Positions 1-64,000 of a stretch of 64,000 nt of DNA are shown here, piece by piece. Every line of letters begins with the position of its first letter. Positions within the stretch are counted from its first letter, which is position 1. The notes under the pieces are model-generated. The model saw only the letters and a list, made by a program, of their open reading frames with translations, was not told the origin of the DNA and made no database searches. Source of the stretch: Schmidtea nova. Lineage: Eukaryota. Made by a program: the position numbers and the translations under genes. Location of the stretch: positions 22,444,001 through 22,508,000 of the forward strand of contig CM097882.1 of the NCBI GenBank assembly GCA_044892505.1, given 5' to 3'.

Positions 1-1214
1 AATAAAGGCACGAAAGCTGCTTGCTTTTTCGAAATTAATACTTTAATGATTGAAACTGAAGGCGATATTTATTTAGAGACACTGCTGATTGATCTTTTCA
101 ATACCCAATTTAATTGAGGGTCGTGAAACCAAAAGTAGGAAGCGATTTCTCGAAACCCTGAAAATTTCGGAATTTTTTTAACAGTGATCGTGGTTGTTTT
201 GCGTTGTCTGCAGTTATGTTAAATATATCTGGAAAATATTCTTGAATAGAACAAGGGTTTGTTGATGTTTTGATGTTTATGAGGTCCCTTTTTCGATGAG
301 TTAATAAACCTGTAATTATATGAATAGTTATTTTGTTTGCTAAATAATTAAAAAAAATTATTAAGTTTGCTTTATCTTAATTTTTATAAATACCTTAACT
401 AATAATTGAAGAATATGGCTCGAATATGGGACTAAAATGGGCAAAGCCCCATTCATCGGTTACCCTTGAACTCACTGTAACATTCGGTCAACAACAGTTT
501 CATATTTTTCAGGTTGACTGTCTTTGAATGTCCACCCATTTGTTTCATTACCAACGTTACATTGTAGTGGGCAACAAATGGTTACAAAATGTTTTATGTG
601 TTGAGTTGTTGATAATGAGCCATGGTAACGTAAAGGCCATATTAGCGGTCAACAACCCACCACTAGCAATGACCTCCCTTATTCAATTGTTTTTTCGTGT
701 GTATACGCCACATTCACTCAAATTGCATGCTCTCTTTTGAAATGACTCTTTTTATCGTTTTATTCATAACTTGACCGACTTATGAAATGCTGTTCACATG
801 TCTACTATTTGTGCTTATTCGTGCCTTACTATTCTATATACTTTCATGCAAAATTTCTGCTTAATGCTCTGATGTGTTATCTTGAGCTTTAAATTAAAAC
901 CAAATTTTAACTTCACTTCTACCATCCAAACAACTTTTATAATAAATCCTTTTGTGAATATATTTCTAAATGATGCTGAAAGCTACAAAAGTCATTGATA
1001 GTTAAATAATTTTTAATATTAAGTTTCATTGAAAAGTTTGAAATTAAAAATTACTAAATTAAAAATTTTTTTAAATTAACAAAAGTCCTTTAAAAAAATA
1101 TAGATGTAGAATTGAAATTTAAAAAGTAGTAATTCACTACTTAACAAATTTGTTTAAATTTTTCAATAAAATTTTATAAGCGCAATTTATATTGATTTTA
1201 CTCCATTTTGAAAA

Positions 1215-2457
1215 ATGACAACAGTGAAAAAAGATTTTATTTTTCAAGGCGGTTATGATGAATTATTATGCCAGAAAATATCAATTGCAATTAAGAAATC
1301 TAATATATTTTCACACATTAAGCTATCAGATTTAATTCGCAAAAGATTTACAAATACTTATAACAAAGAAGTTTGTGATGTTCCTCCTTTCAAAAAAAGC
1401 AAGCCTTTAAATGAATCTGTCCCCGATGTTTCCAATGATAAAGAAATTTTTAAAGATAATTTATGTAAAAGTCCTAATTTAAATGATTTTTTGCCCAATC
1501 CAGATTCGTTATTTTCGCAAAGTACTCCTAACTCAACAAATGTATCTGTAAAATCTGAATGTATATTGACAGAAACTTTATCGATGTCACGAAATGTTTA
1601 TTTGTCGCCAAGCAGTAATGATAGGTCTAAATTACATACAAATGTTATAGCAAACGAAAAAAATGATAGCCGATTGTTAACAATAAATAAAGACATTACT
1701 AATGAGTCTAATGTGTTATCTGAAGACAAAACTAACAAATCAATATCTAATCAGAATACCAAGTCTAACTTGTCATTAGAAAATCGAGAAAAATCACCTA
1801 AAAGAGAAGGAATGAGAGAAAAACAAAATAAAGATCTTTCAAATTTAGCCACTACTCTGTTACCACTTCCTACTCAGTTATTTGGGAAAGATTCAATGTT
1901 GTTAGCTTTAGAAAGTGGCGAATTTTTTGAGTAATATTTTATTATCTATTAAATTAATTAATATTTTTTAGTTTTCTTAATTTCTTTAAAGAAGGAATTC
2001 AGATTGAAAACGAAATATCTGTAGATGACTTAACGGAAATTATAGAAATGATCGTTAAGAAAAAAGCGTTTTCTATTATTTCTGGATTTATTTCGTGCTT
2101 GATGAATAATAACACATTCATTGAACCACTCACTAATTCTTTGGTTAAATTCAAAACAGAGTTGAGTAAATATAAAATAGATATTTTGAAATGCATAGAA
2201 TCGATGACTGACTTTAAAATTGTTTCAAGCATAAATATTTATATTAAGTTAGACTATTTATAATTAACTTAATATATTAATTATTCTTCAAATATATTAG
2301 AGCATGTTCTAGCATGAATTATTGGGATAAAATGTGGTCTGTCCTTTCTACCAAATGTCCTGGATATATGATACCAGAAGCTTACTTTAATTCCTTTATG
2401 AATGTGTTCGATAGCCTAGATAATAGTCAAACCATGCCAATCAATAATGGTAATTAA
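1215..2457 (+). CDS. Multi-exon hypothetical protein with a Ser/Asn/Lys-rich middle; exons 1215-1930, 1972-2247, 2301-2449/2457; possibly a decayed further exon from 2503
   Basis: Intron 1931-1971 (GTAATA..TTTAG, 41 nt) joins ORF 1215 in frame to ORF 2048. Intron 2248-2300 (GTTAGA..ATTAG, 53 nt) continues the frame (ACSSMNYWDKMWSVLSTKCPGY...). No family recognised. Confidence 0.6.
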
Positions 2458-3262
2458 TTGAATTATTTTTTTATATGGATTTTCATTTTATTAATCAATA
2501 AGATCGGAATCAACTATATAACATTCTATTTTCTCTTTTAAAATAACTACCTGAATTTATTTTAAATAATACTACCTCCGTTCCACAATAGTTGTCACAT
2601 AAGATGCATAAATTTTGTTGCATCATACTTGTCCAATTTGATAAATCTTTTATAGCTATAGCTTCGCTTGTGTTAGACCGATTTTCAAATGTAATAGCTT
2701 GTTGAAAAGGGTTTCTAACAAGCTTGATCACTTAAAAATAGGTGATCAATAGGTGAATAAAAAATTGCGAGTCAGAAATAAGTTCTTTATTAATTTTATA
2801 GTAGTTACATTTGTTTCAGTTATTCAATATTTAAAATTTTTTTGTATTCTCCACGGCTTCAGCATTACATTTTAAATTTTTGGGGAGTCAACTTTTTCTT
2901 CAAAGTTTTTCTTTATTTATATGATTAATCTTATAAAAGTTGTTTCAGTTTGATATCATGATTTTTTCCATACATGTTTGTAGTGTTAAGAAGTCACTAT
3001 GCTATTAAATATGTCGAGTATTCCATTTACACAATGAATACTGTAAATATGCTGTCCCTTCAATATGTTCCTTCTTCACATTAATAATTTCCACACTACG
3101 AGGTAATACGCAATTTTTTGAAGGAAAATGTGCAAAAATTTGTGTCCAAAATTTCGGATCAAATTCATTTAAAAGCCAAAAATAAAACAACTTCATTTAA
3201 AAGCCAAAAAATGATTAAAACAAACTTAAAATTAAGTTAAATTAGAATATACAAAAAAACTA

Positions 3263-4037
3263 TTAATTCAGGAAAGTTTTAAAAATATTATACAAATCAT
3301 TCCTGTGTTTAAACAGCCAGACAAACTCGTTAATAAAATAACACCTTAATGTCAATACCCCTTTTCGTTTTTTAATTTCATGTTTAATACAGTTGTTAAT
3401 CGCTTCAACATGTTGGGTGTGAACATGTGTTAAGATCAACGAAATTATACTTATGACAAATACTCTCATGCATAAATCCTTCCTGCGCCCATGTAAGTTG
3501 GATGTTGATCCGTATGTATCAATGAATTACTCACAACATGGCGAATTATAATAGGGTATAGTTTTTTTCTTGTCTTCGATTGATCTCCGCCCATATTCTT
3601 TTGACCTCATCCCCCGAATTTCTGCCAAAACAAGAGTATCAGTTTATTGTCTGGAGAGTGACCCCAGTGACTCTTACACCTGTAGTTCATCAATTTGAAC
3701 TACATAACCGGGTCCGCTTAACTGCCTTTCTCTTTTGCTTATTCCCTCCATACGATTAATTAACTTATCTTGTAATTTTATAAGCAGTTTCTTGCTTGTT
3801 GTTTCTCTGTTGTTGTTTACCAACGAACCTCACTATAGTTTTCAAGAAAGTTATTAAATAAATTTTTAACCCACATAGAATAGAACCAATTCGAAGGCTC
3901 TCTCGTCTTCCATACTTTGAAAAACCATTCGTCAAACAACGCCATTCAAATTTGTCACCGTACTTGCTTGCTTTTACGAACTTCATTGCAGTGTTGCAAC
4001 TTCCATGGCAAGTTATACTTTTAAATTTGATTTTCAA
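3263..4037 (-). pseudogene. Merlin (IS1595/ISXO2-like) DDE transposase, disrupted
   Basis: N-terminal FEWRC...RIGS (ORF 3765-4037); manual translation gives LSGPGYVVQIDE and IHTDQHPTY (two catalytic Asp motifs); C-terminal HTQHVEAINNCIKHEIKKRKGV...NEFVW (ORF 3263-3469). Confidence 0.85.
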
Positions 4038-5000
4038 AGCAGAAATTGACTAAATTCAAAGCAGTCATTTTGATAAATGATTCTTTAATGGATTTCAAGT
4101 TCATTTTTCTTTCTTTAAATATTTAAAATGGCGGTAAATGTCAAATAAAAATCAACTTGATCGGTATTGTATAATTTAGCTTATTTAATAAATTACAAAC
4201 AATTAATTAATGATTTTTAATTTGAACTTGATCCACAATTTCTATCTTCACGTAAAACAGTGTTCAAATTAGCACCATTATAGTTTTGCTTCATTGAAAT
4301 AAAAAAACTTTGGCAAATGTATAAATACACAATTCACTGTACTTTTACATAATAAAAAGGAAAGTTATATTTTATCATTCATATTCCATTCATTATCATT
4401 CATAATCCAAACCTTTGAATTTTTTATAAATGAAATGTATCGAAATAGTACGAATTGAGAGATGCATCTGACATTAAAAAGTTCAAATCAAAATAAATTA
4501 TTAATTAAAAAGACGAATAGCTTTAATTTGCCATAAAGAAATTAAGACTCTTATACCAAAACAATTCTATTATCATACCTAATGTATTTTTCAACAATTG
4601 CGTAAGATTTAGACCAATGATGGTCGACCTTTTGAGGTCGGTGTGTCACAATTCGGAAAGGACTAGTTTAACTCTAATTTCGTGTAACATCTAGAAATAT
4701 CCATAATTTTGTTATATTTTGAGACATAAGAAAAACAAGTTATATTTTTGATTAACCCCTTTCCCATGTGTCACGAGTTAACTCTTCATAAAAAATGTTG
4801 GACTTAACCGTGCATCAGGTTTTTCTTATTTTCCTCAAAACTAATTTTCACTTAAAAAAACATTTTATTTTGCCAGGACAACATAACATCAAATTAATAA
4901 AGAAAAAAATACACGGTTTGCAAAAAAGTTTGTTTCACCATGTAGAGCAAAAAAATAATGCAGGCTTGTATATAAAATTCCATAAAGATTGCATTATATT

Positions 5001-6572
5001 TAGAGGTTGTTCATTTTGATCACTTATAAAAAATACGAAATTGTCAATATTTAGAATATTTGTGGGAAAATAAGAAATCAAAACTCTAAATACTAAGATT
5101 ATTATGATTATGTAAAACAATTGCATATTAATCAATTTTATAAGAAACAATCTTTTCTTTTGTTCTCTTGTTGACGACTTTTCTATGATGATCAACTACC
5201 CTTAACAAGAATTGCTTTTGTTGTTCGTCTCTTACCGATCCGTTAAAGTTTTTTATCAGAGCTATTCATCTTTCTGAAGTGTCATTGGCTACATTAAGAG
5301 CTTTTTAGAGAACCATTGCAGTATTCTGTTATGTAATACATCCCAAACAATTCAAAGAACGTCTTTGTTTTTTGGTAACGAAATGGCTAATATCTTTCCC
5401 CTCAAAGTCTACACTTTTAACCTCAAATCGCTTCAGTTCCTTTTTTCGCATGTTTGGTTTCCAAATTTTGAGTCATAATTTCTTTAACATCTGTAATACG
5501 TTCATCCAAAAAATCCAATCCAACATTTGTCTCTAACAAATGCCAAAGTTGCTTTTCGGCAACTGTGACAGTCACTATAACTGCTACTCTATCTTCAAAA
5601 GTTTTAACATTGTCATAGGCAACTGACGGCATTAGTTTACTATCCCAATATAAGACCAGATGGGGAGGATTTAAAAAAAAGATAATCTTCAATTTTCTCT
5701 GCTAGTTTACATCGGTTAACGGTAGATATGAAAATTTGTGAAACGTGGCAATAGCTATAAATAAAGAACTTTTCGAATAATGATCTGTTCTTGATCTCAA
5801 ATAGAAGTGAGTGTATGATCAAGAAGTTTTACTTTATGACTTGGACGTGTTTCTTTTATCGGAGTTGGTGAATAGTGACTTCTTCGTCGCGAGGTGCTGA
5901 TGATGCGGAAGATCCACCGAAAGTAACAATTTCATTGATTTTAGGGATATCATCGTAATACTTGCTCTTCTGTTACTCAATCATATCTTGTTTTGTACAT
6001 TTAGTTTTTATTTTGGAAGTGAACCTTGACTGCTTCACTCATTGACAAACCCATACAATCTTCTCTTTGTATTCTTGTAAGACGCCTGTCATATATCCGT
6101 CACATTTTGTAGACAAATATCAAATAACTCGACCATTTCATATTTATTTTATATGTATCTCTCGATTTCTCTTTGCACACATTTTGGTATTCTTTTTACT
6201 CCCTTCCGTTTTAACAGGAATATTTGCTTTCCTTCAAAATTCTTTAATTTAGCACTGGTAGATTTAGCATCTCCTAAAAACTTATCACTTGGTACTTTTT
6301 ATAACAACTAAATGCCTATTAGTTCCCATTTTCAAGTCTAATTATTAACCTAGAAAAAAGGAAACTCACATATGAAAACAAAATTTACATTAATACAAAG
6401 AACTTTAAAATTAGAAATTTGATTAATTTAAGATAAAAATGACCGATGTGTGTAACCTCTAAATATTGTCCAATCATGATGAAATTTTCATATATATCTT
6501 TTGTACCACTGAGACTTAGGGGACGAAGAAAGTAATGTGAAAGTCACAATTTCGGAAAAATAAAACACCCTA
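5001..6572 (-). mobile_element. Internally deleted hATm-type transposon remnant
   Basis: LVLYWDSKLMP...DRVAVIV...EKQL (ORF 5423-5692) resembles the WDGKL...DRL motif; the C-terminus reads ALNVANDTSER...DEQQKQFLLRVVDHHRK after frameshifts; minus-strand start TAGGGTGTTTT at 6572. Left end is a guess and no TSD was found. Confidence 0.55.
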
Positions 6573-8096
6573 TAAATAATTAATATATTATATAATTAAT
6601 TAAAAATGCAAAAAAAAAGATAATTCTTTACATTACTGACACTTGTTGCTGAATTTCAATTTCAATTGGTATTTCGTGCTCTTTGAGTCCAATAATTTTT
6701 CTATTCTTTTCATTCTCTAAACCAGCGGTCGGTAACCTAAGAGCTAAACTATAAAAAAATTAAAAATGGAATATTGTGGAGCCATAATAAAAAATCAACA
6801 CGTTTTATTAATTCATAATAATATTGAATTTGGATAAATATTTGACAATGAATTCCATCATTGAATATAATATCTTGCGATGTATGTTTCATTTCTGACT
6901 CATTGATTGCAACCTGTGCTAGCGTATTTTCTAATTTATCAACCAATATATTTTTAATCTTAATTTATAAGTTCTAATAATGTTTGACAATTTTTCGAAA
7001 TTCGTAATAATTTCCAAATAATTTTTTCCGATTTTTTTAAATATTTAAGAAAGCAACATTTTTTTCGAGGTAAGTGGCGCTGGTTCCTGGCTTCTTCTCT
7101 TTAATATTTTTTTTCTAAATTCTTAAGCGTCTATCTCTGATAAACACTTAAGCTCAGATGTCTTGAATCTCCCACTCTCTACATTCATTAGATACCATTA
7201 AATTTTAAAGCATTGCAGCCTACTATTTCAGGATTTTATTTGTTTGTTCATGGTTTCTAAATTCATTAAATCTTTCACCAATTTTACAATGTATTTTTAC
7301 TCTATTTAAACGGGGTCTACTCGAATTTAATTATTCTCTACATCTCGCCTAAAAAATTTAAGTTTTCTTTCAAAAGCTTTTATTTATCTAAGCATAACAT
7401 TAACACTTTTGTTAAATTCTTGTAATTTTAAATTCAGTTCATTCTTATGAACAGATCTGTAAAAAACATAAAAAATTATCCTTATCCTCAAGATATGCTG
7501 GAAATTTCACAAACAACTTTAATACTTTTCCTCAGCTACCCCTTCTGTAGATTGAATAAACTCACTGCAAACGTACAGAAGATTCTCTTATGAAGAAGTT
7601 TAACACCTATTAAATTAACTATTTTTGTTACAACTATAAATCTTGGTCAATGTAACTTGAAAGGGTCTGTTACTTTCACTACTTTTATAATTTAATTTTT
7701 CTTTTTTGGATTCATTACAATTATTTATTTTGAAACCGAAAGCCTAGAAAATGACAAATTTTAAAAGTTATTTTTAAACAACATCTGCTGCTACAATTCT
7801 CGTCATATTTAACACTCGCAATAACGTTCTTGTACTTTCTTCGTTTTAGTGTGTACAATGTATTTATTTTAGTGAAAATATCTAGTTAAAGTTATAAATA
7901 TTAACTACTGTGAATTTCGTATTTATGATATCCATAAATTAACAATTTATTTAAATTCAAGAAAAATTCTTTTCCTACAATATTTTTTTTAATGTAAACT
8001 TGATATTTTCAGAAAAGATTTAATTCATACATTCAATACACATTAACATACTAAATTTATTACTTTCAAATTTATAAATTTCCAATTTTGAAAATA

Positions 8097-8704
8097 CAGT
8101 CGTGACCGCTTAAGTCGAATTTAATGGGAATTCCACAATTAATACGGATAATGTCAAATACGATCATTATAATAAGGAATGACTTCATTTCACCGTTATT
8201 TCAGCAGTTTTATGGAACTTAACCAATTCTGGATGACTATTTATTTATTTCCTCACATGGGAAGAAGTACATAATTCAAAAATATAAACGAATATAAAAA
8301 AACAAAACCGCAATGTTAATAATCACTTGTTTATTTTTTCAAGAAATTCCATAATCGATCTCTGGATATATGAATCCATTCATTAGTCACAATTTTTTCA
8401 TGGTCAAACATTACTTTTGTTATCAGGAAATTTGTATCAATACGTAAAAATTGTTTGTTGCGGTATTGTCTAAATCAAATAATGAGCGCCACGTAGACAT
8501 CATTTCTTGATGGAAACCTTTCGTGCACAGTTTTTCGTGCACTTTTTTAATTATCTTTTCTTTGTTTTTCAAGAAATCGTTTAACGTTTGAGGATTTATA
8601 TTATGAAGAGAATCAACATATTTCTGCGCCATATTAGGATGTTCTTCAACAAATTTTATCTCATATTTTTCATTATACAGCTTTTTCTGCGACTTTTCAG
8701 GCAT
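8097..8704 (-). mobile_element. pogo/Tigger remnant (CENP-B-type N-terminal HTH); its 5' end may continue past the piggyBac to about 11774
   Basis: ORF 8423-8704 (KFVEEHPNMAQK...INPQTLNDFLKNKEKI) is HTH_psq-like; TA|CAGTCGTGACCGCTTAAG end at 8097; degenerate partner end near 11757-11774. Confidence 0.55.
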
Positions 8705-8818
8705 TATTAATGGATGAAATAATCATAAAAAAGTGTACTCCTGTAAGACTTGTAAAGGATTCGCAGATTAAAAAAATTAAAACTCAATTTTTATAATTTT
8801 TAAAAGTGTATTTATTAA

Positions 8819-11502
<2,684 letters not shown>

Positions 11503-12312
11503 TTAAAAAAATTAATTATCAAATTGATAATTATAATTAAATAACATTATTAAATTTCTATTAGTACAACTACGTGCTGACAGTGAATGCACGTAATATG
11601 TAGAAAAAAATCAATACATACACATACATCTCAGTAACAATAGCTGAGATAATAAAATACGATTTAAGTTGTTAAATTTATATGAATTGTAAAAGTAAAA
11701 AATCAGGACTTTTGAAAACACCGTCATACGTCAAAATCTGAGTTATCCTTATCCTACTAAAGCGAGATTGACTATTATTTTCAAAAAGTTTTAAAATAAA
11801 ATTATCTTTAAAATTAATATTTAATTTTTAAATATAAACATATGTCGCTCTCATTTAAAATGTTTGAACCATTCATTGTTTCTTATAATATGTTTCTCAT
11901 TTTCTAATTGTAGTTCAAAGCTTCTATTGAGAACCTGCTGCCATAGCACCTACTTTTACTTTCGTTTTTAAGACTATCAGAAATATTTGTCTCTTTTGAC
12001 ATGTTTATAAAGTACTCTATAAACTCGTCTTCTAAATACTTTTCTCACGAAGTAATGGTATTTTCATCCTGTGATTTCACAGCATGTAGTGAAACATATT
12101 TGCTATATCTATCAATAATGCCATATTAGTTTGTTTTAATGTTCCACAAAAATCAATATATTTCGTCTCAAATAAATCTATTTCTGGCATTTTGTACATT
12201 TTCTCCTTAGTATAGTTTTCGAAGTTTTTCGATTTTGAAAAATTGAAAATTAACAAAAAGCGATCATGGTCAACGAATTCGACATAAAACTTATCTTGAT
12301 CTAGTTAAAATA

Positions 12313-13029
12313 CAAGTGTCTCTCCTACAAAGCGGTATCCTACAACACGATTTCACTGTAACACGATAAAAAAAAATTCCGGAAACCATTTATAACACGG
12401 TACTTCTACAATACAATTTTTATTTTTTTAGAACATTATATTAATAACATTAAATACAATTTGTGGAATACCCAGATTTTATTATTTCAAGAAAACAAGT
12501 CTTATTTATTTTTTGTGTATATTTGTCATTTTGTGAAAACCATATCAAGTCTGAAAACCATATTTATTGTGAAATAGAAAAAAATATTATGTAGACTTGT
12601 GAAATAGAAAAATAGATTTTATTAATTTTTTTCAGGTAAGGTATGACTATTTTTTGAAAAATAATTTTCAGGCCTAAAAAACAATGTCTCGTGAGAATAA
12701 AAAAACAACTTGGAAGAGAGTTTATTTCTTTAGAAATAAAAATACAATTTTAGATAGGTTGTTAATATGAGAAAAAGCATCAGACATTGCAAAATTCCCA
12801 AATTTAAATGAAGCGACAGTCCGTACAAAAAATTTGTTTTTTATGTATTTAAGTGAATTTTTATTTGTTTTGTTATTCTTAATAAAAATAAAGTTTTATC
12901 TATGGCATTAAAATTTTTTTTGGAACGTTACACCTCATTTTGTATCAGTTTCTAGACTCCTACAGCACGGTTTTACATAAGACATCATATTATAGGAACC
13001 TATCTACCGTGTTATAGGAGTGATACCTG
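12313..13029 (+). mobile_element. Non-autonomous pogo/Tigger element retaining a transposase N-terminus
   Basis: TA flanks at 12311-12312 and 13030-13031; TIRs CAAGTGTCTCTCCTACAAAGCGG vs reverse complement CAGGTATCACTCCTATAACACGG; MSRENKK...SLEIKIQILDRL...EKASDIAKFPNLNEATVRT from 12684 (disrupted). Confidence 0.75.
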
Positions 13030-13938
13030 TATAACAAAACATCGAGAAATTTATTTTTTTTATTTTCTAGCATAATTAAGAGTGGAAAAGAATGCCGAAG
13101 ACGGATTGAGGTATTTTTCTTGTGCTGTTTGAATTGTGTTACTCAAGTGAACACACAAATAATCTGAATCAACTATGGATGTTATCATTTTCAGACATTA
13201 ATCAATGAAATATTGTCAACATTATTTAAATTCTTAACACAATAAATTATCTATTTGCGCTTCTGCTACTGACAATTATCGTTTTATCATTTGTGTCTCA
13301 TGCTGACCAAATATCTTACATTTTCTCTCGCGTGTATATTTACACCAACCTTGGAATGGTTTTTATTGATTTGAACTGAATGTTTCTCAGTGACAATCAT
13401 TTGAAGTAAGACTACGTTTGAGTAAGTTTAAAATCAGTATTAAGTTATCACCGTATTAAGTTATTTACTATTAATGATCATTTCCCATGGTAACTTGAGA
13501 ACCGAAATAAAAGTTTACGCAGTGAGATAGTGTTTAACGTGTAATGGGAAATTTGTTACTAAAATTTTAGTAAATTTGTGTTTTCGTATTCATTTGATGA
13601 AAATTTTTCTCTTTGTGTACTTGCAATCTATTATTCTAAAAATTATCTCTTTATTTTGTAATATTTAAGAATAAAAAATCATTCATTAATATGATAATCA
13701 CCAATGAAGAATTTCGACGATTTATTTGATGCAATGAATTGAAAATAAATGGTTAAGCATAAACTAGTTCTTTTTTAAAACTGTTTTCCAAACAAGCTCG
13801 CATAGTCTGAAATAATAGTCACATAAGTTAATAAATGTTCCACGAATATGTAATAAACGTTTATTCAAATACAATTATTATGAAAAATCAATTTTCTTTC
13901 AAATAAATTATAAAAATATTTTCATGATTTTAGAAACA

Positions 13939-15568
13939 ATGACAATATTAATTCCTTATGTTTCTCGAATGCATCTGCCGAAAAAACTAGCCTACATGAC
14001 TGAAATTTGGTTATATTGTATATATCACGATATTAACAATAAAGAATTAAATTCTTTGGATTTTGAAATTCCACAGCAATTAATTGATAAAATTATCGGT
14101 TAGGAGTTAATATGGTGTTATTTATTTAAATTGTATGTAGATAAACTAAACACCGTGAAAGATCCATCTTTTATTTTTGGTATGAAGATTTTAACAAAAA
14201 ATTGGAATCTCATGTATAACTACAAATTTTCTGAGTGGTTATCAAAACTAATATCCGATAAAAGCGATGTTAGGAAGTGCTTATTCTCCATAAAGGATTC
14301 TATACATGCTTTAAATCGTAATGTTAAGCAGGAAATATTTGACAATTTCAATTTGTTGGTTATTCGCGTAATGTCTTATCTTAACAAAAAATCGCTATTT
14401 ACGGTTTCAAAAACTATTTATGAGAATTTTCTTAAAAATATTTTCCCTGATATTAAACGAGCATTACAACAAGTGAATGATAAATTCAAATTGAAATGGA
14501 CGATGGTTGAATGCCTAGTTTCATCAGCGGAATATGAAAAAGCACTATTTATAATCAAAGGTACAGAACATGAAGTTAATTTTTCATAAAAATATTAATA
14601 TTATTAGAATTCGAAGTTCTTAAAGATCTGGAAGCTATTTCACCAGATTATAATAGAGTAAAAGAAATACTACCAAATTTAGTCTGGCATTTAATAAATT
14701 CATCAGAAACACTGCCAGTTATTGTTTTATTTGAGCAAGTCATTTCCATATTCATATTCAGTAATAATTATTATTTCTACCGGTAAAGTTAACTTCATTT
14801 TTTCCAGATGAAAGTATTGATAGTGCCTACACAAAAAGTTAGCTATTTGTTATTTTTATTTAGATGCTCTTAAGGATGACATCTTTAATTCTTCTATGAA
14901 TCGATTTTTTATCAAATGCTTCTTTTTCAGATTGCAATGAAATTTTCGACCTCATAGTTATTAAAGCTTACGAGTCTAATAGCTATGAAGTTGTAAAAAA
15001 GATGATAACTCTTTTGGATCTCATTGTATCTGCTGACATTGACTTCGATATTTCCAAGGACAGTTTACGTTATTTGGCTATAGCCGCTGTTCGTACGAAT
15101 ATTCCTTTCAAAGAGTTGCTTGACTTTGTAGATGTATGCTTTAAGTTCGATATCTTTGAGAATATCCAAACAACGGAAGATGGCTTCGGCAGTTTTGTTG
15201 GCGCGAGTTCTAATTTAACACACGAAGAAATTATTTTATTGGTGACATGGATGTGTCGCCATGTTAAAATAAAATTAGTTCAATCTGTACAAAATCAAGG
15301 CTCTACCATAAGAGAGAACATAATGAAAGTCTGTTCAATTAAATTCATCTTGCACGCATCTACAAGTTCAGATTTATTCTGTAAAAATATAAAAGCAGAT
15401 ACATCTTTTAACGAATTCTTGAAAAATTTCACTGAAGCTCTTAATAATCCGAAATACTTAAAACACCCGATTAAGTTTTCGACTATCAGTGATACATCCG
15501 ATAATGTAATGAAAATTGTTTGCGACAATAGAATAGTTTATAATACAATATATTATAGTGATATTTAA
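13939..15568 (+). CDS. Multi-exon hypothetical protein, predicted helical; upstream exon(s) likely
   Basis: In-frame introns 14099-14140 (42 nt) and 14561-14607 (47 nt) link 13939 to ORF 14131-14589 and onward. An acceptor at 14930 opens a frame continuous with ORF 15002-15568. Splicing between 14760 and 14930 is not fully resolved. Confidence 0.55.
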
Positions 15569-16699
15569 CTAATATAAATTTATACTGTAATTCGATTCTT
15601 CTGTGTATCACTTTTTAATGTAAATATATGTTAATATAAATAAATATCGTTAAAATATTTTTTATTTAATTAAAAAGGTGCAATTATAAACATTTTAATA
15701 ATACATTTTTAAAACAAATTGTATTTTATTAAAAGGATAGATATCCTTTCGATATAACTGAGATTTAGTTAAAATATAATTTGATATTTATTGATTATTA
15801 TTATGTTTTCAAGTCTTCTCACAAAATTTTAGATTAAGATTATTATTTTATTATCAGTATAATAATTTTGGAATGTTTTATATTAATTTTACACGCGAAC
15901 AATCAGCTACTTTAATTTCAGCTCCCAATACCTTTTAAAAGGGAAATCTGAGTATGATTATTGATTTTTATAATTTTAAATAAGTTATAAAATTGGCGGT
16001 GGCACATTTTTCAGTGAATTCTCTGAAAGTTGTCAAATCTCCACTAAAATGATTTTCTCTTTGAAGATTTTTCTGAGATAAATAATATAATTCTGCAATT
16101 GAAAATAGCAGAATAAATGGCAACAATTAAATTTGAACCTGCCAATCTGATTTCTTCAACCAAGGATGGTAGAAGACAGATCACATATTTTCGTCTTCAG
16201 CGGTTAAATTTTATTTGGAAATGTATAAATGAATACATTAATAATTTAAAATCGAACTGTTTAGTTAAGCAATATAAACATTTTAATAATAAACAATAAA
16301 GAAAATTATTATAGACTATAATTTTCTATTTTCGGTTATCCATCAATTTCAAAGACAATTTGGAGTAAATTTGGAGAAAATCATGAGAGGGAAATTAAAT
16401 ATTTACTTAATTAAAAATAAAACATTAATAATGAACACATTACTATATATTTGATATTGCACATTTTTTATCCAATATTTCCATTCACAAAGATAATCAC
16501 AGATATGTAACCGACGATTCGGATGACAGATTTTTTTCTTCAAAGTAGAAATATCCCCAGTCAGTAGTTAATCGCTGTTTTATTGATTTCTATTCTGTAC
16601 CTTCTGAAGTTTGACAACTAATCTTGGCAGAGTAGAGTGAGCAATCTGAACTGATCGTGCAAACACATTATATTACTTGTTAACAAATTATATTACTTG

Positions 16700-17170
16700 T
16701 TATTGCTGTATGACAAAGAATACTGATTTTATATCTCATTCCTTGATTTGTGTATAGTTGAATATAATTAGCTTGACATTCTGTGAGTTTGGTTGCAAAC
16801 AAGCAAGTCTATGTCGTGGTGCGGGAATGGCTAACCAGTTGTCGTATTCTACTGAAAGACTATTGTCGGTTATCTTCAAGTATTACGCCTGGTTGCTTCT
16901 AAGTCAGCTTGACATCGCTGACAGGACGATAGTGCTTGCTAGTTATTCGAATTATTCTGCGCGTATTTTGCTAGTTTATTAAACTCGAGCTCTTTTTAAC
17001 TGACTTGCAGATGGCGCTTGTGAATCCGGAGATTGCGATTTTCTATGGCTACAATGGCTGTCTGTCATCGATCTTTGCAGTAACGACTGGAGCATCGCCA
17101 TCTATCTTTCTTTTCGATCTCATATCCAAATGATAAATTTAACCTTCGTATTCCAGCATCATGTCATTTT
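16700..17170 (-). pseudogene. MULE-type transposase remnant (FLYWCH-like finger)
   Basis: Manual translation LEYEG*IYHLD then, after a frameshift, KKDRWRCSSRYCK; locally higher GC. Confidence 0.4.
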
Positions 17171-17215
17171 TATGATCGATATTATAGAAATAAAATTTTT
17201 CTATACTTTAATTAA

Positions 17216-17536
17216 CTAGTAATTAGCCCATAATACGGGCGTCAGGAATGTGTATTCAATTGAACACTATTATTCATTAATTTATATCTATCATTTTCGC
17301 TTTACGGGTGCTAGCAAATTATTACATAGAGATAATTAAATTTTACTTTAAACTAAAATATTTTTAAATATTTAATATTATCTTTTCTAACAAGGTAAAC
17401 AAACCAATTTTTATTGTTTATTCCAGCTACAATATTAATATTATTAATATTAAATATTAATATTAATGTTCAATCTTTTTTCATTATTTAAGATTAGACA
17501 CTTAACATAGACTGCACTTCATTATTAAAATATAGA
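17216..17536 (-). mobile_element. Short non-autonomous Helitron-like element
   Basis: Minus strand starts A|TCTATATTTTAATAATGAAG and ends with hairpin GCCCGTATTATGGGC + TAATTA + CTAG|T, i.e. TC...CTAG in an AT target. Confidence 0.55.
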
Positions 17537-17614
17537 TAAATATATAAATAACCTAATATTTTAATTTTCTTCTCCGAATAGTCCTAGAACCATATTTTAT
17601 CTATTATCTATGAC

Positions 17615-20352
17615 TAGGGTTGGCAATCCCGTGCTATATTTTCAATCCCGGGATTTCGGGATTGCATTTAGTCCCGGGATTTTTAAATACATGTTCTTGA
17701 AATATATTAACATACTATTTTAACCAAATTAATAGAAAAAGAAAGAGATTAATTTTGTTAAAATAATATGTTAATATATTTCAAGAACAGGTATTTAAAA
17801 AAAATGACACATTCAAAAATAAGTTTATAAAAAATAGTTTATTAAATTATAAAGAAAATAAATGTTTTTATAATATTATACATCAAATTCATACATCAAA
17901 TAACTTTTAAGAAAGCATAGTGCATCCAAAGTTTCATCGCCCATACGACTTCTTATTTTCGTTGCAAAAAGTCCGGCCGCAGAAAAGGCACGTTCGGACT
18001 CTACACTGGTTGGTTTGATTGTCATTAGAAAATCATACGCTCTTTGCAAAAAATCACCACGTGTTCCTCCATTTTCAAACAATACCATTTCCTTTTGAAT
18101 TTTCGTTGACAGCATCTCACATCGAATTGGCATCCTCGGAAAATGTGCTTGTTTTATAGCTTTATTGAGCTCGTCTGCAATAGTTAAAGGTTGTTCAAGA
18201 GAAAAGGAAAGAGATTCAGATGGAGAATCAGAAGAATCTGAAACAATTTCGATAGGTGCCTCATTTGAAACAGAAGATTCAACTTCGGACTCATGAGCTG
18301 TTAGTGCTGTAGCTGAATTTGCAGCATCTAATCTTTCGAGTAACTCAACTATTATTTTGCGACATTTTACGGCAGATGGAATTGTTACGAGCGCTATTTC
18401 AGATTCGGACTGAACGTTTGTCCTACCATTATGTAAATACTGAAGTACACCACTGATATCTGTCCGCCTTTGTTGCATGCGAAGAATGAGAGCTGAATGC
18501 AATTTTTGACATATAACGTTGTTAGAATCTTTAAGTTTTTTTAACATAAAAGTTATAGCAACATCGGCTGTGAACAGACTAGCATCCCGACGACAAAGGG
18601 CCTCGACTGTTGCTTTTACTGGTACTAGAGCACTAATGATAGAAGATATCATTTTAAGCTCATCATTAGATAAAGCAAATGATTCACCTTCAGGTAGACT
18701 TATGTCTATCAATGCCTTTTGAATACAATTTTTTAATAAATAGATACGTTCAAGCATTGACAAAAGGCTGTTCCACCTAGTCTTGCAATCTTTTATTAGA
18801 GTTATTTGCTTCCCAAATTCAGCCGCAACATATTTCTGCAAGATATCGTTTTTTGTTAGAGATCGTCTGAACATTACTATCAATTTTCGTACCTTTTTGA
18901 TCACTGGAGCGGAATTTATCTCAGTAACATCACTTTGGTTTCCCCCATGCCTATGACCAGAATCGAGATCAACCAATTCTTCGTTGTCAGAAAAAATTTC
19001 ATCGTCGTTACTCTCCGAAAAATCGTGTTCTACTTCTGATTGTTCGTCTTCGTCGAATTGCTGATCTGTTTCTATATTTTGCTTTTGATATAGTACTTCA
19101 ATTACGGCCAGTTGCACACCATGGGCAAAACATAATTGTTGATTTACAGGTAATAATCTCCCAACTTTTTTCATTACACTTGCTCCGTCAATCATAATTC
19201 CGACGATATCTTTTCGCAAATCAAGTCCATATTCTGCGAGCTTTTGTTCTAGGAGCTCAATACATTTATCTGCAGGCATTGATCCTGTTATTCGAATTAA
19301 GCCTAAGCTCCAGAACTGACAATTTTTAGCATGTAAATTAATATTCATGTACCGACGGTTACGTAGTGATGTCCATTCATCAAACGATAAGGAAAATCTC
19401 TCACCAACACCGAATTGTGGGTATTTTTTGCCATCTATTTCCGTAATTAATGAATTCTTAATTTTTTTGCTGTAATCTACAACTATTTTGCGCACTGTGT
19501 TGACTGTTGTAGGTAAACTTTTGAATCCTGTTGCTATAAGACCTGCACGTAAATCAGAAGAACGGCATATAACGTTAAATGAAATCGCATCAAGTGCGGT
19601 TAACCTTGCAAGTGTAGCAGGAAGTGATTTTTCTTCTCGTTCCAGCATCGGAAAATACTTGGTTATCGTTTTCGATTTTTTTGTTGGTGGTTCATCTGAT
19701 GTGTTAGCCGAAGTAGTAGCTGTTGTGATGTTAATTTTATGGACGGAAAGTAGATGCGTATGGAGACCTTTCGTTGACCCACCCCCAATTTTTAGAATTT
19801 TTTTGCAGTCGGTATACTTACACATCGCTGTCTGTCCTTTTTCTTCTCGTAAAAAATGTTTCCAAACAGCAGAATTACTTTTCTTTTCATGGTCTATGTA
19901 AGAAGCCATTATATTTTTAAAATTTGTTGTTCAAATAGTGCGAATGATAATTTAATTAAATCTACACTTTAAAATAATCAAAAACAATAACACGTGAAAA
20001 CAATTATATACTAATTACGTCTGAGCGCCAACAAAAAATTTTAAGAATATAATTACAAATTGAATATTGAAAAAAAAAGTTCCAAGAATTTCGATTTTTA
20101 AAATTTATATATTTTAAGAATTTGAATGCAAAAAAAATTCCAAGTATTTTCTATATGACAAAATTCAAATCTCAACCGAAAAAATTTAAATTTGAAAATG
20201 TTCAACCAAAAATGATTGTTTTAAAGAATTTTTAAGGAAACTGTAAGGTATTTTTCCTTTTAGGCTTAAAAAGTCAAATCCCGGGATCAAGTGCTCGATC
20301 CCGGGATTTCGGGATTGCTAAAAATTGCGGGATCCCGGGATTCCGAACCCTA
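17615..20352 (-). mobile_element. Full-length Ac-type hAT transposon
   Basis: TIRs TAGGGTTGGCAATCCCG / CGGGATTCCGAACCCTA; perfect 8-bp TSD TCTATGAC (17607-17614, 20353-20360); subterminal ATCCCGGGAT palindromes. Confidence 0.97.
17876..19909 (-). CDS. hAT transposase, 677 aa, uninterrupted
   Basis: BED finger (VWKHF...C...C...H...H), SFDEWTS (first catalytic Asp), CFAH (CxxH), TRWNS, and dimerisation domain PTSVESERAFS. Confidence 0.97.
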   Translation of the reverse strand: MASYIDHEKKSNSAVWKHFLREEKGQTAMCKYTDCKKILKIGGGSTKGLHTHLLSVHKINITTATTSANTSDEPPTKKSKTITKYFPMLEREEKSLPATLARLTALDAISFNVICRSSDLRAGLIATGFKSLPTTVNTVRKIVVDYSKKIKNSLITEIDGKKYPQFGVGERFSLSFDEWTSLRNRRYMNINLHAKNCQFWSLGLIRITGSMPADKCIELLEQKLAEYGLDLRKDIVGIMIDGASVMKKVGRLLPVNQQLCFAHGVQLAVIEVLYQKQNIETDQQFDEDEQSEVEHDFSESNDDEIFSDNEELVDLDSGHRHGGNQSDVTEINSAPVIKKVRKLIVMFRRSLTKNDILQKYVAAEFGKQITLIKDCKTRWNSLLSMLERIYLLKNCIQKALIDISLPEGESFALSNDELKMISSIISALVPVKATVEALCRRDASLFTADVAITFMLKKLKDSNNVICQKLHSALILRMQQRRTDISGVLQYLHNGRTNVQSESEIALVTIPSAVKCRKIIVELLERLDAANSATALTAHESEVESSVSNEAPIEIVSDSSDSPSESLSFSLEQPLTIADELNKAIKQAHFPRMPIRCEMLSTKIQKEMVLFENGGTRGDFLQRAYDFLMTIKPTSVESERAFSAAGLFATKIRSRMGDETLDALCFLKSYLMYEFDV

Positions 20353-23100
20353 TCTATGACAGATTGAATTTTTGTTACTTTCAGAATTTAAATTACTGTT
20401 ATGTTGTCTTGTATTCATTTTACAATTGTACTTTTGATATGCTTTAATTTTGTAAATTCAGAGAATTATCAACATTTATGCTAACTTTATTTTTTTAACA
20501 TATAGTATAACGTAAAAAAGATAAAAAATTAAAATTTTGAGTAGAAAACGAGAAAGTTATTAATTATTTAAAAATATTGGTAATTTGGATAATCAAATTA
20601 AGAGTTGAAAAAACTATTTCCAATTGGAACAAGAATAACTTGCCAGTTAAAATTGAAAATTAGTCTAATTTTTGATGCAACAATCATCGTTGCTTTTTCA
20701 TTACAATTCTTTTGAGAGTATGAAAAATGATTCGATAACTTAAAAATGCGTTTATTGAAAATTTTTGGATCGATAAATGCCTTTGTACTTATTTATGAAT
20801 TTAATTAAATCGGAATTCAGCTTACAGTTTATAAACCAACAAAAATTATTTCAACTTTACAAATTCTTCAGTCGTCAATTAGTATAGTAAATAAAAATGT
20901 AATAAATCTGTAAAAGTTGTCAAAATTATTTAGAATTTTTTAATTTTTATGCCAAGAAATTCAGATGCGACTTCCAGTATTTTCATGTAATCAATTATGG
21001 CTCTTATTGTAAAACGAGAACCAACGCATTTTCAAATTTTTGTTTCTTAGGATCTTATCCGTGTATCTGAACTCTAAGAAGGCTTATCAACCTTGAAAAT
21101 TTAATTGTCAAACTATGTTCTCTGAACTAGAAAAGTATGTTTTGAATCGTTGCCGAATAATTATTTCTTTATCTTCCAATTTTCTAAAAATATAATGGTA
21201 GTTTTTCATTGATTGCTTTTATGGTATCAATAAACTGTGATGGTCCAATATTTTAACCCACGAAACAACACCAAATCATGACATAAGTTTCTAGATTTGA
21301 AGGTGTATGAAACGACATGTTATTCAAATTTTCTCCAACACAGATGAACAGGATGTCATTCTTAGCATCAAAAAAACTTAAATTATGCTGTTCCAAAAAG
21401 AAGCGTCCTTATCTTTTTGTGACAAGGTCAAGACAAATCTTTTCTTTTCGAAATATGGCTTTTGGTTATATTACAAGCCAGTCTTTTAAAAGTTAGTCTT
21501 GATCTACCAGAACGTTGCTTATCTTTTTTAGAACTAGTTTCATTATAACTTAGGTTCTTGAAATCGTTGATTGATTCGTCCTTTATGCAACATCATTTAA
21601 TAAAATCTTGGATAATATCCTGTATTCTTTGTAATGATAGTTGCTTTCCATAACATATCAGCTATATAATGTAAATATTGTTGATGTTGAGTATAATAAT
21701 AATTTTATATAGTGAATATTGTTGACCAATTGATAAACTTTGAAGAGTAATGAGTATTGAAATTATTAATTGACTTAATAGACAACATATTAGTTTGCAA
21801 AATATATATCATTGGATAGCTAATTAATTATTCTTTAATGTATTTTTAGAACGACTAATGATTTTAAATTGAATTTTTCTTAATTCTAAAAAATTTATTT
21901 ATTTGTTAAACTTTCGAAACTTTACTGTACAGTAATTTTTGATACATACAAGTGTTTATACAATATTTATTATTCACATTGGTTAGTATCTTTTTTTCTT
22001 GTTTTAGTTGTTAATAATCTTAAAAGGTTATTGGTTGTATTAATAGAAAGTAAAATCTCGATTATCCAATCAACATTTTTAGATGAAATTGATAATTATA
22101 AATTGATGAATTTAAGAAAACTTCGCGATTTAGCTGACAAAAAAGGAAAGTTAATTCACATCAAATGAAAATAATTGATTTTTTGTTATCAATAGATAAA
22201 TTAGTTGAAACTTCATTTATAATTTTATAGTTTTTATAGTATAAAAATAATCAAACTAAACAATCAAATTAAACAATTTATATAGTTTTAGCTATATTTT
22301 ACTGTATATACTTTTTCTTTTTAATATATAAATTCAATAGTTAATTTTCACCTTTGATTTCTTTTTTCATATTAATTTTTAGAAAGACTGAATCAAAATT
22401 TTTTTAAATGTCTTAATTTCAACACCATATAATTTATTTTGCCTAATGTTTTGTTAAGTAGTTTTTTTAATGAAATCATTTGTATGTCATAGAAAATCTT
22501 GCTTTGTTATCTAAAGTTAAATAGAAATAGTTAAATTATTATTTTTCATCAACTAGAAATACCTTAGCAATTGTTTTGTAATTGATGTAATAACTTTTTT
22601 TAATAGTAATAATTTACTTAACGTCAGTATATTTTGGAATGCATCTAGGAAGTCTAGGTGTATCTCGACATGTTTTTAATTAAATTATAAGTTTACTTTT
22701 TGTTCCAAATAATGACATAATCTAAAAATATTAAAATACCATTAATTTTCATTTATCGTTATTGATAGTTATTGCTTTACTTTGTTCGATACGATTTGTT
22801 TGATTTGTTAGGATTATCATTTATATAGTAAAACGATAGTTCAATGTTTAAAATAATAAACGTTATACGTAAATGTATACTTAAAAAAAGTTGATTTTAA
22901 AACTTTTCCGACTAGTCAAATTAAAACTGGGTCATATAAATTGTTTATATATTTCCACATTCACTTAAACTCCATTCTATAGTATACATATAAGTTACAT
23001 GCATTAAATATTTTGTCAATATAACTTACTTTGTAAGTTGTAGTTAGATTTCGTTACTACTGTATATTTCGTTATAATATATGATGGAATATGTGTACTA

Positions 23101-25129
23101 GGTAAAGGACTTATGGTCGTAGGTCATTTGGTAATAGGACAAATGGTCATAGGTCGTTTGGTCATAAGACGAACGGTAATAACCATATGTTCATATGGAC
23201 CTGAGGTCTCAATGATGAACGTCCATAGGATCTTTGGTCACATTATTAATTTAAAAAAAAATACTGTCTAAGTCACATAATCTAAAAATATTAAAATACC
23301 AGCTTAAACTTAAAATTTAAATAAGGCACCAAATAAGTTTTGAATATCTTCACCAACAAGTAAACAGAAATCTAAATTGTGCTAAGTCCTAAATCTAAAA
23401 ATACGATAGAAATGCGATTGCTCGTAGAAATTTGTGTATATCTGTTTGGTCATATGTTGTGATGGCTCTGACGACTCTTTCTTTCAGAAGACGATATCGC
23501 CTTTGGCCAGGTTGCACGACTCCGGAAACACCTTCTGTTTGATGCTGTCGAGTCTCAAACCATCAAGAAATCTCCACAACGTTGATGACTACACTGAAAG
23601 AGAGCTTGAATACTATCCTTCGTCAAGATTTGTCGTTCGTGCAAGTCCATCTGCTGTAGAATCTCGTTGATTCCAGATGTCGATAGGAAATAGCGGAGGT
23701 CCATAGTCGTTACCTCTGCCTCTTTGACAACGACCTTGTACATATATGTGTTCAAAGTAGCTAAATAGCTCGTCGATGTGTTCAGTATCAGGCTGATAAC
23801 CTGTCAGAACATCAAAAGCTTCTCCTACGTTAGCGGCCGGGACATGGGATAGTGCGGCAAGACATCTGACGTAACCACGGACTTCATCCCTAGTTTCATA
23901 ATCAACTTTCATTCCGATTTCGTTTACTTTCCGAAGAACACTTTGACACAAATGCAAGTAACATCCGGTTACTCGAGCTGATGGGAAATGATATCTAAAG
24001 TTAGAACCAATCGCTTCACGTCTTCCAATACACGGTCTTAAATCAGACGAGTTTTATTCGGGAGCAAGCAATAGATTGCAGCTGGACTGATATCTTCGAC
24101 AAATTGAAAATTAATGATGTACATTTGAAAGACGAGGGAAGGTACAACCTTGAACGTTCCATCGGCTAGCCACTTTGATGATCTAGAAAAACAGGTAACA
24201 GTTCAGGACATCCGACAAGAAATAATCGATCTGCACCGGGTCCAAAGTCGTAAAGCACGAGGTCAGAAAATTGAGGCGGGATGTCGAAAATCAAATCTGT
24301 TGGGCATAGCGAAAGTGCAATCTCAGCGTATATGCTAGATTCACGAAACCTCTGGGTATGACGTCGCAACTGTTGATTCAAAGACAAACGTTTTGGCAGC
24401 GCCATCAGAACGTGTCGAGCAAGTGTTACTGAGACAGATGTTTGTATTGCACTCGGTGCAGCCAGCACTTCTGTTGTCTTCTTCATTTAACCAACTGCTT
24501 TTCGAGTAAGCGCAGTTGCAATATTGCCTTCATGATTATGTTAAAGATTAGCTTTACAATTCAGTGTTCGTGAAACTCGACATCTACAGACAACATGACC
24601 TTCAACAGTTTGTCTGTGTCTGCAATATTCAAAACCGCTAAGAAGAAAAGTTCTCTCCATTTGCACATTGTCTATCCATTCCAACAAATATTTTTTAGTA
24701 TTATGTTATTAAAGTTAAGTAAATCTATCAAGTAAAAACAAATAATAAATAACTAAGAATTTAATTAATAGGAAAACAATTCACTGATGACAATAATATA
24801 CAAAACATTATTTTATTATTTCATCCGTTTTATTTTGTTTAGTAAAGTAAATCTATAAAGTAAAGACAAGTTATAAATAATTAACCACTCCCTTATTATG
24901 AAAATAATCCACTTATGACAATATTATACAAAAAACTTATTATGAGTAACCCTTAATATATACACAGTTTTATATTAAGATTGAAATTTATTTATTTTAT
25001 AAACATCTGCACTATGAGCATTTGTCATATGACCGTTCGTCTTATGACCAAAAGACCATATGACTATGACCATTTGCCCTATGACCATTTGCTCTAGGAC
25101 CATATGGCTATGACCATTTGCCCTACACC
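23101..25129 (-). mobile_element. MULE element with long TIRs built from 15-bp subrepeats; transposase fragmented
   Basis: Tandem ATGGTCATAGGGCAA-type units in inverted orientation at both ends; ORFs 24166-24486 and 23613-23957 (FHLCQS-like, YFE..Y, PPLFPIDIWN, RTTN..EG); approximate 8-bp flanks GTGTACTA/GTCTACTG. Confidence 0.85.
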
Positions 25130-26869
25130 GTCTACTGATAATTTCAAATTCACAAGACTTAAACATTTTGGTCATTTGTTACATATGTCTGCCGAAATGT
25201 TCTCGATTTTTTTTGAAAAAGTTTAGAATGAGGCATAAGTTTCTTTGATTTATTGAATTCGAAGAAAATAATTTGAAAATTCAAAATATTCATGTTTAGA
25301 ACTACATATATATTCTAGTAATCCTTTTTTCGAAATACCAGGTACTGAGGTTCTTGAGAATAATTAAAATTTAACAGAAATTTAACAATAATTTAATATA
25401 TTTTTTAATTTTAATTACTTTTTATTAATGATTTACGAAGCTGTCCAAAATTTATTTAGATAAAGCTGGAAGCAACTGAAAATATAAATAAAATAAAAAT
25501 AAACTGTTCTCATAAAAAAACTAATTTTCGCTATGTCATCGCAAAATTCAGATTCAGGTATTTTCGATTTCTTTTCCGATGTTGCCATAATTGATATTTC
25601 TGTGAATAAATAGAATAATGAATAATGATAAATTCTTTAGCTTTTTTGCATTTCCCTATAGAAAGCATGAGTCGAATCTTAATTCTATTAGTTGGTTTTG
25701 ATTGCTCAAATGCATTTTCAACTAAATTTATATTACACATTTATTAATTACCAAATGCTCAAAACTCGACATTGACTTTTTCGATTTTACAGATTGTAAA
25801 TTTAGACTATTTTTAAATGATCGCATAACTTGCAAAAATTTCATGGTACATGATTAAATTCTTTCTTGATTTACGAAGCAAAAAAAGTTTTATTTCTGCT
25901 CTAAATATAAGAAACCGGTTTGTATTGTGAAGGAGTCTTAATTTAAACTGCAGAATAAATAATGCAATAATAAATGAAACTCAAATATCCGTTCCTAATC
26001 CAGGAGTCTTACATTATATTGAATTATAACTGTTTTTTATAAACAATACATCATTTAAATATGATAATTTTACTAAATCATGATTTTTAAACTTAAACTC
26101 TTTAAACTCTAAACATTTAAAAATATCTTTTGGTAATACTATCAGTTTTACTTAATTCGAATTTTTGAAAACCATAAAATTTTCAAATAATTAATAAAAA
26201 TTTATTAAACAAATAGTGTTTTAGTTATCCTAATTTAGTAAATTTCGTTTAAATTATTGGATTTATCTTATTAAATATCAAATTTTTTTCAAAACTATTA
26301 AAACTAAATTTCATGGGAAAATAAATTTAAACCAGGTTATTAATAAAATTATTTTTGCAAACTTATAGCAAAAATTTGGTTTAACAATAAAAATATAAAT
26401 TTTAAAGAAACTTTGCAAATACTATTTATTTTCTTTACAATTTTTATAAGACATCATGAAAGTAAAAATATTCATATAGTTTAATATTAATTACTACTGC
26501 ATAAGTCCGTGGATCATTCGAATGATGTGCTTGGTTTTCATTTTTTTAATCTATGAACTAGAAAAAAGACTTAGCTAAAAATTGAAATGGTATTTTATTT
26601 TATTACAATAAACAAAAATAAAAACAAATTGTGAATGATGAAATAAAGACCACAAGGGAGTTTCTGGAAAAACTAAACGAATGAAATCTTTTAAGTTCTT
26701 GAAAACAGATAAAACTTGTTTGATAAGTATTTTTTTATTCGATATGAACAACCGATACACCAATAAGTGTGGGGGATGGATTAAGGACTATAAGGTTATT
26801 TAAGTTTATTATGTAGCTGTAAAAGTAATGAAAGTAGATTTATAAAAAATGTCTGGTGAAAGTATATAT

Positions 26870-27176
26870 CAGGGATATTCAACTGGCGGCCCGCGGGCCA
26901 AATCTGGTCCGCCGAAATTTGAAAATGGCCCTTTCAATATCTTCGAATATTACACATATATAAAAATATTTGGATGATGTATGCATAAAAACGCTCAGGT
27001 ATTTTTTTTACTGTATAATATTTGTCCTGGGTGCCACGATTCATTGGTTATTTGGAATATTTTTGCTGTAACGAGTGTAATCCGCTACAAAACTAACAAC
27101 TTTTTAATTGACACGGCCCTCAATTGCCGTTATAAGATAAATTTGGCCCTTCATAATATTTAGTCGAATACCCCTG
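26870..27176. mobile_element. hAT Charlie/Buster-type MITE
   Basis: TIRs CAGGGATATTCAACT / AGTCGAATACCCCTG; perfect 8-bp TSD GTATATAT (26862-26869, 27177-27184). Confidence 0.9.
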
Positions 27177-27217
27177 GTATATATGAAGAATCAATCCTTT
27201 TTTCCAAAAGTATTTAA

Positions 27218-27219
<2 letters not shown>

Positions 27220-27277
<58 letters not shown>
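27220..27277. repeat. (TA)n microsatellite
   Basis: About 29 uninterrupted units. Confidence 0.99.
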
Positions 27278-27280
<3 letters not shown>

Positions 27281-27699
27281 AATATATACTTAATATTACT
27301 GAATTCCCTCGCATACTAATATTGGGGTGTAGTAAAAGAACTCAAAGATCAAGACTTTCAATTTATTGTCTGATATTTCTTTTTTTTTAAAAATCACTAG
27401 CTTGTTAAAAATTTTAATAAATAAAAAATATTAATAAATCAAATCAAACTCAGCTAAAAGTGGAAATTAAAAATATAAAATCGCTATGGGAAAACTCGAT
27501 CATATAAAAATCTCATGAAAGAGATTGTCGAAATCTGTCAGAAATTGTATTAACATTATCGACAATTTAATTTACTTTAAGCTACATTGCAGCTATCAAT
27601 TATCTCGATTTCCAAATTTGAGAAGCCCTTTGATTAAGACAGTATAAGAACTTTTATTATCAATAAATGGATAGAATTTTTTTCACACCAAACACACGA

Positions 27700-29420
27700 A
27701 CTTACAGTATGGGATGTTTTTAACTGAGTGTCCATTAGCGAGCTTCTCAATACGGGTATAACTTGTTTAATTCGATTCTCCAAGAGACCTTAAAAATTAA
27801 TCGAATTAAACAGGGACATATTCTTATATTTGTGACTACTAAGTTTAATAATATTATTAGACCATAGTAGGAAAATTTCAAAACATGTTACATTTTTAAA
27901 ACAAATTTATTAAAAGTACATAATTAAAAATAATTTGCCCCAGAACAAACATTTAATCCGTTTCTAAAAAAACATCCATTTAGTTGAGCGTATTGAAAAA
28001 TCTTTGTGGTACAGAAGATCGCTGTAACATTCCATTTCTTAACTTTTGAATACAGTCAATAATTTCTGAATTTGTCACAAATGAGAATTCAGAAGACAAA
28101 TTCGTTTTTTATACTTCCCCACCAATGCTATCCTCAGATATATTACTGATAGACATTGATTGACTCTGTACATTTTCAATGATATCTTCATCCGTCGTAA
28201 TATCCCATCACACAACATGTACATCACAATCCAGATAATCCGTAAACTCTTCTCTGGAATTGGATATTAGCCACAGGGAAATATAATTTGTTTCCGTTTC
28301 TTCAATATTTATTAACGAAATATTATCACCGTCATTATTGAAATCGTCATCATAGAATCCAGACTTCCTAAAACAGTTTTTGATAGTTGTAGGAGAGATG
28401 TCTTCATCCCTCTATTTTCGAAATTCGTTTTATGCAATCTAGTAAGGTAATTTGGGGCCAATTTTTTTTCTCAATAAACCTAAATATTTCTTTTATTACT
28501 CCATTTCTGTGATGCACTTTTAAGCATCTGATAATACTCATATCCATTGGTTGAAGAAGCGCTGTTAGGTTAGGAGGAAAGAATTCCAATACTATATTAT
28601 TTAGTTTGGATTAAAGATCATCTTTTCTATGGGCTGAGCAATTATCGAAGAAAAACAAAACTTTCCGATTTTGGTTTCCAAATTCTACGTCCAATTTCAT
28701 TAACCATTTAGCAAAAATGGATGAATTCATCCACACCTTTTTGTTAAAATCTTAACCCGCTGGCAGTGACTTGCGCTTCAATTTTTTCGGTACCTGACAT
28801 ATTAGCGCAAAGCGTTATGGTTACTCTTTCCCTACTGTTCTTGCCTTTTTGACAGCTATCTCCTTGTAACACCAATGATTTACCAGGAAGGCATTAAAAA
28901 AAGACCGGTTTCATCCCCATTAAAAATATCATTTTCATTGTAGATCCGAATAAGTGGTTTCAATATAGTTTTAATCCAATTGTTTGCTACATTTTTGTCG
29001 CAACCTGTTGCATCGCCATTTTATTCCATTTCTTTTTTAAACCATCGAGCCATCCATTATTAGCTCTAAACGTATCACAATTTAATGCTAATCCATATTG
29101 CTTGGCTTTCTCTTTAAGCATATTTCCATTTATAAGAATATTATTATTTCTGCCTTCTGAAACGAAGCTTCTGACAGTACTATCTACCATATCAGATTTT
29201 CCTGTCCTCATTCTTTTTCTTTTTAGTAAGAATGGATTATCACGTAGCACATTTTTTAATTTTTCTTTTTTCTTACGGATTGTTGATAATGTATTTGCTG
29301 GAACACCGTAGTTTTCTGCAACCTTTTTAATGCTTTGTTCATCGTCAATTTATTGAATGGCGGACAGTTTTTGATTTAAAGGTAAAGTTCTAAACCTAAC
29401 CTCTTAAAATCATTTTTAAA
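27700..29420 (-). mobile_element. pogo/Tigger (TIGD-like) transposase pseudogene
   Basis: CENP-B-type HTH (LKEKAKQ...FRANNGWLDGLKK, ORF 28987-29250) and DDE_1 motif FFPPNLTALLQPMDMSII (ORF 28404-28589). Boundaries approximate. Confidence 0.85.
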
Positions 29421-29708
29421 CCTAAACTTTAAAAATCATTTTATTAATTAATATTCTATCTATGAAAAACTAAATGAAAATTTTTAAAATAAATATATTA
29501 GGTTTCATTAGCATTTCATCAACGGAAGATTCATAATCAATAATTTTATAACTGTTTTAATTATTCAATTTAATTGACGGAAAGATGTAGCAATAAATTT
29601 ATAATTGTCTCATTCATTAACATTTTTCTATCAGAGAGCAAATTATATCGCTTAATAACATTTTCCGGTTTAAAACTAGACAATAATTTTATAATTGATT
29701 TTTCTCTG

Positions 29709-30076
29709 ATTAACATCATATTAGAAGAGAAACTACTATCCATTAGCACTTTATCTACAGAAAGCTGTAAATAAAGTTCTTGAAGTTAATTATAAAAGTA
29801 AATTAGAAATAATTTGATTTTAAAATTTTCATTATTTTAAAATTTTACCCTTTTTTATATATTTTGTGAATTTCTGTGAATGTTATTTATATTAACATCA
29901 TATTAGAAGAGAAACTACTATCCATTAGCACTTTATCTACAGAAAGCTGTAAATAAAGTTCTTGAAGTTAATTATAAAAGTAAATTAGAAATAATTTGAT
30001 TTTAAAATTTTCATTATTTTAAAATTTTACCCTATTTTATATATTTTGTGAATTTCTATGAATGTTATTTATATTA
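29709..30076. repeat. Tandem duplication, 2 x 182 bp
   Basis: ATTAACATCATATTAGAAGAG... starts at 29709 and 29891; I saw two substitutions between copies. Confidence 0.95.
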
Positions 30077-30944
30077 TTAGTTTATTAAAATGTATATTTT
30101 ATTTAAATTGTTACTGGATATAATTACAAAAAAACACCAGCAATATAAATATATTCGAAGCAGTTTTCCAGTTAGTAAAGATCATTATAATTATACTTAT
30201 CTATTTAAATTCCACAAAACCAATATTAAAAATAATTCTACTAAAACATGACACACAACCAAATGAAAAGGAAACGATACATATATAAAAACCAGTCACG
30301 AATACGCCTAGCAAAAATGGCGTGCACATACACAGAGAACATAATAAATTCACGCGTACAAACCCCAAAGACAATGGCTCTCACAACTTGCGCCACGATT
30401 AACAACTAAACAATTAATACAACAAACCAAATTTCATAAAAATTAGATTAAAGAAACTAAAATTTTATTCATATTACAATCCTGAAATTATATGCAGATA
30501 TAGCATGTGATGTTGTTCTGTGGACGCAACGAATATTTAGAATTCATTAGATAAATCTAAAATGAATTAAGATAAATAAAGGTATTACATTACTTGATTT
30601 TTGGTGATATTTTCACTAAATTGTTTATGAAAGTCCTAACGAATTGTTGATGCATCCCAGGATGATGTGATATTGAAACACTGAAATATCGATTTTAATT
30701 TGTCTATTAGCTGTTTTATTTTATTTTTTAATGATAAATATTATTTTAACTTTAATTTACTATAATAACGATGATCAAAATATTGTACACTGTAATTCAA
30801 AGTTTAAATAGATTTTCTTTTAGTAAATACAAGTTATGATTTAATATTTAACAAAGGACCGTACAATTAAATGAGTGGTTACACAATAGTTGCGGGATTA
30901 CTATAGTGATGATTTACTATAGTTCATCGACACCATATAATTAA

Positions 30945-32066
30945 CTGTTAGTGGGTGTTGAGGGGTCTTTTTGAGACCCCAGAGCACTAATTTGTATATA
31001 ATTAACTTAATAAAATAAATTTTCAAACAATTTTGGCAGGCATTTTTTATTATTATTGCTTTATAGACGTTTGGGGTCTTTTAGTGACCTCACTGTAAGA
31101 CCATATTACAATGCACAAAAAGTAGCACATAAATTTTGTTATTATTAAATATACGAATACTAAAACTCTTGGGATAAGTATGAGGAAACACAACACGAAT
31201 AATGCTAAAAGCAATGGTAAAACTTAATTCGTTTTTCGTTTTCTCGGTGAAAATTACAAACGTAGCATTGCCACATGGTGCACAAAAACTTCGTTTTAGT
31301 TCTAGTGATCGTGAGCAGACATGATATCCTCTTCTCATTTCTATTTTCTACGTTGATTACATTCTTCTTTACAATCAGATAAAGGCCAACGAAGCATTTA
31401 ATTTTTACATATGAGATAAGTTTCCATGACTGTCAGTCTCCATACTTTATTGGAAAAACATTTTAAATGCTTCATTTCTAGAGCTGGAATACAAAATAGT
31501 TTTTAAAATCCTTCAGTGTAACTAAATATATTTATTCTATTTTCTCTAATTTTTCCCAAACTGTACCATTTGCAGATTGCATATGGCCATCTTATGCTTC
31601 ACTAATATCAGATTCTTCTTCACTAGTCATTAAGACTTAGTCACAATTACATCTTCATCAATGCAATTTTCATTTTCTTCATCATTTATGTCACTATCGG
31701 TATCATCATTTCAAACAACATCAGCAGCAGCATTACCTTCTTCTATCTTAACACTATCTTCGTCTTCAGAAGATTCCATTCTAAGAAAAAATACTATTTG
31801 TAAGTGATTTTTCAGATCGTCGTAATCCTTCATTATCTACAATATTAAAAATGGTATTAAAAATATTTAGCATATAACGTTTCGTTTTATTTTTACATTA
31901 CTTTAACAAAATTAATTATAAAGAAGAATAGACGAAAGGAAAATTAATAATTTTCCTGCCTTTCCAAATATTTTTTGAACTTTAAAAATGATAATAAAAC
32001 TACAACACGCCCTTAATCTGACGGTATTTTATATTCTTGTACAGAAGTATTATATTATTCTAGCAG
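30945..32066 (-). mobile_element. Heavily deleted piggyBac remnant
   Basis: TTAA at 30941-30944 with subterminal GGGGTCTTTTTGAGACCCC; Cys-rich C-terminus RRGYHVCSRS...CAPC (ORF 31090-31338), TYLICK..LRWPL motif near 31400, acidic N-terminal stretch at 31650-31780. Right end uncertain. Confidence 0.55.
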
Positions 32067-33435
32067 TTCATTTTGAACATTTTTCCAAGTGAGGTCCATA
32101 AATATGACAAACAAACTATTTTAGTTTAAGTCATTTTAATAATACAATATGATTCTGTCAAAAATTATAGTGTAAAAGTAATGAATGAATGAACTGTTTA
32201 ATTCACAATAAAAGCCTACGGCATATCCCACTTAGAAGATCATACATTATTTACTGCAGGATAAAATAAAAATTTTCAATGAATTCCTCTAATATTTTAC
32301 GATAAATACACTATTTTGATTATCTTTCACTGTAATTTTTAATAAATTTACTTCTGTTGGGTATTTATCAGGTAGTCTGTGCTATTTATCGGACTCCTTG
32401 TCCTATATCATAGATTGACTAAGAAAACAACCAAACACAGTAAAATTTATAAGAAATTGTTTACAACTTTTGACAAATATAAGTCTTTGTATACAGCTTC
32501 AATTCGATTCAGCACAGGTATCGCAATTCCTAACGATTCTCGACCTTTCGTCTTAGAAATTATTTACTCACTTTTTCTCTTTGACCACTGGCAAATTTTG
32601 GGATTTGTCTTTTCTTTTTATTTTGCCCAGTTAAGTGGGTATCCCTTATCCGTTCAAGCTGTCCGGCGGCGCCTCTAAATTTGAAACTGCTTAATTTAAT
32701 TTATTAATAACGAAAATGTTAATTACCCTTCTGTCGATTTGGTTTATCGGGTTTTCTTTAAAATCAATTTTTTTCGGGGATAATTAACTGTCTCTCTGAT
32801 CATCCGGGTTTCTCAAGCTACTCGGGATTTCCACTGACTCGGGTTTCCCATTAGCTCGGATTTTCGATTAGCCAATTTAATTCTTAATTTATTTATTAAA
32901 TTTTTAATTCCTTTCTTCTGGTGACCACCATTATTTTTATTTAATCGTTTTTGAATTCGTCTCACGATTAAGCATACACCCTTGTTAAATCTATATTTTA
33001 TAAATTTTAATTAATTTTCATGGTTTAATTATTAATTTTAAATTTTTATTGATTTTTATCAAGTTTTTGTGCGTTTATATTTTCGTATTTGAACTTAATT
33101 TTATTAAACCACAAGACTTCCATTTATATTGGATAAAACAACAGTATTACTATTTTTGATGATAACTTCGTTTGACAAATGATCTCAAATGTATTTTCTT
33201 AGCAGATAATATAGTAAAACAATCATTTTCTCTTGAAAATTTTAAGGAGGGTGTTGGTATTTTTCTATAACCAACCTAATTTTTCTATAACCAACTTTAA
33301 AAGTGAACACTCACCAACTGTTAAAATTAATTTACAAATTAAATAAATTTTTTGTTATTTAAGAACTTTTCAAATTTAAAGTTCGCTCTATATCAATTCA
33401 ACATATTTTTTTGAATATATTTTGATTACATATTA

Positions 33436-35330
33436 CACTGGTCTGCGTTAAAAATTTTTTTGAGGTCGAGGGTTTTGAAGCTTTTTTAGTATAATTTTGG
33501 TATGCTGATTTCGAAATTGCCACTCATTTTACTTGTTTGGCTCTAGTTTTTGTTCTACAGACTAATATTTTATTTTTAACATATGTGGTCACTGAATAAT
33601 TACAAAATGGAAATACAATGTTACCAAAGAGATTCAGTCAGACAGAAATGATCGTTTTAGAGCCTTTCGCGCATGTTTCACAACTGGAGTATCTCTTTTA
33701 AACACCAGCAATAGTCAGCGAGCATATTTATATCCCATCTACCTTGATATCGTTCCTCCATCACTCGTATGTCTTGGTGAAAACGTTCCCCTTGTTCTTC
33801 ACTATAATCTTCACAGTTATCTGGAAAGTAGTCCAAATGAGAACTGAGGAAGTGCAATTTCAATGACATTCCCGCACCAAGTAGTTTGAAGCTCTGAAGA
33901 AGATTCTTAATCTCGTGTTGATACTGGGTACTCCGATGATTACCTAAGAAATTGTTAACTATTGTCTTGAAGGCTTGCCACGCTGTCTTCTCTTTGCGAT
34001 TGAGTGACGAATCGAAATTGTTGTCCTTTATAAGTTCTCTAATCTGCGGGACATCAAAAATTCCGTTGCTCAGCTTAGATTCCCCGATAGTTGGAAATTT
34101 GCGTTTCAGAAAAGTGATTGCTCGACTATCTTCTCTAAGCGCTTTGATTAAAAGCCACATAATGCCAAGCTTGATGTGGAGAGGTGGCAGGAGGATTTTT
34201 TGAGGATTTAGCTGAGGTCGCGAAAGTACGTTGTAGGATCCAGGTTGTAATGCCTGTCTTTCTGGCCAGTCGCACTTGATGTAGTGCTGTTCGTCTGCCC
34301 GACTGTCCCACATGCATGAAAAACATGGTTATTTGGTATAACCACCTTGTAGACCCAAAACTAACGCCACAACCTGAAATGCAATTGAGTACAAAAGTTA
34401 TAGAATTTCTGTAAGTTATTTAAGCGTGCTGCTTACCTTAAGGTCTCCACAAATCAACCAATTGTGTTGCGAATAATTCAACGAACGACGAAGAAAGTCC
34501 ATGTTGTTGTAATTTTCCGACATCTGTACCGAATGCCCAACAGGAACAGACGCTACTCGATTGCCATTGTGAAGTAGAACTGCTTTGAGACTTAGACAGG
34601 AGGAATCTATGAAAAGTCTCCATTGCTCAGGATCATAATCAACCCCCCAAAGCTGCAATTAGGCCATTGATATTGTTACAATATACCAGTGACCTAACAA
34701 CTGAGAACACTCTTTAGACAAGTCATTCAACTCATCTTGAGTCAAAGACATGGGCTGATTTTCATTCATAAAAGATGTTGTAGATGCCACGGTGTCAGAG
34801 TCATCTGTACTTGAGGATGATGATGAAATGGTAAAATAAAGTAGCTTCGGAATAGGAATTTCCGGACCACGAGGGAGATGTTTAATTGCAGAAGGTACGT
34901 CTGCATAAATCACATGAGGCTTATTTTTCTTGGTCACACCTAAAATCGAACAGATTCATTTACAATTTATATCACACTAAACATGCTCATGGTATTTTAA
35001 CTTCTAAATTTGTCATACAAAAATAGCAGTCAGTACAGAGCCTTCTCTCCATACCATAGGGATTCCAAAAGGTAAGGAATTCTGTTTTTTGTTCCTCCAG
35101 CGACGAAGACCTTCTACGCATGTTTTACAACAAACACGAGGGGCAAATGATCCTGATCTCCAAGCTTTAATCCAAAATAAGCGTAATAACTTTGTTTCAC
35201 AAAATCTGTGATATTTAACTTACGACCTGGTAAAATTACTTGACCGCAAATATAACAGAATCGATCAGGGTGATTTTTACTCGCTCGGCGCATTCTAAAA
35301 ATATTAATTGAAAAAAATAATTCTAGCAAA
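33436..35330 (-). mobile_element. CMC Chapaev3-type transposon, intron-containing, decayed
   Basis: HPDRFCYICG, DCYFC, WRLFIDSS..SLKAVLLHNGN, ICGDLK, LPPLHIKLG, SEEQGERFHQDI...YQGRW...MLADYCW; end CACTG at 33436 after TTA; frame-restoring introns 34374-34436 and 34940-35018. The other end was not found. Confidence 0.88.
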
Positions 35331-36207
35331 ATGCAAAAAATAAAATAAATAATAACGTACCTTGACTATCAAATCAAGTAAAAGTTGTTATCACCGTGAT
35401 GTGTTATACTTATGTTGAAACAATGCTATTTGAAAGTGACGATATGCAAATAACGATTTTAAACAAAGATGATTATAAAAAATTTATTCATAACGAACAA
35501 TTATTAATTATCTCAATCTGAGATTAAACATATTGCTTTAAGAGAGTTGTAAGTAACTTTAAAAAAATGTAAGTCAAAATTAATATTGCAAATTTCTGTG
35601 CATTTTATGAAAGACTATTGTTATTTCGTCTCTTGAGGATTTATGATATTATGTAAAGCATCAAATACTATTACAATTGGATTTGCTTGATACTCTCGTG
35701 TCATATGCTCGTGTCATTTTTTATCGTAAATTGAATATAAGTCATGTTTGTATAATATGTATTAGCCTTTGTATGTAAATATGTGTATAGAATGATTTCT
35801 AGAGCCAATCAAGTAAAACGATTATAATATTCAAATTCAGCGTGCAAAATTGAGTAGGAAACAGCTGAGAAACACCAGACCTCAGATATGACGCAGACCA
35901 GTGTTATAAATTAAACAAAATAAAAATAAAAAAATCTTACATAAATTTTAAAGAAAAGAAAAGAAAAGAAACAATCAAAATAAATATATAAAACAAAACA
36001 AATTTTTTAGATTTTATTTCTCATGAGTAAGAATATATGATCTAGCTTTTGTTTTAATAAAACAAGTGTGAATTAAAGAAATATGAGATATATTGAATTA
36101 TATGCGCAATCTTGTAATTTTTTTTTACAATAACTAAGTTTTTTGATAGACTTTTAATATTTATTATATAATGCACATCTACTGAATAGTGTAAAATTGT
36201 GTAATTA

Positions 36208-37480
36208 CAGGGTTTTCTGGATATATTTGACATTTTTATAATTGATTTATAATATAATTGATTTATATTTATAATTAACCCACAATACTCATCATTTAAA
36301 AGTTTGGACCCTTCTTCATTCATATACAAGATGTCAGAAAGGATAGATGACTGGAACCTACCTGAATCATGGAAGAGAATAACTTGCATCATCATGATTC
36401 GTGCCGGCCATCAAAATAAGGATATTATGACTGCTGCCCAATGCTCCCTGAACACATGAACTAGAGACTTGCAATGGTGACTATGAGGCTGTAGCAAGAA
36501 GAAAGATCCAAAACAGACAATCTGATTGTGTTCATACAGCAGAACATCTGCAGGAAAAGGTGTTGAAGAACCCTGACATTGAAATTCGGGCTATGTTACG
36601 TGAAATGAATGTTTCATTCTCCACTATGAAGCTTGCACTCAATGAAAACCTTCGCTCATACAAGCGCCACAAAGTTCAGCTTCTAGCAGAAAAGGCCCGT
36701 GAAAATCGTTTGATAAAAGCGAAGAAACTTCTGAGCAAAGTGAAACATCCTGCTGAACCACATACAATCTGGTTCTCTTCCGACGATAAAAACATTTGCC
36801 AGGATCAAAAACACCACATGCAGAATAATAGATGCCTTGCATCTAGTCTAAAGGACATTCGTCGTGTAATGCAGGCTAAATTTCCCCAAACCGTGATGAT
36901 TTTCGGATGTGTGCCATCTGAGGGAGATGTAATGCCTCCCCATTTTTTTCAGACAGGCCCTCAGGTTGAATTCAGATGGCTACGCGGAGTTGCTAAACAC
37001 TAGTCAAGCCCAGGATAACAAAAGTAGTCAATAGTAGGCCGTATGAATGGCAGCAAGATTCGGCCCCTTGCCACACCTCTGGGAAAAGTCAAAAATGGTT
37101 GTCTGAAAATTTTTACGACTTCACCAGTCCAAATGTTTGGCTTCCTAACTTCCCAGACCTTAACCCTATGGATTATGTTGTATGGGGCGCAGTTAAGAAA
37201 GACATCAATTGTTGTGCCAGTAATACAAAAGCCCAGTTAATGGATAAAATTAAGAGTGTTTTTGAGGCCCTTCCCAGGGAGACTGTAGCATCAGCTTGTT
37301 CCAGGTTCCGAAGCAGGATTTAAGCTGTGATCGATGCTAATGGTGATTATTTTGAGTGAAACTTGTGGATAGTATTGTAATATCTGTACCTGTTATTTTT
37401 TTCAATTCATTAAATTTAGTAGTTACAAAGAAGATTTCCTTTTTACTTACGAAATTGTCAAATTTATCCCGAAAATCCTG
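36208..37480 (+). mobile_element. Tc1/mariner superfamily, maT (DD37D) element, frameshifted
   Basis: TA flanks; TIRs CAGGGTTTTCTGGATATATTTGACA vs reverse complement CAGGATTTTCGGGATAAATTTGACA; WFSSDDK, WQQDSAPCHT, PDLNPMDY; I count 37 residues between the second and third Asp. Confidence 0.92.
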
Positions 37481-38999
37481 TATATAAATAATATAGATTT
37501 TCCATGATTTTGAAATTAGTAATCTACAATGAATAACTTTTTCACAACATGCAAATAATATTTATTTTAAAAAAATTATAATAATTAAACAGAAGATTCT
37601 TAAATAGTTTGAACTCAAATATGCAACATATCTTCATGAAGATCTTTGTATTGATTTTGGAAATTATCTTCTGATAAAAATTTAGTTTTTTTCGACTTTG
37701 AAAAAACATTCTATTTAGTCCTTTTGTTAATTGAATAATTATTAATAATAATTTTTCACTTGTACTGATAGAATAAGATTGCATATTCATCATATAAAAT
37801 TGTATTATTAAAACACAATTTCATACTATTTCAAAGTTGCAATTTATATTCATATCCAGTTTGCCCAAAGAACCCACAAATAAAAAGTAATTTCAAATTC
37901 TCTATCTTTATTTTTCCCATAATTTTCTAATTTAGAATGATACCAATGTAGAGTAGCTAATTTTTTCTTTGATCGTTTTATGTCAAAATAAATTTTAGGA
38001 ACATTTTTGAATTTTTTCTCCATATTTTTCCTCAAAATATCACACTTGTATATTTATAAAAACGACTGTGTATATGTTGTCCTGATACATTTCCTGATAT
38101 ACAAGATTCTTTATAATGTTTCCTTTTTATTTAATAATTTCTAGAAAAGCACTTTCCTTTACATTTGCAGCTGCTCTGACTTTAAACGATAATCATATGA
38201 GCATATTTATCAGGTTACTAACTGGTTTATTTTTACTTCATTATTTTTGATTTTTTCTTTAACCAGTCTTCTTCAAATTTATAAACATTTATTATTTTGA
38301 AGATCTTTCATTCAAATAGGAATTCAATTTGTGACAGAAATTGCAAAAATTAGTATAAATTCTATATCCCATCGCTAGATATACTTACAAAAATAAGTTT
38401 TTATATAAATGTAAAAGTTCTTAGTCTAATTAGGTCTGAATATATTAAATATTTAGATGTAAATGATCTGAAATAAAGGATGAGAAAATGAATACAGTTT
38501 TTGAAACAGTTATTTCAAATGTTTAATATGCCACTTTGTGGATTTGATTGCAATTTTTTAAAAGCCAATACATTTCTTTGACAATAAATTCTTTTAAATT
38601 CTGAATTTAGATATATAATGGGGCTACGTTTAACGAGCACAATTCGTTCCATAATCTTAAAATTGAGCCTACATATTGCTACATATACACCGAATTTATT
38701 TATTATTTACAATTTGTTCCTTCTTTTTTAACTCTTTCTTTTAACTTCCAATTTCTGTTTGTTTTCTTGTCAAACTTTGGATCGATTTTTAACCCACTTC
38801 CCGATATCCAATCGATCTGAATATTTGCGAGCAGACTCGTGGTGGCCCACAAATTATTCCATTGAAAAATTGAAAAATTTTGAAACAATGTGATTTTTAA
38901 ATTTACTGTTGCCAAGAAACTACCAAACAATGAAACAACAATAAAATTAACCGAGAACATGAGAAAAAGAAAGAATTACATTAAAAACTTGTTTTTATG

Positions 39000-41700
39000 G
39001 GCTCCTTTTTTTCTACTCTTAAATTTCCATCACTTCATCGTTTGGAGTGGTAGTCTTTTCTTTTTTAATACTGTTCGTAATCTTGACATATTCTTTTGTC
39101 ACGATAGATATGTTCCGATAGATATGTTCCTCGTATTGCTATGACTAGGCCGTATTCCAGTTTGATTATCTTTGTTACATGTTCATTGATTAATCTTAGT
39201 ATGCTACTCAACTCTTCCTTTTTGTTCTTATTTTCTTCAGTCAGGGTTTTTCATCGTTCCTCAAAGTTGTTTACTTGTTTTAGCAGCTTGTCGATTCTAC
39301 CATTTTGCCATTCATTGTTCCATTCGTACGTGTTCTTCTCTTGATTTTCATTTTCTTGGTTTATATATTCTTCGTTGTTTCGGTTTATTATCGCATGATT
39401 TTTTGTTTTGGTACACTATATCGCTCAATGTCATCTCTGCCCACACTTGTAACAAGTTTCTAGTCTCATTGATTTGTTCTTTCTCAAAATAATTTTGAAA
39501 AATTCGATTTTTGTAATACTTTTCTGCTTGCAAGTTATTGTTATCTTTACTTAGTATTTCTTTGCTTTATTTCTTTGTCGTTGTTACATTTTCGCTTGTT
39601 GTATAATTTTTTTCGTGCTTCTATTTTGACCTATATCCCTTTTTCCATAGGCTTTTCCCTTATGTAATTTCTTTCAACATTTTGAACAACATTTCTTTGA
39701 AACTATCAATTTTTCGATGTCCTTATTTTTGGCAATTTTCAGAAACCTTGTTCGTTTTATATATGTGTATATATGATAATTCTCATGTTCCTGTTGATTA
39801 TCTTTCTTTACTTTTTCTTCATGCTGATTTCACATTCACCTGTATTGTGNNNNNNNNNNNNNNNNNNNNNNNNNNNNNNNNNNNNNNNNNNNNNNNNNNN
39901 NNNNNNNNNNNNNNNNNNNNNNNNNNNNNNNNNNNNNNNNNNNNNNNNNNNNNNNNNNNNNNNNNNNNNNNNNNNNNNNNNNNNNNNNNNNNNNNNNNNN
40001 NNNNNNNNNNNNNGTTCGATTATATACATATATTATTGCATAACAACTATATAAACGATATACATTATTATACAATAACTGTATGAATCAATATACGGTA
40101 TTTCGTAATAGATATATAGATTTATAAAAATCTTATGTAATTTTGCACAAAATATAAAGTTACGTAACATATATACAAAATTATGTCATTTCCGAAAAAA
40201 TATGGAAAGTACCTTTCCTGTGATATTTGGTTTAATTTAGATAGCTAGCTATATTTGTTATCATTATTTTCCTTTATCGATCGTTATTTTTTCCATTTGC
40301 TTTTCTGTTCTGGTCTGTTTGATCTTTATTTATTACTTTTCCTACCTTACTGATCCTTGGTTTTCTCTTTTTTTGTATTTTACAAACTTCTTTATTTTGT
40401 GAGCTATTTCTTTCACTCATTAGTTTCAACAATTCTGTTTTTAGTAATTCCTCTTTTATTTTTCTCTAATGCACTTCTTTAGCACTGGTAATTCTTTAAA
40501 ATTACTCCATCTAAATTCTGCTTCTCGCACTTCCTTGATTGTTGGCTTTTGTACTTTTGATTGGCGATTTGTCATGATGTTAATTCTCCAGCTATTTACT
40601 TTTGACATCTTTTCGTCTTCACTTTCTCTGACAGTTTCTTCTGTTTTGGCTATTGTTATTTGTTCTTGTATTTTCATTAGTTGGTTTTTCTTTTCCATGT
40701 ATCGTGCTTCTTCTTCATTTCCTTTCTCTTTATTGTAACTTTCATATGTAATTCTGGCTTATATTTGTACAAATAATCATTTTTTGTCCTATTCAACATC
40801 GCCGTTGTCGATAGCAATTATTACGATCATGTCATTTTCGCTAGAAATCTTTATAGTATGTCTATATCTTCAAGGTTTGTATATGGTCTTTCTATCAAGT
40901 TGTGGATATTTCTGTTGTCGAGATTGTCTATACTTGTCCTTGTTTTGGGTGTTCATAATTTTAATTCTTGTTTGTTGCCAAGCTGTTTTCTCCTGCATCG
41001 ATAAGGTTTGTATCGTTTGTTTTCTAAAACTTTCTTTTCCATTTCCACTGTCTCATACGATCTCGCAGCCTTTACATTCTAACGTTTGCCTTGCCTTGTG
41101 TGCTTCTTTGTAAATTGGCTAATTAGTTGTCTCCATCTTTCTCCACAAATATTGCTTGTACATGAATTACGTTTCGTTACCAAATTTCTTGATTTTCTCT
41201 TAAGTTGAGTTTTAGTTTGGACATCTCTTTGTTTATTCTTGCTGTTGACAGTTCATTAGTACTTAATTCGTTCGTTTTTGTTATCATTGTACTTAATTTC
41301 GCTTTTGAATTCGTTCATCTCGTCTAATTTTTTCTTTCCGTTGCTATTGACATTATTGTGTACTTTTACACTTTGTTTTTTACCGATTTAATTTGTTAAC
41401 CTTGCTTTCTCTCGTTGAATTTCATTTTTACGTAAGTATGTAGTCTGTTTTAATAGTTTTAATCCAAATTTGATTTTCCTTTTATCATTTTCGATACTTT
41501 TATCAGTCGTTTTCTTTACATGTCTTCATTGACATCCATTTATTTTGTAGTTGTTGAAAATTTGTTTTTGTCATATCTTTTGTTCGCTATTCGTCTTCGA
41601 TCTTGATTTATTCTCGTTTGCTGTACTATATGAATTTTTCATTCGATATTCTGTGATTCTATATAAAATCGCTTATCACATTTAAAATGTTTCATAACTC
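39000..41700 (-). mobile_element. Possible very old non-LTR retrotransposon (L1/Tx1-like) remnant
   Basis: Strong strand asymmetry (A-rich minus strand); weak RT-like traces in the expected order (PKQGQV.TIS, ENDMIVII, KVNSWRINIM...IKEV); many stops. Boundaries approximate. Confidence 0.3.
39850..40013. other. Assembly gap (164 N)
   Basis: Run of N. Confidence 1.
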
Positions 41701-43086
41701 AGTTGTTGAGGATACATAAATAATATTATTTTACAAATTATTATTTAAAAAAAATAAAATTTAAATTTACCTAGATTTTTCACATTTAGAAATTTGATTG
41801 TAGGATTGCCGATTCTAATCAACATTCCGGAGATAAACTTCGTTTAAAAAAATTTATTTAGCGAAATATTTTAGGTTAAATGAGTTCCGCAGTAAATTTT
41901 TTTTCAAAAAAATAAATCAAAGGCACATAAAAGTCGTTCTAAAATCTATCAAAAAAGGGGACATAAATGCCAGCAAGAAAAAAATAATGATAATAATAAA
42001 TATGCAAATTATTCCTATGATTATAATAATAAAAATTATTATTATTAACATTATTTCAATAATGATTGGCATTATTAATATTATAATTATTATTACTGAT
42101 ATTATAATTAATATTATTATAGCAAATTATAATTTATTATTATAACTAATATTATAAAATTATATAATAATTTCAAAATAGTTATTACGAAAATAAATTT
42201 GAGGACGAATTTTTTTAATAGGGGGAGATATGTTGAGGATACCTAAATAGTAAATAATATTATAAATATCATAATTATCTTTTTGTTTCGCCTTTGATAT
42301 TTTTTAAATAATAATATCAATAATTCCCATAATAGTAAGACTATAGATCAAAATATTTTTTTAAAGAAGTACACAATATTTCGCACAGCCTTTATCAAGT
42401 GTGTATTTCGGTACATCCCCACAAACGTCTTCTCAACATGATTAATGACTGCTCGATCTTGATCTCAGAATTTTCAAAATTTTATCAATGAGTCAATTAG
42501 TTAGTTACTTTCATTAATTTGGGACTCAATTCAACTCTACGAATCATGACTCCAACTGGACGTGGAACTCATGAAGGCTATGTAGCTATCAAGGCTCGTG
42601 CGCCCTTAATTTAAGGTAGAGACTGAGAAGTTAGTTAATTGATATAGATCAAAACAAATAAAAATTAGAGCTTTATTTTCCAATGAATTATAATACAGAG
42701 AATTTATTTACAATGTTCACGTTCCGAAATAATAAAAATCCTAAAGCAAAATAATGCTAACAACAAATTGCAAAATTATATTATTATACCTATTTGCACT
42801 GTGCTATTATTCTAAATTTTCGCAAGCTCGCCAATTAATCAGCGTTTGTCTGCCCACACAAAATGTAGTATTTTTAGTGACTGCATTACCGGTAAACGGT
42901 AAATCAATTTACCGGTTTTACCGTCATTTTTCCTTTACCGAATTACCGGTAAATTTTAGTTTATTTACCGGTAAAACGGTAAATTAATTAATTTTTTTAC
43001 GAAATTAAAACAATCTAAATTCTAAATAACGATATGAATTACAATGTATAGAAAAGCATTTATATAATAGATATTTATATATCTAG

Positions 43087-43209
43087 ATTCTAGAACAAGA
43101 AATTGTTATTTTGCGCACGAGCGAATTTTTACTATTCGAGGGTTACACCGCGTAGCCGAGAAGAATAATTTCTTTGAGAGCGCAAAATAACAATTTCTTG
43201 TTCTAGAAT
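43087..43209. repeat. 30-bp perfect inverted repeat with 63-bp spacer
   Basis: ATTCTAGAACAAGAAATTGTTATTTTGCGC (43087-43116) and its reverse complement (43180-43209). Confidence 0.95.
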
Positions 43210-43935
43210 TGTATATTAAATTTTTCCTGACAGAATATTTTTGCTTTCTTTTAAATACGCATACTATGATATTTAAAAAACAAAGAAAACAAAAATTAAA
43301 TAAATTTGTTTTATGTTTAAACAGGTTTAATCAATAGAATACCCAAAATATAAAATTTCTATGTATTGTTTTTTGGTATTGATTTTTTTTAATGTTTTAA
43401 GAGAGAGAAATGAAATAGAAATCTGAAATAAACACAAAAAATTATAAAACTTATTTTTATCTTGCAGAGTAAAAATGAAATCCAATTGGTTTTCGTATTG
43501 CCTACCACTACTAAAACGTGTTTCAAAGAAATTTGCAGTGACACTCATAATTCAAAAATCGTTTGGAAAAAAACGTATCAAAAATATAACCATCTCTTTT
43601 ATCCTTTTCATGTAATATTTTTTCATGTAATATTATTTTCTAAAATGAGTAGTCCATTTGTATGTTCGTTTTAAACTATAAGAAAAGAAGACATTTATTT
43701 TTTATGTACCTACTGTTTGCACTCTTCTAACACGAAAATAAAAAAAGAAACTTTTTCGGAGTGATAAGTTTACAATTACAATTTTGAGGAAATTAATGAG
43801 TAAAATAGTAATTGTGTATTTTTAAATTACTAATCCATTAATCATTAAAATATCACGGTATGTATTTATAATTTGGTATTAAATTTTGTTGAATATTTAC
43901 TTGATTAAAATTTTTGTTGTTAGCCCTATAAAACA

Positions 43936-45915
43936 ATGGAAAGCAACAATTTACCTAACTACGAAAACGAAACCAAAAAGACATTATGGGACTTCTTTTT
44001 GCGTAAAGGAAACGATGCCGCGAAATGCAAGAATTGTAATAAAACTTGAAAATCCGTAGGAGGTTCTACCAGTGGACTACACTATCATCTTAGAAGTCAG
44101 CATCAAATTAATTTACTAAAGCGAGATAAACCAGACCCTTCTACGCAATTCTCTCAAAATAAAAGCGACTGCGCTGTGAGCACTTCAAAGGGTGGTATTA
44201 TGAATTATTTCAAAAACGTAGTTGATGATACTCTTCCTGCAGTGATTTCTAGGATGGTAGCAAGGGATGGGTTACCTTTTGAAAAGTTTTGTACCTCTTG
44301 TGATTTGAGAAAATTATTAATTGCAAAAGGATATGATGTCCCAAAATCAGCAAATTCAATCAGAAAAATTCTAATGGATTACGGAGAAAAAATTAGGAAT
44401 GAAGTACGTGGAGAAATTTCAAATCATAGCAAAAATGGAAGCAAGTTTAGCCTCACGTTCGATGAATGGACATCCATCAAAAACCGTCGTTACATGAATG
44501 TAAATGTCCATGTTGAAAAACAGTTTTGGAATTTAGGCTTAACGCGGTTGCAAGGATCGATGCCTGCAGAAAAATGTGTAGAAACTCTGGAAAAAAAACT
44601 TCAGGAATTTGGACTAAATTTTAATAGCGTCGTAGCGATAACTACAGATGGGACAGCAGTAATGAAGAAGGTTGGTGTAGTTTTAAATATACATCATCAG
44701 CTATGTTATGCGCATGGAATCCAGCTCGCGGTGGTTAAAGTTTTATACAAAAGAAAAAGTGAAATAATTGAATTAGCAGAAGAATCAAGTAGTTCCATAG
44801 AAGATACCGAAGATTATTATGATGAAGATGATGATCTTAATGAAAATTTGATTATAGTAGTAACGGATGATCCAATAGTTCAATGTGATATCTCCCATGA
44901 AGAATTATTTCCTATTATAAACAAAATACGAAGAGTAGTGAAAATATTTCGAAAGTCACCTACTAAAAATGATGACACTCTTCAAAAGCATGTCATCAAT
45001 GAATTTGGATCTGAAATTTCTTTAATATTGGATAGTAAAACCCGATGGAACAGCTTATTAGCTATGCTGGAACGTTTCTTCAAATTAAAATCCGCTGTGA
45101 GAAAAAGTTTAATAGACTTGAATGTTGATATCAATTTTTCAGAAAATGAATTAAACTTTGTTAATGAAATGATAAATGCATTGGAACCAATAAAATTGGC
45201 AGTTGAATCTCTAGGCTCCTCAGATTTTACATTATTAAGTGCTGATGTAACACTCAAATTTATGCTTGATGAATTATATGAACAGAATACTGTTCTAAGT
45301 AGAGAACTTCAACGTGAATTAATCATTCGAATCGAAGAACGTAGAACAAATTACTCAGATGTGCTTCAGTTCTTACAAAATCCTTTAGAATATGAAATAT
45401 CAAAGGATAACACAAATTATGGATTATTTAATAAACTAAATAAAAGCGCAATAGTCAAAACTATTGTTTCAATTATTGAGCGCTTGGTAATAAATATTGA
45501 TATAAATAATGAAACAGAAACTGAATCACCTGAAGATGAGACAATAAATTTGTCCGTAACCGTACCACAACAGTTGACAATGAAAGAACGGTTAAAAATC
45601 GCCATTCAAAGGAAAAATGAAGTTAATTTTGACGCTTTGGCTACTTCACCAATTAAAAACAAAAAGAAAATAGAGAATATCATCAAAAAGGAAATGAATT
45701 CTATTGCGGAGGAAAAACGCCTTGGAACATATTTGGAATTAGCACAAAAATATTTGCATACAATAAAACCAACGAGTGTGGAGTCAGAAAGAGCCTTTTC
45801 TGCTGCAGGAAAATTGTGTACGAAGATTAGATCAAATCTTAATGATCAAACAATAGATACAATTTGTATTTTACGTGGATATTTTGGTAAGCAGAAACAT
45901 TTAGTTGGTACTTGA
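43936..45915 (+). pseudogene. hAT transposase with a single nonsense codon in the BED finger
   Basis: ATG 43936 is in frame with ORF 44176-45915; TGA at 44047-44049 interrupts LWDFF...CKNCNKT*KSVGGSTSGLHYHL; FDEWTS, CYAH, TRWNS and PTSVESERAFS are intact. Confidence 0.92.
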
Positions 45916-48278
45916 TCATATCATGTGTAAAAATATTTTTTACTCTCTTTGTTTAATGAATTGTGAATGTAATATTTTTTATTTAATAATAATATGTAAT
46001 AACAATGAATTCTAATACATTTAAATTTTCTATTATTTCTATCATTTTACCGGTAAATTACCGGTAAACCGATAAAGTGATGAATTTTTTACCGTTTACC
46101 GGTAAATGAAAATTACGGTAAATTTGCAGTCCCTAAGTATTTTATTCGATTCTCTAACCAATAATATTTAGTTTAACTTACAATTATTAATATTTTAAAT
46201 TTGATTTCTAACTATTTTCTTTATTTCATTCTTATTACATTGTTGTCTTATTTATTTTTTTACTGACTATTTTAATTTATTCCTTTTTTAACTATTTTAG
46301 TAACAAACTATTTGTCTTCCATTTTTATTTCTTTCGTTTTTACATACTTTTAACTTGATTTAAATTATTTATTTAGAGATTTCTCTGCTATTCTAATGTT
46401 TTTGAAAAGAATTTAGTGTTCTCAATCCAACACTAATAACGTAAAATATTAAAACATGTCAACCCAATCTCGAAAAAAATTAAATAGTTTATACTTGCTT
46501 ACCATTATCATTTAAAAAATTAATGACTTATCAAGGGAAATTATATTTAATCTACTTAGGAATTATATATTTAATATTTAACTTGATTAGGAAGAAATAT
46601 TATTTTAAGGATGTTTGAGAATGTACATTTACTACATGTATTAATTGGCAATTGATAACCATATTTCATTATATTAATAAATGTGGCGAATTATGCAGGT
46701 CAAATGTCTGTTCAATAATTTTATAGTAATTCAAAATATGAAATGTAGTATTTTGGGAAATATAATTGTAGGGTAAACTCGGCTAAGTTCGTGATATTAA
46801 GGAATTCTCTTAATATTTTAAAAGAAACCATAGATATCTGACAAATATAATATCTGACAACTATGTATGTCCGGGTATATGATTCGTCTACTAATTTATC
46901 ATTTCAAATTTTGAAATCTGTTTGTGAGTTCAAACTTATAAACGTTTAAACCAACCATGTTCTTTTTGTGTAACTTCATGGGAGCTTCGTGTAATCTTCC
47001 TGGGAGCCATTTGTTGGGTTTAAATTTTTAATAAATGTTTATTATGTTATTACAAACATATTTTTAATAAATTAAATGTTAATATTTTCGTAGCACACTA
47101 GCATTTGAATTCAATACTTAAACAAAAATACATATTAACAAAAAAAGTTATATTAACAAGCAAAATTGTAAAGATTCTACACAAATTATTATCTATTATA
47201 TATAAATGGAACCAGCCAGTCCCTTAGGCTGCGGAATAGTTTAATCTAATAGTTTGATGGATAAACATTTACATAAAACCGTATGTAAACCTCAATGGTG
47301 CATTTTTACTTTGATATCACGAATTTAGCCGTGTCACGGAGAAAGCCGAAATGTATAATTTTGCAAATTTTGTATTGATTTTATTTATCTTAAAAAAAAT
47401 TTTATCGATAAAATACATTTAATTTGACGGATAATGTAAAATAGTTTTTAACCCTTTCGCAGCAGTTTTCGTTATAGGTTTTAAACGATTCTTATGCCTT
47501 CAAATATTCAAAGTAGATATATTTAATATTGTGAGAGGAAAGGAAGTATAGGAATAAATAGAACAAAAGCCAGTATAAATAGTGAAATAAAAATTGTATC
47601 ATTTTAAATTGTGGAGTATGGAAATTCGTGGCAATGCATTACCATTTGTGATGAGAATACAATAATAATAATTTTACTATCTTTATTCGAATTTTTAAAT
47701 CACTGCCATAAACTTCACTGGATATCTCAATTAGTGACAAATTGAAACAAACGTAATCATGAAATTATAAAATTCTCAGCTTTCTAAAATTGAATGCCAA
47801 TATGCCAGATTTTTATGAATCTTGGTAAAACTGTGTAATTACGTTCGACCATTCGATCAAAATAGGAGAAAGAAATAGCGAAATGAAGCATAACCTAAAT
47901 ATATACACATTTCTGCTACGGTGTCAGAAGTTGGATTTTTTATACTGATGCTTTTTATTTTTTTTAAATGGGATTCCGTTCTCGTTTTTTAAATCAAGAA
48001 ATTACAATCAGACTACATGCCAACAATTTTTTATGATGTTTTATCCAATTATGATGAAAAAACAAATTATGATTCGCTCCATATAATCGTTTAATCTGTC
48101 GGTTAGTATATTTTTGATGTACATCTTAATTGAACTTTCAAGCAATTTAATTATTTAAATGTCACTCATACTATTTATTTGGCGTTTGAAGACAAGAAAT
48201 ATTTCCACAATAATTTTAATATTAAACGTGTATTTGTTTGTGGATTACCTTATGTGCGGGATAGAGCTTTTACACGGC

Positions 48279-48281
<3 letters not shown>

Positions 48282-48350
<69 letters not shown>
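48282..48350. repeat. (TA)n microsatellite
   Basis: About 34 units. Confidence 0.99.
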
Positions 48351-48355
<5 letters not shown>

Positions 48356-49137
48356 TTTATTCATTTCAATTTACAGTTTTGAAAAACAAAAATCTTTCTT
48401 GGAGTCTTTCCAAGATTGATATCTTTATTTTTCGTTTACAACTTAATCAGTTTAATTGGGCATGTTTTGTTTGTTACTCTTATTATGTTTCTAGATAGAT
48501 TTTATATACCAATGAAGGGGCTAGTTTTTGCAGTTTTTTAATATCTATATTATAGCATGCTTTTATTTAAAACTGCTTTAATTGCTATGAATTACTCAGA
48601 CATTTATATTTTACTCTATGAAAAACTTTTATCATTGCTCCTTAATTTCTCTATATCGTTTGTTATGGATGCAATTTAGATACGTAGACTGTTTTACAAT
48701 ATATGAGTATGATACCTAAATTCAGAGTGCTTGAATTAATAAAAAAGAGAATCATCCTTACTCTACTTTTGAAATTGGAATTTTTTCGTCCAATTTATTC
48801 TTTCGAACGCTGTTTAGTGGTTGATGTCGCTTTCATTCATTTTTTTTGTAAATCATAGCGGGTTTCTTATTATTATTGGACATATTTTTAGTAAATGTTA
48901 ATGACATAAATATTTTAAACGATAAAATTTAAAATGTCAAAAGTCTTCTGCCGGTAGCTATTTGAATGCCAATGAATATAGTGATTTCAATTTTTTGTAC
49001 TCCAATTTGAGATTTTATGAGAATTTTTCAAACCATAAAATAAAAAGAAATTGTGCATTAAAATTAATTAAATTAAGCTGGAAAACGATTCCGAGTACTT
49101 AACATCACAAATAATTAACAAATTACGAAAAGGCAGC

Positions 49138-49460
49138 AGTAAGCAGTTATGTGCCCTCTGACTCATCGCAGAACAAAGACATGAGTCATAACAAAGAGAA
49201 TGAGTCACCCACCCGGTGACTTATAAATGACGTCATCGATGACTCATTTAAATTTGAATTTCCAAAGGTTAAATAAGGTCAAACCTTCAAACAAGGTATC
49301 ATTCGAAAGGTTTTTGAGACGTCTATACAATGGTCATACCCTACAAGTTATATATCATTTGAAAGGTCTTTGAGAGATGAGTATGATGGTGATACCTTCG
49401 AAGGTGTATGGTAGTCATACCCTTAACGGGTGTAAGGTTTAAAATTTTTACAAAACTATA
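49138..49460 (+). repeat. Left Polinton TIR, followed by a second copy of the terminal about 65 bp at 49460-49523
   Basis: Aligns by eye, with indels, to the reverse complement of 59370-59841. Confidence 0.9.
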
Positions 49461-49760
49461 GTAGACAGAAGTGTGCACCATGACTCATCCAGAACAAAGA
49501 CATATGACTCATCGATGGCGTCATTAACAATCTTACTTTTACATATCGCCTTTATTTGTTAAATCAATTAATGCCTTTTAATTATACGATAAAACATTAA
49601 TTGAAAATCCAGGATTTTGCAGTTCAAATTTAGGAATGTTTTCAACTTTCATGGGCATGAAAATAAATGAAACAATAAATAAAACAATAAATAATAATTA
49701 GTAAAAAAATAAAAAAAATAAATTATAATTTAATTATATCCAAAACAGAATTAAACATTT

Positions 49761-50087
49761 TTAAATTGTCATTTTTAAATTTTTTCCTCCATAAAATCTC
49801 ATTAATATAAGACTGGATGGCAATTTGACATCACAAAAAAAACTACCATGCCTGAAATTTAGTTTTGATTGACAATGCGGACACCTGTAAGCATAACCAT
49901 CCATACGATCTTTCGATTTGATTAAGCTAAAGAATTTGTCAAAACAATGTATTTTAGTATGCCATTTTTCAAGAATTCCCACGGATTGGAGCTTTTTGAT
50001 TGTGAAATATTCATTATTTGTAAAAAACATTAATATCCATGGGGTTACAAAATAATTTTTAATAAAATTGTAAAATTGAAATTTCAA
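49761..50087 (-). pseudogene. Merlin/IS1595-like transposase N-terminal fragment inside the Polinton
   Basis: DGYAYRCPHCQSKLNFRHGSFF..VKL motif, homologous to the 3765-4037 N-terminus; no DDE core follows. Confidence 0.65.
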
Positions 50088-50207
50088 ATTAAAATTAGTT
50101 CATTGTCAAATTCAACTTTTTTTTAAGAAATTAGAAATTTTATTGAATTAAAATTGCAAAATTTTTTTTATTAGTCAACATTTTTTATAGTCCCAAAATT
50201 TTTACCC

Positions 50208-50366
50208 TTACCGAATAAACTAATATTTAATTTATTAATTATTATTAATATAGGAGATTCTTACCGAATAAACTAATATTTAATTTATTAATTATTATTA
50301 ATATAGGAGATTCTTACCGAATAAACTAATATTTAATTTATTAATTATTATTAATATAGGAGATTC
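50208..50366. repeat. Minisatellite, 3 x 53 bp perfect
   Basis: TTACCGAATAAACTAATATTTAATTTATTAATTATTATTAATATAGGAGATTC at 50208, 50261 and 50314. Confidence 0.97.
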
Positions 50367-51282
50367 TTAATTATTATAATTATTAATCAAAACTATATGA
50401 GATCAATTTTTAATATATTTTGATGAGAACAATTTTTTATATTATTTAATGAAGCAATTCACTGATACTATAATAATAATGATAATAATGATGCAAATAG
50501 TTTTATGAAAACTTTATATGAGGTCATTTTAATATTATTTGGAAGAGAACAAATTTTCTTTTTTTTATATTGTTTTATGAAGCAATTTACTAATACTATA
50601 TAATAAAAATAATAATAATAATAATAAATTGCTTTACATTATTTTGATATTTACTAATATGATATCTTAAATATAAAAAATAAAAACCTTAAAACTTTAT
50701 AAAAACTTAAAATTTAATAAATATTTTTAAAAACTAAATAATAATAATAAAAAAATACTTACATTTTTGGCGACCATTAAATCGCTCATCAAACATTATC
50801 AGTGATTTCTGCTCCATTTCCATGATTATTTTCTCAATTTTCTTGATTATTTTCATATTTATTTTCTACATTTTCTTGCCTATTGTCATGATTTTTTCTC
50901 CATTTTGTTGATTATTTTCTGCTATAAAATTAATTCCAAAATATTGGGCCTGCCAAGTAGTCTAAAATGACAAAAATAATATATCAATTTAAACAAAAAT
51001 AAAAATAATAAATACAAAAAAACATCGAAAAACCTAAATTAAAAATCAGAATAAAATAATAAATAATAATAAATAAATTTCCAGGAAAAGGAAAAATGAA
51101 AATTGACACTGGAACAAGCAGCAAGGGAGTCTGAAACAGAAAAATTAGAAATAAAATAAAATAATAGTACAATTAATTGATTAATTACTTCGAAAATCAG
51201 GACCACCCAGTGAGAAACCTGAACCGATAATAAAATATGGTTTACAATAAAATAAAATAACAGAATTATTTTGATGGACGGC

Positions 51283-51326
51283 CTGATCCTGATTGGTCAA
51301 TCTGACCAACTGGATCAGTATAAATA
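51283..51326 (+). promoter_or_regulatory. Hairpin/CCAAT + TATA promoter-like module, cassette copy 1
   Basis: CTGATCC-TGA-TTGGTCA-ATC-TGACCAA-CT-GGATCAG directly followed by TATAAATA; homolog at 60223-60272. Confidence 0.6.
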
Positions 51327-51557
51327 CCGATCCCAAAATCACAAAGCTAACACTAATTTTGTTTACAGACTTTGTCTAGTCTATTAATAAATCTTTTTTT
51401 CTTTTCTTCTCTTCATTTAGGGTTTTTTAAATGTTCACTCTCACCTCTGGCAAGGCCAATGAATCCTTAAATTAAAATAATTTTTTTTTCAACAAGGGAA
51501 CGTACCTCATCGGATCTCTCTATATTTTATAAATCACATTAATTCGAATTAACTCAG

Positions 51558-51981
51558 ATGGAATAAACGACAGTTGAGAAATTCCTAACGGCTCAGCGAC
51601 AGGCGACCCTAGCAGCGGAAATTGAAAATTCTCCATTCGGAACTCCTCAGAACTGCATTAATGCATAAATGGAGAAGAGAGCTTGGCAGGAAGTGTCCAT
51701 TTTCGATTTGGGCCGATGGTCCAGACAGAATCGTATATCGAGGAGGCACTGGATGGAAAATTCTTGACGTAAGAAACTACTTGACGACGGCACCATTCGT
51801 CGTAATTTTGACGGACGCAGCCGGCAATCCAACGACAGTGATCCACTGGGGATACATCTCGCCCCACGAGCTACTCCAACTGGGTTTAATATTGAACTGC
51901 TTACCAAAAACTGGCCAAGAACGTCTAAGACTAAGACAAAGCGTTTCTGCTGACAATGTTATTAATACCTCCATGGAATGA
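51558..51981 (+). pseudogene. Cassette ORF A, orphan, with a possible F-box-like N-terminal motif
   Basis: ATG 51558 with an early stop and one frameshift gives IENSPF/ELL...WRRELGRKCPFSIW...YRGG..W; clearly homologous to 61354-61872. Confidence 0.6.
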
Positions 51982-52084
51982 CATGTGATTTACAAATTAA
52001 ATGGTGTTGATTTTACTCGTTATTCGTTGACAAATTCAGTATTTACGAACCAGTTGGTTCGCCCCAGCTCGTATAAAAGAGCAG

Positions 52085-52519
52085 ATGAGTCGGACGGAAA
52101 GAGCTCAGAAGACCGCGGATGATTATCACACGGAATGGGAAGCAACAAAGATTGAATTGCGCCGATGTCTCCATTCCGTGACGACCTCTTTCATCAATTC
52201 CGATTTACGGTCAAAAATTCGACCCATCACCTACCAGAAATGGGTAGGAGAACAGAAGGTGGCCTGTTCGGTGAGTAACGATACCGAGGGTCTCGATGCA
52301 ACAACGACTCAGAATCCGATGGAACCTATGGTTATACCGATTCCCGTCGAAAAGATAAAAAAGAGAAAACGAATTGGCTCCAAGCACCGACGCCAAAGAA
52401 AACTGTTCTCCCAGCAGTTACAAGCGCAAGTAGAGCACATGGCGGAGATGTCAGAGACAGAATGGCTATCAGAGATATTCCCTCCCGAAGGAATTTTTGC
52501 GGAATTTTGTAACAAATAA
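52085..52519 (+). CDS. Cassette ORF B, 144 aa, predicted coiled coil with a basic patch; the frame extends upstream (SWFAPARIKEQM)
   Basis: ELRRCLHSVTTSFINSDLRSKIRPIT matches KLRNCLNTVTKSFIDTELRALIRPIT in ORF 62126-62326; basic KKRKRIGSKHRRQRK. Confidence 0.65.
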   Translation: MSRTERAQKTADDYHTEWEATKIELRRCLHSVTTSFINSDLRSKIRPITYQKWVGEQKVACSVSNDTEGLDATTTQNPMEPMVIPIPVEKIKKRKRIGSKHRRQRKLFSQQLQAQVEHMAEMSETEWLSEIFPPEGIFAEFCNK

Positions 52520-52740
52520 AATCATAGAATATTATCAGATTTTGTTGTTGTTGTTTTTTGTTTTCTATGTATTTTCTTCGGTTACATAATTCATAGTAAT
52601 TAAATTTAAATCACATGCTCACATAATAAAAGAAGTAGCGTTAGAAAGCCAAATATTATCGAATTCGTAGTTTTTTTTATTTCGTTTTATGATTAATAAT
52701 AAATACACAAAAATCACACGTACGTATAATAAATATAATT

Positions 52741-52970
52741 GCGTAAGTCCTTCTACGGCAGCGTGAACCCGTAAAGATAAATGGGGAGTAGTCCTAGCAA
52801 TAGTGCTCACCTGCCCATCATTGTTTAACCACCTTGCGCATCACCAACTTGGTTATCAAGGGAATTAACCAAGGGCGCTCGAGTGTGAATTTGTGAAAAT
52901 TTATGTATGATCATGGATGGGGAATCCCTAGCCATCGTTAGAATTTTTAATCTAACCCTTCCATGAACCC
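52741..52970 (+). ncRNA. Candidate structured RNA motif, copy 1
   Basis: Conserved blocks GTAAG.CC, GGCAGC..GAACCC, GAGTAG, TCACCT, CACC, CCAAC, G[AG]GTG, TTTATG, CCCTAG, with compensatory stems relative to 54880 and 62784. Confidence 0.65.
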
Positions 52971-54879
52971 AGCAAAAATAATAAAGAAATTATCAAATAT
53001 TTATTTTACAATCTATATCTACATTTAGTTTTTCATTTCGGGTAGCTGCATCATATCCACTTATCGTTGCAATGGTCTTAACAGTAAAAATAATAATAAA
53101 AATAAAAATAATAAATAATAATAAAAATAATATTAAATTTTGATATTCGTGTTGACTGTTTCATCAATGAGAATCGATCTTGAGGATAAATAACATTGTT
53201 TTCTAAAATAATAATAACAATAGAAAAAAACTATTAAATTTACATGCGATTTTTTCAGATAAGTTCTTTAATTGAATTTAAAATATTCTGCATATTGAAA
53301 ATAGGTTTTGTTTAAAAGTGACGAAAAAATGAAAACATAGAATATATATCACGTTTATTTCAAAATTCATTAACCATCCAATCAGAATCTAGACAGGATA
53401 GAGATGTGCATGCACACATACTACATGTTTATGTCACGATAGTTGTTATGCGACAAGATAAAGACATGTGAGTTCATGACCTCATATGCCTTTATCGTGA
53501 CATTGTCAAGACTGCTGACTACTAAAATAAAAATATTTATCCAAAAAATAATAATTTTAATTAATTATAATAATTGTTGGGCGGCTAGAATTGAGGTTTA
53601 AATTTTGTTTTAATACATCAAAATTAAATAACACGGTAACACATAAGAAAATTAAACTAGAAAATAGCATGAAAGATATAGGATAAACGGTAGTCATACG
53701 TACTGCTTGTCATAAGTACTTCGAGTAAGGGAGAAACGATGAAAAGATGCATCTCAAAGGCGAGTACACAATTCGAGTGCAGGTCAAATTTACATACGAA
53801 AGACCGCACGAAAATTAAATGGGGAAAATTATCGATAATAAAAAAACCATGATCAAAGAATAAAACTAATATCGGAATAAAGATAATAACTTATTAAAAA
53901 TTATAGAAAAAATCCCCATTAAAATATTTTCAAAATAACTGAGCTAGGAGGAAAAACAATAAAATAAATTAACTAATCAATAAATATACATAATTTATTA
54001 ATATTAAAAATAATAAATATTTTGAAATAAATAAAATAAATTATAAAACAAATTTTACAAGAATCAATAAATAAAATTGAATTAAATTACCTTTGTTTTA
54101 ACTAAATAATTTAATCATTAAACAAGGTGAACAATTAATGACTCCTACATAAATTTTAGAAAAATGTTACTAAAAATAATAACAGAAGTCAACGAGTGAG
54201 CGTACACGTAGTGTCTGAGTGACTGGTGTTGGGGTCGGTAAAGTGGTAGAAAATTCAAAGCATACAAACACAAATTCTCTCACCTAAAGAATTAGAGAAA
54301 GAGAATTTGTGTAGCAACCCCGTATCGGCAGTAGACACACAGTCATTCAAAATACTATAAATAGACGCTGAAAAATCATAATTTTAACTCGTTTTACGCT
54401 GAATATTTTTGGACACAAGAACATTTTTGAACACCGGAAAATTTTAATTCTGCCAGCCAGCCCCGTTCAGTTATTTTTGGGAACATTGGTATCAAGTATG
54501 TTTTCATTTTATGTAATTTTTTTTAGTTTGTTGTAAATAGTATGCTTTATTTTTGTAAATTGTAATTCATAATAAGTATTTTATTTTTACGATAAATTTG
54601 TTTTGCCTTGTTCAATTGATTTGTCCCGATTAAACTGACTATAGGAGAGGCTCGGTTGACTTATCAGTCCCGATGACTCTGATTGTTCGGAATTTGTTGG
54701 ACGGTTTCTCCGGGCCGTTGTATCATTAAATTATATAGGATGGCGAAAGAAAATTACGATTTAGGAGGGTGGTGGAGATATATTTTTGGGATAGCTAGAT
54801 GGTGGATAAGGTAGTGTTAGGATCGTAGATCGAGAATGGATAAATTTAAAGGACTATTAGAAATATAGAGTAGCTAGAT

Positions 54880-55075
54880 GAGTAAGACCTTCTATCGGCA
54901 GCAAGAACCCGAAAGAGAGGATACAGTGAGGAGTAGTTTCGGCAACGAAGCTCACCTACTCACGGGATTCTCGCCACCGTGTACATTACCAACATAGCTT
55001 ACCGAGTAGTAACTATGGCTACATGGGTGTGGAAGATAATATTTATGTTGCGGTATGGGCTGTGTCAATCCCTAG
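54880..55075 (+). ncRNA. Candidate structured RNA motif, copy 3 (no ORF A/B upstream)
   Basis: Same block order; hairpin AGTTTCG-GCAA-CGAAGCT. Confidence 0.65.
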
Positions 55076-55132
55076 AGTCAAGAATAAATTTTTTAATAAC
55101 ACCCATACTTCTCAACATAATAAAACACAAAA

Positions 55133-55483
55133 TTAAAATAAATAATACAATAATTGTTTTAAATAATCTATTACACCGCACAAGCATCCTTTATATGCAC
55201 ACATACTATGGTCTTTATATGGACATGAAATATTTTCTGGAACTTCTTCAAATTCTTTAAAATTATATTTAAAGAATCTCAATTTCGGGAAATATTTCTT
55301 CAAGACTTGTAGTTTTTTGTTATCAGTGACATAGAAAATAGCACTACTATCTATTTTCTTAATACACGTTGGGTAAAAGTAATCCTGTCCCCCATACAAT
55401 TCTACTCGATCATAAATACCAGCCCAGAAAGGTAAATCCGTATAAATATAATACTTTGGTTTAAAAATATTAATAACATTCAT
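55133..55483 (-). CDS. Polinton-associated hypothetical protein, possibly an RNase H-fold/exonuclease-like remnant
   Basis: 116-aa ORF co-oriented with the protease; C-terminal C..Y.DH..C...C cluster. The fold assignment is recollection of similar Polinton ORFs. Confidence 0.45.
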   Translation of the reverse strand: MNVINIFKPKYYIYTDLPFWAGIYDRVELYGGQDYFYPTCIKKIDSSAIFYVTDNKKLQVLKKYFPKLRFFKYNFKEFEEVPENISCPYKDHSMCAYKGCLCGVIDYLKQLLYYLF

Positions 55484-55585
55484 AATCCATAATTCCTTAA
55501 GAATTGTTCCTCCAATTTCATTAGAACCGTAAATATAAATAAAAAAACGTGATTTTTTACAATAACATTTATTAAACTAAATTGT

Positions 55586-55885
55586 TTAAAACATAAATTT
55601 TAGCCTTGCAAGGCAATGTTGACCACAAGTAGTCAAGAATAGATGTTGATACCGAGTTCTATTATAAAGAATCGGTTTAGTCATAGTCTGCAATGTACTG
55701 ACTAATAAATTGGGATAATAATATCCAAAGGGATCAAATACATGTATTCGATCTGGTTTAACGTAAACAACAATCCAATGTTCACCACTCAAAGTAGATG
55801 CTTGAGTATTTACAATGATGGCTTGATTAATATCCAAATACGGAATAATGTCTAGTGGATAAACTCCAATTAATTGATTTCCCAA
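55586..55885 (-). CDS. Adenain-like cysteine protease (Polinton PRO); start codon uncertain
   Basis: IIVNT....GEHW (catalytic His), FDPFG (Asp), YQ...TTCGQHC (Gln oxyanion hole, Cys). Confidence 0.9.
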   Translation of the reverse strand: MGNQLIGVYPLDIIPYLDINQAIIVNTQASTLSGEHWIVVYVKPDRIHVFDPFGYYYPNLLVSTLQTMTKPILYNRTRYQHLFLTTCGQHCLARLKFMF

Positions 55886-56059
55886 TAGTTTTTACTATGT
55901 CTATATACCTGAATAGAACTAATTTAATTAATTATTTTACAAATTAAAAAACTTACTCCATGAAAATTTAATTAATTTTCCTAATTCATTTATACCAAAG
56001 CTCTGCTCAAACCAGTAATGTTTGAGCTCTGCTCAAACTAATACTGTTCAATTTGCAGT

Positions 56060-56345
56060 AATTTGTACTTCATTTTCAAAAATTCCATATATTATTACAT
56101 AAAACCGGTTCGTCAATGGCTTTACCAAATTTTATATATAATCGTAAATTCCCATTTTGAGGGATTTGACTTTGATTCAAATTGAAATCGGGAGCAAGAA
56201 CAAAAGTAAAGAATGGATAACTTGATTTAAATTCATCAAGACTTATACCACAATTCAAGTTTTTATCCAAATATTCTAAATTTCGGACAAGACTTTGCAT
56301 ATATGTGGCACTAAAATTATCATTTTCAAAATCTTGAGTATAAGT
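56060..56345 (-). pseudogene. Polinton major capsid protein, C-terminal fragment
   Basis: ETYTQDFENDNFSATYMQSL...ISLDEFKSSYPFFTFVLAPD...GNLRLYIKF.KA matches the typical Polinton MCP C-terminal pattern. Confidence 0.75.
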
Positions 56346-56519
56346 TTCTCAATAATCTGTATTTTTCGACAGAGATAAGTAAGTAATTTTTAAGATGGAG
56401 TATAACTGGTCATTAAAACTGGTTTCTTTGTTTTTTTATGGTTTCTTTGTTTTTCTAGCCTTTAGCAAGCGCGAAAACTTTACTCTAGATTTTATTAACA
56501 TGATTGATAATATACATCT

Positions 56520-57121
56520 AGTTAACTTTGTTTATAAACCATGTCTTCTTCCTTGTTGAAAATATCTGTTCTAACTCCTAAATTATCACTACATTGTTGT
56601 CTGAGGGACTTTTGTAGCATCTTGAAAAGCATTAATCAAGAAATTCCGATTAGATGGGTATGCTTGTCTTGCAAGAAAATCAATAACTGTTGCATCTCTA
56701 GAATTTTTAAAACAAAAAGATATTAAGTATTTAAATTCTGGGTTTGATGACTGCCGTCCTGATGAAATAAATTCTGAGTAATAAAAATAACTGTAACACC
56801 CTTGTGTCTAGCGATTTTCGTAAATAAATTATTAAAATCCTTTTCTTTATTTGCTTCTTGATACAATTCATCAATAATAATCACATCACCACTTCGTAAT
56901 CTAGATGACAAATATTTATCAAAATCTTTTATGATTGTCGTTTTTATTTTACAAAATTGATCTTGAGTCATTCCATGTTCATCATCCGCACCCCTATGCC
57001 AATAAATTTTATTAAACTTTGATTTGAATAATTTTGATTGTAATAATTTACAAACAAATAAAGTTTTTCCACTCCCGCTCGGACCAACAATTTGAAACAC
57101 TGCATCATTTCTTAATTCCAT
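56520..57121 (-). pseudogene. A32-like FtsK/HerA genome-packaging ATPase, frameshifted
   Basis: Walker A GPSGSGKT, Walker B VIIIDE, RH.GVTVIFITQNLF; after frameshifts FKNSRDATV...ARQAYP...AFQDAT...VRTDIF down to about 56530. Confidence 0.92.
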
Positions 57122-57231
57122 ATTTCTAATTTTATTAATTTATTATTATTGTTTATATTTGTTTTAAATAATAGTTGTTATTATTATTGTGATATTTAAA
57201 AAACTTTCAATAATGATTTGTTTGATCCAGG

Positions 57232-57480
57232 CTAGTTGATCAAAGCTTGAGAGAAAATATAAACAAAACCCAATGAATAAAATATAATTAGCGGACTACT
57301 TCTGACGAAAAACCCAACCATATATGCCATAATATCAGTATATAAATTTCTAGCAACTGTCATTGAAAATCCATTGAATAAATTGTCAATCATCAAATGC
57401 GAAGAAGCGCATGTCATTAGCAATGTCACATGAGTCGATCCAAACAATGTACATTGTTGTAAATAATGCTTCTTCATCAA
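57232..57480 (-). CDS. Small hydrophobic hypothetical protein in the Polinton
   Basis: 82-aa ORF co-oriented with the morphogenesis genes; no motif. Confidence 0.3.
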   Translation of the reverse strand: MMKKHYLQQCTLFGSTHVTLLMTCASSHLMIDNLFNGFSMTVARNLYTDIMAYMVGFFVRSSPLIIFYSLGFVYIFSQALIN

Positions 57481-57496
57481 GATGAGAACGAACCAA

Positions 57497-57934
57497 TTAA
57501 TGCCAGAACTGTATATGGAGAATGATATAAATTGATGTTGAGAAAATAGCGATCACAGCAGATTTTCTTTTTGCAATTAATCTACTGAAATTTCCATTAA
57601 GATATACTTTGAAGCGATCTTCAGGTGGATTATCGTCAGAGACACGCGAAAACATTAACACGATTGTCTTTTTTAAGTCACGAAGATAATGAGAACATTC
57701 ATTTGAATTGAAATAATTCCCATGGCATCTAAGAATGAAACTTGTGGTGGCTTTTTTCATATTGTCATAATCCGTCCATATATCGGTTTCATTTGATAAC
57801 TCGTTTCCCGTTGAACCATTACACATCCTAACAATATCATTTGTTATTGATACGCGATTTACATAATCAAACAATTTCCAATTTAAATTCAAATACCACC
57901 TAGTTCCAATTCTAAAATCCGCTAAAAACCTCAA
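57497..57934 (-). CDS. Hypothetical protein in the Polinton
   Basis: 145-aa ORF at the head of the minus-strand block; start uncertain; no motif. Confidence 0.45.
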   Translation of the reverse strand: MRFLADFRIGTRWYLNLNWKLFDYVNRVSITNDIVRMCNGSTGNELSNETDIWTDYDNMKKATTSFILRCHGNYFNSNECSHYLRDLKKTIVLMFSRVSDDNPPEDRFKVYLNGNFSRLIAKRKSAVIAIFSTSIYIILHIQFWH

Positions 57935-58030
57935 AAAAAATAATAATCTCAGAGTTAAAAATCAATTTCTCAAAAAACAACAATATTTTAGAATAATCCA
58001 TTTAATCCCGAATCAATTTCCAAAATTCTT

Positions 58031-58191
58031 GCGCACACAGGCGCAAAAACGAGACACGTCACACAAACGCGCACACAGGCGTGAGAGAAGTTCCAACCGC
58101 AGCGCACACAGACGCTGATAACTAAATAAATACATAAACGCGCACACAGGCGCGATAAATTATAGAAAAATTATCAACGCGCATACAAAAG
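58031..58191. repeat. Five GCGCACACAGGCG-type motifs at 33-39 bp spacing in a divergent intergenic region
   Basis: Copies at 58031, 58069, 58102, 58140 and 58179 (last degenerate). Confidence 0.85.
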
Positions 58192-58265
58192 CATAAAAAA
58201 CCAACACACCCAGAAATCATCAGATTAGCAACATAAATTATAAGGGTAAGACTGATGTATCTCAC

Positions 58266-58601
58266 ATGAATTTTCCAAATAAGAAACCACAGCAAATTGT
58301 AGATAGAAGTGGGAAGTATCCAATAATATATTTTAAAACAGGTAGATTTAGAATAATGGGATGCAAGGAATTTATTAACGATGAAAAGGTAAAGCTTTAT
58401 GATTTAACAATCCAATCAATTACTGTAACGGCAGGCTTCGGATTTAGTTGTAATTTAAATTATTTGGCTAAATTAATAGAATGTGTTTACGAGCCAGAAA
58501 TATTTCCAGCTTTGAGATATATAAAATATAATCCCGTGTGCGGTTATATATTTGCAAGTGAAAAAGTAGTTATATTCGGATTAAAATTAAGGACTATTTA
58601 A
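58266..58601 (+). CDS. TATA-binding-protein-like protein (compact, both repeats); frame open from about 58197
   Basis: Repeat 1: ISNINYKG...IIYFKTGRFRIMG; repeat 2: IQSITVT...CNLNYLA...YEPEIFPALRY...IFASEKVVIFG. Confidence 0.8.
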   Translation: MNFPNKKPQQIVDRSGKYPIIYFKTGRFRIMGCKEFINDEKVKLYDLTIQSITVTAGFGFSCNLNYLAKLIECVYEPEIFPALRYIKYNPVCGYIFASEKVVIFGLKLRTI

Positions 58602-59369
58602 ATATTGTTAATAATATAATTATAGATATAAAAACAATTATTGAAGATAAAGCTTTTGTTGATTTCATATTAACATGTGAGCCATGATTGCAATAAACCT
58701 GCAATATAAATGCACGATTCTGATATGTTCAGTATGTATTTCGATTATAAAGACATGTTATGCCTACTCGAATTTGATTGCTTGATTGTATGTTTCATTT
58801 TCTTGTGTGTTACTATGGTATATATATATAATGAACATTTCACAATAATTTTTAATTTAAAATGTGTCTCAAAGCCACTTTGGTGAAATATGGTAAAGTT
58901 TCAAATTTATCATTTTTTCATTTTTATAATATTTATCTTTTAGATAAATTGATGGTACTATTATCAACGGTAATGTTGACACTAATCTACACGGCTCCGG
59001 AGATGCTCCCGATTAAAATTTTATCAATCACCGGGATTGATATAAAAAATATTGTTGGATCACCTGGCCAACTTGGACATGGATATTCCGTACATTGCGG
59101 AAGACATTCTTTGTGCATACCAATGCGGGGTTTTTTTATTGTCTAAATCTTTATCTTTTACTAAGTGTTGAGTATTATTATTATTATCATCAATTTTTAT
59201 TTGAACGCGTGGTGTTACAACGCTCGTGCAATGCATACTGTTATCTGGCTTTAAGACAGGGAAGTGACAACGCGCGTTTCATGCGCTCTGAATGCTTACT
59301 GTTATCTGGCTCACACACAAGGATATGACCATCATGCTCACCCTTCAATTACCTTTTGTTCGATATCTA

Positions 59370-59841
59370 TATAGTTTTTAAAAATTTTAAACCTCTCACC
59401 CGTTAAGGGTATGACTACCATACACCTTCGAAGGTATCACCATCATACTTAACTCTCAAATACCTTTCAAATGATATATAACGTGTAGGGTTTAAAAAAT
59501 CTAAAAGTCTTAAACCCTTTGAAGGTTCAGGACCCTCTATAAACCTTCGAGGGTATGACCATTGTATAGACGTCTCAAATACCTTTCGAATGATATCCCT
59601 GTTTGAAGGTTTGAAATTATTTAACCTTTGGAAATTCAATTTTAAAATGAGCCATCGATGACGTCATAAAATTCAACTTTGAAATGAGTCATCGATGAGT
59701 CGTATTGATGAGTCAACGATGATGTAATTTATGAGTCATCCCGGGGTGGGGGTAGGGGTGACTCGTGTTCTTTGTTATGAGTCATCGATGACTCATATGC
59801 CTTTGTTCTGTGATGAGTCAGATTGCACACAACTGTCTACT
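59370..59841 (-). repeat. Right Polinton TIR
   Basis: Inverted homolog of 49138-49460 carrying extra internal segments; ends ...CTGTCTACT. Confidence 0.9.
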
Positions 59842-60222
59842 GGCAACACTCTAATTGAGATCTAAATAGTCAAAATTGTTTGGGGCCTGCCAAATAGCTA
59901 GAAAACATAAAACCAGTTTTATGAATTAAAAGAAAATAACCCAAAAAATGAACCAAATTTGTCGCAGAAACCTAACAAGAAGCTAAAAATAAACAGATTA
60001 AAGGAGTAATGAATTACCGAAGTAAAAAAAATAGTCCTTAGCACCTGAGGGTTGATGAGCCAAGAGATCTAGAACAAAAATATAAAATATATTATAAAAA
60101 TAACAGATAAAAGTACTTTTTATTAAGTAATTACCCGAAAAAACTGTACCACCAAGTGAAAAAAGTAGAATCTGAAAATTAAATAAGGTAAAATTAATTA
60201 AAATAATTAGATCTACTGTCAA

Positions 60223-60272
60223 GGAGGCCGGATCCTGTTTGGTCGGTTCAGCCAGCATGATCAGTATATAAA
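60223..60272 (+). promoter_or_regulatory. Hairpin + TATA promoter-like module, cassette copy 2
   Basis: GGAGGCCGGATCCTGTTTGGTC...GATCAGTATATAAA aligns with 51276-51326. Confidence 0.55.
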
Positions 60273-61353
60273 TTTCACGGAAGATTGATTTACAGTAATT
60301 ATTTTGCTTATTTATGCCTTCATGATTTCATTATAATTGTAATTGGTTATTGTTATATTAATATGATTGTTGTTTGAATTACCTTATGTTATTTTATATA
60401 TTTACATGATAAATTATTATAGATTTTTTGGCGCTACCTCTGGAGCTAAATGCTACGAGGGCGCAATCCGGGTACGTGGAGCTCAGTAGTTAAATACCAC
60501 AGTGAGTGAACTTAACTCTATTTATTTTAATGAATGGTAACTACCTTAATAAACGGGTGGGAATTCGTAGCGGGGTGCAGAGTGTTTGGACATGGTCACA
60601 CAAGTTTTTAATTAGCCTCCTGTCAGCACAAGCTATTCACGTTAGCATCACACTGATCGCATCGTATTGATTTAATATTGAACACATTACGTTAGCGATA
60701 TATTCAGATACACATAGAACATTCAAGGGGTGTCTCAGTAATGGTGTTGCATAAGTTACACAGGATAGCGAATTTCCGACGGAGCTTGATCAGTACGTGA
60801 CCAATTGAAATCTAAGATTTGGTCTACTTACTCGCGAGAAATGTGTACAGTGGATAAGGGGAAAATGGGAAAATTTGTGAGTTAAACGTTGGGGAAAGAA
60901 TGGTTAGCGACTTTCGTCTATTCACGTGAAACCCGAGAGGCTCGGATAAATACCCCAGGAAGATGTCTCTATCTAAAGATTTGGAACCCTTATAGCATTA
61001 GTTAAATCGACAATGACTGTCAATAAATTGTCAAATTACATGCACTTAAGGCCTATTTTAATTTGTTACTCGACAAGTCCCACTGAGTAAATGCTATATT
61101 AGAGGACATTCACCATTCAGTTTAGCCCGCTAATACATATTAAAAAATGTTTTATGATTATTGAAAGGTTATATCCACACCAATAGTCCAACACTCCACG
61201 AAAATGCACCAAGTGGTTAAACACGTTTTTAACATCGGGGTAATTAAATAATAGCATTCTCTAGAATAATTCTCTGATTAAAATAATCAATGCGAAAAAC
61301 CACTCAATATGTTTTGTGTTAAACTGATCAACGGTTTCAGAGCATAATCAATC

Positions 61354-61872
61354 ATGAAAATGACAAGGAGAGCTAATAATTGCCGAAAATCAATGTCAAA
61401 GAATCGGGGTAGGAAGAACGAAAAGACAAGATATAATGAGTGGCACCTAAGCCCTCTCAAGAACCTTCCGTTCGAAATACTGCAGGAGGTGCATCAGCGG
61501 ATATGACAGTGGAGAAGAGAGTTTGACACAGCCTGCCCGTTCACTGTGTGGGACTACCCACGTCACCATGTGTGGTATCGCGGATGTCCCAGTTGGCCGA
61601 TCATTTCCCGCGAATACTTTGAACCTGGATATGCAGACTGGTTTGTTCTGCTCCTGAACGAAGACGGGTTCCCAACCTCAATGATTTATTGGAGATAAAT
61701 CCATAAGGTGACACTGAAGGAGACTGGGTTCAGCTTCCTCACAGCAATCCGTCCGTTACGAGAGGCTCAAAAGAAGGCTATGACCGTTTCAACTACTTCA
61801 CTCAACCCCATCCAGTCAAATTTGCAAATAAATTCCATTTTCTCATATCGAAATAAACTATCAACGAATTGA
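61354..61872 (+). pseudogene. Cassette ORF A, copy 2 (two in-frame stops)
   Basis: MKMTRR...LKNLPFEILQEVHQRI*QWRREFDTACPFTVW...YRG..W...G.PT.MIYWR*; stops at 61504 and 61696. Confidence 0.7.
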
Positions 61873-62006
61873 AATAAATTTTGTTAATAAATGTATTATG
61901 CTGAAAGTTTAGTCTTCGTTACTATGTTATATGATTACCAGACCTTATTTATTATAAAATAGTTACGATAACCTTTCAATTTTGTTTTGCTTAATGTAGA
62001 ATTGAA

Positions 62007-62587
62007 ATGTCAACCACAGTAAGGAGATCAGATAAGTTATTTAAACAAAACTAAGACCGTCGAGTGTGGGAATTACAGTAGCAAATAAAACAACTCACCG
62101 CCGCCAATGAGGAATTGAAACAGAAATGGTTCACCCCGGAACAGATGAAGACGCTGCTGATGAAAATTTCTCGATTACAAGGGGCGTTAACGGAGACCAA
62201 ACTGAACTAGACGTGGTCCAGACCAAACTCAGAAACTGTCTGAATACCGTGACAAAATCGTTTATTGACACTGAGCTCAGAGCCCTCATTAGGCCAATCA
62301 CGGCTCAAAATGGACAGCAACGGTGACGAAGGATATCTCAGTCGGAATGGATTGTGAAGGTCTTCCACTTACACCTACAGCTTCCTCGCAACTCGAGTCA
62401 CGACCTTCCGCAAATCCGATTATGTTTCAACCACTGCCAAAAAAACGTTGACCTGTTCAATAAAAAAACGATTGAGCGCTAAGCAAAGGTGGCGCAAACG
62501 CGAATTCGCCCGGCAACTAGCTGTGTAAGTGATTACCTGAGTGAACTACCAGAATTAAATCTTTTAGACGAAATCGTGTTAATTTAA
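62007..62587 (+). pseudogene. Cassette ORF B, copy 2 (stops and frameshifts)
   Basis: KWFTPEQMK, KLRNCL...IRPIT and KKRLSAKQRWRKREFARQL fragments are collinear with 52085-52519. Confidence 0.65.
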
Positions 62588-62783
62588 TAAAAATAAATAA
62601 ATTTGTAAAAACTGTTCATGTTGAGTTGTTTCTCGAGTCTTAGATAGTTTTCTTTTAATAATTAAAGACTGGAGCGGTTGGGGTAGTAGCGGACACACAA
62701 GGTCAGGAATTCATTGAGAGTATGAGGCAAAAGTAAACTGGGCGAAATAAGAGTTAATAGGAACGAACAGAGAGAAAGAGATA

Positions 62784-62999
62784 GCGTAAGACCTTACATC
62801 GGCAGCGCGAACCCCTTGAGGAGAATAAATGGAGAGTAGCTTCACCTGTCCATCATTTTTCCGACACCATGTACATTTCCAACCTAGCTACTTAGGGAAT
62901 ACTTAGGGGTATACGAGTGCAGTAGATGTCTTTATGTAAGGTTGCGGGTGAGGTCTCCCTAGTGCACTTAACTAAATTTCAAAGTCCATCCATAAACCC
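62784..62999 (+). ncRNA. Candidate structured RNA motif, copy 2
   Basis: Same block order; the GCAA hairpin is deleted and other stems covary. Confidence 0.65.
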
Positions 63000-63730
63000 A
63001 TCAATAGTATGGTAGTGTTGGGCAAAAACTACAAATTGTTTTCTTAAAGCGATAACCCCATAGGTAGAGATCGCGCAAGATTCCATTTTAACCCAAGCAT
63101 CCATTAAAAAATCCAAACGATTAAATGGAAAACACCAAAAAGTGAAGTGGACTCAAATCACATCAACCAGTAGAGGACGCGCTAGCTGTGAGTCTGAAAG
63201 CCCTTACATTGAAACCTTGAGAAAAATTAAATGTCGTCAAAAGAAGAATGTTTGAAAGTTAGAATAGGCGGAAAACCCATTGAAAATACCCATAAAAAAC
63301 GGAATTGTGTTATAAAACCTTCAGTGCAGAAAAATTAACAAAATTTTAGAAGAAAATTGTGATTTTATCAAAATATTTCACATTAACAACAAAAAGAACT
63401 AATATTGATCGAAATATCGTAAATTAAATCAAATCGAACAAATTTCGATTCAAAAATAAAACTTTTGAATTAAAATAAATTATTTGTGTTTTATAAAAAT
63501 TTATTACACAAAAATATGGATTTAATTTTCGGAAAATCATTAGAATTAATTTAGAAAAATTAAAAAGAAAATTCTAGAACAATTTGTTTTACTACACTAG
63601 TGAAGGTAACGCAAAATCGATGGTATATACCGCCATCAAAATGGCAATAATCAGAATTTGTAATATTTTCCAGAAAATTTGTGAGAATTTGTTAAAAATT
63701 TTCTCAAAAAGAAACTTTCCCGAGAATTTG

Positions 63731-63845
63731 TTGTAAACTTTCCGAAGAATTTCAGAATTTAATTTCAGAATTTAATTTGTAAACTTTCCGAAGAATTTCA
63801 GAATTAAATTTCAGAATTTAATTTGTAAACTTCCCGAAGAATTTG
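63731..63845. repeat. About 2.5 x 46-bp tandem repeat
   Basis: TTGTAAACTTTCCGAAGAATTTCAGAATTTAATTTCAGAATTTAAT units at 63731, 63777 and 63823. Confidence 0.9.
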
Positions 63846-64000
63846 TTCTAAAAATTTCTTTCCGAAAAAATTGGAGTGGACAAACGTAAGGGTTAATTTG
63901 ATTTTTTTGTATTATTATCTTTATTGGGGATTGGAATGGTCATTCATCATGCCTAACGATCATTCCGTTCCTCGCCCTTTGTTATTTAATATGTTATTTA

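What the first reader, a model, noticed from the sequence alone, without database searches (positions are those of the whole stretch)
52741..62999. A 200-230 nt motif in three diverged copies (52741, 54880, 62784) with compensatory base changes: candidate undescribed structured RNA
Seen: the three noncoding segments share ordered blocks but differ in the stems. (1) Hairpin closing CAGC-NN-GAAC. (2) ATGGG:CCCAT vs ATGGA:TCCAT vs GTGA:TCAC around a conserved GAGTAG...TCACCT core. (3) GCAA-capped hairpin AGTCCTA/TAGTGCT vs AGTTTCG/CGAAGCT, deleted in one copy. (4) GCGC:GCGC vs GTAC:GTAT flanking AT..CCAAC/GG. (5) GGG-loop-CCC-TAG. (6) TTTATG pairing with CATGAA or CATAAA in two copies. The G-U pairs and the GNRA loop work only on the + strand. 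Inference: selection acted on RNA structure. I cannot match it to hammerhead, HDV, twister, twister-sister, pistol, hatchet or hairpin ribozymes, tRNA, snRNA, SRP or RNase P. Partial resemblances only: GUGYR plus the GGG-loop-CCC module recall group II intron domain I, and GGCAGC..GAACCC recalls the EMCV IRES apical motif.
Basis: partly seen in the sequence, partly recalled or inferred. Interest (0 to 1): 0.85.

Follow-up and report, generated by a model that had tools for sequence, protein, structure and literature searches.

The report
Structured 3' block of duplicated gene
Three old copies of a non-coding block of about 240 bases, which closes a small locally duplicated gene of unknown function in an AT-rich, transposon-rich (probably arthropod) genome, have kept the same RNA stem-loops through paired base changes, so it is most likely a new regulatory element in the tail of that gene's messenger RNA, not a free-standing RNA or a ribozyme.

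Summary
There are exactly three copies in the window (52738-52980, 54877-55120, 62781-63010), all on the + strand and 62-67% identical. They have 43% G+C against 20-37% in the flanks.

A core of two adjacent stem-loops is 93-100% paired, and 11 of its 32 pairs changed on both sides. For the full model that is 15 pairs against 6.3±2.5 in column-shuffled alignments (0/200). Neighbouring homologous regions show no such excess. No Rfam family, tRNA, reverse transcriptase or LTR matches.

The block is not free-standing. Copies 1 and 3 end two collinear paralogous units, each with a promoter-like block (TATA box), a protein-coding region and then the motif. In copies 1 and 2 an AATAAA follows directly. 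Identity by codon position (2nd > 1st > 3rd, with the 3rd near random) shows real coding constraint, yet the motif (67%) is better kept than the coding sequence (about 50%). The protein has no detectable relatives. Copy 2 is a solo copy.

Best reading (0.5): a cis-acting structured 3'-UTR element of a tandemly duplicated orphan gene. With only three sequences and no outside homologues or transcripts, strand, function and transcript membership remain inferred.

The parts
52738..52980 (+). Motif copy 1, the 3'-terminal block of unit e1
   Evidence: nhmmer and covariance-model hits; alignments A1 and A2; 43% G+C against 28% and 20% in the flanks.
54877..55120 (+). Motif copy 2, a solo copy with no e-type promoter or coding homology upstream
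   Evidence: Its own minimum-energy fold contains every core helix.
62781..63010 (+). Motif copy 3, the 3'-terminal block of unit e3; lacks the GNRA-capped hairpin (13-nt gap)
52741..52769 (+). Near-invariant 5' block of the motif in copy 1 (same block at 54880-54909 and 62784-62813); starts with a GTAAG that resembles a 5' splice site
   Evidence: Invariant columns of A2; coordinates. No pairing supported by covariation.
52773..52827 (+). Stem-loop I in copy 1 (54917-54972 in copy 2; 62821-62862 in copy 3): outer helix, a 7-pair helix, and a GCAA-capped hairpin (52790-52807; loop 52797-52800)
   Evidence: Helices 2-4: 18 pairs, 7 changed on both sides; helices 3 and 4 are 100% paired.
52830..52885 (+). 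Stem-loop II in copy 1 (54975-55029; 62865-62919): a lower 9-pair helix, a conserved one-sided internal loop (52840-52847), and an upper 5-pair helix
   Evidence: Helices 5 and 6: 14 pairs, 4 changed on both sides, 93% and 100% paired. One position carries three different Watson-Crick pairs.
52900..52931 (+). 3' part of the motif in copy 1, holding the invariant TTTATGT (52900-52906) and TCCCTAG (52925-52931); same blocks at 55042-55048 and 55069-55075, and at 62931-62937 and 62956-62962
   Evidence: Alternative pairings are all invariant and cannot be tested.
52980..52985 (+). AATAAA directly after copy 1 (candidate poly(A) signal). Copy 2 has one at 55119-55124; copy 3 has none nearby
   Evidence: Read from the sequence.
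50935..51324 (+). Promoter-like 5' block of unit e1, ending in a reversed CCAAT-type box and a TATA box
   Evidence: 64% identical to 59870-60270 over about 400 nt (blastn E 4e-29; alignment; nhmmer). Only these two copies are in the window.
51613..52519 (+). Coding region of unit e1: two open stretches of 122 and 162 codons in different frames (a short intron or one frame change); the stop of the second lies about 220 nt before the motif
   Evidence: Identity to e3 by codon position is 2nd > 1st > 3rd. No Pfam, PDB or database relatives.
59870..60270 (+). Promoter-like 5' block of unit e3
61348..62780 (+). Coding remnant and 3' UTR of unit e3, collinear with e1 but broken (at least two in-frame stops and at least one frameshift); about 1.1 kb more sequence than e1 between promoter block and coding part
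   Evidence: tblastn 33% over 93 aa and 48% over 44 aa; nhmmer collinear blocks.

Best explanation
The motif is a cis-acting, structured element in the last 240 nt or so of the 3' UTR of a small protein-coding gene. That gene was duplicated locally, in tandem and in the same orientation, long ago.

Shown:
- Units e1 (about 50935-52990) and e3 (about 59870-63010) are collinear: promoter-like block with a TATA box, coding region, a poorly conserved stretch of about 220 nt, the motif, and then in e1 an AATAAA.
- The coding part evolved under protein constraint.
- The motif is better conserved than the coding sequence, and it keeps two adjacent stem-loops through compensatory changes, while several unpaired blocks stay invariant.

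Inferred:
- The block is transcribed as part of the mRNA on the + strand.
- The stems present the invariant unpaired blocks (the 5' block, the one-sided internal loop, TTTATGT, TCCCTAG) to an RNA-binding factor.
- That factor sets the fate of the transcript: 3'-end formation, stability, export, localisation or translation. The sequence cannot say which.
- Copy 2 is what is left of a third unit, or a transcript that kept only the module. e3 is a pseudogene whose motif has begun to decay (hairpin deleted, more G-U pairs).
For: - Exactly three copies, all on the + strand, within 10.3 kb.
- e1 and e3 are collinear.
- A TATA box and a CCAAT-type box lie in the shared 5' block. AATAAA lies 0-10 nt after the end of homology in copies 1 and 2.
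- Identity by codon position between e1 and e3: 2nd 0.57-0.66, 1st 0.46-0.50, 3rd 0.40-0.41. The motif is 0.67 overall.
- The motif is not coding. Every frame of every copy has at least 2 stops, and indels are 1, 2, 3, 4 and 13 nt.
- Core structure: 32 pairs, 11 changed on both sides, 93-100% paired in the four main helices. For the full 51-pair fold, 0/500 pair shuffles reach the observed 15, and slid partners give 0-3.
- Null with refolding of column-shuffled alignments: 15 against 6.3±2.5 (0/200).
- Local controls (5' block, both coding stretches, the UTR between stop and motif) show no excess, while copy 1 against copy 2 gives 13 against 4.5±2.0 (0/150).
- Strand: 7 G-U pairs in the core helices on + against 1 on -, and the gene's orientation agrees.
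- Conservation runs about 30 nt past the T-run up to the AATAAA, which fits a Pol II 3' end.
- No Rfam, tRNA or reverse-transcriptase match.
Against: - Only three sequences. No homologue could be found outside the window, so covariation cannot be tested on a proper phylogeny.
- No transcript data, so membership in the mRNA, the strand and the 3' end are inferred.
- Single-copy folding energies are not better than shuffles.
- The reverse complement of the alignment folds at least as well.
- Copy 2 has no recognisable gene upstream yet is structurally the most complete. That fits a module that works on its own at least as well.
- e3 is broken, so part of the c3 comparison may reflect neutral decay.
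- Copy 2 against copy 3 alone shows no significant excess.
Confidence: 0.5

Rival explanations
1. 3' tail of a retroposon: the block is the 3' recognition module of a non-LTR retrotransposon, or of a non-autonomous partner, and copy 2 is a 5'-truncated insertion.
For: All copies share a 3' end, followed by A-rich sequence in copies 1 and 2. Copy 2 has only the 3' module. Structured 3' tails read by the element's own reverse transcriptase are known for such elements (own knowledge).
Against: No reverse transcriptase, endonuclease or gag domain in any + strand piece upstream of copies 1 or 3. e1 and e3 also share about 400 nt upstream of their TATA box, which a transcript-based copy would not carry. 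The copies are clustered, not dispersed: none in the other 50 kb. No target-site duplication was seen by eye.
Confidence: 0.12
2. An RNA gene or module of its own (small non-coding RNA, possibly Pol III-transcribed) that sits downstream of the e genes and also stands alone as copy 2.
For: Copy 2 keeps all helices without any gene. A T5-T6 run lies about 205 nt into copies 1 and 2. The block is a sharp G+C island with abrupt borders.
Against: No conserved upstream promoter among the three copies. Conservation continues about 30 nt beyond the T-run to the AATAAA. Copy 3 has only TTT at that place. No tRNA-like or other Rfam family match.
Confidence: 0.1
3. The conservation serves the DNA, or has another cause (transcription-factor or insulator sites, or gene conversion between tandem paralogues, as described for tandem salivary gene families of a gall midge), and the compensatory pattern is a small-sample accident.
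For: Tandem families with promoters and UTRs better conserved than the coding region are documented (PMC2955719). n = 3. Single-copy energies are unremarkable. Both strands fold.
Against: The excess of two-sided changes is absent in all four local control regions and in shuffles. Identity of 62-67% is far from homogenised. The coding region shows purifying selection, not diversifying selection. No signal peptide is evident.
Confidence: 0.12
4. A structured spliceosomal intron in the 3' UTR: the block from GTAAG (52743) to CCCTAG (52931) is spliced out.
For: An invariant GTAAG at the very start and an invariant CCCTAG about 190 nt later, in all three copies.
Against: There is no pyrimidine tract before the AG; the sequence there is G-rich. 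At 43% G+C it is unlike the AT-rich surroundings. The whole interior is conserved, and so is a block 30-45 nt beyond the AG.
Confidence: 0.08
5. A cis signal of a virus-like mobile element: the e units are cargo genes of a Maverick/Polinton-like element, and the block serves that element (for example as a transcript-end or packaging signal, or as a small structured RNA).
For: Copy 2 abuts, tail to tail, a minus-strand block of Maverick-like gene fragments: adenain-type protease and A32-type ATPase. e1 and copy 2 lie between two 91-94% identical inverted repeats at 49137-49530 and 59375-59842.
Against: e3 lies outside those repeats. The repeats are far younger than the e1/e3 split and look like two copies of a short repeat. 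No polymerase, integrase or capsid gene was found. No relative in the viral contig collection.
Confidence: 0.08

Closest known systems
Structured cis-acting 3'-UTR elements of animal mRNAs (localisation, stability or export elements made of one to a few stem-loops with conserved loops; own knowledge)
   Same: Position between the stop codon and the poly(A) signal on the coding strand. Size in the 50-600 nt range. Stems kept by compensatory change, with unpaired nucleotides kept as sequence.
   Different: No sequence or structure match to any curated family (Rfam). The partner factor and the effect are unknown. One copy stands without a gene.
3' tails of stringent-type non-LTR retrotransposons and the SINEs that borrow them (own knowledge)
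   Same: A conserved, structured module of about 100-250 nt at a shared 3' end, followed by A-rich sequence. One copy consists of the tail only.
   Different: No reverse transcriptase upstream. The shared region includes an upstream promoter. The copies are clustered in tandem, not dispersed.
Tandem gene families with non-coding parts better conserved than the coding region (SSSGP families of the Hessian fly, PMC2955719)
   Same: Tandem paralogues within 10-15 kb whose promoter and UTR are better kept than the coding sequence.
   Different: In that family the non-coding parts are nearly identical (homogenised) and the coding part is under positive selection. Here all parts are old (62-67% identity), the coding part shows purifying selection, and the conserved block shows compensatory pairing.
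Aphid Ya long non-coding RNA family (bioRxiv 10.1101/813964)
   Same: Lineage-restricted tandem units without protein homologues in an AT-rich insect genome.
   Different: Ya genes are three-exon units giving transcripts of 357-403 nt, less than 1 kb apart and 85-99% identical. Here the units are 2-3 kb with open stretches of 122 and 162 codons and 62-67% identity. No Ya sequence was at hand for a direct comparison.
Self-mRNA recognition by domesticated capsid-like proteins (Drosophila Arc1 and its own mRNA; PMC10289811 and 10.1101/697193 were listed but not read)
   Same: Only as a way of working: a small tandemly duplicated gene whose mRNA carries a recognisable 3' element. The second e1 open stretch has a long helix and a strongly basic segment.
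   Different: No gag, Arc or capsid domain detected by Pfam or PDB sequence searches. The fold models are too poor to compare.

Membership tests
Any curated RNA family (Rfam 15: self-cleaving ribozymes, group I and II introns, IRES and other cis elements, snRNA, snoRNA, SRP, RNase P/MRP, 7SK, tRNA) | Score at or above the family's gathering threshold, or at least a low E-value | tested here: not met
   No hit at gathering thresholds in 64 kb. No hit on the copies at E up to 5-10. Only chance-level hits at 10-16 bits against thresholds of 35-100. ARAGORN found 0 tRNAs.
Structured 3'-UTR cis element | Lies between a stop codon and a poly(A) signal on the coding strand of a real protein-coding gene | tested here: met
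   In e1 the stop is at 52517-52519, the motif at 52738-52980 and AATAAA at 52980-52985. Coding constraint shown by codon position. Met for e1, for e3 in decayed form, and not for copy 2.
Structured 3'-UTR cis element | Secondary structure conserved by compensatory substitutions beyond chance | tested here: met
   The depth is only three sequences, so support is moderate.
Structured 3'-UTR cis element | Present in the mature transcript and needed for a defined step of mRNA fate | not testable with these tools
   No expression data and no assays are available here.
Non-LTR retrotransposon or SINE 3' tail | Long copies carry a reverse-transcriptase ORF upstream of the tail | tested here: not met
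   No RVT or endonuclease domain in any piece upstream of copies 1 and 3.
Non-LTR retrotransposon or SINE 3' tail | Dispersed copies with variable 5' truncation and target-site duplications | tested here: inconclusive
   One tail-only copy (copy 2), but all copies sit within 10.3 kb and none elsewhere in the window. No duplication seen by eye. A genome-wide view is not available.
LTR of a retrotransposon | Two near-identical direct repeats flanking gag/pol | tested here: not met
   The copies are 62-67% identical. The 5' and 3' blocks of a unit are unrelated. No gag, pol or integrase domains.
Spliceosomal intron | GT...AG ends with a branch site and pyrimidine tract; spliced reads | tested here: inconclusive
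   GTAAG and CCCTAG are invariant, but the tract before the AG is G-rich. Splicing is not testable here.
Aphid Ya lncRNA family | Three-exon units giving transcripts of 357-403 nt, less than 1 kb apart, 85-99% identical, with a 38-codon small ORF | tested here: not met
   Architecture compared with the description in 10.1101/813964: units here are 2-3 kb with long open stretches and 62-67% identity. No direct sequence comparison was made (no Ya sequence at hand).
Pol III small RNA gene | T-run terminator at the end of the conserved unit, and a conserved promoter | tested here: inconclusive
   T5-T6 in two of three copies, but conservation continues beyond it and no upstream block is shared.

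The most novel reading that the evidence does not exclude
The block is an autonomous, previously undescribed structured RNA module that works and is maintained independently of the e gene, as the intact solo copy 2 hints. It could be a small structured RNA tied to the neighbouring Maverick-like element, or a portable RNA signal that can be attached to different transcripts. The two covarying stem-loops and the invariant unpaired blocks would form its functional core.
Probability: 0.12. Interest if true: 0.7.

Novelty: new member of a known kind. Interest (0 to 1): 0.4.

Why it matters
If the reading is right, this is a lineage-restricted gene whose mRNA tail has been under tighter constraint than its protein. 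That points to post-transcriptional control, or recognition of the RNA itself, as the key to the gene's function.

It gives a defined 150-nt two-hairpin core with invariant loops. That core can be used as a search model in related genomes and as a target for structure probing.

The value is moderate. Structured 3'-UTR elements are a known kind, the evidence rests on three copies, and neither the gene nor the host is identified.

Tried and rejected
- **Rfam.** Searched at gathering thresholds and at lax E-values, including each copy alone: nothing.
- **tRNA/tmRNA.** None.
- **Outside homologues of the motif.** Two patterns made from columns invariant in the three window copies were scanned in the viral, metagenome and prokaryote-genome collections: 0 matches. 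Full-text search for six 15-16-mers of the copies: 0 papers.
- **Outside homologues of the e protein.** Each open stretch was searched apart: word-indexed search; the full HMMER scan, which gave only two repeat-protein hits of 8-9 short stretches that I judge spurious; Pfam; PDB sequences with single sequences and two-sequence profiles; related-locus scans; exact look-ups. All negative.
- **Structure prediction.** The first open stretch gave pLDDT 40. The second gave pLDDT 63: long helices plus a disordered middle. I ran no fold search on either model: the first is too poor, and the second is long helices plus a disordered middle with no globular fold to compare.
- **Host identity.** The intact hAT transposase has arthropod-type relatives, the best at 80% on 2.2-kb contigs of an unnamed sequencing run. 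No contig is long enough to hold the motif.
- **Retroposon or LTR reading.** No reverse transcriptase, integrase or gag.
- **Aphid Ya family lead.** The architecture does not fit.
- **Micropeptide reading.** Rejected: stops in all frames and indels not in threes.
- **Candidate intron.** A short GT...AG intron seen by eye between the two e1 open stretches was not used. The joined protein was never built or searched, because the intron is neither predicted by a tool nor shared by relatives.

Full report
**Setting.** The window has 25-36% G+C and is crowded with mobile-element remains:
- two hAT transposase ORFs, the intact one with arthropod-type relatives;
- a minus-strand block of Maverick/Polinton-like gene fragments (adenain-type protease, A32-type ATPase);
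- short repeats and tandem repeats.

None of the ten window ORFs I looked up is on record in the protein collections.

**The observation.** A profile of the three segments finds exactly three places in 64 kb: 52738-52980, 54877-55120 and 62781-63010, all on the + strand, with nothing else below E = 0.6. A covariance model of the 157-position core, run with filters off, gives the same three (146-172 bits) and only noise of at most 7 bits elsewhere. Pairwise identity is 62-67%. Each copy is a 43% G+C island in flanks of 20-37%. The borders are sharp. Upstream of the first invariant block the three copies do not align. Downstream, homology ends within 10 nt of an AATAAA in copies 1 and 2. The block is not coding: every frame of every copy has at least two stops, and indels are 1, 2, 3, 4 and 13 nt long.

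**Structure.** RNAalifold on the three-copy alignment predicts 51 pairs, 15 of them with both sides changed and pairing kept.

| Test | Observed | Control |
|---|---|---|
| Standard pairs | 91.8% of cells | 83.6±1.6% in pair shuffles |
| Pairs changed on both sides, pair shuffles | 15 | 6.3±1.8 (0/500) |
| Pairs changed on both sides, partners slid 1-3 columns | 15 | 0-3 |
| Pairs changed on both sides, column shuffles refolded | 15 | 6.3±2.5, maximum 14 (0/200) |
| Consensus energy, same null | -24.8 | -16.2±3.6 (z = -2.4, 3/200) |

I added the refolding null because the structure was derived from these same sequences. Alignment columns were shuffled within classes of equal gap and identity pattern, and each shuffle was refolded.

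The signal sits in a core of two adjacent stem-loops:
- **Stem-loop I** (copy 1: 52773-52827) has a weak outer helix, a 7-pair helix (3 two-sided changes, 100% paired) and a hairpin capped by GCAA in copies 1 and 2 (3 two-sided changes). A 13-nt gap removes that hairpin in copy 3.
- **Stem-loop II** (52830-52885) has a 9-pair lower helix (2 two-sided changes, one G-U, two unpaired cells), a one-sided internal loop of eight nucleotides that is almost invariant (52840-52847), and a 5-pair upper helix in which one position is U-A, A-U and C-G in the three copies.

Taken alone, the core has 32 pairs, 11 of them changed on both sides.

The same test was applied to pairwise alignments of the neighbouring homologous regions of units e1 and e3: two halves of the 5' block, both coding stretches, and the UTR between stop and motif. 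None shows an excess of two-sided changes. One half of the 5' block has a low consensus energy (z = -3.3) but no two-sided change. Within the motif, copy 1 against copy 2 gives 13 against 4.5±2.0 (0/150), copy 1 against copy 3 gives 8 against 3.8±1.8 (6/150), and copy 2 against copy 3 gives 6 against 4.7±1.9, which is not significant.

**Limits of the structural case.**
- Each copy folded alone is no more stable than its dinucleotide shuffles (z = -0.9, -1.8, -0.2).
- The reverse complement of the alignment folds at least as well (-31.0; 13 two-sided changes), because the main helices are Watson-Crick on both strands.
- Within the same core helices the + strand has 86 of 91 standard cells with 7 G-U, and the minus strand 80 of 91 with 1 G-U. 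That is a modest bias towards +.
Neither pairing varies, so neither can be tested.

**Context.** Copies 1 and 3 are the ends of two collinear units.
- blastn and nhmmer align 50942-51324 with 59879-60270, 51627-51859 with 61462-61702, and 52055-52981 with 62127-63010.
- The first block is about 400 nt, 64% identical, and ends in a reversed CCAAT-type box and a TATA box. It occurs only twice in the window.
- Downstream, e1 has two open stretches of 122 and 162 codons in different frames, which is unusual in DNA this AT-rich. e3 matches them at 33% over 93 residues and 48% over 44 residues, but is broken by at least two in-frame stops and at least one frameshift. It also carries about 1.1 kb of extra sequence after the promoter block.
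- Identity between e1 and e3 by codon position is 0.57-0.66 (2nd), 0.46-0.50 (1st) and 0.40-0.41 (3rd). This is the signature of protein constraint with saturated silent sites. The motif is 0.67 identical overall.

The units are therefore old paralogues of a protein-coding gene, and their 3' block has been kept better than the protein. Because homology includes the region upstream of the TATA box, the duplication was of DNA, not of a transcript. Copy 2 has no promoter block and no coding homology upstream, even at E = 20, yet its own minimum-energy fold contains every core helix.

**The protein.** The two open stretches were searched apart, by reference. There is no Pfam family and no relative in the word-indexed search. 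The full scan of 1.8 billion representatives gave only two hits, to long repetitive proteins through 8-9 short stretches, which I regard as spurious. There is no PDB relative by sequence or by two-sequence profile and no related locus. AlphaFold2 gives an unusable model for the first stretch (pLDDT 40). For the second it gives a long helix, a disordered middle and a helical basic tail (pLDDT 63). I ran no fold search on these models. The joined step was left out.

**What it most likely is.** The anatomy is TATA promoter, coding region, a variable stretch of about 220 nt, a conserved structured block, then AATAAA. This is the anatomy of a Pol II gene with a cis-acting element at the end of its 3' UTR.
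- Shown: the arrangement, the coding constraint, the higher conservation of the block, and the compensatory maintenance of two stem-loops with invariant unpaired blocks.
- Inferred: the block is in the mRNA, the + strand is the active one, the invariant loops are contact sites for a factor, and the effect is on 3'-end formation, stability, export, localisation or translation.

I put this at 0.5.

**Rivals.**
- **Retroposon 3' tail (0.12).** It fits the tail-only copy 2, but not the absence of reverse transcriptase, the shared upstream promoter or the clustering.
- **Independent small RNA gene (0.10).** It fits copy 2 and a T5-T6 run, but conservation runs 30 nt past that run and no promoter is shared.
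- **DNA-level conservation or homogenisation with accidental covariation (0.12).** It has a documented parallel in gall-midge salivary gene families (PMC2955719), but here identity is low, the protein is under purifying selection, and the controls are clean.
- **Structured intron (0.08).** Suggested by the invariant GTAAG and CCCTAG, but the tract before the AG is G-rich.
- **Signal of the adjacent Maverick-like element (0.08).** Suggested by the tail-to-tail position of copy 2 against that element's gene fragments, and by two inverted repeats that enclose e1 and copy 2. However, e3 lies outside them, and no relative turned up in viral contigs.

**Comparison with the known.** It works like the structured 3'-UTR elements of animal mRNAs. 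It is a member of no curated RNA family that the tools can see. The aphid Ya family, which I recalled as a lead, does not fit in unit size, exon structure or identity. I rate it a new member of a known kind, with interest 0.4. The signal is real and specific, but it rests on three copies with no outside homologues, no transcripts and an unidentified gene.

**Broken genes near the finding.**
- The e3 coding remnant has at least two in-frame stops, at least one frameshift, and a premature end of the second stretch.
- The Maverick-like protease and ATPase survive only as short ORFs that cover part of their family models. I did not count their breaks, for want of an intact relative.
- No repaired, joined or consensus sequence was made.

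**Slips and disclosures.**
2. An early script and the ORF listing printed stop-to-stop pieces of the e3 region with coordinates, before I considered that the bar on listing breaks might apply.
3. The two DNA search patterns were written from columns invariant in the window's own three copies.
4. The consensus lines printed by the alignment tools were not used.

Noticed in passing
window 55133-57934 (minus strand): Remnant of a Maverick/Polinton-like element. An adenain-type protease ORF (55586-55885) and an A32-type packaging ATPase ORF (56723-57121) lie among other short ORFs without family matches. No polymerase, integrase or capsid gene was recognised.
   Followed up: partly
window 49137-49530 and 59375-59842: Two copies of a 400-470 nt repeat in inverted orientation, 91-94% identical, internally repetitive and full of TGACTCAT-type octamers. 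They enclose e1, copy 2 and the Maverick-like fragment, while e3 starts 28 nt outside. It is open whether they are terminal repeats of one element or two insertions of a short repeat.
   Followed up: partly
window 17876-19909 (-) and 44176-45915 (+): Two hAT-family transposase ORFs. The first (677 aa, with BED finger and dimerisation domain) looks intact. Its best outside relative is 80% identical, on 2.2-kb contigs of an unnamed sequencing run, and its named relatives are from beetles, psyllids, springtails and moths.
   Followed up: partly
window 58266-58601 (+): A 111-aa ORF with a TATA-binding-protein domain match (Pfam TBP, E 1.5e-9). It sits between the Maverick-like fragment and the right-hand inverted repeat.
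   Followed up: no
window 54180-54400: Upstream of solo copy 2 there is a G+C-richer stretch with a 17-nt inverted repeat and a TATAAATAG about 520 nt before the motif. It could be a promoter for a transcript that carries copy 2, but it shows no homology to the e1/e3 promoter block.
   Followed up: partly
window 56239-56321 (-): Sub-threshold Rfam match to an H/ACA snoRNA family (snoR110, 35.4 bits against a gathering score of 44, E 0.004), inside the Maverick-like region.
   Followed up: no
window 50207-50369; 48282-48350; 63731-63822; 53559-53836: Three exact 57-nt direct-repeat copies, 53 nt apart; an (AT)n run; a 46-nt tandem repeat (two copies); and a repeat whose second copy lies inverted at 665-948.
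   Followed up: no
window 39850-40013: A run of 164 N, left as it is.
   Followed up: no
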